Positions 1-64,000 of a stretch of 64,000 nt of DNA are shown in pieces. The stretch lies in the NCBI GenBank assembly GCA_002633005.1, contig NMRA01000226.1, positions 65,728 to 129,727 on the forward strand, in the 5' to 3' direction. The first letter of the stretch is position 1. Each line of letters begins with the position of its first letter. The DNA is from Phoronis australis. Its lineage: Eukaryota; Animalia; Phoronida. The position numbers and the translations under genes are program-made. The notes under the pieces are model-generated. The model was not told the DNA's origin, searched no databases, and saw only the letters and a list, made by a program, of their open reading frames with translations.

Positions 1-848
1 ACCAAGTCTTGACTTGAACCCAGTCTTGGCTGTTAACTGTGTGTAATATTCTGACATTTTCCTTACAAAATGAACAGTAGTCAAGGTTCAAATTAGAAGA
101 CAAGGCACTGAACAGCTGACTGGCAAATCATAAAAATTGTGCAAAAATGACCACCAGAGTATACGTGCCTTTTTGTGCAAGTGCAATAGAGGTGATCCCT
201 TCCTTGTCACAATTTTGCATTTTCAGAGCAAGATGATTGGGCACAAATTGCTCTACCTTGACAAACGGGTCACAAATGTTTGTCACCGTGGTGTCAGTTT
301 GCTCCATGTCAGTTGTGACATACTTGCGCTTGATCATCTTGTTGGGTGTCAGCTGTTCCGTGTCAACTTTTGTCAAGTGTAGACGGCACTTGTGTATTAG
401 GTAGAGTTACTAGATAATACATTCATTTGGGACTTTAAATAAATTCATCTATGAATACAAGCTTACTTGAAAAAAAAGAGTGGCACTCGTTCTGGTTAAA
501 GGCAGGTATGCTATCTTGCTTAGAGCGTATTGATAGTGATGAGAAGTTTTTGTGTTAGTTCTATGATCGTTGAATTGTCAGACGGTTATGTTTCCGAAGA
601 AGGAGTTGCTTACCGTCTGAGCAAGATTTTATGAAACGGTGAGTATTATTACCTTGCTTGTGTACACTTAGTGAAATGGTCGCCGCTGAAATGATTGTCT
701 GGCAATGCTAGAATGTTGAATGTTCTGCCTGAACAGAGACGTACACTCTGTATCTAAACCAATTACTGTTTTCCTGCAAGTGTCCAATTTGCAACAACCT
801 TGGCCGACGAAATGCAACCCAACTGTAGCAGCTGACGCTTTGTTGCAG

Positions 849-1017
849 ATTGATCAATCCAGACCATTGCAGTATATGTTAGTGACTGGTCTTCTCCCCT
901 ACACGACGTATCAGGTCAACATATCGGCCAAACCCTACGTTAAAGTGAAGGACACGATGCAAGAAATGGGCTTCTGGAGCGACAATGTGACCGCTGTCAA
1001 AACCACTCCTACTGATG
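849..1017 (+). CDS. Gene 1 exon: second half of cytokine-binding FN3 domain with degenerate WSxWS (GFWSDNV)
   Basis: ttgcag acceptor and gtaact donor; IDQSRPLQYMLVTGLLPYTTYQVNISAKPY...GFWSDNVTAVKTTPTD contains the FN3 LxPxTxY motif. The exact acceptor is less certain (alternative at 780). Confidence 0.8.
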
Positions 1018-4000
1018 GTAACTGTACTCGCACCCTGGAATATTTACCAAGTTGTGTTCTATAACTGTAATCTCTCTTCAATTTCCCTTATAGATTGTGT
1101 TTTTTCAAAGGGCTGGTGTGGTTTATTTATAACTGAAAGTGGTCACAATGTTTCCCATAATATTCAAGATCTTTCTGTACAAATAATAGAAAAACTCCAA
1201 AACCCCAGTACCCCTCACAGACTGAAAAGAGAACAATATTGGATAGATAAGCTCAATACACTAGAACCTCATGGATTAAACATAAAAACTTATCAAATTA
1301 TATCATTGAATTTTTTCCGCAAAAGTGTATCATATTCATTACGCCATATCTTAAATGTCAATTGTCATATAGTGTTTGATTTTACTTTATTTCTGTTTCT
1401 GTTGACAAAGGACATTATTACATCCGAAAATTTTAGTTGATTCATTCTTGTTGTTTTATTTACCTATTTACTGATGTTGCCGTAATTTATCGCGGTGATC
1501 ATTCATTGTTTTCAGTGCCCAGCGCATCACCAGACCTCCTACCTGGCTCATACCGCAGACATGGTTGCAACGCCATCCACTGTAAAGTCACAATGATGTG
1601 GCCGGTAAGTTGATTTTCAATGTCATCTGTTGGGACCACAAACGTAGTGAAATTCAGATGTGCCCCTTAACATCTCCTGTACACACAATGCGATCAATTC
1701 GCATATACTACTTAAATCTACCCTTAAGTTTCCATGACATGTACTTCTTGAACATGAAATACTTAACAAGAAATCCAAGAAATGCAGATAATAAAACTAG
1801 TAAAACTAGTAAAAATAGAATGACGAGCGTCGTTGCTAAAATATATTAAAATAATTATCCTCCTCGTTTCAAGCGATGCCCTCTTTCTTGAGGGTATGAT
1901 ATTGTTACAGAGTATACCACCATGTGGTCACCTGTGCGTTTTTATTTTTATCCAATCTACTTGGCAGTCTGTATCATACCCTTGACAAAGAGCGCATCGC
2001 CCGAAACGTAGGGAATATTTTAATATATTTTTGTACCGACGCTCGTTATTTTATTTGTACTAGTTTTAATAGTTACATTACATTCGATTTCTTATCTGTC
2101 GCTAATGGCAGGGAATTCCAGCATCTGTATTTGATTTATTTAAGAAATTCATCAATTAAGTCTGTATGAAAGCGTTCATTCTGTTGTAGCTGAAAAGTGA
2201 CCTGTGCTAATTTTTATGTGCCCACATATTTATATGTGGTCGCATATTGCCGTCATCTCTGTCTGGGCGTCCGGCGTCCGCGGCTGTATCTCCTAAACCC
2301 CTTGCAGGATCGTATTGAAATTTGACAGGTGTGTTCCTATGGGGTCTACGACTGAGGGCGGCGAGTTTCGGACCGACCCGAATACCGCTGTGCCCCCTAG
2401 TGGCAATTTTAGTTTTTTACGTGTGCCTCTGTTGCTTCAGAGGTCTTCAACAGATTTTCATGAAATTTGGTACATAGGCATCTATTAATGAGTTGACGCT
2501 ATCCTCCCGTTTTCGGATTGCTTCGTTGGGTTTTGCGCATCTAGTGGTCATTTTAAATATTTTCGAGTCATTTTTTGACGTCCGCTCCTCTACTGCCCAA
2601 ACCACTCTAAGGATGATTGTGAAAATTGGCATGTATGGTCTTACTATGAAGAAGACTGTTGACAATGATTTTCCGATGACTTCGACTACTGTGGCGCCTC
2701 CTAGTGGCAGTTTCATTTGTTTTTGCTTCCATGGCTATATCTCCTAAACGCTCTACAGGATCTTTATTAAATTTAGCAAATGTATTTATATAAAATTGAC
2801 AACAGACAACGACAACTTTCGGACAGATTGGTCTACCGGTGTGCCCCCTTGTGGCAATTTTAGTTTTTTACGTTTATCGCTGTATCTTTAAAGGTACTCA
2901 ACGGATTTCCATAAAATTTGGCACATAGACATCTATTAGTGAGGTGACGCTAGCCATGTATCTTCTGATTGATTCAAGGTTTTTTATGCCACCTAGTGGC
3001 CATTTTTGTTGTTTTTGAGTCTGTTTTGTGGCGTTTGTCCCTCTGTCAACCAAATCACTTTAAGGATGATTATGAAAGTTGGCATGTATGTACTTTCTAT
3101 GAAGGGGATGGTTGCCGATGATTTTCTGATGACTTTGACTACTTTGGCACCCCCTAGTGGCGGTTTTGTATTTTTTGCACCCATACCAGTCCTGTATCTC
3201 CTAAGCCCTCTGCAGGATCTTTATTAAATTTATCACGTGTATGAAGTTAACAAGAGAAGACAACCACTTTTAGAAGGATCCGATGAACACTGTGCCCCCT
3301 AGTGGCAATTTTGTTTTTTGTTTTCCTCTTTTTCTCAGAAAGTCCTCGGCAAATTTTGATATTAAAGTTTAACTTAGTAAATGACTTTCTTTTAAAGAAA
3401 CCATGACCTTTTTTGGTTTTCAGACAAATTCGGCGTATTTTGCGCCATCTAGTGGCCATTTGAATGATACAAATAAACAACCCTAAAAGCACACCATTTG
3501 CGATGCATTCGTGGGCGTATTTCAACGGTCCGCGTTGCTCTTGTTGTATTTAGTGGTAATATTTTTAATGCCTGATGAGCCCTGTTTTCTGAAGTGTTTC
3601 GTGACTTGTACGTGCTCCAGACAGACTTCAGCAGAACTCTTGTCAGTCTCGACCAAATTTGCTAGAATTATTTTTCATGACTGTTTAATTGAATTTTTTT
3701 TGTGGTTAAATTTTGTTAAATTTCGACGTTCAGTTTGTTGTTTGTTATTCATTGCAACATAGTCCTATCATGATAAGGAAAATTCAAGACCAAATATCCG
3801 TCAGTTAGTGCCCAGGACTAGTTTCAACTTTGGTTTTCATGACAGCCAAATAGATTTAGAGAAACTGTACATTTATTTATGAGGTAAATATTCACGCAAC
3901 TTTTGTGCAAATCGTAACTCAGTACAAGGTGGAACTTTCAAAATATGACAGCAAGTTGACTTGCCATTTTCTGGAGCATATTCATTTGATTTGAAAATTG

Positions 4001-7000
4001 CCGCACACGCTGCTGGGTATGGTGTGGGGGTGCGAATTTGTTAACAAATTGAAGGAGAAGTACCATATTTTCTGCCCTTGGGATGGTGATAATCCTAGCT
4101 ATATTTACTGAACGCAAGCGTCAATTGCTAAAAGTAAGTCGTTTTATTCAAATGGATCTCATATCTCCAGGAAATGTCTAGATAATGTGGTATCATTTTC
4201 TTTTTTGTCGCTCTTCCTTTTTCTGTTATCCTTTTTAAATAAGTCTGGACTTACAGCATTTAGCTGAACCCTAAAAAATATATCATGCATTTTATGTTCT
4301 AGAGCTTACCTCAGATACACGCTAATGGCGTTATCATTGGTCAGAAAATCACTCTGTCGCCATTGGGTGAACCTGATCACGTGACTCACAGTGTGGATGT
4401 GGAACGGGCTGGCTTTAGTCGGTCATGTGTGCTACAGAATCTACTGCGTAACACCACCTACAAGGTTCAGTTGAGAGCAAGCACAGATCGAGGATACACA
4501 AACAATGCCTCATCCCTGATTATACCCAGTGATAGCACAGGTTAGTTATTAAATACCTTAGCCTATAATGTTGTGTTTTGGGATCTTCGAAAGGTGAATA
4601 CACGAGCTATGATGCCATTAATGAAGGACACAATATGGCTATTGGTGAAATTTTGTTCGCTCATCTGGCCTTGGTGAATCTTCAACCCTCTTACATTCGT
4701 CAGAATTTTTCCACACACACCAGTTCTTGATGCTAAATCGGTGTTTGTAGTGGTAGTCCCATTCGATCCGATCGTTGTCACTTGTGATCTTTCGCCAGAC
4801 TCCTCTTGCATTCTCCTGAGGTTTTCTTTCTGTAAATTTGGGCGTAACACTTCAGACGGACAGCTAATCCGAGCTGAACCCAATGCTGCCTTTCCAAGCT
4901 GACATCGGTCTCTCTTGATGTCCCTTGTCTTTCCAAGTGTCATCCATCCTATTCATGGAATTCACGGCTTCGCCGATAACTAGAACTTACTTTAAACACT
5001 TGATGAAACTGTGCTCAACTGTCATCTTCAGATGGTCTCCTATTGTCCTTAAAGGAGCATGCCACCCAAGAAACAACCCATTTTGTATCAATTTAATTCG
5101 AGTAGTTCTACTCGATAACGGCACGTTCGGTTGCATTACCTGACACCTGACGGCAGATGGAGATGTTGAAATTATCCAATGACGTAATTGGTTTCACACG
5201 CAGTCTGTTCAGCAGTTCACAACACGGGTTGCTGGTGTCAGGTTATCGCTTGAATTCATCGTTTAACACCAATAAATCATCAAACTTCGATGTAAAACCC
5301 TTAAAAATACACCGAGTTCTTATAAAAACGTGTTGACTTTTATTTCGCTGTTACGGATTTATTCGTATTTGGACACACTGTAGCCTACAAAGTTTGGCAG
5401 GCCAATTTAACAACTAGCAGAAGTTTGGGGTCTGTTCGGAGATAAATTTGAAGTATTCTTCAGTGAAATACAGACAGCAGAACCTAGAACTGTGTTGTTT
5501 AGACTTATGATTTTTTTTAGTTCTAAACATATAAAACGCTTATTATTTCAACCAGTGGCTCGGAACCCGATCAGGCCCGTTGCGGCGGCCGGGACTGGCA
5601 CGAAGTTAAACCAGCTTCAGTTTTAAACTAAACCTTCAGTCAGGAAAAGACTATAATAGTGAGCCAAAGAAATAATAGGAATTAGCCACGAAACTGAAAT
5701 AACTACTTACTTGTCGGGGGCCGCGACTAGTCGGGTTACCCTTCCACAGACTGTCAGGGAAAAGGTTGTACAGTAACAATGACTTGAATAATGTATTTGT
5801 TTTTCTAAATAAAGATTCCCCTAACATGTGACCATAGCATATAAAATCGAGTAATTGTTTCACAACAGCTTTCTGTCAGCAAACACTGAATTAGCATGGG
5901 CTCACACGGCCTCGGTGCCCAGTCAATTACCTTGTTGCCGGCATAAAAAGCCGGTAACGCAGTGGTTTCTTCATTGCTGGCTTCTCAACATTTGCACTCA
6001 CTAATACTGCAAAGGTATTACAAATTGTATCTAATTAGACAGACTTTGTTTCAGTTTTATATAAGCATTGCAGGTCATGATGAGATCAATTCATTTTGAA
6101 ACAGAACGTAGAATAAAATAATAAACGTCTACATGGCAACTCGTCCGGCGCCAATCCCGACTTAGTCAAGAGCTCAACCAACAAAGACTTCACGGATCAG
6201 ATCGTTAGGTTTCACAGGCTATCAATTCGAACCGGAATACACTGATCAAGAAAAAATAGAGGGGCTCCGTGAACATGCACAGGCAACGGAACGTATGGAT
6301 AGTTCTTTGGTAAGCCGGAATTAGTCAGAGAAATCACTGTCGACGAAATGCCGGCCACAGGCACGGAGATGTTTTACGGCCTCATACTTGCTATTAACAG
6401 CGTACATTTCATTCTTCACTACCACGAGCCATTTCCTAAGTATTTCAAGCTCTCGAGGAAGTCGAAAAAACAATATACCCGCTTTCTTCGCAGCTTCTTA
6501 GTTCGGACAAGCGGGAACGATGCACTACGATATAGCGGCATTCACTCTGCAGACAAAGCACTGACGTCGCTGCATCGTTTCTCACCTTCCTCACAGGTTA
6601 ACGCGACACCTCTTAGCAAGATGAGGTCGACCGTATAAGAGGCGATGTGTATATAGACCGATTAAGACGGTAAAAAAGACTGTCTAACTAAATCAGGTGG
6701 CATTGATCTCCTTTAATGTTTTCGTCCCCAAACCAAGACCATCACTAGTAGGCGGGACAACAGAGTTGATCAGGCTCTGTCTTCATCCAAATCCAACAAG
6801 ATGCCTGTTAAGCTTCGGTGGTCACATCGCAAACAGGCTTCTTGAATGCAATCAAAAGGGACTCCAATACTTTCAATCGCAGCACATCATGCTTTACGTA
6901 CCGAATTGACGTGTTTTCCACAATTTCTTGATTTTACATCGTGACATTGCAGAAAATTTTCTTGGATGGCGCCATTTTGAAGATGCATAGATATTTGACG

Positions 7001-10000
7001 GGAATGACAGCAAACTGTTGGACCACTGTAACATTGCTTGACATTTGAATGAGGACATTTCGTTCGGAGGGCTTACGAACTCAACAACACTACACTGGGC
7101 AAAAGGCTGGACTTTCGCTTTAGAAAATAATGTTATTTTTCATGACGAAGTTGGAGGACTTCCTATTGTGATAATAAATAATGACATCGAGGTAGTCAGT
7201 GGGCTTACAAACTTTGCTACTTTATTTTCTGAAAGCAGAAATTCTGTAGGATTTTTTACTTTAAAATTTACCAATCTGCGATTAGTTGAATCGTGTAACA
7301 ATGTCTTTTTAGTAAAATTTAATGAAAAAGAAAGAATTTAATGAAAAAGAAAGGACTTCATTTCTGACATACATGTAAGTCCTTAAAGTCACTTTTTGTC
7401 AAGCTTAATTACGGTGACCGTGGTCACTCAAATTCATCACTTAACAAGCAGTACTGTAGGATTTGGCATTTTTATGGTCCCTTTCCATGGGGTCAAATTT
7501 TACTGTACACTATTTGGAAGATCTTTAACATGGTTTGCAGGTATAAGCTAGACACTAATTATGACATTATGGTAAGTAGTAAATGGTTCATGAATGAAGT
7601 TTGACAAGCAGTGTGTTTTATTATTATTATAATTGATCCAACTGAGGCAAGACTATTTTTTGTACTGACTGTTCGTTTGTCTATTTGCAGCACCAGTGGC
7701 GCCACAGTATGTCTCTGCCGTAAAGCTCAATGATGCGGAGGTGAAGCTCTCATGGGAGTATAATGGACCACCTGCTGAGTTCATGGTGTTCTGGTGCAAG
7801 GGCAAGGACGAGAAGTGCCTGGAAAAGGTCAGTTGGTACAAAACAAGCTGAGGTGCTTTAGTAACTGTGCAGAATTTTATTTACGCCATCATTCATAGTT
7901 AGAATAACATTTTGAAACACTTTTCCTGAACAGCCTACCACCTGACCATAAAAAGGTGATTGTCTACTCACCTGTAAACTACAGATTGTTGATTTTCTTT
8001 GATGATCCCTTCATTATGTACTACTCATCGATTATATTATGACTCATTCAGTATGACGATAATATACAGAAAATTAATGAGTCGTTGCTAAACTTACTTA
8101 AGATGAAAGGCAACCTGCGACCTGTGCGACCTCTGGTGGATTCTGTCGGAGTTGAGAAGCCCACAGGCTTGAAAAAGCCAGCAGAGACTGGCGAAACATT
8201 GCCCTTTCATCTCAAGTAAGTTCAGTAACGACTCATTAAATTTTCTGCATACTACGGTCTGTACTTTATTATTAAAAAGGTCTCGTTTTGCTTTTCTTTG
8301 ATTCATAGATTTTCTTTGCCTCAGCAGCATGAAATAAATGGTCTGTTTAGTGTCAAATGTGTAGCAACTATCGTCAAGGTAGTTGTACTTCTGTTCATTA
8401 TTTTGCACAAAGCTTAACAGCCGACACACTCAGTCGATTTGAATATTCAATGCAGATTGCTCTGCCCGACCACAGTATACTGTTGTACAGCATTCAATTA
8501 TGTTAACATCGATGTAAGATCATGTTTCTTACTGAATATTCACTTTTGTCAGAGTCCTATGCAGTGCCATTTTTGAAAACCATCATTTGGTTCGTGTTCT
8601 GGGGTGGAGCCCTTTGTTTTACTTTTCTGTCATGAGGAGTAAGAGTTACTAAACAGACGTGATGAAAACCTCGACCCAACGGAGTTCATTGATTACTCCA
8701 CTATTCACTACCACTAATTTGGTTTATTCACTTTCGAAGTTTGCGATTTCGGTTTGAGAGAGATTGCTTATTTACACTTGGAGCTAAGCTCGTTTGTTAC
8801 TTTACAGCAATTAGTATAGATGGCGATTTCATGATCAGATGTTCAGTACATTTATTTTTGATACAGATGCTTTCCAAATGAAGATCGTTCTTCAGGAATT
8901 GCATAATAATCTCTTCAGACTCCACCCACGATTCACGCTCATTCGAATCCGCATTTTTCTCTTCAAATCCATGAAACACAACATTGTCACGGCGTGACCG
9001 GTTCTCTAGGTCTTCAACTTTGTATAACGGTATGATTCAGACATTTATTATATTTGTAGAGTGACCTGGAATTCCGCAAGGTGACCACTGGCCATTCCGT
9101 GCACATTCACCCCTCGGACTCTGTTGACCAGTACATCTATGCAGTGTCTACTACGTCGCAGAGGTCAAGTCTCAACATGACTATTGGAAGTGCTATGGTC
9201 GTCAGTGCCTGTCTCTATCTACTGCACAATCGCAGTAAGTTGTGTAAGATTGTGCATGCTTATTCCATGGTCATTATCTAAACTTGTGTACACGCTACGA
9301 ATTACCATAGAACAACTAACTGGCACCCATTCTGCTACTTAGCAAATATGGCGGAAAATTAATAAGCATGGTGGCACATGTTTATGTACAGCAACAGCAG
9401 AATCTTTTCGATGTGTTGTGGCTGACATTTCACTGAAACTGTTACCAGCATTGACTCAGGGTACATAATTATGGGGGACCTAGAGGAATGCCTAACACAT
9501 TGTCATATCCACGATTCCAAGTTTTTGAGCCCATTCGTATATAACTAACCCAGTTGAGCTTCTTTCACATGTTACATCATTCTGGACAGCTCTACGGACT
9601 TTGCCGTTGTTTTGCATGTATTCCTGACTCTAAGTCTGGCAATCAAATCAGAGACGCTGGTAAGCATCCACAGTGCAACTGGTGATTAGATAAGACACCA
9701 GATTTGACAGCAAATCTTTTGTGGCAACTGGTGGTATGTTATATGGAATTATGTACAAAGTCTTGTTGGTTAGGTCACGTTTCCATAAATCACAGGACGT
9801 GTGCTGTAACCTGCAGATGCTCCGAATATTCACATCAGATGCGAATGAAAAAAGAAAAAAATTTGCAAAACATTAGGAAGCTGTATTTATTTCAGTTAAA
9901 GCTTGTTCATTCTGACATATTTTCCCAGGTGTATTTTCCCAGGTGTATTATTCAACTTATCTTGAGATTTGCTTTATATCACAAGCACTTTTTGTCATGT

Positions 10001-13000
10001 TGGTTCCCCGTAAATCATTGAATTGCACTGCAAGTGTCCCAAAGTCACTAAAAATCATCTTATTTCTGTTTACGTAACTTAGCAGCCCGATATTTGAGGG
10101 CCAAGATGGAGGATGATAGAAATGTTTAGATTTTCCTTCCCCTTATTTGGCTGCAATTAATAGCTTGTCTAATGACTGACGTGTCGGAACTATCCTCGAA
10201 GCATGGCGCACACTTTGACATTGTCGAGTTAAGTCTTGATTACAGTTTGGTGGTGACGAGTCTCGATCTTCCTCGTTACCCTTAATTATTTCAGCATGTC
10301 TTTCCATTCTAATGAGGTGGGAGTTTCTTTTCATACAATATACTGACTCTTTAATCATTGTGTAGGGTTAGTACGTAAATGTTGAATCCTTGTCTTCAGT
10401 GAGAGAGAATGGATGCCCCGAGACATAGTGACATTCTGTGGCAGAACTTGCTTTTTCTGAAATTCTGTGACATTTTGAGAATCCTGTGACAAAATGTGAA
10501 CCAAGTCATAATGTTTTACTTAGTGTTTTCTTACAGTTATGTTATTCTACACTGAAGTGGTGGTTCTTTTCTTCATAAATTGTAAAATTATGGAATTCAT
10601 TGTAACAATTTCTCACTTGTCTGACAAATTTTGTGTCTCACATGTGTGACAAAAACATAGTTGATGTGACTTATACAATGCAAAAAGCACCTAAAAATAT
10701 CCGATGAGACTTCCTTGTGACATTTTGAAAATTTTGAGATGTCACAAATTGTGACTTGTCACTAAACATGAATTGGTTCTCTGCTATAAACCATGATGGC
10801 ATAAAATTAGGAAACATCGGACAGATAAGAATTGGAAGCGAAAATTAAGCAGTTTGTGTATTGTCACGGTGCAATTTTCAGTGTCTTCCTTTTGTATTGT
10901 AATGAGACTGATCTTAATGTGCAGAATCTGGTCAATTTCTGCTTTACCTGTATTTAGTTGGATGCCCTGTATTGTCACAAGCATGCAGCTCCGAATTGAT
11001 GAAATGTACCACGAATTCGACGGTAATTTATTTAGCTGTCTGTGTGTTAGTTTATGTTTGCAATGCGCTTTTCGTCAAATCCAGGTGTTAGTGTACTATG
11101 CAGCAGACAAGTGTGTTTATAAGCTTATACATATTACCATTTAAAATTAATTATTTGAGAACACCTCCTTACATCAAAATTGTGGAATTAATTCCTAATG
11201 GTGTGAAAATCAGGCCAATATTTGACAAGCTTGTGTTGCAAAGCACACATCGGTATCAAATGCTTATTGCAAAAAAATTCTAACTTGATTTATTGCAATC
11301 TATAAAAGTCAGTTGTGACAAAGTGTTATTTTGATCCTACATTGATTTTGATGTGAAAGTCAGTGAATCTTAATTGCAAAATTCAGAGAGAAGTATTGGG
11401 CAAACCTTAGTTTTCTCATTCAATATGACTCATCATAAACACTTTAGTCTGGTCTGCACGCCATCTGTTGGCCTATTTATGATGACCCATCATTGATTCA
11501 TAATGTTCTGCTTCAGTTGTTTACCCCCCTCCCCCAATTACACAGTGTGTGGGTGCGTAGGATGATGTTGACAAGCATCAATGAAAGCAACAGAGTTCGG
11601 CCATGATTACATTGTAAATAGACTACACCCCCATTTCGGTTGGTGTGAATACATTTTCCAGCTACTATTAAGTGATCATCAATCTGATGACTACTTGTAA
11701 CACCTTTCATAGAAATCCTCTTTTGATCATTCATGTTGCTCAGTGATAAGAAATTAAACAAGTAATGACTGTATGAAAATTATATCAACCGTTAAAACTG
11801 AGTTGTAATATCAATCAGTTATTTCGTGTCATTCATATGAATTCATAAATTGAATGGTTGATGGGAATTCTATATCAGTCTTTTATTATAAATTATGATC
11901 ATCCAAAATTGCTTTTGTACTCCAACTTTTTCTTTATTGCTGTGCAAGAAGCTTAGGATTTGACTTTATTGTTTCTGGTTTTTTGGTTATTGCTTGGTTT
12001 GATTAATTTGCGTACAAATTATGTTTTTTGAGTGTCGGTTGTGGCTGCCATTTCTTTCTCATAAATTGCCTGTTTGTCACCGACTATCTGGTGGTATATG
12101 TTATGGCATCGTTAGTTTGAAAATTATACTTATGCATAAGTCTGAGTGTTTCTATGCACCATTTGATTTTCAGGCTGATTCAATGACTGCAGCACATCCT
12201 AGTGGCCCTTAGAAACATTATCGTAATGCAATTCTCAGTGAGCGCATGTCAACGCCCCACCGTTGCTCTTGTTGAATGAGTTGAAATCAGTTTTGAAAAT
12301 CTCAAGGCTCTGTCGAAATACCACCTTCATCGTCTGAAGCGTAAAAATACAGAGACGGTTTAAAATTGAGGCATTTTGCCAGTAGCTATAATTATTGTTA
12401 AAATGGTTGCGCCTTCTAGTGGTATGATCACAAATTGGGAATAGTCTGCAGAAAACAAAAATTGGATTACTGAGTGGAGTATTCATATGACTTTTACCAG
12501 CAATTCAGTCATGGCCTTTCAACCCACTTTTCAATAGTTAAGGTATGATAAAATGTTTTACACACTGGACTTTTGCTTGTTGGTTTCGTTCATTTTTGGA
12601 ACAGTTATCTTGCGCAATGTAAGCGTTTGTCTTTCATTTGCAAACTGCACAACATGACTGGAGGTTAGTGTATAAAACCGTATATTGCTTGAAGAAATTC
12701 AGTTTATATAGTACATGGAAATAAGCTTTTGTGTGCTAGTAAGAGTCCATAATTATTATAGTTTTTACTTGCAATACATTGGGTTCGAAACAAGTTCTCC
12801 TACACCATGTATTTGGTCAGTGTTAACATTTAACTAACTGTGTAAATTTGTTTCTATCGTATTCTTAGACTGGTACATTCGGAATACCTATTGGTGTTTT
12901 TGTAACATCAGATTTCCCCTTGGAAGTTCAATCATAGAAGCAATCATTTTCCAGTTTGAAAGTCACTTAGCTTGCTGTATAACTGAAGAACGCACATGCA

Positions 13001-16000
13001 CTGATAATGTCTATACTCAAGAGTAAATTTGAAGCAACGGAAATACCACAGCTGTTCTGGGGGAGACGGATAAGCACATACAGCTACCAGATACTTAAAG
13101 CTAATACGGTATCCTGGCGGTAATAAACAGTGTGTTTTATCAACATTATTTTTCTAGCTATACCGGCTCCCTCTATTAGTGAAGACAGTCGGCAGCCAGA
13201 CTACACGATCTCTCTACGTGGTCTGAGTGTCTCCTGTGAGGATCTTGAGGATGTCGTGCTCAATTATACAGTGTCTTACTGCGTGGCCAATCAGCAAAGA
13301 GCCAATTGCTCAGGTGACTCATGAGTGCAACGTGTGTTATAGATATAGCGTAGATAGTAAAGGGAGATATGTCAGAATTGGAAGAGGGAGGGGGTGGGGA
13401 TTTGTCGGAGGAAGTGAGCTTGATGACCGCCAGAGAGATTAAAGGTGGTGTTTGTGATAGCTATGAGTAAACGTTGGGCTAAGTTCGTTCTGTTGTGACA
13501 GGGGTAAAGGTTGGGCAAAGTTCATTCTTTGTCTCATGGAAGGTTGGTAAAAGTTCATTCTGTTTTCCCAGGGGGGAAAGTTGGGCAAAGTTCATTGTTC
13601 TTGGTGATAGGTTGGATGGAGTTCCTCTTGTTTTCTTCGATGTGAAGGTTGGACAAAGCTCATTTGGTTTTCTCAGGGTGAAAGGTTGGGTGAAGTTCAG
13701 TCTGTTCTCTCAGGGTTAAAGGTTGGGCAAAGGTCATTCTGTTTTCTCAGGGGTAAAAAGTTGGACAAAGTTCAGTCTGTTTTCTTAGCCTGAGCAAACA
13801 AATTGAGGGGTGAAGGTTGGCTAAATTTCATTCATTTGATGTAGCTTGTGCTGATAATATGACTTGTGCTGATAATATGACTTGTGCTGATAACATGACT
13901 TGTGTGTGTAATTTTGGCTTTGTGAAATGTGTATATTGTTGTACCTGCTTGTTTGGTAATTGATGGTTTTCATCAAATAATCAAGTTCCTGTTTCATTTA
14001 GAAGTTTTGTCTAATCGTGTTATGAACTTTCTCCTGCACTACATAAACTACAAACAGTACACTCCAAAATTAGGACATCGAACTTTTGTTTCACACAATG
14101 GTTAGTCACCACTACAAAAACGTCCCATTTAGTTTTATCTGCTAATGCATAGCAGTTTTCGATTCAATGCAGATGCTACTGTTAAGCGTTCCTAGCAGTT
14201 TTGTCTTTCTAATATTTGGCCTGAACTAATTGCTCGGTTGGTTTTCACCTCAGATCTAGAACTCCATGTGAACCGATCGACTAGTCAGACTGATATAAAG
14301 GACCTACCTGCAGACACGACCTACCTCGTCTGGGCCCAGACTATCTCTAGGTCTGGTAAGAGTGCACTCAGCAATCGGCTCGTTATAACTACAACAGGTG
14401 GGTGTTCAAATTTACTAAAGGGGAGACTTTCAGGAAGCAGTGGTTGCTACTCGCATGTGACCGGTGACTCACAATGCCACCTAGCTGCATAACGCGAAAT
14501 CGTCGTGAGAGACCGTCCAGAGTTGGTATATGGTGCAACTCCGGACGGTCTGGAGTTAACAGAAAACCACAGTTCAACTGTGAGTCTACCCCAATGTGAT
14601 AAACGAGAGTAGTTCTACTTGCTGCGTCAGCTGCAGGTATGCTTTTCTCTTTTATGACACACAATGTGTGACTGGGCAAAGCGTTTTCAAAATAATGTGG
14701 ATAAATCAGTGGAGCGTGAGATCCCTGAGGTCTCTGTCAAGTCCTCACGACAATTTTACGTTATGTGTACCAGGACTTGCTTAGTCTTCACAACAGGTGG
14801 CATAAGGGAATAGCCTTTGCCTGGTGATAAAGAATTTACCTTTTTATGTATGTGATTAGACGGGGTGTGTTTTAAACAAAAGTTATGAAGTACCTCCTTG
14901 TCCTCCAGAGGCCACTGGTATATGGTAACATTTGACCAGTCACTGCATTGCCTTGAAAGCCTTGTCCCATTACAATTTTCATCCAGGGGCACATTCGGCA
15001 ATAGTAGTTGGAAGGTGGTGAGATCACATGGGGTGGAAGTCGGTGACGTCACATGGGGTGGAAGACGGTGAGGTCACATGGGGTGGAAGGTGGTGAGGTC
15101 ACATGGGGTGGAAGGTGGTGAGGTCACATGGGGTATCTCGCAAGGAATCTTGTGTTGTCACCAAACTTGTTCTGGACTATCTGCACTGAACTCCAATAAA
15201 ACTTTGGTAAAAATTTGTGAAATCAGTGTGCATATAAATTCCGGTTATTCTCACGTGAGTGAAGTATCTCTCTTCAACATATGCAAATAAAAAATGTTGA
15301 TTTTATGGGAAAATGTGTAAGGAAAATAACTCAGTCTACTACATTTACAGTCGTGTGGTGTACTTTAGATTGCTGTCATGTTGACATGAGTTATTTTCAT
15401 GACAGATTACTGTCTATAACTGTCTTCCTCCTTGCTATTACCTAAAACTGTTGTATGTGATTTTTGTTCCTTGTTGCAATCTTTAAAGTTTTGGTCAGGA
15501 GCAAAATACTTTGTACAATTAAATTTCTTGTTTTTCTTCATGATTTTTGCCACAACAGTGATGCAACTTACGAATTTGAGGAGATTTTGCTATAAGATTC
15601 TTTATTTTAAGTTTAAAAATGTCTGCTGTACATGGAATCATTATTTTTTATTAAGGCAATTTATTCAAGTAGTTGACTGTATATTACTCATGGTACCTAA
15701 ACTACATGGTTAACGGACTCATAAACAGGATCACGGGCGCATGAAAACGACCGTGTTTCTTCGTGAATGTCAGTCTGTGTCCTGTGTATTTGGGTGAATT
15801 AATCATGTTTTGTGAGTCAGTTCCCATGTTTGTGAGTCAGTGAATGGTGTTTGCAGGTACGTGAGTCATGTTCATGCGTCCGTGACCCTGTTTATGATTC
15901 CGTTAACCGTGTAGTTCAGGTACCTTGTTACTGGCTTGAATCATTGACTGTTATTAATCTTATTGTAGAGGTTGGCATTGATGAACTTACTAAGTTTGAA

Positions 16001-19000
16001 GTACTGAAGTGTAAAACATTCATCGTGCACATTCTGCGCAGATTGTTTAAAAGTGCAATCTTTGCGTCAATTTTAAAAATTGTAGTCTATTGTTTGAAAT
16101 TTTTAATAGTTTTTAGTTTTTCTTTTTTGATGGTTACAATTTTATTGTGCTCTGTGACTTCCATAAATGACAAAGCTCGATTTCATCTGTTTGCTTACGT
16201 TGTCTTGTTGTCGTTTCGTGTTATCAATCTTTGTTGTTTTGTTTGTGTTCAGGCCTATCATCTGTTGAGCTAGCTGTCATTGTTCTGGGCTCTCTGGTTG
16301 GGTTGGTTGTCACTTTGGCTGGTTTTGTCTTTATGGTGAGGTAAGTAGTACTGCTATCACATGCTGAAAAATCAAAAGGGAGCTCTGGAGTCTGTGACTA
16401 GTACAACATTCGCATGCTGTCCAATCAGAATATAGTTGTCACATTCCATCTGAACAGAAGGTAAATCTTTGATCTGTGACAAGTGCAGCATTTACGTGCC
16501 ATCTGGTCCAACGCACATCTGCCATTATGAGAACTGGTCTGCCACTTACCATGATTGTAAAATTTAATTGTTCTTAATCAATCTCGTTTGTTTCGCTTTA
16601 GAGGTGATCGCTGATCTTAGGCGAAAACTGGCTGTTCACTAGTTGTTCAGACCAAGGTTGAATCTGGTGTTAACCAGTACTTTAAAAGACGTGAAATCAC
16701 CTCCAGTTTGGCTAAGGAACAGTTTGTTAAATAATTGTTAATGGTAACTTCTCTAAATCAAACAAGTTGTTTTTGTGATGGAAGGGGAGTTTATAGCTGC
16801 TTTAAATAACTTGTTGCATGTAGTTGTCAAATTTACCTCGAACTTTAACTTTGTTCAATGTGTGTAGATTCCAGTCATGAATGTCTCCCTCGTGTGAGAA
16901 AATTCAGGCTGTCAGTGTAAAGTATTGCTCAGTGTGTTCGTAATTATTTTCAGAAAACTGAAAGACAAGATTAAGAGATGCTGTAGGCCATTTCATTTTG
17001 AGATTCCTGCCAACCCTGAATTGGCCATTCACGTAAGTCTGCACAATAGATTGACTCGTCAAATGTCTTTTTGTTGGACACTTAGTGATATTTCAGGGCA
17101 GTATTATGTTAGATCTGTGGTGTGTTAAGTACTGTGTAGAGATAAAAGCATGAAAATTTTGAGACATCCAGTTGAGAAAACAGATCAAGTTTGAGTCTAA
17201 TACTGTAATAAAAACTTACAAAAATTAGCGACGTTGCGTCCACATCTCGCGAACTTCAGCTTGGCTTGTGACGTTATCGTTATTCTGGCCAGTTGGCGGC
17301 GTTTTGACCAGACGGCGCAGCATTGACGTCAGAACACCATCCCATACGTGTTACAAATCGAATTTTAAACCGCCCCCCATGTGGATGCCCGGGGCTGTCG
17401 CCCTGTCGGTACCGTCTTATGCACACTACTGGGTCTGTTTCATGAAATGTGACTTAAGACTTAAGTGACAAAGCTCACAAGACCACTTATAACGTGCTGT
17501 GAGCCAACCGTTTATAAATTCAGATCAGGCTGGAGCCAACTGATGTGCAGTGACTGACTGGCAGAGTTTTAAGCTCGTTAATTGCTGTTTCATCACCCAA
17601 CTTTTTGGTGTGCTATACAACCAAACAAGTTGAACTCAACGGGAAAACACCGCAATGAAAACATTCGTATTAAAGCCTAGGTTTTAAGATTAGTAGTTTC
17701 ATCAGATAGCTGGAACAACACCAGCACATCAAATGAATATACCACGGACGGTGGACTAAAGACCAAAAGCTGTAAACAGTGATAGCCTTAGTACTGATTA
17801 AACAAGTTAAGTTTAGAGACTTTACTGTGAACACCACTCTCAGATCTCTGCAATAAATTATTTGAACAATGCTTTGCAAGTCAACTTCATGCTGATTAAT
17901 ACTTCAATTAAATAGCATAGCGGAGTGTCGCCTATTAGGGCCCCTCCTGTAATAAGCACAGGTGTGTTATGCCTCGTGGAAGCCAGTGAAAGCAGCATTG
18001 TTAAATAAGTGCCGGGCTGTAATTCAAGACTAGTTGAAACAACTCTGTTTTACTGGATGGTTAAGAGCTTGTTGTTAACAAAATACAAGTGAACATGATG
18101 TGAGGACATATGTGTTGCGAATGTCATGTTTGATGTATGTAATGGTTGTTTTAAAAACATATTAATAACATGCAGAAGCCAGTCTCACACTCGTTTGACT
18201 CTGGATTGCAAATCAAACGTACAATGGACAATCAACAATAAGTTAGTGCTGCGTGGGCAAAACTGGCTGTGATGAATACTTGCTGGGTTTTAAGTGAGCA
18301 CACGGGTCTTGAAAAGAAAAAAGCGTGGGGATTAATACGCGACACCACGGTATAACTTGGCTTCTTTGCCGGAACTGCTCAGTATAAAGTCTATAGCCAT
18401 TGCACTGCTGAATACACATTCCATAAATGCTTCAGAACTAAAAGAGCTCATCAGTTGGCTCAGGCCTAGGCAGAGTTCACTTGATGGCAGTACACTTGCG
18501 GCGAGAAAATTTTGCTTAGATGATGGAAAAGTGAATTTAATCCCAATCGATCCCATAATTCAACACAGACCGATCGCTTCAGTGGCGGCCATTTTGGCTA
18601 CTACAGGCTAGAATGCTCCCGGTCTAGTGAAACGCAACCTTTTTACTCGTGTGATCTTCCGAATTATTGGGATATCTTGCTTTTTCTAGAAAGACACTGA
18701 ACGCTACCCTGATCTATATAAACAGTTGACCTACAGCTCACTGGTCTTGTGAACTTTGTCAGTACTGTTGTAACTATGCTTGTGTGCATGTAGCTCCCTT
18801 CTATACACGGTTGAACCCTGTTTGGGTTTTGTTCATTAGATGTCCAATGTTTTACTGATAGCAATATGTGTAAATATATTGAAACATGCTGAAACTTAGA
18901 TATCTTGTTATGCTCATAAACATAGTAATGTATTTATTGGTATGTCACAGTCTAATATTTTAATATGATTTTTAAAACTAGGTGTATAATTATTCTCTAA

Positions 19001-21757
19001 TACTTTTTACTTTTGGGTGTTTTATATTTTTTGAAATAACTTCGTGGAGCAGAATCTGATCTACTGCAGTCAATAATGTTTTCAACATTCTTGTACAAAG
19101 ATATTTGTCATGGTGGAGTGTGCTAGTGAGTGGTGACACTAGTGAAACAACATGGGTTATGATGAGCACCCTCTGTCGTACATTACAAAAATGGTGTGAT
19201 ATAGGCATTGTCTGGTTGGCCACAATCTCTGATATACACGAGCTTCTTTGATCGAGGGATTTTGTCAATATTCTGTAAATTGGCTTTTTTATCATAGTCG
19301 GTGGTTTGTAATGTTTTTTTCCGTTTCCATGTTGATTTTTGACACATCTTCATTTTAATGAGATATGATGGCTGCATGGTACACCAACGAGTTTCTTGTT
19401 TTACTTGACAGTCTTCTGAGCAGACTATTGCTAGGCAGTACGACAAATTGTCAGAAGAGACGTCTCCAAGTAAGAAGAAAAAGAACAGGACCTTCAGCAG
19501 TGACAAAGAGGTCAGTCTCTCAGCTACTGTGTATGGCAACAGTTATCAGACAAAATACGAAATTCTGTTCACAACAGAAGTGGTGGCAAAATTCTAATTA
19601 CAGAATGGCTGGGCGACTGTATTAAAATTCTAGCTTGTTAATTCCACTTCATTGTCGTTCCTCAGAGAATATTATACTCTGACTATGAATTCAGTTTCCA
19701 CCCGGCTGTGAAGCTGAGGAATTCCGAATATTTGGTAACCCAAAAAAAAAATAGCTGGCAGTCTGATACACGTTGTACCAGATGCGCAGGCCGCGCATGT
19801 GGGCCCATTGCACTCATCACCTGGAACCATTTTTATGCTTTATCAATATATAGTTAAAACCAAGCTGAGGAGCTAGAAGCCTGATTCAAGAGTATAGCAC
19901 TGTGGCCCAGTGGGACTCTAACCCACGACTTCGAGTAAATAAACCAGGCACCTATCTCACTAGGCCACATTACCTCCCCCATTTGGTAACTCAGGTCATA
20001 GGCCCGTACATCTACTGTCTACTTTAGCACTGTTACCATAGGTACTCAGGTTTGATACCAGTAATACACTGAATACTAAAACAAAAAATAATGTCAGTAC
20101 AATATCAAAACGGAAAGTACTCGGTGCCTTAATAGGTACCTTGAAAATATGAAATTGTGTCTGTCTAATTTAATATTTTCTTATTTATTTATTTATTATT
20201 TATTTATTAATGTAATATTTACAATAAGGGTAGCGCCATCAGTTCACAGTGCTTTCCATGGGGGCCCTTGATCTATCTTTCAATTGTGTCATCTACGACC
20301 TGCGTGAAGTGGAACACAAATTGGCATCATGCTGCTATAACATTGTGAGGTCAATCAATGTGAACTATACATTTGTACTTTCGACAGCAAAAAAGTAATC
20401 AGTTTTGATATTTTGTACTTCACTTGTTGATTTGCAGGTTGTTGACAAGCTGCTGGGTAACGGTCACATATCAGCTGATCTAAAGTCCAGACTTCTGAGT
20501 CAGAAGCTGCTGGAACAATGTAGGCAAAGTGAAATAGTTGTTGATCAAGTGGGCTTCGGTAGTGACCACTCACTAGCGTATTACTTGAAAGCTGTGCCCC
20601 TATGTAATGGGGAGATATCAGTGGACAGCGTGGAAGAAAGACCGTTAGCAACCAGTGATGTACCGAGGGAGGGTCTTGTGGATAATGACGGTAGTAGTGG
20701 GTCTTCATGTGGTTACAAGGCAAGGGTGAACAGGGGAAGTGCGCTTACGGTGGATAATGATGAATGTGAGTCTAGGCCAGGGGAGGGTTCCATGGATAGT
20801 GTTGTAAGCAGTGACTCATCAGCGGATTATAAGTTCAAAGTGAACAGGAAAAAGGCTCAGCCACTTGGTGAGGAAAGTGGTTCTAGGCCGTGGGATGGTT
20901 GCGTGGATAGTGCTGGTAGCAGTGAGACGTCATGCAGTTACAAGGCAAGAGTTAATAGAAACAGTGCTCACCTACTCAGTGGCAAAGTTGGTTCTGTAGA
21001 GATGGAGGGTGACGCTGATAGTGGCGATAGCTGCGGGTCGTCAGCTGATTATAAGGCTAGAGTGAACAGGAATAATGTTCACTCGTTTGATGATAAGTGT
21101 GCTTCTAGACCACGCAATGGTTCTGTTGTGGGTGGTGATTGTAGTGAGTCTTCCTGTAGTTACGTGCCGGTTAGGTTGACCAAGAACAGTGATCACTTGC
21201 TTAGGGATAAAAGTGATCCGGAAGATGGACACGATTCAGGATTGTCTGCAACCAACAGCGATGATTCATCTTACCATTACAAACCCAGGGTAAATAGAAA
21301 CATTAGCCCCGAGGTGGCCCCATTCGTTCTTCGTAATCAAGAGTCAGAAATTAGCAGTTATGGAGATGCTTGCACTAGCAAGCCTGTGTCTATCAAATTT
21401 GATACTACTGGGTTACCCTCAAGCGTTTATAAGCCAGAGTTAGGAAATGACAGGATGAACAGAAATGATAGCTATAAAGGCTCCTCATTAAAAACTCATC
21501 TATCCAAGCCAGAACCTCATGTTGCAGACAGCTCATCTTGCCCTTCCAAGACCCTAGAAGGCTCTTCTAATAGTTGGGATAATACCAGGTATTCAGCTTC
21601 AGATATAACGGCTAGCGGTCAGCCACCTGAACATGCTGCTTGCGATGACGATTACTGGGGTGCTGACTCCAGGTCTCATGACACGAAATACTCAACTGAC
21701 CGTGACTTGAATGAAAGTGCTTCAGATGTGTCCTACAAAAGGCCGTGTTTCTCTTAA
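849..21757 (+). CDS. Gene 1 (5'-partial): gp130/Domeless-like class I cytokine receptor; exons 849-1017, 1516-1604, 4303-4540, 7691-7827, 9060-9234, 13158-13313, 14254-14397, 16253-16340, 16954-17032, 19412-19510, 20438-21757
   Basis: Eleven exons with AG/GT boundaries join in one open frame (intron phases 1,0,1,0,1,1,1,2,0,0). The product reads: FN3 half with GFWSD, three FN3 domains, TM helix, Pro-containing juxtamembrane motif, long Tyr-rich tail. This is the tall gp130/LIFR/Dome architecture. Confidence 0.85.
1135..1445 (+). mobile_element. Penelope-like retroelement 3' remnant (GIY-YIG endonuclease C-terminus plus pLTR-like tail)
   Basis: DLSVQIIEKL...RLKREQYWIDKLNTLEPHGLNIK matches the RExxWIxxLxTxxPxGLN end of PLE GIY-YIG domains; a hammerhead-like motif follows. 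Confidence 0.75.
1399..1436 (+). ncRNA. Minimal type I hammerhead ribozyme-like motif (U3-A8 core variant)
   Basis: ctg-TTGACAA-a-gga...tcc-GAAA-at-TT-tag, located downstream of the PLE GIY-YIG remnant. Confidence 0.5.
1516..1604 (+). CDS. Gene 1 exon: N-terminal half of FN3 domain
   Basis: ttttcag acceptor, gtaagt donor; VPSASPDLLPGSYRRHGCNAIHCKVTMMWP; phase 1 in, phase 0 out. Confidence 0.8.
1979..2013 (+). ncRNA. Minimal type I hammerhead ribozyme-like motif (U3-A8 core variant)
   Basis: ccc-TTGACAA-a-gagcg cat cgccc-GAAA-cg-TA-ggg; stems I and II pair (one mismatch in stem II), with a minimal palindromic helix III. Confidence 0.55.
2211..3545 (+). mobile_element. Non-autonomous Helentron (DINE-1/HINE-like) element with ~150 bp subrepeats in a ~452 bp higher-order unit
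   Basis: T-run start, 5' palindrome (ccacatatttatatgtgg), GTCC/GGCGTCC microsatellite, internal tandem repeats, 3' inverted subterminal copy (gtgggcgtat) and terminal hairpin caacg-gtccg-cgttg. Confidence 0.75.
4303..4540 (+). CDS. Gene 1 exon: C-terminal half of FN3 domain
   Basis: ttctag acceptor, gttagt donor; SLPQIHANGVIIGQKITL...LQNLLRNTTYKVQLRASTDRG; ANGxI motif typical of gp130-family membrane-proximal FN3 domains. Confidence 0.85.
4660..4935 (-). mobile_element. 5' fragment of an RLE-type non-LTR retrotransposon (Hero/NeSL/R2-like N-terminal zinc finger)
   Basis: GVCGKILTNVRGLKIHQGQM resembles the CxCGKxCxxxxGLKIHQ finger at the start of such ORFs; degenerate. Confidence 0.45.
6340..6700 (+). 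repeat. Dispersed repeat, inverted relative to the copy at ~55680-56030
   Basis: Clear nucleotide similarity; both translate as SGIHSA...SL.RFSPSSQVNATPL.K.RSTV. Confidence 0.7.
7691..7827 (+). CDS. Gene 1 exon: N-terminal half of FN3 domain
   Basis: tttgcag acceptor, gtcagt donor; APVAPQYVSAVKLNDAEVKLSWEYNGPPAEFMVFWCKGKDEKCLEK (LSW and VxWC motifs). Confidence 0.85.
8800..9022 (-). mobile_element. LINE ORF1p fragment (L1/L2-type)
   Basis: KVEDLENRSRRDNCVFHGFEEK...ESWVESEEIIMQFLKNDLHL contains the DLENRSRRxN motif. Confidence 0.7.
9060..9234 (+). CDS. Gene 1 exon: C-terminal half of FN3 domain
   Basis: tttgtag acceptor, gtaagt donor; SDLEFRKVTTGHSVHIHPSDSVDQYIYAVSTT...SACLYLLHNR; phase 0 in, phase 1 out. 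Confidence 0.8.
13158..13313 (+). CDS. Gene 1 exon: N-terminal half of membrane-proximal FN3 domain
   Basis: tttctag acceptor, gtgact donor; IPAPSISEDSRQPDYTISLRGLSVSCEDLEDVVLNYTVSYCVANQQRANCS. Confidence 0.8.
13468..13832. repeat. Minisatellite, ~37 bp unit (aaaggttgggcaaagttcattctgttttctcagggt), about 10 degenerate copies
   Basis: Direct inspection. Confidence 0.8.
13844..13905. repeat. 18 bp tandem repeat (cttgtgctgataatatga) x3
   Basis: Direct inspection. Confidence 0.85.
14254..14397 (+). CDS. Gene 1 exon: C-terminal half of membrane-proximal FN3 domain
   Basis: cctcag acceptor, gtgggt donor; DLELHVNRSTSQTDIKDLPADTTYLVWAQTISRSGKSALSNRLVITTT (LxxxTxY motif). Confidence 0.85.
15010..15134. 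repeat. 25 bp tandem repeat (ggaaggtggtgaggtcacatggggt) x5
   Basis: Direct inspection. Confidence 0.9.
16253..16340 (+). CDS. Gene 1 exon: transmembrane helix
   Basis: Long T-rich tract then ttcag acceptor, gtaagt donor; GLSSVELAVIVLGSLVGLVVTLAGFVFMVR. Confidence 0.88.
16954..17032 (+). CDS. Gene 1 exon: basic juxtamembrane segment and Box1-like (putative JAK-binding) motif
   Basis: ttttcag acceptor, gtaagt donor; RKLKDKIKRCCRPFHFEIPANPELAIH; phase 2 in, phase 0 out. Confidence 0.82.
19412..19510 (+). CDS. Gene 1 probable 99-bp symmetric cytoplasmic exon
   Basis: gttttacttgacag acceptor, GAG|gtcagt donor; open in phase 0-0: SSEQTIARQYDKLSEETSPSKKKKNRTFSSDKE. Not needed to keep frame, so less certain. 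Confidence 0.62.
19860..19980 (-). mobile_element. tRNA-derived SINE head
   Basis: Minus strand has A-box-like TGGCCTAGTGAG and B-box-like GGTTAGAGTCCC at tRNA-like spacing. Confidence 0.55.
20438..21757 (+). CDS. Gene 1 terminal exon: Ser/Asp-rich, probably disordered cytoplasmic tail with repeated tyrosine motifs
   Basis: tttgcag acceptor in phase 0 within the 450 aa ORF; 439 codons to TAA; repeated YKARVNR-like motifs. Confidence 0.88.
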   Translation, partial: VVDKLLGNGHISADLKSRLLSQKLLEQCRQSEIVVDQVGFGSDHSLAYYLKAVPLCNGEISVDSVEERPLATSDVPREGLVDNDGSSGSSCGYKARVNRGSALTVDNDECESRPGEGSMDSVVSSDSSADYKFKVNRKKAQPLGEESGSRPWDGCVDSAGSSETSCSYKARVNRNSAHLLSGKVGSVEMEGDADSGDSCGSSADYKARVNRNNVHSFDDKCASRPRNGSVVGGDCSESSCSYVPVRLTKNSDHLLRDKSDPEDGHDSGLSATNSDDSSYHYKPRVNRNISPEVAPFVLRNQESEISSYGDACTSKPVSIKFDTTGLPSSVYKPELGNDRMNRNDSYKGSSLKTHLSKPEPHVADSSSCPSKTLEGSSNSWDNTRYSASDITASGQPPEHAACDDDYWGADSRSHDTKYSTDRDLNESASDVSYKRPCFS

Positions 21758-23746
21758 CTGGCTCCAAGTAAACAGCCACCTTATTTAGAGACAGGTGAAG
21801 CAAAATGTTGATTTTTGATGCAATGTGTTATTGTGAATAGTCAAGCAGGTAAATCCATGACACATTATGTGAGCGGGCAGTTCGCAAGAAGTATCCTGGC
21901 TTGGGCAACATGAAAAATGAAAATTGTGAAAGGTTTGAAAACATGTATTCCTCTGTCATTAAAAGGGTGCTAAACCCTGATTTGGTGATTTCAACCACTC
22001 CTCATTCTGCCACCTAAAAATGCATTATTGGTCTCCCACTTAAGCGATAAAAGCAGGATTCAATTAAAATATAGTACATGCTCTCTGTTGCAAATTGGCT
22101 ATTATGGCTTTTGGTATGTGGTCTTTCCCTGATGTTGTCCTGTTATCCGCCTAAAGCGTGGGTCATGCTGGCGTGTTTAGCAGACTGCATGTAGAGAAAT
22201 TTCATAATTTGACCCAAGCTTTTGAGAGTAAATGAGGGTTTCAAAGCATTGTTTTGTTTGTATAACTAGATTGGAAAGTCATTAAGATCTGTTGATGGGC
22301 CAAAACTCTGTTTAGTATGTTTTTAATTAATGTGTGAAACAACATGGCCGTTTCCCTTGTGATTAGTTGCTAGCTAATGAGCATGCCTTAAGGGCCTGTA
22401 AACTCAGTCCATTAACTCACATAAATGTGGCTCATTCATCGCCCACACTGGACATGGATGTGCGCAGGTGTGCAGCATGTTTGAGTGTTGGTGTGCAGTA
22501 TTTGCGAGTTCTGGGAACTGTTTTTTCGGGCGAAGGTAGCTGCATTTTGTGAGTAGGTGTGTTTGGTTATTTCGAATTCTGGTAAGAGTTCGTGAGTCAG
22601 TCCATATAGGTGAGCTGTGTTTATACAGTGAGGTTGGAACTATGCTCAGAGTGTAGCAGTGGTGTTGTTTCCACCATCTGTAAGATTGTCCAAAAATGTC
22701 TTCTGGAACTGAATTGTATAAAAGGCTTGTGGATGTATTAATTACCAAGACGCCATGTTTGTGATGTTTCCATACCTTGCCACTGTTGTGTTCATTTTCT
22801 ACTACTCTTGTTTTAGTTGAAGTTTACACACAATCAATGAAGCGGTGAACTGCTTATTACCTTTAAATGGAACCTTGTTGGGTAATAAATGAGACTGAGT
22901 GTGTTTAGCGTGTAAAATTATTTTTTATTCCAGACTATGTCTTGTTACGTTACTAGGTATTCTAATATATTTTATACTTTCATTAGAGTCAGTAGGGGCA
23001 TTATACCCTGTGATTTTTTATAGGAATGTAGAAACGGTATTGTTGGTTTGTGAGTTCGTGGTTTTGAACTGTGTGCCTATGTATATGGGGCTATAAATTA
23101 AGTTTAGAACCTATTTTGCTATGTCTTATCATTATCCTAAGCTGCTTTGGTAATCTTGCATTATTTTAGATTGTTAGATGCATTTGAATTGCGCAACATC
23201 TAGGCCAGCTTGGAATAAAAATATGTACCCTGCCCTGGTGGTTCATTTGTTATCCCGTTTTTCTGTTGTGCTGAGTTGCCATGTGAACAGGATGTAAAGC
23301 TGATGCCTATTAATGTTTCTGTTGATCCTTGGAGGTAGTGGAGTGCACCAAACATATTGTGGTTACACAGTATCGGTGAGTGCACATTGCTCAACCTTTT
23401 TCCGCCTTTGCTCGCTGTCTAATGAATCGTGCGAATTTCTTTGCGAGTATGTCAGTGAGGCTTATAATGAACAAGTTTCCTGCGTTTCATGGCCAGTCCT
23501 TTAATCAGTTGTGGGAAGACATGTTGGAAGGAAGGCGTTTTATTGTTCATTCCAACACCCAACGAATGTCAAAGGTGTTCAGGAGATTTTGAATTTCCAG
23601 GCCCTCATAATCGTTTTTGTATAGATTTCTGTTGCTTTCAGTCCTTGAAGTTTTTTAGTTTGGTAGGATACTAAAAGTTGGATATTTTATTGTGGATATA
23701 CACTGGAGCATTGTTTGACTGTCCACTACGGTTACCAATGTGACGA

Positions 23747-23752
23747 AATAAA
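23747..23752 (+). promoter_or_regulatory. Candidate polyadenylation signal of gene 1 (3' UTR about 2 kb)
   Basis: AATAAA followed by a T-rich tract, at the end of a TG-rich intronless stretch after the stop codon; other AATAAA occur near 22884 and 23213. Confidence 0.45.
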
Positions 23753-25149
23753 AATGCATTTTATTACGCTTCAGTTTTCTTCTTCTTTGTTTTACACACA
23801 TGTGCTACTGTAAGCTGTCTGCAACACCAATTACAGAATTGGGTTCTTTTACAAGGTAAACTTCTCATTTTTTAAAATTTTGTTTCATGAGTATAGGTAC
23901 ATACTACATAAAGTAGTAGGCCTACTTCTCAGAAATCGAATTAACAAAAACGGCATCTGGGCAACAGTTAAACATTGCACAAATATATTATTATAGAAAC
24001 AAATTTGGAAACAGTTATAATACACGCACACATACTTAGCTAAACAATTATGAGTGATTTTTCGAAAGTTATGTAACGCACTTTAACTTTTTATTTAGGC
24101 CAAGTGTAACTTTTTCCATAAAATATTGTAACATGATTGTTGAGTGTTTAAACACCCAAAAATATCTTGCAGAAAATTCCTGGCAAAAAGTATGATAGGT
24201 TGTCGAATGTGGTTCTACGATATCGAAGACCTAACTACTCCCGGCACTCATTCACCCAGGGCCACAGGTCGGTGCATAATTATAAGAAATGACCAATTTT
24301 TTTTTCACTTATTTTGTCGAGAAATCGCTGACTGTATGGAACCGCACTTGAAAAGTCTCGCTTGATGAACAATGATAACAATTGACACAATAGGCTTGAT
24401 TTGATAACTAAAGCTCAAAACTCAGTCGAGCAGACAGCCGGCAATTCTCAAAGTAAACTCGCGGCTAGTCTAGTAAGTCCACTGAAAAGCTGAAATTCAG
24501 GAATGCACTGTGCACAGCTCTGAATTTTGGAGTCTCAACATCGGTCAGGTACAGGAGTTGGCATTCCAGCGAGGCTAAAGTTCTATGGCCTAAATGAGCA
24601 TCGACCCAGGCATAAGCCTAAACGATCCACTGCACGCTTGCACCCATGACCCTACTGCGGCAATCGCAGGAGGTCAGGAACCGCATTTGGAGTGTTGCTC
24701 GACGTTTTCTTAGTGAACAAAAGTGACAAAATGCAGTCTTAATTTGGTGATAACTACAACACTTGATCAAAACTCAGTCGAGCAAACAGTCGGAAATTCA
24801 AGGTGCCGGAAAACATAAGTTCACCAAAGTGCATTTCGGCACTGCCAATTTTGCTCGGAGCAGCGATGCTTGACATGAGGAAGAGATGATTCGAAACATA
24901 CATTTGAGCTGGAAGCTTTCAGGCATCATGTTTATCGAATCTCTTTTTAGCACTCCTGATATTTCGAGAGGGGTCTCACTTGTGGTTTCTATCCTACGCA
25001 TAGATTATATGAACCTGTTTGCGATGACTTTTAAGTTAAGGAAATTTGTCATCAAATATTATTAAGTTGTTCAATTTCTTGGTCTCTGAGCGCTTTCCGG
25101 ATTTCCCATACGAAAATATTCAATAGGATCATAGAAATTCGTGTTGGAA

Positions 25150-25345
25150 ATCTTGATCCTATAGGAATCCTGTTGGATCTTATAGGAATTCGGTTGGATC
25201 CTATAGTAGCCTAAGGAATCCTGTTGGATCCTATAGGAATTCTGTTGGATCCTATAGGAATTCTGTTGGATCCTATAGGAATCCTGTTGGATCCTATAGG
25301 AATTCCTATAGGAATCCTATAGGAATATCGATATGCTATAGGAAT
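25150..25345. repeat. ~21 bp tandem repeat with palindromic core (ggatcctataggaat)
   Basis: Direct inspection; repeated TCCTATAGGA palindrome. Confidence 0.85.
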
Positions 25346-26464
25346 TTTTTCTTATTTTTAAACATTTTAACAAGCAAATAGCCTAAGAGTATATAGTAAA
25401 ATATTGGTGTGTTTTTACCTAATTTCAGCTCTTCTGAGTCATTAATTTTTGTAAATTTTAATATTCAGGCGATTCTTAATACATGTATGTTGAATGCTTC
25501 AGTGTAGAATCCTATTGGACTTCCAATAGAATCCTCAGAACTGCCTATTGGATATATTAAAGTCTTAAAGTCTTATACGAATTCCTGTAGCGGGGTCGTT
25601 TCTTTAAAGGCGAAGGCAACCTTTTTCATGTCACTTTTAGCAAAAATAAGGTCTGTTGATTATCCCAGACATATTTTTCACTTAATTACAGCTTTTCGTA
25701 ATTTGATTAATTTCTCGTCCTCTACTCCGGACTGAAGTGACGTTTTGGTAGGCAAGAATTTGCATTATATGTTGTGAGATGGAGCTGTTACCAGCAAAGG
25801 CAACACGATTTTGGTCTGATCCAGTACCGAAGTTTAATCGATGTCTAAATATTTGCTATCTGTTTATTGGATAGTTATTCGTGATACTGTGTTTCACCCG
25901 GCTCATGCTATGCCGTTTTGAACATCCCCTGTTGTTAACTCCGAGCGTGTTCGAAGTAAATAACGAGGCTTAGACTTAAAGGACTTTTTATTCACCCGGC
26001 GCCGATGCAGTAACCCATGACGAAAGTTCGCCTGGTCTCAGAATTTTCAGGCCCTTATCATAAACAATATCTAACTACAATAAACACTAGGCTAATTGCT
26101 GACAGACACATCAGACCCATACTGAAAACCACAACTGACTGGATGGGACTACTTTCCAAGAGTTGCATTGAATAAACAATTTGAGGGATATGGCTCAAAC
26201 TGACACACAGTTTATAGCAATGGCAAGCTTTCTGTGGTAACGTGAACAGCAGCTAGAAATTATATAGCTGAACCAGTGAGACAACTGAAGACCCGAAATA
26301 CCTATTTTAACAATACACTCAGAATCTCAGTATTTTTATGCAGATGTTAATCAAAGCATTGTCCTACGTAAATGAAGAAACTTCAAAACCTACAGATAAA
26401 ACCAGAACCCAGTAAGGTCCAAGAGATAACAATGAATCCAAGTACCACTTGTAGTTCTACTGCG

Positions 26465-26706
26465 GAGGCGGATCTACGGGGAGGGGGTTCATGGGGTTCA
26501 ACCCTCCCCCAGGGACACGATGAAAAATATAAAAATAAAAAAACAGTTTCTAGGAAAACGAAATCAGACATTAAGAAACAAAAAAAAATCTTACACGGGT
26601 GGGGAGAAACACCCTCCCGACCTTCCCTCTGCTCGGTGCTACGCGCCTCAAATTCGCGCAAATCCTACCCCCCTCCCGCCCCCTTTACTAAAAACGTAGA
26701 TCTGCT
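26465..26706. mobile_element. Short MITE with GCGGATCTA / TAGATCTGC inverted ends
   Basis: Imperfect terminal inverted repeats with G-run and C-run subterminal blocks; a related element lies at ~32596-32755. Confidence 0.55.
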
Positions 26707-28477
26707 ACTGCTCAGTACCAACTAAGCTTATTTAAAATCATAAAAATAAATATTTTTCTTCATCACAACCTGTTTATTCAAGAAAGACTGATAAACATCT
26801 AGTGAGAGACAATTACACCTGTAGAATCAAAGTTGCTTGAACTGAACACATTGTCAAACTTTAACATCCAGGAGACCTGCTGAGAATAATTAAAAACAAC
26901 ATGGATCCAGAATAACAATAATCGTTCATTCACCGACGACAGAAGTATAGTGGTGCAGAAACCAACATAAAAAGGTGATTTAGAGTAGGAACCACATACA
27001 AACACTTGTAAACTGGTGTATACACAGATATCAGTTTTAGGACAATCAATGGATGTTCAGCAGGGCCAGCAGGCCACATGAATATCGGAATTATTTATAA
27101 AATTTCACTTGGTTTACTAAACAAGCACATTCATTCATTGAATGAATTTTTAGCAGTTACATGTATAAGAATATTTTCAACCACACGAAGTTGACAACGA
27201 TATTATAAATCAAAATGTCCATAGTATCGCACATATAAAGGAAAGTGTTTGCCTTCGAGCAGTCAAATTCTGCGCATATTTACTTTAAGTCTGATTTGGG
27301 TCCCCGAAAGCCAGTACATAGAAATATGCTGGGAACAGGACAGCACCAATCACCACAGCTGGTGATTGTAAGCTTCGATGTTCCTGTTTAGGTAACGCTC
27401 ATCATTTTTTCATTCTGTTGTATTTTAACCGATATCACTCCTGCGAAGTCAGAAAGCAGCTACCACTTTTTCTGCCACATGTGTTACTGATTATCTTGTC
27501 TCTTGCAATGCTTTATATATGAATGAACCGAAGGTGAGCATGTTTACTACAGAAATAAACAAAACATGGTGTGAATACTGGAAGGGACTTGCTCGTATAA
27601 AACAAAACAAGTTAACAAAGACAATTACTGTCTGAAATCTGTTAGCTAAATAGTACTATGCTACGTGCTACCTCAAAAGTAATTTGAAAATGAACATGGA
27701 TTTCATGACAGTATTCAATAAAGAAACAACTTAGTAACAACAACGCTAATTTGAAAATGGCAGCAACATATGGCCGAGGATTTTAGAGTTATGACACAAA
27801 GATCAATGGACCAAAACAAACTCAAACAAATTAAAAGTTATAGCAACATTACACGGTTGTACTGCACAAGTTAGATGTTAATGAGAATATTCTGGCTCTG
27901 TCTTAAGGGGCTTACTTTTATGAGTGGATAATCTGATTGGTTCACATTTCATATAGAGTAGGGTATTCTTCTTTTTCTTCAACAATAAGATTTTAAATGA
28001 CATCTCTAGCTTATTAAATAGTTTTTTTAATATGCAAACATTGGTAAAGCGTTGTTTTTTTAAATTTTGATCTTTCCTTTCTGTTTAGTCCGTTTAAATT
28101 TTACGGAATAAATGGGCTTTTTACCACAACCAAACTGTTCATTAAAAATACCAGAGTTCAACTTTTGCAGACTGCCTGGGATTGCCACTTTTAAGTCCAT
28201 GGTAAGGGCATATGCTTTAAGTTGCTGTAATGCTCTCACCAGAATCGAACACAAGTACGATTTTATATTTGATCTAGACTTAGTGAGAGATGGTAAATTC
28301 TTTTGGATTTTGCCACGTTTTCCTATTATCATCGCGTGTACCTCAATTTGGGTTACTTTTTGCGATTATAGAACCAACATTTTAGCGAGTACGTCCGATC
28401 CTCTTCTGTGTGTGACGAGCATTCTGCCTCAGATAGAATTTTTTTTCATGTATACAAATTATTGTTCACTGCTTGGC

Positions 28478-28729
28478 ATGAACGCACCCAGGGGGGGGGC
28501 TTGGTGGCTCAAACGAAATTTGGGCAAAAAAGTCCGCCTCAGCGAAACAAAAAGTCCGAGTAAACGAGACAAAAATCCACAAAGTCCACAGGAATTCGGC
28601 GGGGATGCACAATCCGAAGGCCTGGACCTAGTGGCCACGTTTTTTTCTTGGTCTTCGTTGATTTTTTTCAGTAAAAGGTCCGCACACCAAAAATTAGACC
28701 CCACCATATTTTAAGCTGGGTGCGAGCAT
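28478..28729. mobile_element. Short MITE with CGCACCCAG / CTGGGTGCG inverted ends
   Basis: Terminal inverted repeat around a GC-richer 250 bp block. Confidence 0.55.
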
Positions 28730-31539
28730 TTTTGGCATATTGGAAACTCTTTCTTGTCGTTAATCCATTTAATACCAAAAAGGTATAAAGTATCCTGGGT
28801 GCCAAAATCTAATGAAACAGACACTGACATAACATAAAACGAATAACCAATTAGTGATTGCATGTGTAAATGTTACTAATAGTTAATTGAAGGGCATTGG
28901 GTACTGTGAGTACATACATAGTAATTTCAATGCTTCTGGGGTATTTTGGTGCTGTCTTGTGACTGAAGTCTCCGATCTATTTCTCCTAGTTATGTCTCCA
29001 CTGTCATGTATGAAACAGTCTCAGTGCATGTTTGAAGTGGATGCAGGTCAAATAAAATAAACAAAGACACGCAGGGTACAGACTACTGTACATCAGTGGA
29101 ATTCCAGGAACTATGATGTTGAAGCATGCAATACACAGTTACAGCCATATGGCTCATGACCCTTGGTCTGTGAATGACCACTGTGTAACTGACTTGTTTA
29201 CTTCAATATGGTTAAACAAGTATATGGGGGAAGTATGATTGAACATACAACCAAAACAAATTCTGGGAGCAAGAAAACCACTAAAATGTTGCAAATAAGT
29301 GGATTTTTGTTATCATTTTTGAGATCGACACTTGAATTTTTATAGTTACCTAATGACAGACCTCACATTCAACCACGAAAAAAGAACAATTTATAAAATT
29401 GTAACGCTAGTGCATTCCTAAGCTGTCAGGTCACCATGCTTAGCTTCAGTCATATTTTGGGATGCATATAACGTTTTTCTCAACTTGAATTACCTGAAAT
29501 GTACAGGAAGCCTGTTGAGGGGGTGTTTTTTATCCTTATTGTTCATAACAAGTATTATTTTACTTTGATTGAGTTCAATGAACAAGTATTTAGCTTACAC
29601 ATTCAAATAAAAGCTATAAATAATGAATAAACAAAAACCGGATTGGCTTATTTGGGTTAATAATGTCTCGCGCATTCTCTGTGTAAATGGTCATTAATTA
29701 ACAAACAAAAAGTACCTCATTTAATGCCATTAAAAGAGTGCAACATCGTGGAAAAAATAACCAGCCTTCTGAATTTCTACGGCACTTTAACTCTAAAATC
29801 CAATGTTTCACTAAAAAGGAGGTTTTTCAAAAGTATTTTTGTAGAAAACTAATTTTTACGTTTCTTAAGCTCAGCCAAAGAATATAAAAGGCATTGAAAA
29901 CGAGATTTTATCAACAAAAGTTTTATGCATAATATTTAAAAACAGCAAAAGTATATTATCTTACCTCGCTCATTTTTGTTGGTTTGGTAGCAATCGTTTC
30001 GTGATTCGGCTTCCACCAACCGTTTGATGTTTTGACCGGGCCAACCGGGAATCATCCGACGATTAAGTCACCATTTGGAATTCATACAATAATTCCGTTG
30101 GTCCAATGTCCACATTCGTAGACAGCTTAGCAACCGCCACCAACTTTAAAGAAATTCTGCCATTGTTTTGTTTCTTGTCCTACTCAATATTATTCATTTA
30201 CATGAATGACACTAAGTGACCAAACTAAACCAACTTACCCGTGCAAATACAGTATCATTGCTCAAGTAAAATAGTCCGTAGTATATTATATACCAGTCAA
30301 AATATTATACCCACTGTTACGAAAGTAATATCAAGTTCTAAACAGTGTAGGAACGAAACTAATTATTAAAATGTTTGAAATAAAACACTAGGGTATTTAC
30401 TGACAATTACTACAACTTTTGTATTCATACACGGCCTTCATATCAACTGGTCATTATGTAAAATCATAAGTATTGGGTGTAGAAAAAAATTTCGATGTTA
30501 TGTTATACCCTGTTTTTTGTGCTGTTCTTGTTTTTTCTAACGAAAAGTCTCCAAACAGTTCATAAAAATAATTTATCTAGTACACAGAATAATAGGCCTG
30601 GCCGCTAACTGCTTGTGGCTGGGTGTCAAGCTCCAATGTTTACTATTTCTACTACTAGTGACAACAGGGGGTTGGTAAGTTGACACTTTCTAGGTTATAA
30701 ACAAAACCTGAGTATGAGGGTCGTACAGTGGTAGCTGGAGACCAGGCGAGCTTTTCTCATGCGTGATGCTACAATACGAGAAAATAAGGGAGCTTAAGAC
30801 TAGGACTTTAGACTAATTAAGTTAACTATGATATCAAATGACTATAACATGGCAAGATACGTCAAAGGACTACATGTACGCGTCTAGATTATGTTTAATA
30901 ACCTATATGCGGTATAATACTAGATATGTCGGAAGTTATATGCCGGCGTTATATGCAATAGATTCCGTTAGAACAATATGTGAAACTCACAACTTTAGTC
31001 CCAATGACATGTACTTACGAAGATATTCATGGATCGTAACCCGGCTAAAAAGGCAAAAAGTAGTTTGAATGTAAGTATTACGACGCTTATAATTAGTAAA
31101 GAACACTACAGAGTAAAACAGCCCGTGGGCAACGCCCCCTAGTACAAAAGATATAACACAAACAGCCTGTGGGCAACACCCCACTAGTAGGCCTACAAAA
31201 GAAAATATAACACAAACAAAAATATGCTCAATATGCAGAATTGCAACCATCCAACATAGGGATAATCAACAAATAGCATTTGTTACACTACAGTCGTGCC
31301 ATTTTACACAAAGAATACAATTTGTAAACCGAGGACACTGTAATATTTTCACCATAAAAGTACCATTTTCCAAAATTGCACACGTCTGAAAATGACATTT
31401 TGTGTCTTTGACAAGTTTAACTCATTCCCCAGCCGCCGGGGTCAGTGCTGGAGTTTTATGACCGTACTAGGGCAGAGTATTAGCCAAGACCGTCAGATAT
31501 TCGCACTCCCGAACTACCAAGTGAAATCTGGGAGAATTT

Positions 31540-31787
31540 TAGGGGGCGTGGCTCCCTAGTTGCCCCCGTCCCCCTAAATCCGCCACTTGCTCGGGTATAG
31601 GCGCATGTGCGTGAAGGTATTCAGTCTTCGTGCGCCGAAGATAACATTGGCCAACAGGATCGCTACTGCTGTGAAGTTAGGTCACATGATCATTTTCTAA
31701 GAAGACGTGGGTAGAGTGAAACTTCCTTTTGCAGTTGCAGTTTCGTGATGTAAATTGTTTGGTGTCTTGTGTTGCATGTTTGAGCAG
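31540..31787 (+). promoter_or_regulatory. Candidate promoter and first non-coding exon of gene 2
   Basis: CpG-rich patch with GC box (ggggcgtggc), NRF1-like gcgcatgtgcg, reverse CCAAT, TTCTAAGAA at 31695 and donor CAG|GTACGA at 31787. The ATG exon of gene 2 begins with an acceptor, so an upstream exon must exist. Confidence 0.4.
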
Positions 31788-34700
31788 GTACGATATTTTC
31801 TCCTTAAAACTTTCTCTTGATACTCGAACGACTTAAAATGATGCCACAGGCCAACCGAGGGGCTACGTGTTGCCTAGGCCTGCTTTAGTCGTACTGCGAC
31901 TCGTAGTAGACTAGAAGCCGGATGTACGCCTATGCGACAGACAAGGGCAAGGCAGAAAACGGTGATGTCGCTAACGCCACTGGCACCTTTAATCAGCCTT
32001 TTGTCGTAACACTAAAGTATTTTACAACATGACGACATTGACCTACACACAAGATTTTGGTATCGTTCTATTCGCCTAATCGTTCTCATTCCGAAAATTT
32101 ATGAATGAATCAATCTCTTTATTTTAGTTTAGTCAGTTTGTAGGGAGGACAACGTTTTTTTAATTATTTTTACAATACCCGTGTGTCATACATTTTTGAA
32201 AAGCCCTTGGTGTGAGAAATGAAATGGTGCAAAAATAAAAAAATTGGATGAGTGGTTTTCGAGAAAATGGCCGTTGAAACGTGACAATTATGCGTAAAAT
32301 ATCTGCCTTTTTACATAATTTCGTAAAGAATAAAAGAATATACATGTGCTGCATATCAAAAGATTCGTCTCATTGAGACAAACATGGCGGTATGTATTAT
32401 ATTAAATTTGGATCGATTTCTACAGAGATATCGCTGTTTAAGTGTGTTGTTGTAGTATATAGAACAGGCTCATCATGTTTGATGAAAACAATGGATTACA
32501 CAGCTTAAAAGGTAAAGAGCAAAGACACCACATCAGCTCAGAAATAAATACATCTGAGCTAGGAGGAAATTTCACATCAAATCACAAGATCACATTGGTG
32601 GATTTGGGGGGGGCAAGGGGGCCTGGCCCGTGGCCCCCCTGAAACTCCCATATTTCATTTGGCAGTTTGAAGGTGCAAATATCTTACGGGTAAAATCCTG
32701 CGTAATACTCTGCCCTGCCCCCCCTCCTATCTAAAAATCCTAGATCTGCCCCTGAATACTACTACATGGGCAACACATCATTGCCTGACAGTGACAGGGG
32801 GCAGGGGGAGGCTATAGCTCCCCCACTTTTTCAGTGTTGGGTGCCACCCATGTACTATTAGATCGTCAAAAAACATCAGAAAGTAGCAAAAGGCCATTTG
32901 GGAAGACAAATCGCTCTTAACATGAAGGATTTCATCATTTGCGCAACAAAAACTTTGTAACAACTTTATTTCGAACGGTGAAGTTGCGAATGCCATTGAA
33001 CTTCAACGTAGCCACTGGTGGCGCTGACATGCGGCGACTTAGTGAACTAACGACTGCTGTTTGAAAAGTACCAATGCGCAGCAGTTTGACAGAATTTCTG
33101 GGGCATATTGCGCAAGTGGAAAAACATCAATCTCCCGACCGACCAAAATTAGGCCTTCCGGACGATCGAAAACTCGCCATGAAAACTTGGCCTTGACTTT
33201 GAGAAAACAACTTGAGGAGATGCGCACGCATCTAAACTACATCCTGTCCAAATTTCATGTTTGTATTTGAGAGTATAGTGCTCTTTTGGATAGGAGGAAC
33301 AAGAGGTACTTTTTCGAAAGTTGATCGCATGGCGGAAAATCGTCCGCTAAAAAAGCTTACAAAAAATGATTTATCAGCGATAATTTGAGACAAAAAGATT
33401 ACAAACTTACAAATAAAGACTAAGGTAACGATTTATAACACAAAATTGTCTTATAGTTAACTTTGAAGTCGGAAATCGGGTATTTTACCGACGTGGGTTT
33501 TACACGGAGGCAGATATGGAGCACCGTGACCTACTTTTTGATTGTCCTCCCTACAGTTTGACAAAACAGCCAAACACTGGGCTACTACCACCGACTGTAG
33601 ATAACAACATAAAACGTATAAATAATAAACTAATGAAAAACCAAACACGTGACAAGATGAGAAAACACATTTTGATGAGATATCATGAAAGTATGGCATA
33701 CACACTTGCACACATACACATCGGATTTAAAATCTGCACCGCAATGTGTCCCCTACCACGGTTCCTCATTATTCTTATCGTCAAATTTCTGTTCGCACTA
33801 TTGACCAGTTGACACTGCCATGCTCGCTCAACTAAAGATTACTGCAACACCTTTTGCTTATGAATGAAACAGCATCATCGATGTTTGTCACTGCGAGGTG
33901 CCCCTAATGTTTTCCTGAGATAACATGGAGCAACTTCGGCAACACGCAGCCCCTCAGTTGGCCGGTTAGGGGCTACAATACTTCCCATAGCTTTCTATAC
34001 GCATTTCGTTCTATGTATTTTAAACAGGCGGTAGGCCAAATCCAGCCACCGATTTTGAGTTTTCACCTTGTCAAAAACACATTCCATACTTCAAACTATC
34101 ACTTAAAAAAGCACTTACTTTCTTCATTGGTCCTTTCTACTTCTATACATATCTTCGATGAAGCTTATTTGTAAGAATTAAGGTGACTTTGGCGAAGAAT
34201 TCCAACTCCACTTTTTTGGTTGCCATTAACTTTTTCACCACGCGTGCGATAACCACAAAGTATGTCAACTGAGTCACGTGAGTTAGGCAAAGGCTAGCGC
34301 AAGACTGAGTGAAGCACGTGACGCTAGCGTGCGACATTTGCAAAATAGCTTGAGAAGGTATCAGGTGAAATTTGTAAGATTTGTGTCCCTTGGACTTTTT
34401 ATTCGTCAGTATGCGTAACTTCACGTAACTGTCTCAAAAGGACAACCGGTAAGAGAAACTCGAGCAAACTGCGACAGATTTTCATTGATTTGTTCAAATT
34501 ATCTTAACTGAATCGTCTCCAGACTTATGGTATGAGTTGTTTATAACTCCATGTGCATATATATGCATGTTTCATTTGATTTAAACTTTATTTCCTGTAT
34601 TTTGAAATAAGTAACTTTTTGTGGGATGCACTGTCGCCGCTGTATGCCTGCGGCACCCAGGGTGATGTAATTCCCTAGGAGCAACTGAGCAGCACTTAAC

Positions 34701-35129
34701 TTTTTCCATAAATTTTTAGAATTGTGATCATTTAACCCCGGTAAGTGTTCACATTATGACAACATGATATTCGCTTATGATTTTGGTGTGGATTCCTCAC
34801 ATCATTATGAATCCAAAAATAGCCGAAAATGTCTCCTACCCCCTTCCCTTAGGATTTTATCATCAAATTTCTGCTCGCACTATTCCACGGTAGTGATAAC
34901 CGCGATATTGAATGCAAGGAGTCATATGACAGCCAAAAACTGAACTAATCCACCTACACATATTCTACAGAGTGTTGCTCTAAAGTTCAAACTGATGGAG
35001 ACCCCGGGCCCGAACTATGGTTTGTATTCAGTGTATGACATGATTGTTCTACAACGATCGAGATAAGCTCCTGTTAACACTGAAAGTCACATAATCAACC
35101 AGACTGTAAACCTGGGACTAGGTTGTAAA

Positions 35130-36120
35130 AGTGAAATGTTGCCTGGCTTCATCAAATCGGAAGTTCTTAACTCCTAGTATTGTAGTGCCTCCAGTGCAGG
35201 CCTTTATGCAGCGTAGCCATAGGTCCTTGTATTTGGATTACCTAGCACTAATCTGGACACCCTGGCAAGGTTGCCCAATGTATCAGTTGGATACCCACTA
35301 TCAATCCGAATCTTTCAAGTTTGGACATGCACTTTGTAATGATTACTAGGAAGGCTACTAGCTGCAAGGAGAAGTGAGGGTGTGTTGTCAATTTTCTTCC
35401 ACTGCTGGCTATGCTCCCAGTGATCTTAGCTCATGTGTATATGTAGAGTTCTTACATAAGTGCAACTCCAAACTGGTGTTTCGGAACTGTAACTTCATGA
35501 TTTTCATCTTTTTTAAAAATATCAAAAGCGAAATAAATGTCATTATTTTAATACAATATTGTGCCACAAGAATATGTCCATTTTAACTTTTTGAGTTTGC
35601 GCCCGTTTCATGCTTTTCAATGTGCGTTTCAAGGTTTTAATCTGGAACAGCAGTGACACCTGTTGCCAAAATATTAATCACATCATATGTGCATTTTTCT
35701 TGTTTTGTAACTGCAGCTCTGATGACTCATTTTACAGAATATTAAAAGCTAATGAAAATTATATGACAAACTTTATAACATCAATATGACTGGAGATCAC
35801 CAATAACGTAGTGCACTCATCGTTTAACCAATATCTCTAATATTTGTTTGGTAAGCTACTGGGCTGGTTTCGTAAATTTAGATGTAAAAGTCTTAGTGTA
35901 CACATTTTTTAGTAAAAAAGCTCACTGCAGTAGGCTGTTTTGTAAACTTAGATGTAAAAACCTTGGTATACGCATTTTTGTGTAAAAAAACTGTGTGTGG
36001 GGGAATTGCTGGTGAACGGTCATGGGGGTGGGGGGTTACGCGTTGGAATCATGGAAGCCCTGGAATATTGGGAACCCCATTTTGGACACCCTATTTTGGA
36101 AATCCTGGATAAAGGCCTGC
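35130..36120 (+). repeat. Composite dispersed repeat, inverted partner of 49945-50480
   Basis: 35130-35350 matches 50280-50480 reversed; 35880-36120 matches 49945-50160 reversed. Confidence 0.65.
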
Positions 36121-39100
36121 TCCAGTCTAGCACAAAATGCATGTGCCTCCATGATAGTGCTACCATCCCTGTCCTGCAATGGCCTGTTGAAGTTAGATGT
36201 TCATCCTCCTCAGTGTATATTTATGTTATCTACTGGTCAGTGTCATGGGTCAGTCCAAACAAAGAGGTCTTTTCCAAAAGTCAAAGTTTGCTTGTGATAG
36301 CAGTGTCGAACGTAATTTTTGAATCTGAGCAAAGAACAGGGCAATTCCGTGAAAAGGTCCACCTCAAGACAAAAAATTAAAATTATGACTAAACTTACAT
36401 TTCTGGTCTCTAGTTTCAGGATCCATGTTTGACTATCCTCTGACTTTCAATCTTTTGCCTAAATGGCCCTATCTTTGAGGGTCATTTGACCCTAAAAATT
36501 AGCTCGATTTTCATGTGTGTTGTTAATTATTGCCATAAATAACACCATTATGTGTATTTCACTATATTATCAAATTTGTGCAATCACAAATAACATTTCA
36601 ACTTTGGCACATCATTGACCTCTTGGGATCGAAGGCCAACTCCTGGATATCATGGTGCCGTACGTCTGTCACATGAAAGTGTTAAAAAGTTTAGTTACAT
36701 TAAAACTTTAATTCAAAATTAAAATAATTTCAGATTCTCTTTTAACTTGTTACTCAATACTGTTGACCAAAATTTCAGATCACAGGGATTATTTGTTAAG
36801 TCAGAAATTGAGTGACAGACGTACGACACATTTGTACGTCCATCATGTACGTCCGTCACACCCATGAAATTACAATTTTTCAGCCAATAAAAATAACCTT
36901 TGGTCTTATTTTTACTTTCTAAACTTGCTGAAGATAAAATGAGAATCCTGAAACTATTCAATATCACAAAGAGAGCTTTAAACTTAAGTAATTAAAGTTG
37001 CTACAAATTTAAAATTGATGCATTGGTCTTTTGCAATCTCAAAAGTATTTGCAGAAAAGTTATAGTTCACAATGTCATCTAGTTATTCTTAGTAGAATTA
37101 AAATCAGATGCTTGGACCACGTTATAAAATGTAAATTAAACAAAATTTTAATTTAATGATCATACTGTTTTTCTGTTGCTGTCCCGTGTTTGTACATTAC
37201 GGCGTTCTCTCGTTCAGTGACTTTACCTGGCATAGAGGGTTCTGAGTGTGTGATAACATCGAGCTCCTTTGTTAACTGCCAAGCACAGTCTTTTGTCTGG
37301 TAGGGCAAGAGGCATGCCAATTATCTACCAGGCTTGTTACAGACCTCTTGTGAACACAGTCAAATGGTGAGCAAGTTGGTTCATTCGGAAAGAATATACT
37401 GTCGTAACTTTGGTTGTATTTTGGTGATTCAAAAACTTAACATGATGAGCATTTGACGAGGAATTCAGAATTGCTATTGGCTTATATGTTCAAATATGTA
37501 TGTAACTTAACTGTTATTGTTAACAGCACAGCCCAGTGGGGCTATGATCTTATTGGAGGTTAGAGCAATTATCAAACAAAAGAGAGCTGGCCCTCCAACC
37601 ATAAATGCTAGTATGAGGTTTATCAGTCACATATTAGATAATGTCTGCAGGTGTCATCTTCCCAACTTGTTGTTGGGCTATAGAATCCAACAACTTGGTG
37701 TCAATAGGAAAACGTTGTCATGAAAGAAATGCATAGCTTTTAGAAAATTCAAGAGGCAAAAATATACGTATGAAAGAATTCCTAAGGTGCCCTGGAATCA
37801 ACGAGTCATTTCTGCTCTGACCTGCTATGCTATGTTTTATGGTAAAAAAGCTAATACTGGACATTTTTAAGCTGTAGCAACCTGTCACCTACTTTATTGA
37901 GCATTTTTGTAACACCCTCATTGTGTTTTTCAGTGTCTTCGGTGGCGTGTATGAAATTATTTCATAACAAAAGATTACACCGTCTCATCTTACATATTTT
38001 TGATCTTTCAATCTTTAAAACTTTGACTAATTTTTTAGGCATAATATATTTGCAAAGTCACTTTCCATTAGGCAGAACTTCACGTGTACTGAAGTTTCGG
38101 TAAGTGAGAAAAGTTAACTTTGGTAGTAATAATCTGCCAGCGAAGCTACGCTGAAAATAGTAGGATTTGAAATTTCGCTACTCAACAAAGCGGTGTAGTG
38201 GGAAAGGGCAGAGCGAAACTTTGCCGAAGTTATCAGTAGAGGTCGTGGCAACGATATACGATGATGCGAGACTTGGAAAACTTGTTCTTTGTTATTGTAG
38301 CGTAGCTGAAGTGCTCTCAATAGACGCACGTGAATAAGTAAAAAAGCATATCTGAAGAAGAATGACACTGATCATTATCATAAAACTCGTAAATGGCTGG
38401 AGAACAATTCTCAGTCAGCCTCGAACCCACTACTGAATACTCGCTTGAGAACTGGGTCGTCTGGCATCTTAGTGATAACCTCGATATGCCCAGTTTAGTG
38501 AGAAAGGTAAGCGTTTTGGTGAACCTTCGGTATTTTTGAAGTTTCTCGAATTTGAAAGCAACATTAGTTTCATGCCTTGCATGTTGCATTCTTAAGTCAA
38601 TACGCCCCCAATGTCTGTCTAAACAAGGATTCTATTATTCACAAGTAATTGATTTGTGTCATTTTATTTCATCTAATGCCTGAGCATTCCTTTCCCCAAC
38701 CACAGACTGTCCCCCTCCCCAATATAACCCTGTTTCAAGGTGAATATTGATTATCTCAATGGTGTGTTTTGCAGGGCAGCTGCTGGCTGTTCACTGTGTT
38801 TTTTTTGTTTGATCAATTTCCTCCTTTGACCAATTGATCCTGTGAGTCAGCTTCTCAGTCACATTAGAACTGTGTTCCCATTGATAAGGCAGGTCAAGTT
38901 GATTCTGAAATGAGGTGTTAAATATTCCTATCCAATCAATAGAGTGTAGGGGGAGCATTGTGGTTAAGCCATGACTGTTGTAAACTACAGTCTGAACAAA
39001 ATGTTAATACAGGGAATTAGGTTTTTAGCTAAATTGCATATTGTATTTCATATATTCACTTTCGGAGATCTGATTAAAAGCCGGAAAAGACCTGCAACCC

Positions 39101-39585
39101 ACGTGTTTTCTGTTGAATACTTGTCAAATGGCGAAAATGCTCCTAAGTTTTACCGGCTATAATATTTGAGCCAGAAAGTCGAGCTGTCCACGAAGGACTG
39201 ATTACAACCTGTTCTCTCTCTGCTGTTAATTGATGGACCTCTTTGCCATACACTTCTCTGAATCATAATTTATCGGTTACTTTGGTTGGATGCAAGGTTT
39301 TTGAAAATGGTCTTGAAACTGATACTGTCACGAATAGATACTGATTCACTTGATTTATGATACCAGTTTGATACTTGATATTCTCTCAGTATCATACCAA
39401 GTGTACTCTTTCAATAGATGTTTGCTAGTTCCTGGAACACTCAAAATGTACGACTCTTGATCAGGGGTCACCATGACATATAACCGTCTGTGTGTATAAT
39501 AATAGCATAGTGTTGTTGCATAAACTTTGATGTGTTATGCTTCAATGCTGATTACTTAAGACAACATCCCTCTTACATGACTGGT

Positions 39586-39670
39586 GGCCCCGATGGCTCA
39601 GTGGCTAGAGGGCCTGCACGGTTACCAAAAGGTGCTGGGTTCGAGACTTCGAGTTCCGGTCGGGGGCAGA
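39586..39670 (+). mobile_element. tRNA-derived SINE head or tRNA pseudogene
   Basis: A box TGGCTCAGTGG, B box GGTTCGAGAC; an insertion after the B box and poor anticodon arm argue against a functional tRNA. Confidence 0.6.
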
Positions 39671-41383
39671 AATCTGCCTGCACTAAAAACATACGGTTTG
39701 TTAAAATTACTCTAATTTGCGGTCAAATACCATTATTCCATTCTATGTGCTTATTAAATTTTCCTCGCTTTTCTGGTCTTCTGTTATTCCTTTTTGCCAG
39801 ATGCAAAAATATGGAGTTTATACTATTATTTCTGTGTACTATTATTAGAAATCATGAACATTTCTAATCTATTCCATTATTGGTTTCTATTCATCAACTA
39901 ATGCGTGATAGTAGATGGAACAGGAAGTTAAGTGCCATATTTTCTGTTATAAAAGGAATTGTAGTCATTTACAGGCTACAGTGATGCCAGGTCCCTTAGT
40001 CAGTCATTCATGAAGTTCTCGAGGTAAATTGTTCAATACTTGATTTAGAGTTGTGGTTTGTTCAGTTTGGGACACTGAAACTTGACTGAAAATTTTCAAT
40101 AGTAGTATTCAGCAGAGTCAACTGGAGACAACTGAGAGGGAAACTTAGTTTGGCTTATGTTTTAGGTTGTCTTTTTTACCACAATACTTTCATAAATCTG
40201 GATTTGGCTAGTGTTTTCTCATGTAGCAATACAATAGTTGCTTTCTACATGAAGCAGAAAAACCCAACATGTGGCGATACACTTTCATGGCTCAGTTTCT
40301 TTGCTGCAACTCAAAAAATAAGCCATGGGTTTTTCCATCAATAGCTGACAGGGTTGGTGATTTTCGCGTGTGACTTCTGTAGCGAGATGAGAAAATGCCT
40401 CATTATCCATTTTGGTGAGGTGCTTTCCTCACTGATTTTACCACCCCAATTTTTCAACAGCTTTTCTTGTCTCGCCAGTGATTCATCTTGCTGGACAAAT
40501 ATTTTTTACTTCACTTTTATCGTTACGACTATAAAGTTGTGGCTAGAAATGGTTGTGAAATCCAAGCTTAATTGTCATTTGTAAGCTACTGCGCAAAAAA
40601 ATATCTTTACAGCTCTATCTTGTTGAATCAATTTCATCATAGGATGTATCTCAGCTGAGGAGTAATTTTGGGGTTGGGAAGAACCTAGTACTGATTATTA
40701 GTGCCCGGAGCCTTGCTCAAAATCATGGCTTGCCCCAACAGATCATGTTAGACACATTGCTTGGCCTCAAAGATAAAAGTTACAAACTGGTAGTTCTTCT
40801 CGTAACCAAAAATTATAGTCTTTAGTAAAAAAAACAAATCGAAACATGTTTTGCAAGGGCAGGACAAAAGTTGTGTAACCTACTCAAGACGTTTTGATTT
40901 TGACTTTGACCACACGGAAAGCATTTAAAATGACACCCCCCCAACCCTGCCTGCCTTGTGTCAGACAGATGTGACTTATACTGCGCCCTCTGCTGGCTTT
41001 TTGATTTTTCATCTGCCTCCCAGTCTGCCAACCTTAAGAAATATCATGAGATGTTGTTGGTATGTTTCTAATTGAAGCGAGCATGGTTGATATTGCTCCC
41101 TTTTGGGGGAATGTTTATATATAATTTCATGGCTTGTAAAATGTGCTGTATGCATGCACATGACTTACTTTGTGGTTGAAGGCAGCTTAAAAATGCAACA
41201 ATTCATTCTCAATATTGATGCTCTACATTGTGTTGGAAATACGGGTCTAAATACTAGATGGTTTGTTTGACTGGAATGGGGGAACTTAATAACAGTTACT
41301 GTTAATGTGGCACTTATAAGGTTTAGCTACCCTATTTGTTTTGTTTTCAGATTCATGCCAGCTCTGTATTCACACCACTAGAG

Positions 41384-41486
41384 ATGTTCAGGTTGCTGCT
41401 GTGTTGTCTTGCCTCTATTCTGTCTGCGGTGGACTGTAGCTCTGTGTGTCCTATCCAGATCCCTGGCTTACCGGTATTGCCGGGAA
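41384..41486 (+). CDS. Gene 2 first coding exon: signal peptide
   Basis: Acceptor ends at 41350, ATG at 41384; MFRLLLCCLASILSAVDCSSVCPIQIPGLPVLPG; gtaagt donor in phase 1. Confidence 0.8.
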
Positions 41487-44400
41487 GTAAGTAACTGTTT
41501 GACCTTATGCGAACGTTCGGAAAGTGGTGCAATGTGTTCAGATTTGATTGATCCTTGGCAGTGATTTATGGTGCGTTAGTCAATGAATTCACTTTTCCCA
41601 GGGTTACAACTTACTTAAGATTTAATTACACAGCCAAATTCTAAAACTTGAAGCAAAACCAGAAAATTTTCATGGGCTAGAAAAGGTTAGAAAAGAACTA
41701 CAACAGATACAAGCAAAATTTTAAAATTTAGGGCAGTTTGCCCCTTTAGCCTGTGCTAATTTCAAACTTTAGAATTTGGCTGCAAAAATTGCTGGCTTGA
41801 TTTGCATTCATAGCTTCGTTCTAGAAGCCAAACCTGCACCTACGTAAAAGAAAAATACCTGATGTACTTTGCTACAAAGATCTGTTGCACTGCAGAGTTG
41901 TTCTTAATTGACAGTTCGTATATTATAATTACATGTAGAGTTATCATGATGAAGAAGTAATTAGGGACATCAGAAAACCAGGTAGACTGACAAATGGTTG
42001 ACGACTGATGCAAATCATATCTTCAGGAATTGTGAGCTGAGCCTTGAAGTCAGTGGCAAGACACAGGTCCTCAGCAATAACAAGTGGGATCACCGTATTT
42101 GCTCAAATAAGCGCCCAGGGTGCTTAGAAAATTTCGCTTCAGGGGTGGGGCGCTTATAATAGCGTAAAGCGGTTGAAACCTGGTCTCCAAAACGGGTGAA
42201 ACCGTAAGCTAGGATTCATCAAATTTACACTCTGTGACATATCTTTCATCTATGACAGAATGTTTACAAAATTGTAGGGCATAGCTATCAAACTTCGTTG
42301 TTAAATTACGATCGTTTTTTCAGACAATTGTGCTGAAATCCCGGGGCAAAAACTCGCCAACTGATGCGCAGCTGCCTCTCGATTGCTGATAGGGCAACTT
42401 GAATTCTTGAATAAAAATAAAGTTTCGACTCAACAAATTACCTGAAGTCCTTAAGTTTTCAAAATACTCTCCCTAAGATTTTTAAGTTCTTGTGCAGTCT
42501 GGATTAACTGCATAATAAGTCTAAAAATCTATGGACGAACAGACATGTTGTCACGTGATGTTTGTGTGCATTGTAACTAAGGAAATAAACACAAGCAGTA
42601 AAGCAGAACGTGTTTTATTTAGCAATTGTTTATCTCATCTGGTAAAAAATGTTCGAGAATTGTCTTGGTAAGGCCGATATCAAATATAGTCCCGCTGGGT
42701 GACTGGATGCGTGGCGGTCTAACAGTTATCTTCCGGGAGATTCGGGGGGGGGGCGGTGTACGGGTGCGGAAGTGTTCACTATCAGTGGGTCATTTTAACT
42801 TTAAAAACACCAATTTACGATTAATTAAGTAATTCCTCTTAAAGATAACGCAAAAAATTTTTGCGGCGGAAGTTTGAAGTGTATAGTCACAACTAAATAC
42901 CGATATAGCGGCGAGGCTTGTGGTCTACAAATTCCGCATGATTTTTTTTTAGGACTGTCGGATCTTATTGATAAATTGAAGGCGTTACTGTAGAATTTTA
43001 GAACTGCATTTTTCGCATGTACACCTTCATGGGCTGGGCGCTTATTTTAGCAAAGTCTGAAAAGGCATTGGGGGCGCTTATAGGGGCATGTCGCTTATTA
43101 GGGCGAATATGGTAGATGGCATAGGGTCGGGTACCATAATCTGGAAATAATGCGACATCCCTATCGATACTGCCAATTCAATGCCAATCCTTCGATACTG
43201 ATACCAAATACTGAAGTTTAATTCCTACATTTTTGATACCGAAATGTATCAGAAATTGGAATCGTTTTCCCGTTTACTATTTGATCTCACCAAGGCCCCA
43301 CCTATTAGGAAGGAAATAATTATCAGGAGACTGTTTGGCTCAGTGGTTTGAGCTCTCGACTTCTGTTTGGGAGACCCGGGCTATAATCCTTGCCTTACTG
43401 ACAGACAATCGAATATAGCACAAAAGTGCCTCCTACTCCTCTGAGTTCAGTCTTACTAGAGAATGTAAGCAAGAGAATGAATGAGAACCTGGATATAATG
43501 CGAAAGCGATTTCTACGGCTGTACTCATCTGATGTTACTAATTGCCTTAATGAGCACATCTCTAAACATCAGCATAAAGAGCGGGATCACTTGCATGCAG
43601 TGTTCGGCATCAACTCCTCTATTCCCCAAACCCGGGATCATCAAGAAAATTAACAGATGTGTTTCTGTTAACAACCACAGCACAACTGACAGGTTCAGTT
43701 ACTGTGGCGTCTTCTAGTGGTATTTTTTGCATCCACAGGTCTATCTTTTAAACCCCTTGCAGGATCTTTGTGAAATATGGCAGATGGATTTTTATGAACG
43801 TGACAACAGATTACAACATTTACTTCCTTCTGGCAGGTTCAGCTGTGGTGCAGTCGTGGACGCATTTCAATACTTTTCGTTGCTTTTGCTACAATTTTTG
43901 TAACAATGGCTTTGAAAATGTCTCACTTGTAGCTGTATCTTAGTACTGCTATCTCTTCACTCAGTTTCAGTGCACGTCAGAAATTTTAAGATGAATAGGT
44001 TTCCCGGTGATGTTTGGTAATGACGAGACCCTGAAGGTGGATTTAACATGTAACCAACCGTCAGTAGTCGTGTGCAATTTCCCAGTCATTCTGTCAGATT
44101 GTTTTTGATCTGATAATGACATGCTATCAAGCCCACACAGTAGCACTCTGCAGTGGAATAGATGATGGGACCTAACAGTATTTTCATTTCAATATGAAAA
44201 TTGTGAGAGTCCGTGCAGGGCTCGATTTGGTGATCTGCAAGGCACCAGATGGCTTTGTGGTGACCAGGTAAAAATCCCATGTTGCCATGAAGCCGTCTTG
44301 CCAAATTTGATCAAACTCTCAAATGCTATAGGAAGTTAAGAGACGGACGTTGTACCTGTTCAGCAGAAGTCGGAAGGGCTCAAATGCATTTTGTGTGCCT

Positions 44401-47400
44401 CAGGAGGTGAGCGCAGGATATTAATGATTAGCCCTGAAAGGGTGATACAGTGGGAAGTTGGTCACCATCGTGCACACAAGACACCCACAATTTTGCACTA
44501 GAGCAAAAAACCTCCCCGAGCCATCTCGTGCAGACATTTCCCCGAGTTTGCCGGCTTTTCACTTGAGGTGTTTCATTTTCTGCTCTTGTCAATCAAGGTT
44601 ATGTGACCTCAGTTCCGGTTTGGCGATCTGAGAATTTTGCCAGGTATAATTTGGCGAGTTCGCATTATGGTTTTGTCGAGCACTGCTAGGTGTACTTTGT
44701 ACTTCTTACATACTTAGATTAAAATCTTTCTGGTATGCGGGGTCATGTCGCTGGATTTTTTCTTTATTTTACCATTCATATCATTTGTGTTATGCATTCC
44801 AGGAATCGATCCAACAAATGCGTATTTGGTCTACGGATCTAATGTCAACTTGACGTGTGACAAACATTGCTACACTGGTGCTGGCAACTCTAGCTTGATG
44901 GGGTTCAAGTTTTTGTCTCACGGTGTGTTAAAACGTGTCTACTATCCGGGTGACCCTCAACTTACTATAGTGAATGAGACAGCCATCGCACTGGAGCTCA
45001 CCAATGTCACCTTGGCCTCCAAGGGCGCCTATTCCTGCATCATGCTATCTTCAGTAACTAACGACACCACGTATGTGCAGACTGTAGTTGTCAACAATAT
45101 TGGATGTAGGTATCTTGCTAGAATCTGCGTTATTTTATGTTTTTTACATGTTCATTAAAAGTCTCACTCTGCATGCATGAGGTCTAAACAAAAATAAACA
45201 AGATTCAAATTTAGAATGAATCAAAATTAGAATATATCAACTCAATGGCAGTGAATCTCCCTGTTGAGCCAATCAGTGAATTCCTTTTGATCTGTGATTC
45301 TATCATGTAATTAGGACCAATATTTAACTCATTGTATTAAGGAATAAATTGAAATCAAATAGTTCTACCCCAGAATACGAACCAAAACGATGGTTTTGTA
45401 GATGGCTTTACTTGTGGCTTTAAGAATACTTTGTCGTAGTTGCTGACAGTTTTGTCTGACGGCTGTCTTTGTGCTATTCCTGGGATGTTTGAAGTGTGCC
45501 CTGTAATCCCTCGCCTATTTGCACATTCTGTGTTGGACAAGTGGACATTACATTTGGTTTCTCGAAATATTTGAATTAGAAATCTCAGTCATTACCTTGT
45601 TTTGTATTGTGGAGATGTCATAAAACCACGATTATGTAGTTATAAGTGTAGTGTTCGCTGCAACGTAATCGGCCTTAGACGTTGAAAAATGAAAATTTCG
45701 GTAATTATTTTTGTGCTAAGTTAATGACATATCTGTAGTGTGTTTTGATTAAACACATGTTTTAAATAAAATTTGGCTTTGAATGATGCTTGTGTTATGA
45801 AGAAATGTTTCTTGCTATCGGTCTGGGTAAACCATTTTAATGTTGTGTAATATTAGTGAGTGCTGGCCTGCAGAACTGTTGCCCCGTTTATTTTCTCGCT
45901 ATTGATGTATCGTTATCTGCTTAAATCGCTTCATATCTTGTCTGCACTATCAATACCGAATAAGTTTAGACACCATGCCATCTGGTGGAAGAATACCTAG
46001 CATGCACACTTCTTTCCTTGTCAAGAAGTTCCTTATATTTCTTTACAAACACTGATATTATGGCAAGTAAATGGATATTTTTGGCAGCGTTTACTTGAAA
46101 GTTTTGCAATGATAGCATATTAAGGTATGTGATCAATTCCATTGTCTTTAAAAGCTCTCCGTCTGATCTCTAAAAGCACTAACTGAACACTTTTAAGTGC
46201 CCCTTGTTAAAATTTGTCAATTACTTTATTTCTGCATAATTACTATAAGCGTTACCATGGGGATGTATTCGCCATTTTCAGTTCTGTTTGTAGCTTGTCC
46301 CAGTAAGGGCATGTGGCCTACTTTTTGTTTTAAAAAAAGATGTCAAGATCGATTATTGCAAGAGTGGGGTTCCCGTATTTGAAAATCGGAGTGTTATCGG
46401 CAATGATTTGGTATTCGCTACCAATTATTATATTGTTTCGATTCTGATACTAAACTCTGCGTCAGTTTAATGTTGATAAGTTGTGATTGTTGTTGTGGCA
46501 ACAAATAACTGATCGGCTAGTCAGAATATTTGTGACTTGAATAATCTGTTTTTCCCTCTCTAGGGTAGTTGAGATGACTCAAATTTGGAAAAAGCCCTCC
46601 CAAACTCCTTATCTGAATACTTGCTTTGGAAGCGTAAAAGGAGATTGTTATTTTTGCATGGTCTGTCCTTTTCCACTCGGTGATCAGTTTTCCTCTGTGC
46701 TATGTTGCGATACTCTTAATCATTACAGTACCCCCTGGGAAGGCTGAACTAAGCTGCGTGGTTATGAACTACTTGGACATGGAGTGCACTGCAGAGATGA
46801 CCGACACGCTCAATACTGTTGTCACTATGGAGTACAAAGTCATTGCAAGGTAATGTTCTGATTCATCATCTTTACACATACACTGGTTGTTCATTTCCTT
46901 TACACCAACCCAATATGGCAATGTGCCGTGTTGCAGCAACAGTTACATATTCTGTAACAAATAACAAATCTTACAAATGAATTGATATCCGATTTATTTC
47001 TGCTATACTTGAGTTTAACTTTGTCTGTGTGGTGGGCTATTTTCCTTAATTGTGTTGCCATGGTGATGCTTTCTTCGTCATTTTCAGTTTTAGTTGGAGC
47101 TTGCCGTCACGGTAAGAGCCTCTCGCCTGCTTCCTCCAGCGCCCTGTCTGTTCTTAGCCTTTGCGTTATCTATGATTTATAATTTTTTACGACGTTAACA
47201 GTTAAATTCTTAGCTAAGTCTACTATGTCCTGTCAGACCCTCTGCCTTGCATTTAATCAGTGCGTTAAAATCTCACTAATTTCGGAAAAAGTATGGCTGA
47301 CAAGTGAACTTTTTTCACGAGAAGTGTAGCACATTCAGGGTGTGCACCATAGCTGCCACCAGACAATAGTCTGAAAAATTGTTGCCCTTGAAACATGAAA

Positions 47401-50400
47401 TTCGTGAGATGTTACTGTATCCTGTACCAGGCTTAGCAACTGGTGATTCGAGTTGCTAGTCCAACAATTGATCGTTATTCTTTCTTTGTTGTTCACTGCG
47501 CAACTATATGCCGTTGGTTGTTAACCTTTGCTTGCATGATTGATGATCTTATCTGCCAAATTCTAATTCACTGTCAGACAGTCCGGGTTTGACGCATCCC
47601 TTGCAGGGACTCATCTAGCAGCCGTCCTTGGGACGGCCTTTTAAAAAAATGACGGCTTTGGACGGCACGGCCAAGACGGAAAAAAGACGGCCTGTTCCAA
47701 AACAACCTCGGCGAAAATGAAGGCTAAACGAAGAATTTTAACATTTATTATCAATAAATTTCATTGAAACCTACAATTCATTGATTAAGTTCGCTAAATA
47801 TTAAGAAATAACTCAACATTAGAAACTTTTGCCGTCTATTTTTACTATAAATGTCACAATGACGATCGGCAAATACTGGCAGCCATCTTTGGAGAATACC
47901 TTCCTATTCTGTGACATCAAGGTGACTTCATACGGAATCCCCCGCACGACTAGTGTCGAGAAATATTGCATCCAGCGCTAACTACCCATACATGGACACT
48001 TAATCTTTGAAATTGAAGAACCCACACACCCGAAGTTCAAAGGATTTGCCGTACCCCTAATGCTAGTTGCCGACGCGGAAGTTGAAGCGGCACTCGATAT
48101 ATTCGACGGAGCAGCCAATTTGAAATAGCCGACGGAGAACGTACACTTCGAAAAAAATAATACCCGACAAAATTCTAGCACTGACCTGCCGTACAATTGC
48201 CATCAATGTCGTTGAACATGCAAACCAGATAAAACTTAGCGCAAACTTCCTTAATTTGTTCGCATAGCTCCGTAGCAACTCGAACGAATGAATGAAAAAA
48301 TATCAAAAAAATCCGCACGGCACAACAACTTATATTGATGCACGAGAATGCAGTGCAAACTTTATGAGAAAAAAATGTGGTGTGTAATGTTGGTTACGTA
48401 TTCAATGAATAACTTAGCATGAAAATAAATGCCTCGAAATACTTCAACTTATTGTGGAATTCCATGATTATTGGGCGATTCGAGTTTATCCTCTGTGTGT
48501 GGCACTGCGTGCCGTATATGGAAAAAAAGTAGGTCAGCCAATCACGTGCACAGCACCTGTTACTTCGGCTGTGAACCAGGCCGGGGATTTGACTCTTAAA
48601 CTGCAAGAAAAGAATGGTTCTTTTTAAGATTAAATTTCTTTTAGGGTACTATGAAAGACAGTGATTGACTTTCAACCGTGTAAGTTTCAATTCAGCAAAG
48701 TGTCCACTTAAAATGCACTGCAGAAGACGTAACAACTACGATGTCCCCGGCGACCACTGGCTACGCTCGTAGCCAAATGACGTGAAATTTACGAGTAAAG
48801 CGCTCGTAGAAATGTTTAAGAAACGTAAAAATACGAATGCCAAATTCAAACACGGAGTTTCGACGTTTTATTTTTTTGGTCACGGTCCTTTACGAAGCCA
48901 AGTCCGGGTATACACGCGCAAGTGCACATACGCCGTCACTCCTATTTTCCAGCGGAGATTTTTGACCGTGTTGAGCACTGGTGATACTGATTTGTGAATT
49001 TGTTGAGGATATGGTCTTGTTTTTGTAGATTCGTGAATTGCATTACTGTGCAATGTAACGACACGTACACATGTACTCTAGAATTTATTTCTTCATGTCC
49101 TTTCGAATGCAACTTCATTGTCTTCTCACAATTTTAAGTGGTTTCTCAACTGCATTAATTTTACTCTTCTCTTTTGAGAGCTTCAAGATACATTGAGTCC
49201 TGTACTCATGCTGTCTATCATGCAACTCAACATAGATTATCTTACTAAAAAGGTTTACATATCTTGATTTTTGCAGCCTAGTGACAATACACACACATCC
49301 TGAATGGAACAAACCTCCTAATTTTTGTTTACTTTCCCTATGTGCCGTCCTTTGAACAAGAAAAAGACATCCAAACAGTGTGCTAAATTAAATGCAAGGA
49401 AATGACCTTTTTTATGTAACAATTTTTTCCTCACTGGGTTGGGGAATTCCCCCATCTCCCCCCCCCCCAAACTTCCAACCCCCACCTCCCCCAACTTCCC
49501 ACCCACCCCCTATCAGCGCTGCGCGCGTCAGATTTGCGCTTTGCACGACTCGTCAGTCTCACGAATTTAGACCCCCAATTTTTAAATCCTAGATGAGTCC
49601 CTGATCCCTTGATTGTATGGTTTCTTCAGTTGAGTACCCTGAACGTTAACACGGTTACAGTTGTGGATCACGTATCTGTCTACTTTTACCTATTGAAGAC
49701 ATAATTATCAACCTGACAACTTTCAGGCTGCATCCACATAATGTGTTAGGCTTGTATGGGATATTTATCATATCCCCAGTTATGTGAATTACTCCCCTTT
49801 GCCCCTGTTAAAGTCCTAGAAGCACAGTTTTAACCCTTATTAAATGGTTAGAAAACATAAGGAAGCATGTAGTGCTTATCCCATAACCAATACACAATCA
49901 GTAGTAGAAAGTTTAAATAAACGCGTCACTCACGATTCTGACCCCGGCCTTTATCCAGGATTTCGAACATAGGGTGTCCGAAGTGGGTTTCCCAATATTC
50001 TAGGGTGTCCATGATTCCGACGCATGACCCCCCCACCACCAGCAATCCCCCAGACACACACATTTTTTTATAAAAAAATGCATAGACCAAGGTTTTTACA
50101 TTTAAGTTTACGAAACAGCCTTCTGTAGTGAGCATTTTTACTAAAAAAATAGACCAAGACTTTTACAATGCCATCAACCAAGGGTGAGCATAGCAACATT
50201 GTATATACTTTGTATATACATTGTACATTTCTTCCTGCTTTGAAAAAACAGCCCCACTGTGAGCCTTCAGAGGCTTCTTAGTATTCATTACAATGTGTGA
50301 GTCCAAACTTGAAAGGTTCCAATTGACAGTGGGCATCCATTGGGCGTCCTTGCCAGGGCGGCCAAACTAGTGCCAGGGCATATGCTGCATAAAGGCCTGT

Positions 50401-53400
50401 TCTGACCAGAAGATCACTCCGCCATTTTGAACTTACCGCGAAACCAGAAGTACAATTCATTTAGGAACCTAGGCTTAAGAACGCTGGCTGTGCAATTGGA
50501 GCAGTGTTTGTTACCAGCCTGCAAATGAGGATAAAATAATTGACAGTGTACCTTAACTTTAATAAAATCAAAAAATAGGGGCAATTTGTACTGAAAATTT
50601 TGACAAAATGTGGCTAAATAAATTTTGACAGAAATTATTTTGCCGGGCTCGGACCTGCAGCGGCAGTGACCCAGTGCAGACCGATCGAGACCACTCGCAC
50701 TGACAAAAGACGAAGTCATGCCGTCCCCGACTGCTTTATCAGAATAAATGGTTCTAATCATGAATGCGGTATACATACAATGATAGTTTCCGACACTTGC
50801 ATGAAATTTTGGTTTAGCAACAGTCCTGTGCCTACGATTGAAAAACAACCCGGGCTGAGTATGGTGGGCTAGGCTAACTTAAGGCGTGTTTTACTGGGTT
50901 TAGTTAACTCTGGTAAACAAACAGACTGAGTATAAACAGAACAACGAATTTGCTACATCAAATTATCGAATAAAATTGCTATACAGTGAGAATATCCTTA
51001 CAGTTAAAGTTGCTAGAATATGGAAAACAACTTTAGGCGTGACTTTAGCTGGCTGCCAAGAGAATACCATTTGGTGGCCGGGCAAAATAACTTAAGGTAG
51101 AAAACTTGCCATGGTGTATCAGTATTAAGTATTATAAGTATAAGTAATATAAGTATTATTGACTCAGAGTTTAAAGTAAAAGGAATAATTCCAACTTAGC
51201 CAGAAACATTCGTATACGCTGCTAGCCGGCAGAGCCGGACCGCCTGGCTTGCCGTGCGTGGACATCTGTGCTCCACGGGGCAAGATGAAAATATTAATTA
51301 GCTACCTGGTCCTGAATGAGTGAAATTCCCGTGACGAAGATATTTAAAAAATACTGCGTCATGCGCCTAACATTGCAATATTTTCCCATCGCGATGAGTC
51401 AGGGTTGACCTCAGTAGCCAAGCATTGGCTACGGGACACTTGGCGACAGTACTTCACAAACTTATGATTAAGCGTTAAAGACCATTCGTCATATGCAAAG
51501 AACAGGTAAAATTTGGACTTTAAATAATCAAGTTTGTATAAAAAGAACCAAAAGGGGAATCAAAAACAACCAAACAAAGTACCAACGCATTAAAGATCAC
51601 GGTGATGTCAATACGTTTTCAAGGACAACATGGCTGGCATTCAGGAATCGTTCCTGATCTGACACACAGGAACTCAGGTCATGGAAATAGACTGGATTAG
51701 TCGATGGTTTTTCGCTCTCGGCCGAGGTACAAAATTGTGCCAAAAAATTCTTTAAGTTTGATAACAGAAAGGATGTGAACATTATGCCATGTTACATATT
51801 ACTTAATTTGGTATATATTTTTAAGTTTTTGTACTAGAATGCCTTTTGAGACGAGGATTTTAAATGAATTCAATCCCTCACCCCAGTTATGTGAATAATT
51901 GACCTTTTCCTAATAGCAGAATTATTTCCCCTGATTTACAAAGACAGTTGCTCGTGTTCCATATTTTTTGATGATTCATGTTTCGAAACGGAATATGTGA
52001 AGAATGTTTTTCATTGAGATTATCTAGTATCTGTTTCATTTTCACACATGGTGGATGTTTTTTTTTTCAATGACTTTCCACTACCTTCATTGGAATTTTT
52101 AGATAGGCCATTCATAAAATTTAAGCGTGGTTTGACAGTAGAAATACGAATCGAGATTTCAGCAGGGAAGCACAGTCTCATCTCTCTAGCTCAGCCGCTT
52201 CAGGCAAGTTCGCTGTACCTAACTCAACATTTCATGTAACTTAGTCTGTGGTCCCAAATAAGCTGCCAGCCGTGTGTCACCAGTTATTGGAACGTTGCGA
52301 CGAGTGAACAAGATCCCAAGATATGAGATCACGGCGGTATGATAATCTGACTAGAACTCCCAGAGATGACTCAGATAAGCGCGTGTCTTTTCAGTAACAT
52401 GAACAACCCGTATAGACAGTAGTGATTGTCTCATTAGAAAAAACTCAAATTTGGTGTGAAAGCAGCGCCATCTGCAGCTAAATTGTGGAGCATTTGTATG
52501 AGTTAGGTTTGAGCTGCCGGATTCTTCAATAGTGTTCCATCAGGAAGTTATGGTAGTATGTATTTACTAATTACTAAACTGGATTTAAGTAAAACAACAA
52601 AACTGTCAAACTTTGTCATTGTTAAATTACGATCATTCTACAGAAAATTGTGCTGAAATACCAGAGCGAAAACACGCTGACTTTTTGCGCCGTTGCCTAG
52701 CGATCCTCGACAGGGCAGCTTGAACAAAAATATAGTTGGGATTCAACAAATTACCTGAAATCCTCACTTAAGTTTTCCAAATACCGTCCCTAAGATTTTA
52801 AGTTCCTGTGGAGTCGGTATTATGAACAAGATAGGTTTAAATCTGCGAAAGATTATATCCAGCAACGTGAGAAAAATCTCTGGACGAACACACATGTCGT
52901 AGTCATGTGACCTTTGTTTTGAAGATTGTCTGCGTGTGTGAGTGAGTGAGCGCGTGCGTGTCATCAGCGTTCATTTGCCGGAGGTGTGCATTGTAACTAA
53001 ATTGTAACAAGCAGTATCACGAGAACGTGTTTTATTTAGCACTTGCTGATCACATCTGTTATTAAAATGTGCGAGATTTGTCTCGGCAGGGCCTAAAGCC
53101 GAATGTCATAGATTGGCCAAGTGACTTGATGTGTGAGTCTGAGTTATTTTCTGGGAGATTGGGGGGTGGAGGTGTCCACTATTAGTGGGGCATTTTATCA
53201 GGTAGTTTACTTTAAAAACACCAATTATGAATACATTGAAAAAGTGATTAATAAGGCATTGTCTCTTAAAAACAACGCAACAGTTTTTACGGCATTAGAA
53301 ACTTCCTGAAATTAGTGCCCGATATTTATTTCTTGCCGATATGGCTACCCGGCGTAGCTTCATCGATAATTCCCAGAGACTAATGTCTGGGATGTCAAGG

Positions 53401-56400
53401 GACAGGTATGTAGCACGCGCTTCCTGTCCACGTGCTTTTAACAACAATTTTTTTATTTGTGAGACAGCCATAAGCAGTTTTCACGTGTAGGCCCTACAAA
53501 GTGTTAAAAAGTAGGTCATGCCTGACCAGTTCAATGTACATTATTTTTTGAAACATAGGTCGTACATAAATACCTCCAGCGGAGATGTTTTAACATCTCT
53601 ACTGATACTGAAGTCTAGAAATTTGCGTTGAATTTGAAATTGTTATTGTGGATAACTCTGCTAATGTACATTATACATTGGAAAACTGTTCTTTACTCAT
53701 TTGGCTAATTTGGTAGTGACCTTATGCTAGTTATTGGATTGTGAGCAATCCCTGTGCTGTTCAAGTCTGTTTCAAAGAGATATTAAACGAGTTCTTTATT
53801 AAGGGTGGCGTATTTGTTTCACCAATATGCCTTTCAAAATTTTCTAATTCTCTCCTGTGCTCTGGTAGCGGGGTAAATTTCTAAATATTTTACTCAAGTT
53901 GAACCTCAGTCAAGTGTTCACTGATGCCAGCAACAAATGATTTGATGAGCTTTTCGTAGTGGCGCATGCTACTGGAGAATTATAGCATTTTCGGGATCAA
54001 GGGTTAAAGTTAAAGCCCAAATGTAAAATTTTGATGATCATTATCGCTGTTATCCGCACTTAAAAAATTCCCGAGACATTCTCTTTCATAAGGGAAACTT
54101 GTTAATTTTGTTTTGTAACAGGAATCATGGTTGCATCCATCACCGATCTGCAATATACTTTTTTACTGTTTCATCAAAGTAAAAATGTTTGCAGCGTTGT
54201 GTATTTTTTAGTTCATTTGTATCACAAGCGAAAGAACCGTAGTGACATCTTACAAAGAGAGAAACTGCAGAGGTGGTTAATTCAACACCAAATATAATAT
54301 AAAATATAAATCTACAAACTTACAACTTGTCCTCTGTAACTGAGGTCATCATCTCAACTGACCTATCGCCAGGATTTTTAGTGACCCATCAAAACTCAGC
54401 ATTCTAATGACACACCTTCGTTTCCAAACCACCATGATTTTACCCGACAAACAACATGTTTGTCGACCTTAGGCAAGGGGGCGGAGCTTGTGGTAGGTCA
54501 ATTACTTTATATTGGGTTGATTCTAAAATCCCCCAAGTCTTCAAAGCCAAAGGTTTAAAAGTAAAAGATAACTTTGAAAGTTAAAGTCAAAGTTAATGAC
54601 TAAAGTTGAAAAGTCAAGGTCTTATTGTATAGAGACTAGACCCGATAGAATCCGAATTCACTGCCCGAGTGGCCTGTTTTATATGCAATAAATTCTGCAC
54701 TGAGAATGTTCCAAATTGTGCTACTTAAGGAGTCTAAAGTTTAAGGCAAAAACCAAATAATAAAAAATCTGTAAAATGAAATTTGGGTCATCGGAAGTGT
54801 CAGATTTAGGATGCAGGTAATAGACACCCCCTATGTAATGAACTCGGCCAGTTTCTGCAAAATTGAGATGTGTTTAATCTCACGTCTCATCCAACAGTTG
54901 GCTTTAGTATTCATTTCCTGTGAAACTTGGCTAATTTAAGTGTTCATACTCCATTGTTGCGGAAATCTCTCAATACCTTGCCATGCCTTTACTGAATTAT
55001 TCTTGTCATTCAAAACTTAGGTTAGGTTACATTAGTTACCACGGAGTGAGTGTCTTACATAAATTTTAAAGACTAATAGTACACCAGCCGTAAAACTGAA
55101 TACCATATTCACCCTAATACTCCAATAAGCGCCCCCCACGCGTTTACAGATTTCACTTAAATAAGTGCCCAGCCCACGAACGTGTATACATTTGAAAAAT
55201 GCCTTGCCTAGAGTTCTAAAATTCTACAGTAAAGTCTTCAATTTATCAATAATATCCAACAGTCCTTAAAAATCATTGTGCACCAAATTGCTAGACCACG
55301 AGCCTTGCCGCGCCAAATTTCTAGAGTCTTGCTGCTAATTGTCAGTATTTAGCCGTGAATATACACTTCAAACTTCCACAGTGCTTCAAAAAAGAACTCG
55401 AAAAGATTTGCAGATCTCGCGAGGCACGTGTCCCACTATGGTCTGGCCTTTCAGAACAGACACAGTGTACTTGTCAACAGGAGTGAATCTCTCACTCGGC
55501 ACACACATGCAGACGAATTTCAAAACAGATATTACGTGACAACGTGTGTTCGTCCAGATTTTTCTCATGTTTCTGGGTGCGATGTAGTGCCCATTTAGAC
55601 TTAACCTGCGGTCAATCCCAACTCCACGGGAACTTAAAAATCTTAGGGATGGTATTTGGAAAACTTAAAGGAGAATGCTATTTGATTTAATTTGTCTTTT
55701 TTACCGCCTTAATCGGTCTATATCCACGTCACCTCGTATACTGTTGATCTTACCTTGCCGAGAGGTGTCGCGTTTACCTGTGAGGAAGGTGAGAAACGAC
55801 GCAGCGACTTCAGTGGTTCTTCTGCAGAGTGAATGCCGCTGTTATGTGGTGTATCTTTTCTGCTTGTGTGAACCGTGTATGAAGCTGCGAGGAAAGCGGG
55901 TATATCATTTTTTCGATTTCCTGGAGAGCCCATAATGCTACGGAAATGGCTCGTGGTAGTGAAGAATGAGGTCGCAAGTATGAGGCCGTGAAACTTTGCC
56001 GTGTTTGTCAGTGGCCTGCATTTCGTCGGATCGGTTGTTGATCAGTTTTTGATTATGGAGAATTGACAGTAGTTGGCCATGAAAACATAAATAATTACAA
56101 TTAATTCAAGGCGTGAGAACATGTATTTTTATATAACCTGTTTGATGACCGACTTGTTTATGAGGCTTCTATATGATCCTCTGGGTGTAGGATGTTTTCG
56201 CCAGTTTTTTTTCTCAACCCTCTAAAACACTCGTAATCACACCGGTGCAAAATCAGGATGGTTAGTGAGACACATCTGCGCTGTAAGTGCCCTGGGTGCT
56301 TATTAGGGTGGTATTTGTAAAATTCTTGATCACAGAATCTTGTCTTGTACATAATGCAATGCCCAGATGTTTTTTTAAGAATTTGAAATTTGACGAAATT

Positions 56401-59400
56401 GGCAACTTTGCTTCTCTGGCATGGCTTATCAACTTCACGTGAATCTTGTAGGTATTATGCTTTATACTTACAGTGTTCTCCAAAATACTGTTAGGATTCA
56501 TTTTAGAGATTTCCTCTTTTGCATGAAAGTCTATCAAAAATAGGACTTTTATTAAATAACAGCATCTTAGAAAAATTCGCTTGTAACGAAAGGGTTATTT
56601 CTGTCGTTTTCCTCACCAGCACCACAATAAAGAACTCAATTCTATGACAACTCCACTGCCATTAACTCCACTTACTGTTCCCGTTGACTGTCAACATTGG
56701 AGTTGCCATTAGTCGTCTCATTTAAACCAGGCGTCGTATTTGAATCATAATGAACTTCTCCTGCCAGTTATGATGCAGAATAACAAAACACCAGACGGAT
56801 CAGCGTTGTTGTCTGTCAGATTTTTCTTATCTAGTTGGTAATGGCAGAGGGATGAATGTCTCATTGAGTCTCACGTGACTTCTTAGGATTGCTCCAGCCG
56901 CACTTGAATCCACCTGTTTTGAGAGGAGTTGCGATATAACGGCAAATTAAAGTGCGGGAGTTATGCTTTCCCATGGAACGGAACTCCGCAAAAAAGAGTT
57001 GCGGTGTTGATGGCAAAGGATGTACATAACCATATTGCTAGCAAAAAATAGTCTTGTAGAATAAAAGGTTTTATGAATGTAAATATGTGTGTGGTCAAAT
57101 TACATGAGTCTTGGTATTCCCAGGTGGAGATAAGTAATTCTCTTGCTCAAAACTCAAAAACTGCTTTGTAGCTGTTTTGGATGTTTTGAACATTGCTTCG
57201 AACAGTCCTTTGCCAACAAGTGGCAGGTTGTTTCCCATAGAGTTAGTACTTTGTATGTAGGAGGAAGATTACCTGAAGTACCTGGTGAGCTTTCTTGTTC
57301 AATTTAGTTAGAATCTTGGCGTGATCACTGCATTCAGTATGTTCAGAGGCACTTAGGTGTTCCTTTTCCAGTGGCTTTGTTGTGTTTTTTGATTCTGGTG
57401 CTCAGGGTTCACTCGGGTTTCACCATATGTTGGTATGGGATGGGTCTTCTGAGATCTGGTACATCACACAGGATTGGCGAGTGGAGTAGAGTCCTTGGAG
57501 TCAACTAGCTGCTCGGTTGATTGGTTTTATGAGGGTGTTGTTGTCCAATGACACAATGTGTTCCAAAATATGGCTTGCCTCTGAAATTGCTGCTCGAGGT
57601 TCTGATATTACTATTTAGCGTATACGATAACGTCACACGGAAATTGACAAACTTGGTATGGGTATATTTTGGATTTAGTTTTTGTCTTGAAGTGTAGCCA
57701 TCAGTACTGCAAGTGGATTAATCAGTAGTTTGACACGTGTAATTTTAGAGCTTAGTACTAATCTTTTATATGTTGTGTATGGCACTAGTGAGATGCAGCA
57801 TACTAACTGATGGTCATAATTTTACCATCATATGTGTTCCCAAGTATTGTAATTGAAATTGTTCTGTGGTGTATGTTTTGCCATACCTCCTTTTCCTTTT
57901 CTTTTTTAAATATTATTAGACTTTGAAGTTAGATTTCTTGATTACTTATCCACCTAGGCTGTATACTAAATATACAGCTCTGCACCGATGTGGGTAAAAA
58001 AATGACCAACTAAAATTTGTTTCTAAATTAGTGTCATTGAAAACTACCTGTCTTCCTTGAGTAAACTAAATTATTTTACGGTGTTGGAAAAAATGGCGTT
58101 CTACCGTTAAGCGATCTTTAGTGTTGTCTTTCGGAGCCATGGAATATTGCGTCACCTAGTGGCCAGTTTGTTTGTTCGCCGATTCTTCAATCAACTTTTC
58201 TTCCACGAGGTTGCGTAGATGTCACATCAAATTATCGGAACTGGTTTCATTAAGTTACAAATTTTGTATTTTAATACCGGCAAACTGAATTTCAGAATCC
58301 ATTTTGCTGCTGCAAAGCACGGTCGTCATCTCCCGAGAGATGTAGCTAAATTTTAGGAAATAGTCCATACGTGTGGCACAAGCATACTGCTTTCAAAACG
58401 ACGAAATACTTTTCATTATTACAAAATGTGAAGAATTATGCAGGACAGTGATAGATTGTTTTTCAATTAAACGGCTGTAACGGGCAAGGTGAGTGACAGT
58501 TATTGCACAGATTTTGCATGTGCCCCGTCTGATACAAGTTTCACGGCCAGGTGACGAGCAGAACTACCCTGGCTGCTGAACACAGTGGTACCTACCTGTA
58601 TTTTGACGATAGTCTTCATACAGCTAGCTGGCTGGCTAGCAGTAACCCATTTGGTAACATAATCAAGATTAAACTTGGCACATATTGGTGATTGTGTGGG
58701 TAGGAAATGCTGTGTCACAATATCACTGGTGGGTATCCCGCTTAATTTTGATGATGTCACTGAATGGGTTATCGACTAGGGATATATCAGCAAAAAAACT
58801 AAGTAAATTTCATTGTCCATTGAATTTTTAAATTAAAAAAGAACGATTGAAGGTCGTGTTAAACGGGCACTACAGAGCAATGTCTACATGTCTTGTGAAC
58901 ATGTGGATGATTTTTGGGGTAAAAGTTAAGATCGTTTAAAATGGATCCACACTGTATCTGAATAGAACGGTTGCAGGTTGTATTAAACTTCATTTAGTAC
59001 TTGGCAAAATTTAATTGGTGTTCACAATTGAAGTTCATTTTTATGCGCCCACATATTTATATGTGGACGCATTATGCCGTCATCTCTGTCCGGCCGGCCG
59101 GTGTCTGGCGTCCGCTGCTCTATCTCCAAAGCGCCTTGACGTATGTTCATGAAATTTTGCACATGTGTTCCTTCCGTGAATGGGACGTCATGAGCGAACT
59201 TTTGGACGGATCCGACTACCAGTATACCCCTAGTGGCAGTTTTAGTTTTTTATGTTTACCTCAGTCTGTATCTTCAAAAGTCCTGAACGGATTTTCATAA
59301 AATTTGGTAAAAAAGGCACCTATTAGTGAGATGACGCTGTCCTTCCGTTTTCAAATGGATTCAACATAGTTTGTGCCATCTATTGGCCATTTTTGCTGTT

Positions 59401-62400
59401 TTCGAGTTTGTTTTTTGCGTGCACCCCTCTATCATGCAAACCGCTCAAAGGATGATTGTGAAAATTGGCACATATGTTCTTACTGTGAAGTGGACAGCTG
59501 ACGATGATTTTCTGACGATTTCGACTGCTATTTTGTTTTTTCGCCTATGTCTGTATCTCCTTAACCATTCAAAGGATCTTTACAAAATTTAGTAAGTGTA
59601 TTTATATGATGTTGACAACGGACTATAACAACTTTCGGCAATTTTATTTTTTTACGTTTACCTCTGTATGTTCAAAGGTCCTCAACGTATTTTCATAAAA
59701 TTTGGCATACAGGCATCTGTTAATGAGGTGACACTACCTTTCCATTTTCAGATGGATTCGACCTAGTTTACGCCACCTAGTGGCCATTTTTACTGTTTTC
59801 GAGTCTGTTTTTTGGCGTCCACTCGTCTATCAACCAAACCCATTTCAGGATAATTGTGAAAATTTGCATGTCTGTATGATTTTACTTTGAAGTGGACGGC
59901 TGACGACAATTTTTCGAGTTTGAATACTGTGGAGCCTCCTAGTGGCAGTTTTGCTTAATTTAGATGAAGTCGACTTTCGGACGGATCTGACTACTGGTGT
60001 GCCCCTAAGTTGCAGTTTTAGTTTTTTATGTTTACCAGTCTGTATCTTCAAAGGTCCTCAACAGATTTTCATAAAATTTTGAATACAGACATCTATTGGT
60101 GAGATGAAACTATCGTTCTGTTTTTGGATGGAATCGAGTTATTTTGCACCACCTGGTGGCTATTTTTGCTGTTTTCTAGTCTTGTTTTTGGCGTCCACCC
60201 GTCGATCAACCAAATCATTCTAGGGATGGTTTTGAAAATTGGCATTTAAAATTATGTTTTCAGTGTGAAGAGAACGTTTGATGATGGTGACTGACTACTG
60301 TGGCGCCTCCTAGTGGTAGTTTTGTTTTGTTTTGTGGCCTTGGCTGTATCTCCAAAACCCACTGCAGGATCTTTATTAAATTTAGTACGTGAACTTATAT
60401 GAAGATAACAGACGACGACTTTCAGGTGGATGGAACGCACGCTGTGCCCACAAATGGCAATTTCATTTTGTTCTGTTTTTCTTTGTTTCTCTGAAGTTCC
60501 TTGATAGATTTTTATGAATTATGGCATGTTCCCGTTTTTGGATGGATTGATGTTTTTGCGCCATCTAGTGGCCATTTTTGTGATACAAATAAATAACCCT
60601 AAAAGCACACCATTTGTGATGCATTTGTGGGTGCATTTCAACGCTCTGCGTTGCTGGTGTTTTATTTGTTTGCAAACTAGAGGTCATTTTTTGATTTGTT
60701 TGCAAACTAGAGGTCATTTTTGATTTGTTTGCAAACTAGAGGTCATTTTTTGATTTGTTTGCAAACTAGAGGTCATTTTTATGGCCCACATATTTATATG
60801 TGGACGCATTATGCCGTCATCTCTGTCCGTCCGTCCGTCCGTCCGGGCGGCGTCCGTCCGGTGTCCGGCGTCTGGCGTCCGGCGTCCGCTGCTCTATCTC
60901 CAAAACCCTTTGACATACGTTCATGAAAGTTTTCACATATATTCCATTCATGAATGGGACGGCATGTGCGAAGTTTCGGACGGATCCGACTACCGGTGTG
61001 TCCCCTAGTGGCAATTTTAATTTTTTACGCTTACCTTTGTATCTTCAAAAGTCCTGAACGGATTTTCATGAAATTTGGTATGTAGGCACCTATTAGTGAG
61101 ATGACGCTATCCTGCCGTTTTCAGATGGATTCGACATAGTTTGCGCCACCTAGTGGCCATTTGTAGTGTTTTCGAGTCTGTTTTTGTGCGTCCACCCCTC
61201 TATCAACCAAACCGCTCAAAGAATGATTGTGAAAATTGGCATGTATATGCTTACTATGTAGAGGACGGCTGACAATGATTTTCCGACGATTTCGACTACT
61301 GTGGCGCCTCCTAGTGGCAGTTTTGTTTTTTTTGCGCCTATGGCTGTATCTCCTGAACCGTTCGCAGGATCTTTACGAAATTGTGTAAGTATATTTATAT
61401 GATGTTAACAACGGAAGATGACGACTTTTGGTCGGATCCGACTACCGGTGTGCCCCCTAGTGGCAATTTTAGTTTTTTACGCTTACCTTTGTATCTTCAA
61501 AAGTATTGAACGGATTTTCATGAAATTTGGTATGTAGGCACCTATTAGTGAGATGACGCTATCCTACTGTTTTCAGATGGATTCGACGTAGTTTGCGCCA
61601 CCTAGTGGCCATTTTTACTGTTTTCGAGTCTGTATTTTTGCGTCCACCCCTCTATCAACCAAACCGCTCAAAGGATGATTGTGAAAATTGGCGTGTATGT
61701 GCTTACTATAAGGAAGACAGCTGACAATGATTTTCAGACGATTTGGACTACTGTGGCGCCTCCTAGTGGCAGTTTTGTTTTTTTGCGCCCATGGCTGTAT
61801 CTCCCAAACCGTTTGCAGGATCTTTACTAAATTTAGCAAGTGTATTTATGTGATGTTGACAACGGACGATGACGACTTTAGGATGATTCTGATTACCGGT
61901 ATGCCTCTAGTGGCAATTTTAGTATTTGCCTCTAGTGGCAATTTTAGTATTTTACATTGACCTCTGTATTTTCATAGGTCTTCAGGTGTATACTTTGTGT
62001 TACTTCGTGACTGTGAAGGAAAAGTTCCAAGTAGAAATTTGTTTCTGGCATTCTAATGCTGTGCTAATCTCGTATGTTGGTAAATTTGTTTTTATTCTAT
62101 GTTTCTGTGGTGCTTTAAGCAACTGGTGTATAGGATGTGCTTGTATTATGAAGATTACTCACATTTTGCCCCTAGCCTATTGAGGAGACAATGACCATGC
62201 CTTTCCATTTTGCAAAGTATGCCCTCTACTGGCCACTTTATGGTACCAATAAACAACCCTAGAAGGATACCGTATGCGGTGCAATTGTGGGCGCATTTCA
62301 ACGCTCCGCGTTGCTCTTGTTTGATTTGTTTACTACCTAGAGGTCATTTTTCATGCCTGATCATCATCCGATTTTTCTTGCAACTTTTTTGTTATAACTC

Positions 62401-63831
62401 GAGGTTTTCCAGATTTTCAGTAGATTGATTGTCAGCCTTCACTTTCTTATCAATTTGCCCTCGGTTTACGGACATTTGTTTCTTTAGTCGCTAAGATTAT
62501 TAATCTTGTCATCAATGTTAAAGATCTTGATTAGTAACTTAATAACAGGCTAACATCTAATACAACAAGTTTATTTGTCTCTTACATTCTACTGAAAACC
62601 CAGCAATCAGCACAGTCACCTTTGTTTTAGGTCCACATACGATCCATGCCCAAGGTTTAACAAGAAGACTCTTACTTGCTACTGGTACTCTAACTCGTTG
62701 GCACCATGTCCAACCGATGAGGCTGTGTTGGTCGAGCAAACATACAATATAAGGGTGAACGCGACCAACGTTTTTGGTACAACAACAAGCGTGTCACGTC
62801 TTTACCCAAGGAATTTTGGTGAGCCATTTTCTTTGTTTGCTCATTTGCAAAATTATTGTCCTCAAAATATCGGTTTAACAGATGAAACGTTAGTGTACCT
62901 GAGCCAGAAGTTTAATCACTTGGCAGGTACTTGATTCAGCTCACATCACATCAGTTAGGCACGTTGCAAGACAACGTTCTGAAGACCCAATTTTTTGTGA
63001 GAGAAGAAGCATGATCTCTCAAGACGTTGCAAAATCAGGCGAGAGGCGAGTGTTTCGTAAGTGCTCGGGAGCAAAATGGTGGACACTGAAGTGACTGGCC
63101 GGTGAAGTTGGAGTGTTGCATTATGGGATAGAATTCACCATTCTTTCACCTCAATAGCCCAGATTTTGTCAATGTTATTGTTTCTAACCATGTGCTTTTG
63201 GACAGTGTGATGGAAGACTGAGATTTAATGGGTGCATATGTTTTAACCTAAGTTGTTATTTTTAGACCCATTTTTGATGCTTAAAAGGTTCATTGTAGAT
63301 GCAATAAAAGTGAATGTTTGAAAATTCTGTTTCAGGAAAAATCAAATTATGCTGAAGTTTCAGTACCCTTAATCGAGGTTGTTTATGGCATAAGCCAACC
63401 TAATCTTGCGGGAATTTCCATGCTTGGCCTGAAGTTGTCTTCACTTTCATATGACAGAAAGCTGGATACAGTTGAAATATGGAAACTGTGGTGGTCACTT
63501 GCAATTCGAGGAGCTTTTAAATTCATAACCTTTTGCCTGATCCGATGTATGAAGCCGGTTGTGCTTTTTACCACTCATGCAAAACATAGTGTAAGGTCAA
63601 AGCATTTCTGATAATTACTTTAATTTAAGCACCGTCATTGATTATTTTATCCACTACTGTCCGTTGCATCTTACAGTTAAGCCAAATCCTGTGACAAACC
63701 TGCAGATCGTCAACAAGGGTAGCAGAAATGTGACCTTGGCCTTTGACTTGGATTCCATTGTCTATACGAAACCCCATCGAGTGGATGCGCACTACACTTC
63801 CAAGTTTCACTCTGGAATTGTCACCAAGATG
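41384..63831 (+). CDS. Gene 2 (3'-partial): second gp130/Domeless-like class I cytokine receptor; exons 41384-41486, 44803-45105, 46729-46849, 62631-62818, 63677-63831
   Basis: Five exons join in frame (phases 1,1,2,1, exit 0). Signal peptide, Ig domain, then GLPPGKAELSCVVMNYLDMEC and VKPNPVTNL, resembling gp130 GLPPEKPKNLSCIVNEGKKMRC and VKPNPPHNL (recalled from knowledge). Confidence 0.85.
42093..43112 (+). mobile_element. Non-autonomous TIR DNA transposon (Tc1/mariner/pogo-like ends)
   Basis: Imperfect 21 bp TIR ccgtatttgctcaaataagcg / cgcttattagggcgaatatgg, flanked by CA and TA; related pieces at ~52610-53290 (+) and 55101-55670 (-). Confidence 0.68.
43326..43500 (+). mobile_element. Degenerate tRNA-derived SINE
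   Basis: A box TGGCTCAGTGG, decayed B box (GGCTATAATCC). Confidence 0.5.
44803..45105 (+). CDS. Gene 2 exon: Ig-like domain
   Basis: IDPTNAYLVYGSNVNLTC...LELTNVTLASKGAYSC...VVNNIG; canonical Ig cysteines and GxYxC; phase 1-1 exon. Confidence 0.88.
46729..46849 (+). CDS. Gene 2 exon: cytokine-binding module domain 1, first cysteine pair
   Basis: ttacag acceptor, gtaatg donor; LPPGKAELSCVVMNYLDMECTAEMTDTLNTVVTMEYKVIAR. Confidence 0.85.
47604..49603. mobile_element. Non-autonomous hAT-type DNA transposon, 2000 bp
   Basis: Perfect 15 bp TIR CAGGGACTCATCTAG / CTAGATGAGTCCCTG; perfect 8 bp TSD ATCCCTTG at 47596-47603 and 49604-49611. Confidence 0.9.
49945..50480 (-). repeat. Composite dispersed repeat, inverted partner of 35130-36120
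   Basis: Reverse-complement similarity (both translate as LEYWE.HFGHP..EILDKG). Confidence 0.65.
52610..53290 (+). mobile_element. Internal fragment related to 42093-43112
   Basis: Collinear similarity with ~42290-42860. Confidence 0.65.
55101..55670 (-). mobile_element. Partial copy of the same TIR element with a HIRAN-like coding remnant
   Basis: Terminus taccatattcaccctaat; minus-strand DKYTVSVLKGQTIVGHVPREICKSF. Confidence 0.62.
55680..56030 (-). repeat. Dispersed repeat, copy of 6340-6700
   Basis: Reverse-complement similarity to 6340-6700. Confidence 0.7.
59038..60662 (+). mobile_element. Helentron/DINE-1-like element, copy 2
   Basis: Same termini and subrepeats as 2211-3545, more degenerate. 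Confidence 0.75.
60661..60780. repeat. ~30 bp tandem repeat (ttttgatttgtttgcaaactagaggtcatt) x4 between two Helentron-like copies
   Basis: Direct inspection; one diverged unit recurs at 62321-62350. Confidence 0.9.
60776..62321 (+). mobile_element. Helentron/DINE-1-like element, copy 3 (head-to-tail with copy 2)
   Basis: Same termini; (GTCC)n tract; ~452 bp higher-order repeat evident (61143 vs 61595, 61303 vs 61755). Confidence 0.78.
62631..62818 (+). CDS. Gene 2 exon: cytokine-binding module domain 1, second cysteine pair
   Basis: ttttag acceptor, gtgagc donor; STYDPCPRFNKKTLTCYWYSNSLAPCPTDEAVLVEQTYNIRVNATNVFGTTTSVSRLYPRNF (YxIxVxAxNxxG motif). Confidence 0.88.
63677..63831 (+). CDS. Gene 2 exon: first half of cytokine-binding FN3 domain 2
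   Basis: ttacag acceptor, gtatgt donor; VKPNPVTNLQIVNKGSRNVTLAFDLDSIVYTKPHRVDAHYTSKFHSGIVTKM. Confidence 0.85.
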
Positions 63832-64000
63832 GTATGTGTACTAGATGGGAGATCCTTTTTTGTGGGGATTTGTATAGCATTTAGTGCCACACAGCACGAT
63901 CAAACTTAACTGAGCAGAGAACGCCTGACCGGAAACTACTCAACCCTTCTAGTCCCAGACAAGTGTGAAGCTCCAACCCTAGTTGATGATTACTTGAGGC

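What the first reader, a model, noticed from the sequence alone, without database searches (positions are those of the whole stretch)
20690..21305. Cytokine receptor tail with a repeat-amplified array of six phosphotyrosine-like docking motifs
Seen: tyrosine codons at 20714, 20828, 20939, 21050, 21161 and 21278 (spacing 114, 111, 111, 111, 117 bp) lie in SCGYKARVNR, SADYKFKVNR, SCSYKARVNR, SADYKARVNR, SCSYVPVRLTK and SYHYKPRVNR. The motif is far better conserved than the Ser/Asp/Gly spacers, and the SADY/SCSY alternation suggests duplication of a two-unit block. Related motifs follow (VYKPEL, SYKGS, SYKRP). Known: class I receptors recruit STAT/SHP2/SOCS SH2 domains via pTyr motifs; IL-4R alpha uses GYKAF/GYKPF for STAT6 and gp130 uses YxxQ for STAT3. 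No YxxQ is apparent here. Inference: a multivalent SH2-docking scaffold that tunes JAK-STAT signal strength by repeat copy number in an invertebrate receptor.
Basis: partly seen in the sequence, partly recalled or inferred. Interest (0 to 1): 0.8.

Follow-up and report, generated by a model that had tools for sequence, protein, structure and literature searches.

The report
Selected tyrosine repeats in cytokine receptor
RNA reads show that this invertebrate splices six old copies of a 37-residue unit onto the inner tail of a likely gp130/Domeless-type cytokine receptor, and a short tyrosine motif in five of the copies has stayed almost unchanged while the spacers drifted, so the copies likely serve as repeated signalling docking sites, although the motif fits no listed STAT-binding pattern and its partner is untested.

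Summary
Six tyrosines lie at the stated positions in a ~111-bp internal repeat of the last exon. RNA reads from three runs splice this exon in frame to the juxtamembrane and transmembrane exons of an FN3 receptor with no catalytic domain. Between copies the Y-K-x-R/K-V-N-R core has pN/pS 0.09-0.21 and the spacers 0.87-0.94; neutral simulations reach such a core in 2 of 3000 and 0 of 3000 trials. So the core looks selected.

Three corrections. Spacers do not support a two-unit block. Copy 5 has diverged to YVPV. No copy-number variant appeared in four runs, and the array is old, so present-day tuning by copy number is unsupported.

The core fits no STAT1, STAT3 or STAT6 consensus, and a basic +3 residue is unusual for SH2 ligands. 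Best reading: a multi-site phosphotyrosine dock, likely for STAT (0.45). No homologue of the tail was found. An unchecked scan note reports a 19-motif array in a marine worm's gp130-like receptor, so this may recur. New variant of a known kind; interest 0.45.

The parts
781..1017 (+). Exon for the second half of an FN3 domain ending in a degenerate WSxWS-like GFWS; start uncertain (781 in phase 1, or 849 in phase 0). The gene's 5' part lies upstream of the window.
   Evidence: Pfam fn3 E 0.02-0.03, below cut-off; GFWS; outside the stretch laid with RNA, so predicted only
1516..1604 (+). Predicted exon, first part of the next FN3 domain
   Evidence: GT/AG ends and open frame; not covered by the RNA lay
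4303..4540 (+). FN3 exon
   Evidence: Pfam fn3 E 6.5e-6, above cut-off; RNA joint to 7691
7691..7827 (+). Ectodomain exon (likely FN3 first half)
   Evidence: RNA joints on both sides; no Pfam hit
9060..9234 (+). Ectodomain exon (likely FN3 second half)
   Evidence: RNA joint at the 5' side; 3' joint to 13158 inferred from GT/AG and frame, not among the 15 joints shown
13158..13313 (+). Ectodomain exon (likely first half of the membrane-proximal FN3)
   Evidence: RNA joint 13308>14249, which reads GT..AG when cut 5 bases further right
14254..14397 (+). Membrane-proximal FN3, second half
   Evidence: Pfam fn3 E 0.0028; RNA joint to the TM exon, 9-13 reads per run
16253..16340 (+). Transmembrane exon
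   Evidence: Strongest hydrophobic 19-mer of the model (2.6; next best elsewhere 1.56); RNA joints on both sides
16954..17032 (+). Juxtamembrane exon with the Box1-like IPANP at tail residues 18-22
   Evidence: RNA joints on both sides; PxxP present, PxP absent
19412..19510 (+). Short cytoplasmic exon
   Evidence: RNA joints on both sides
20438..21757 (+). Coding part of the last exon: 439 aa, Ser/Asp-rich, holding 16 of the tail's 17 tyrosines and the repeat array
   Evidence: Open frame; RNA joint 19510>20438 with 17, 14 and 18 reads; no Pfam hit
20624..20734 (+). Repeat unit 1, Tyr at 20714 (YKARVNR)
20735..20848 (+). Repeat unit 2, Tyr at 20828 (YKFKVNR); 114 bp, or 111 bp in an allele lacking 3 bases at 20757
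20849..20959 (+). Repeat unit 3, Tyr at 20939 (YKARVNR)
20960..21070 (+). Repeat unit 4, Tyr at 21050 (YKARVNR)
21071..21184 (+). Repeat unit 5, diverged core with a one-codon insertion, Tyr at 21161 (YVPV, the only Yxx-hydrophobic site in the array)
21185..21298 (+). Repeat unit 6, Tyr at 21278 (YKPRVNR) plus an extra Tyr at 21272
21428..21757 (+). Unique distal tail with three more Y-K sites (21428, 21473, 21734); the last, YKRP, fits YxxP

Best explanation
The last exon of a spliced, expressed receptor gene that is likely of the gp130/Domeless type carries six old copies of a 37-residue unit whose tyrosine core was likely kept by selection, and these cores likely act as repeated docking sites that a receptor-bound JAK would phosphorylate and an SH2 protein, most likely STAT, would bind. 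Shown: the repeat, its in-frame splicing to the TM exon, and the contrast between conserved cores and drifting spacers. Because the core departs from known high-affinity consensus sites, I propose that each site is weak and that five copies on long flexible acidic spacers make up for this by number. Copy 5 (YVPV) would have switched to a SOCS/SHP-type or endocytic site.
For: In-frame RNA joints link FN3, TM, juxtamembrane and repeat exons; the model has one stop, at its end. Core pN/pS is 0.21 (six copies), 0.09 (without copy 5) and 0.11 (copies 1-4), against 0.87-0.94 in spacers. Neutral simulations reach the best 7-codon identity of 0.86 in 2 of 3000 and 0 of 3000 runs. Among core codon pairs of copies 1-4 and 6, 59 of 70 keep the residue and 35 of those 59 use a different codon, so this is not recent copying. 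Tyr is kept in 6 of 6 copies, and two of the five synonymous polymorphisms fall in Tyr codons (21163, and the extra Tyr at 21272). Y-K also recurs at 3 of the 10 tyrosines outside the array (P about 0.03 by hand). Y-K begins tyrosine sites in human IL-4R alpha (GYKAF, GYKPF), LIFR and IL-23R (GYKPQ) (PMC7444064 Table 1). In gp130, STAT1 output falls when fewer phosphotyrosines are available (PMC6914340 passages).
Against: None of the six sites fits YxxQ, YxxP or YxxF; only copy 5 fits the loose STAT5 and SOCS patterns (against PMC7444064 Table 2). Position +3 is R or K in five copies, while SH2 domains typically use hydrophobic +1/+3/+5 contacts (10.1101/2024.09.09.612134), and Lys at +3 is called uncommon (10.64898/2026.08.18.744962). 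The Box1-like site lacks the vertebrate PxP. The within-species test is not significant: 0 of 11 amino-acid polymorphisms fall in the cores, P = 0.10. STAT3 output in gp130 saturates with few sites, so extra copies need not matter. No orthologue was found, so conservation across species is untested. The simulation assumes a star tree, even rates and no gene conversion, and leaves out copies 5 and 6.
Confidence: 0.45

Rival explanations
1. The cores are selected but are not SH2 ligands. Each is a basic patch behind an acidic Ser-rich stretch that would bind inner-leaflet lipids, a non-SH2 adaptor or a ubiquitin ligase, with the tyrosine as a hydrophobic anchor or an off-switch.
For: Residues +4 to +6 (V-N-R) are as well kept as +1 and better than +2 and +3. 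Tyr to +9 carries net charge +2 to +5 and the 25 residues upstream -1 to -7 with 6-8 Ser/Thr. The Ser run is also constrained (pN/pS 0.42-0.46). PRLR's tail binds inner-leaflet lipids (PMC7444064 passage). A basic +3 is a poor fit for SH2 domains.
Against: Tyr is invariant in all six copies, even in the diverged copy 5. The host protein looks like a kinase-less cytokine receptor, a class that signals through tail tyrosines. The 14-3-3 pattern I scanned (the Pro-ending one) and NPxY are absent; only one DSG-type degron pattern was found.
Confidence: 0.27
2. The cores are phosphotyrosine sites read by a negative regulator or adaptor (SOCS, SHP, Cbl or a lineage-specific SH2 protein), and STAT docks elsewhere, for example at the terminal YKRP. 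The array would then damp or redirect signalling.
For: The cores fit no STAT consensus, while the last tyrosine fits YxxP. Copy 5 fits the loose SOCS pattern. A likely paralogue lies downstream, and in Drosophila the neighbour of Dome is an inhibitory receptor (PMC4751595).
Against: Five of six cores do not fit the SOCS3/SHP2 patterns either, which need a hydrophobic +3 (PMC12849345 passages).
Confidence: 0.2
3. The array is a neutral by-product of slippage or unequal crossing-over in a tolerant disordered tail, and the apparent motif is the stretch that happened to drift least.
For: Spacers evolve close to neutrally (pN/pS 0.87-0.94 between copies, 0.76 among alleles). Copy 5 has lost the core. 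No homologue was found.
Against: Neutral simulations reproduce the core in only 2 of 3000 and 0 of 3000 runs, with the best window chosen after the fact in each. Synonymous sites in the cores are near saturation while the residues are kept.
Confidence: 0.08

Closest known systems
gp130-family (group 2, 'tall') class I cytokine receptors: gp130, LIFR, G-CSFR, IL-12R beta 2
   Same: FN3 domains, a WS-bearing motif, one TM helix, a hydrophobic-Pro site near the membrane and a long non-catalytic tyrosine-rich tail. Several similar STAT sites on one tail are normal: gp130 has four main ones.
   Different: No YxxQ; IPANP instead of PxP; a 499-aa tail against a group mean of 210. The sites arose by tandem duplication of a 111-bp unit; reading Table 1 of PMC7444064 by eye I saw no such repeat among the 29 human receptors.
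Drosophila Domeless and Eye Transformer/Latran
   Same: An invertebrate long receptor with a minimal hydrophobic-Pro JAK site (LP in Dome) and a paralogous neighbour in tandem. Et/Lat binds STAT92E without a YxxQ or YxxL motif, so invertebrate docking can depart from the vertebrate consensus (PMC4751595 section 7).
   Different: Dome has a YxxQ site; no repeat array is described in the passages I read. Orthology to Dome was not shown.
IL-4R alpha STAT6 sites (GYKAF, GYKPF)
   Same: Y-K at +1, A or P at +2, several related sites on a very long tail (575 aa).
   Different: +3 is F in IL-4R alpha and R/K here; the conserved V-N-R at +4 to +6 has no counterpart there.
Repeated phosphotyrosine scaffolds such as p130Cas YxxP arrays and H. 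pylori CagA EPIYA repeats (recalled, from no call)
   Same: One tyrosine motif multiplied along a disordered chain.
   Different: Different motif, and here it is part of the receptor itself; no copy-number variation was seen in four runs.

Membership tests
Class I cytokine receptor, gp130/Domeless type | FN3 ectodomain, single TM helix and a tail with no catalytic domain, in one transcript | tested here: met
   Pfam fn3 on 3 of 6 ectodomain exons scanned (one above cut-off); one strong hydrophobic segment; no family on the tail exons; RNA joints
Class I cytokine receptor, gp130/Domeless type | WSxWS motif at the end of the cytokine-binding module | tested here: inconclusive
   Only a half motif, GFWS, at the end of an FN3 exon in the expected place; that exon was outside the RNA lay
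Class I cytokine receptor, gp130/Domeless type | Two cysteine bridges in the first domain of the cytokine-binding module | not testable with these tools
   That part of the gene lies upstream of the window and no genome is held. The downstream neighbour has two Cys pairs there and weak prolactin-receptor hits (7 of 8 hits, best E 0.16)
Class I cytokine receptor, vertebrate definition | Box1 with PxP | tested here: not met
   The juxtamembrane site is IPANP (PxxP); the only PxP lies at tail residue 418 (consensus)
Class I cytokine receptor, Domeless type | Hydrophobic-Pro JAK site close to the membrane (LP in Dome) | tested here: met
   I-P at tail residues 18-19 after F-H-F-E; Dome's LP site from PMC4751595. 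A two-residue match is weak, and binding is untested
Class I cytokine receptor, gp130/Domeless type | Box2 | not tested
   Poorly defined motif; no scan was made
Cytokine receptor superfamily | Intron phases 1-2-1-0-1 across the cytokine-binding module | tested here: inconclusive
   Predicted exons of the neighbour give 1-2-1-0 (my reading); the focal exon gives 0-1 only if it starts at 849. Pattern seen in print for a class II receptor (PMC8863823); its use for class I is recalled
STAT docking sites (STAT1 YxxP, STAT3 YxxQ, STAT6 YxxF, STAT5 loose) | Consensus residue after the tyrosine | tested here: not met
   0 of 6 array sites fit YxxP, YxxQ or YxxF; 1 of 6 (copy 5) fits the loose STAT5 pattern
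SH2 docking sites in general | Phosphorylation-dependent binding | not testable with these tools
   No STAT, SOCS or SHP sequence of this animal was available and phosphotyrosine cannot be modelled here
Receptor tyrosine phosphatase or kinase | Catalytic domain in the tail | tested here: not met
   No Pfam family on the three cytoplasmic exons; the weak RPTP-F hit (E 0.03) is to an FN3 exon only

The most novel reading that the evidence does not exclude
Invertebrate gp130-like receptors repeatedly build signalling capacity by tandem duplication of a tyrosine motif. This one defines a new, basic phosphotyrosine consensus (pY-K-x-R-V-N-R) read by an invertebrate STAT or other SH2 domain of altered specificity, with one copy converted to an inhibitory site. 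It would be a natural version of the multi-motif synthetic receptors, and a ready peptide probe for the unknown docking code of lophotrochozoan JAK-STAT.
Probability: 0.25. Interest if true: 0.7.

Novelty: new variant of a known kind. Interest (0 to 1): 0.45.

Why it matters
Outside insects, I found no paper that says which tyrosine motif an invertebrate cytokine receptor uses to recruit STAT. An internal repeat is its own evolutionary experiment: it marks the residues that matter without needing orthologues, and it points to a seven-residue basic motif that vertebrate rules do not predict. That makes the docking code directly testable with six short peptides. If the unchecked note on a marine worm's 19-motif array holds, motif amplification may be a recurring way for these receptors to evolve. 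The principle itself, several docking tyrosines on a disordered cytokine-receptor tail, is textbook.

Tried and rejected
Homologue searches gave nothing useful. The tail against 770-2195-aa proteins: 0 of 7983 scored candidates at E <= 1. The repeat region against 1.84 billion representatives: 0 at E <= 0.001. The GFWS exon: 0 of 14 candidates. A profile of five FN3-like exon halves: 6 of 4362 candidates, all generic FN3 proteins. ESM Atlas: no usable hit for the tail and only hits under 0.9 for a neighbour exon. PDB sequence searches on seven exons gave no hit better than E 0.03, and two exons gave none. The scan's sequence look-up found no look-alike window, and nothing near this window. No whole genome is held, so paralogue tails and this animal's STAT, SOCS and SHP genes could not be read. 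The look-up of sequencing runs listed no RNA holder on record; the RNA evidence comes from three raw-read runs added by species label and one contig set guessed to be RNA. Rejected: the two-unit block (spacers do not alternate); copy-number polymorphism (no joints in 4 runs; few samples, so rare variants are not excluded); a receptor phosphatase or kinase (no catalytic domain); a candidate 65-bp exon at 10959-11023 (not needed for the frame, not among the joints shown). No fold or complex job was run: the tail looks disordered and no partner sequence was at hand.
Full report
OBSERVATION. The + strand frame 20399-21757 is open for 452 codons. Tyrosine codons lie at 20714, 20828, 20939, 21050, 21161 and 21278 in the contexts reported. 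The pattern Y[KR]xx[VI]N[RK] occurs five times; 0 of 20000 shuffles of the exon gave two or more (the pattern was drawn from the data). DNA self-identity peaks at lags of 111, 336, 222, 225, 114 and 333 bases, at 0.36-0.43 against 0.28 +/- 0.02 for other in-frame lags. The repeat finder shows four 80-nt copies at 64-74% identity to the reference copy. The array is a real, degenerate tandem duplication of a 37-codon unit. The motif occurs nowhere else in the six frames of the window.

GENE. Three raw-read RNA runs and one contig set were laid on 3400-23300 (15 of 55 joints were shown). Seven of the joints shown belong to this gene. The four that matter most are FN3 exon to TM exon (12, 9, 13 reads), TM to juxtamembrane (11, 9, 13), juxtamembrane to 19412 (19, 5, 21) and 19510 to the repeat exon at 20438 (17, 14, 18). 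Over the array all depth has the first mate on the minus strand, as expected for a + strand transcript in a stranded library. An eleven-exon model has GT/AG at all ten introns and a single stop at its end; three of those introns (1017/1516, 1604/4303, 9234/13158) are inferred, not seen in RNA. It gives 420 residues of partial ectodomain plus TM and a 499-residue tail with 17 tyrosines. Pfam fn3 hits three ectodomain exons, one above cut-off. The cytoplasmic exons hit nothing. The first exon ends in GFWS, a half WSxWS, and IPANP sits 18 residues into the tail.

FAMILY. No search placed the gene by sequence, so the assignment rests on architecture. A neighbour at 41384-63831 has predicted exons for a signal peptide, an Ig domain (Pfam Ig_3 E 0.022) and a module with two cysteine pairs. 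One of its exons has prolactin receptor as 7 of 8 weak PDB hits (best E 0.16). The strict vertebrate Box1 PxP (PMC7444064 section 18) is not met. Drosophila Dome binds its JAK through only an LP motif (PMC4751595 section 7), which the I-P here resembles. I call the protein gp130/Domeless-like and do not file it as a proven member. An earlier scan note calls the animal a likely lophotrochozoan (e1-10581397); I did not check this.

SELECTION ON THE MOTIF. In a codon alignment of the six units, the core (Tyr to the end of the motif) has pN/pS 0.21 with all copies, 0.09 without copy 5 and 0.11 for copies 1-4; the spacers have 0.87, 0.93 and 0.94; the Ser run just upstream has 0.42-0.46. Because the core was picked for being conserved, I simulated neutral divergence of four gap-free units and took the best 7-codon window each time. 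The observed 0.86 identity was reached in 2 of 3000 runs matched to whole-unit DNA identity and 0 of 3000 matched to spacer identity (star tree, even rates, copies 5 and 6 left out). Among core codon pairs of copies 1-4 and 6, 59 of 70 keep the residue and 35 of the 59 differ in codon, which argues against recent copying. Among alleles, 16 substitutions and one 3-base deletion were listed in 20630-21330. Eleven change a residue and none of these lies in a core, but that is not significant (P = 0.10; pN/pS outside the cores 0.76).

(a) Two-unit block: the alternation covers only codons -2 to 0 in copies 1-5. Spacer identity averages 0.48 for the six same-parity pairs and 0.50 for the nine opposite-parity pairs (my means), so it is not supported. 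(b) Copy 5 has a one-codon insertion and has lost K+1; five copies, not six, share the motif. (c) Copy number: no joint that skips or repeats a unit was seen in 4 of 4 runs, one of which may be the source of the window. The only length variant is the 3-base deletion, which turns the first spacing from 114 into 111. With units about 62% alike in DNA, the array is old and was fixed in these few samples.

WHAT THE MOTIF MAY BIND. Against the consensus list in PMC7444064 Table 2, 0 of 6 sites fit YxxP, YxxQ or YxxF. Copy 5 (YVPV) alone fits the loose STAT5, SOCS and Yxx-hydrophobic patterns, and the terminal YKRP fits YxxP. Y-K does start tyrosine sites in IL-4R alpha, LIFR and IL-23R (Table 1), but those have F or Q at +3, where this core has R or K. 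Two preprints (passages only) say that hydrophobic +1/+3/+5 contacts are typical of SH2 binding and that Lys at +3 is uncommon but can support it. Et/Lat binds STAT92E without a known consensus, so vertebrate rules are not binding on invertebrates. In gp130, STAT1 needs many available phosphotyrosines while STAT3 saturates with few (PMC6914340 passages). This gives a mechanism for a weak motif made effective by number, and also a reason why number might not matter.

MECHANISM AND ODDS. Best reading (0.45): ligand-driven dimerisation would activate a JAK bound at IPANP, which would phosphorylate the array; five similar cores would recruit an SH2 protein, most likely STAT, and copy 5 would recruit a different reader. 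Rivals: a non-SH2 role for the basic core behind its acidic Ser-rich stretch (0.27), an inhibitory or adaptor SH2 reader (0.2), a neutral repeat (0.08). Only the repeat, its splicing and the conservation contrast are shown.

NOVELTY. Five full-text searches aimed at this question listed no paper on a tandem-duplicated tyrosine array in an invertebrate cytokine-receptor tail; for most listed papers I saw only the title and the start of the abstract. Papers opened: PMC13203501, PMC3296744, PMC12849345, PMC10952290, PMC6914340, PMC11685922, PMC8863823 and the two preprints as passages; PMC4751595 as passages and section 7; PMC7444064 as passages and sections 15 and 18. I opened no supplements; those of PMC13203501 may list invertebrate receptor sequences that bear on novelty. 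The scan itself holds an unchecked note of a gp130-like receptor of a marine worm with about 19 tandem tyrosine motifs (e1-9806854). I could not see its motif or test it; it suggests recurrence and is no support for function. Verdict: new variant of a known kind, interest 0.45.

Noticed in passing
window 41384-63831 (+): 5' half of a second gp130-like receptor gene: predicted exons for a signal peptide (41384-41487), Ig domain (about 44803-45105), a cysteine-bearing module (about 46729-46849 and 62631-62818) and the start of an FN3 domain (63677-63831). Weak prolactin-receptor hits for one exon. No RNA was laid here.
   Followed up: partly
window 781-1017 and 63677-63831: The window opens in the second half of the WS-bearing FN3 domain of the focal gene and closes after the first half of what looks like the same domain in the neighbour, with compatible intron phase if the first exon starts at 849. 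Tandem paralogues are the simple reading; a mis-ordered assembly of one gene is not excluded. The window has no N gap.
   Followed up: no
window 20740-20780: One allele carries five substitutions and a 3-base deletion within about 40 bases of a spacer, seen in two RNA runs and one contig set; it restores the 111-bp period.
   Followed up: partly
window 21758-23300: RNA depth continues on the gene's strand to the end of the laid stretch, so the 3' UTR is likely over 1.5 kb; AATAAA at 22884, 23214 and 23747.
   Followed up: no
window 2388-3319 and 60974-61927: Two arrays of a ~451-bp tandem repeat with related units, each inside an intron of one of the two receptor genes.
   Followed up: no
window 8053-8236: RNA reads change strand here in all four data sets; the sequence looks like a short inverted-repeat element in an intron.
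   Followed up: no
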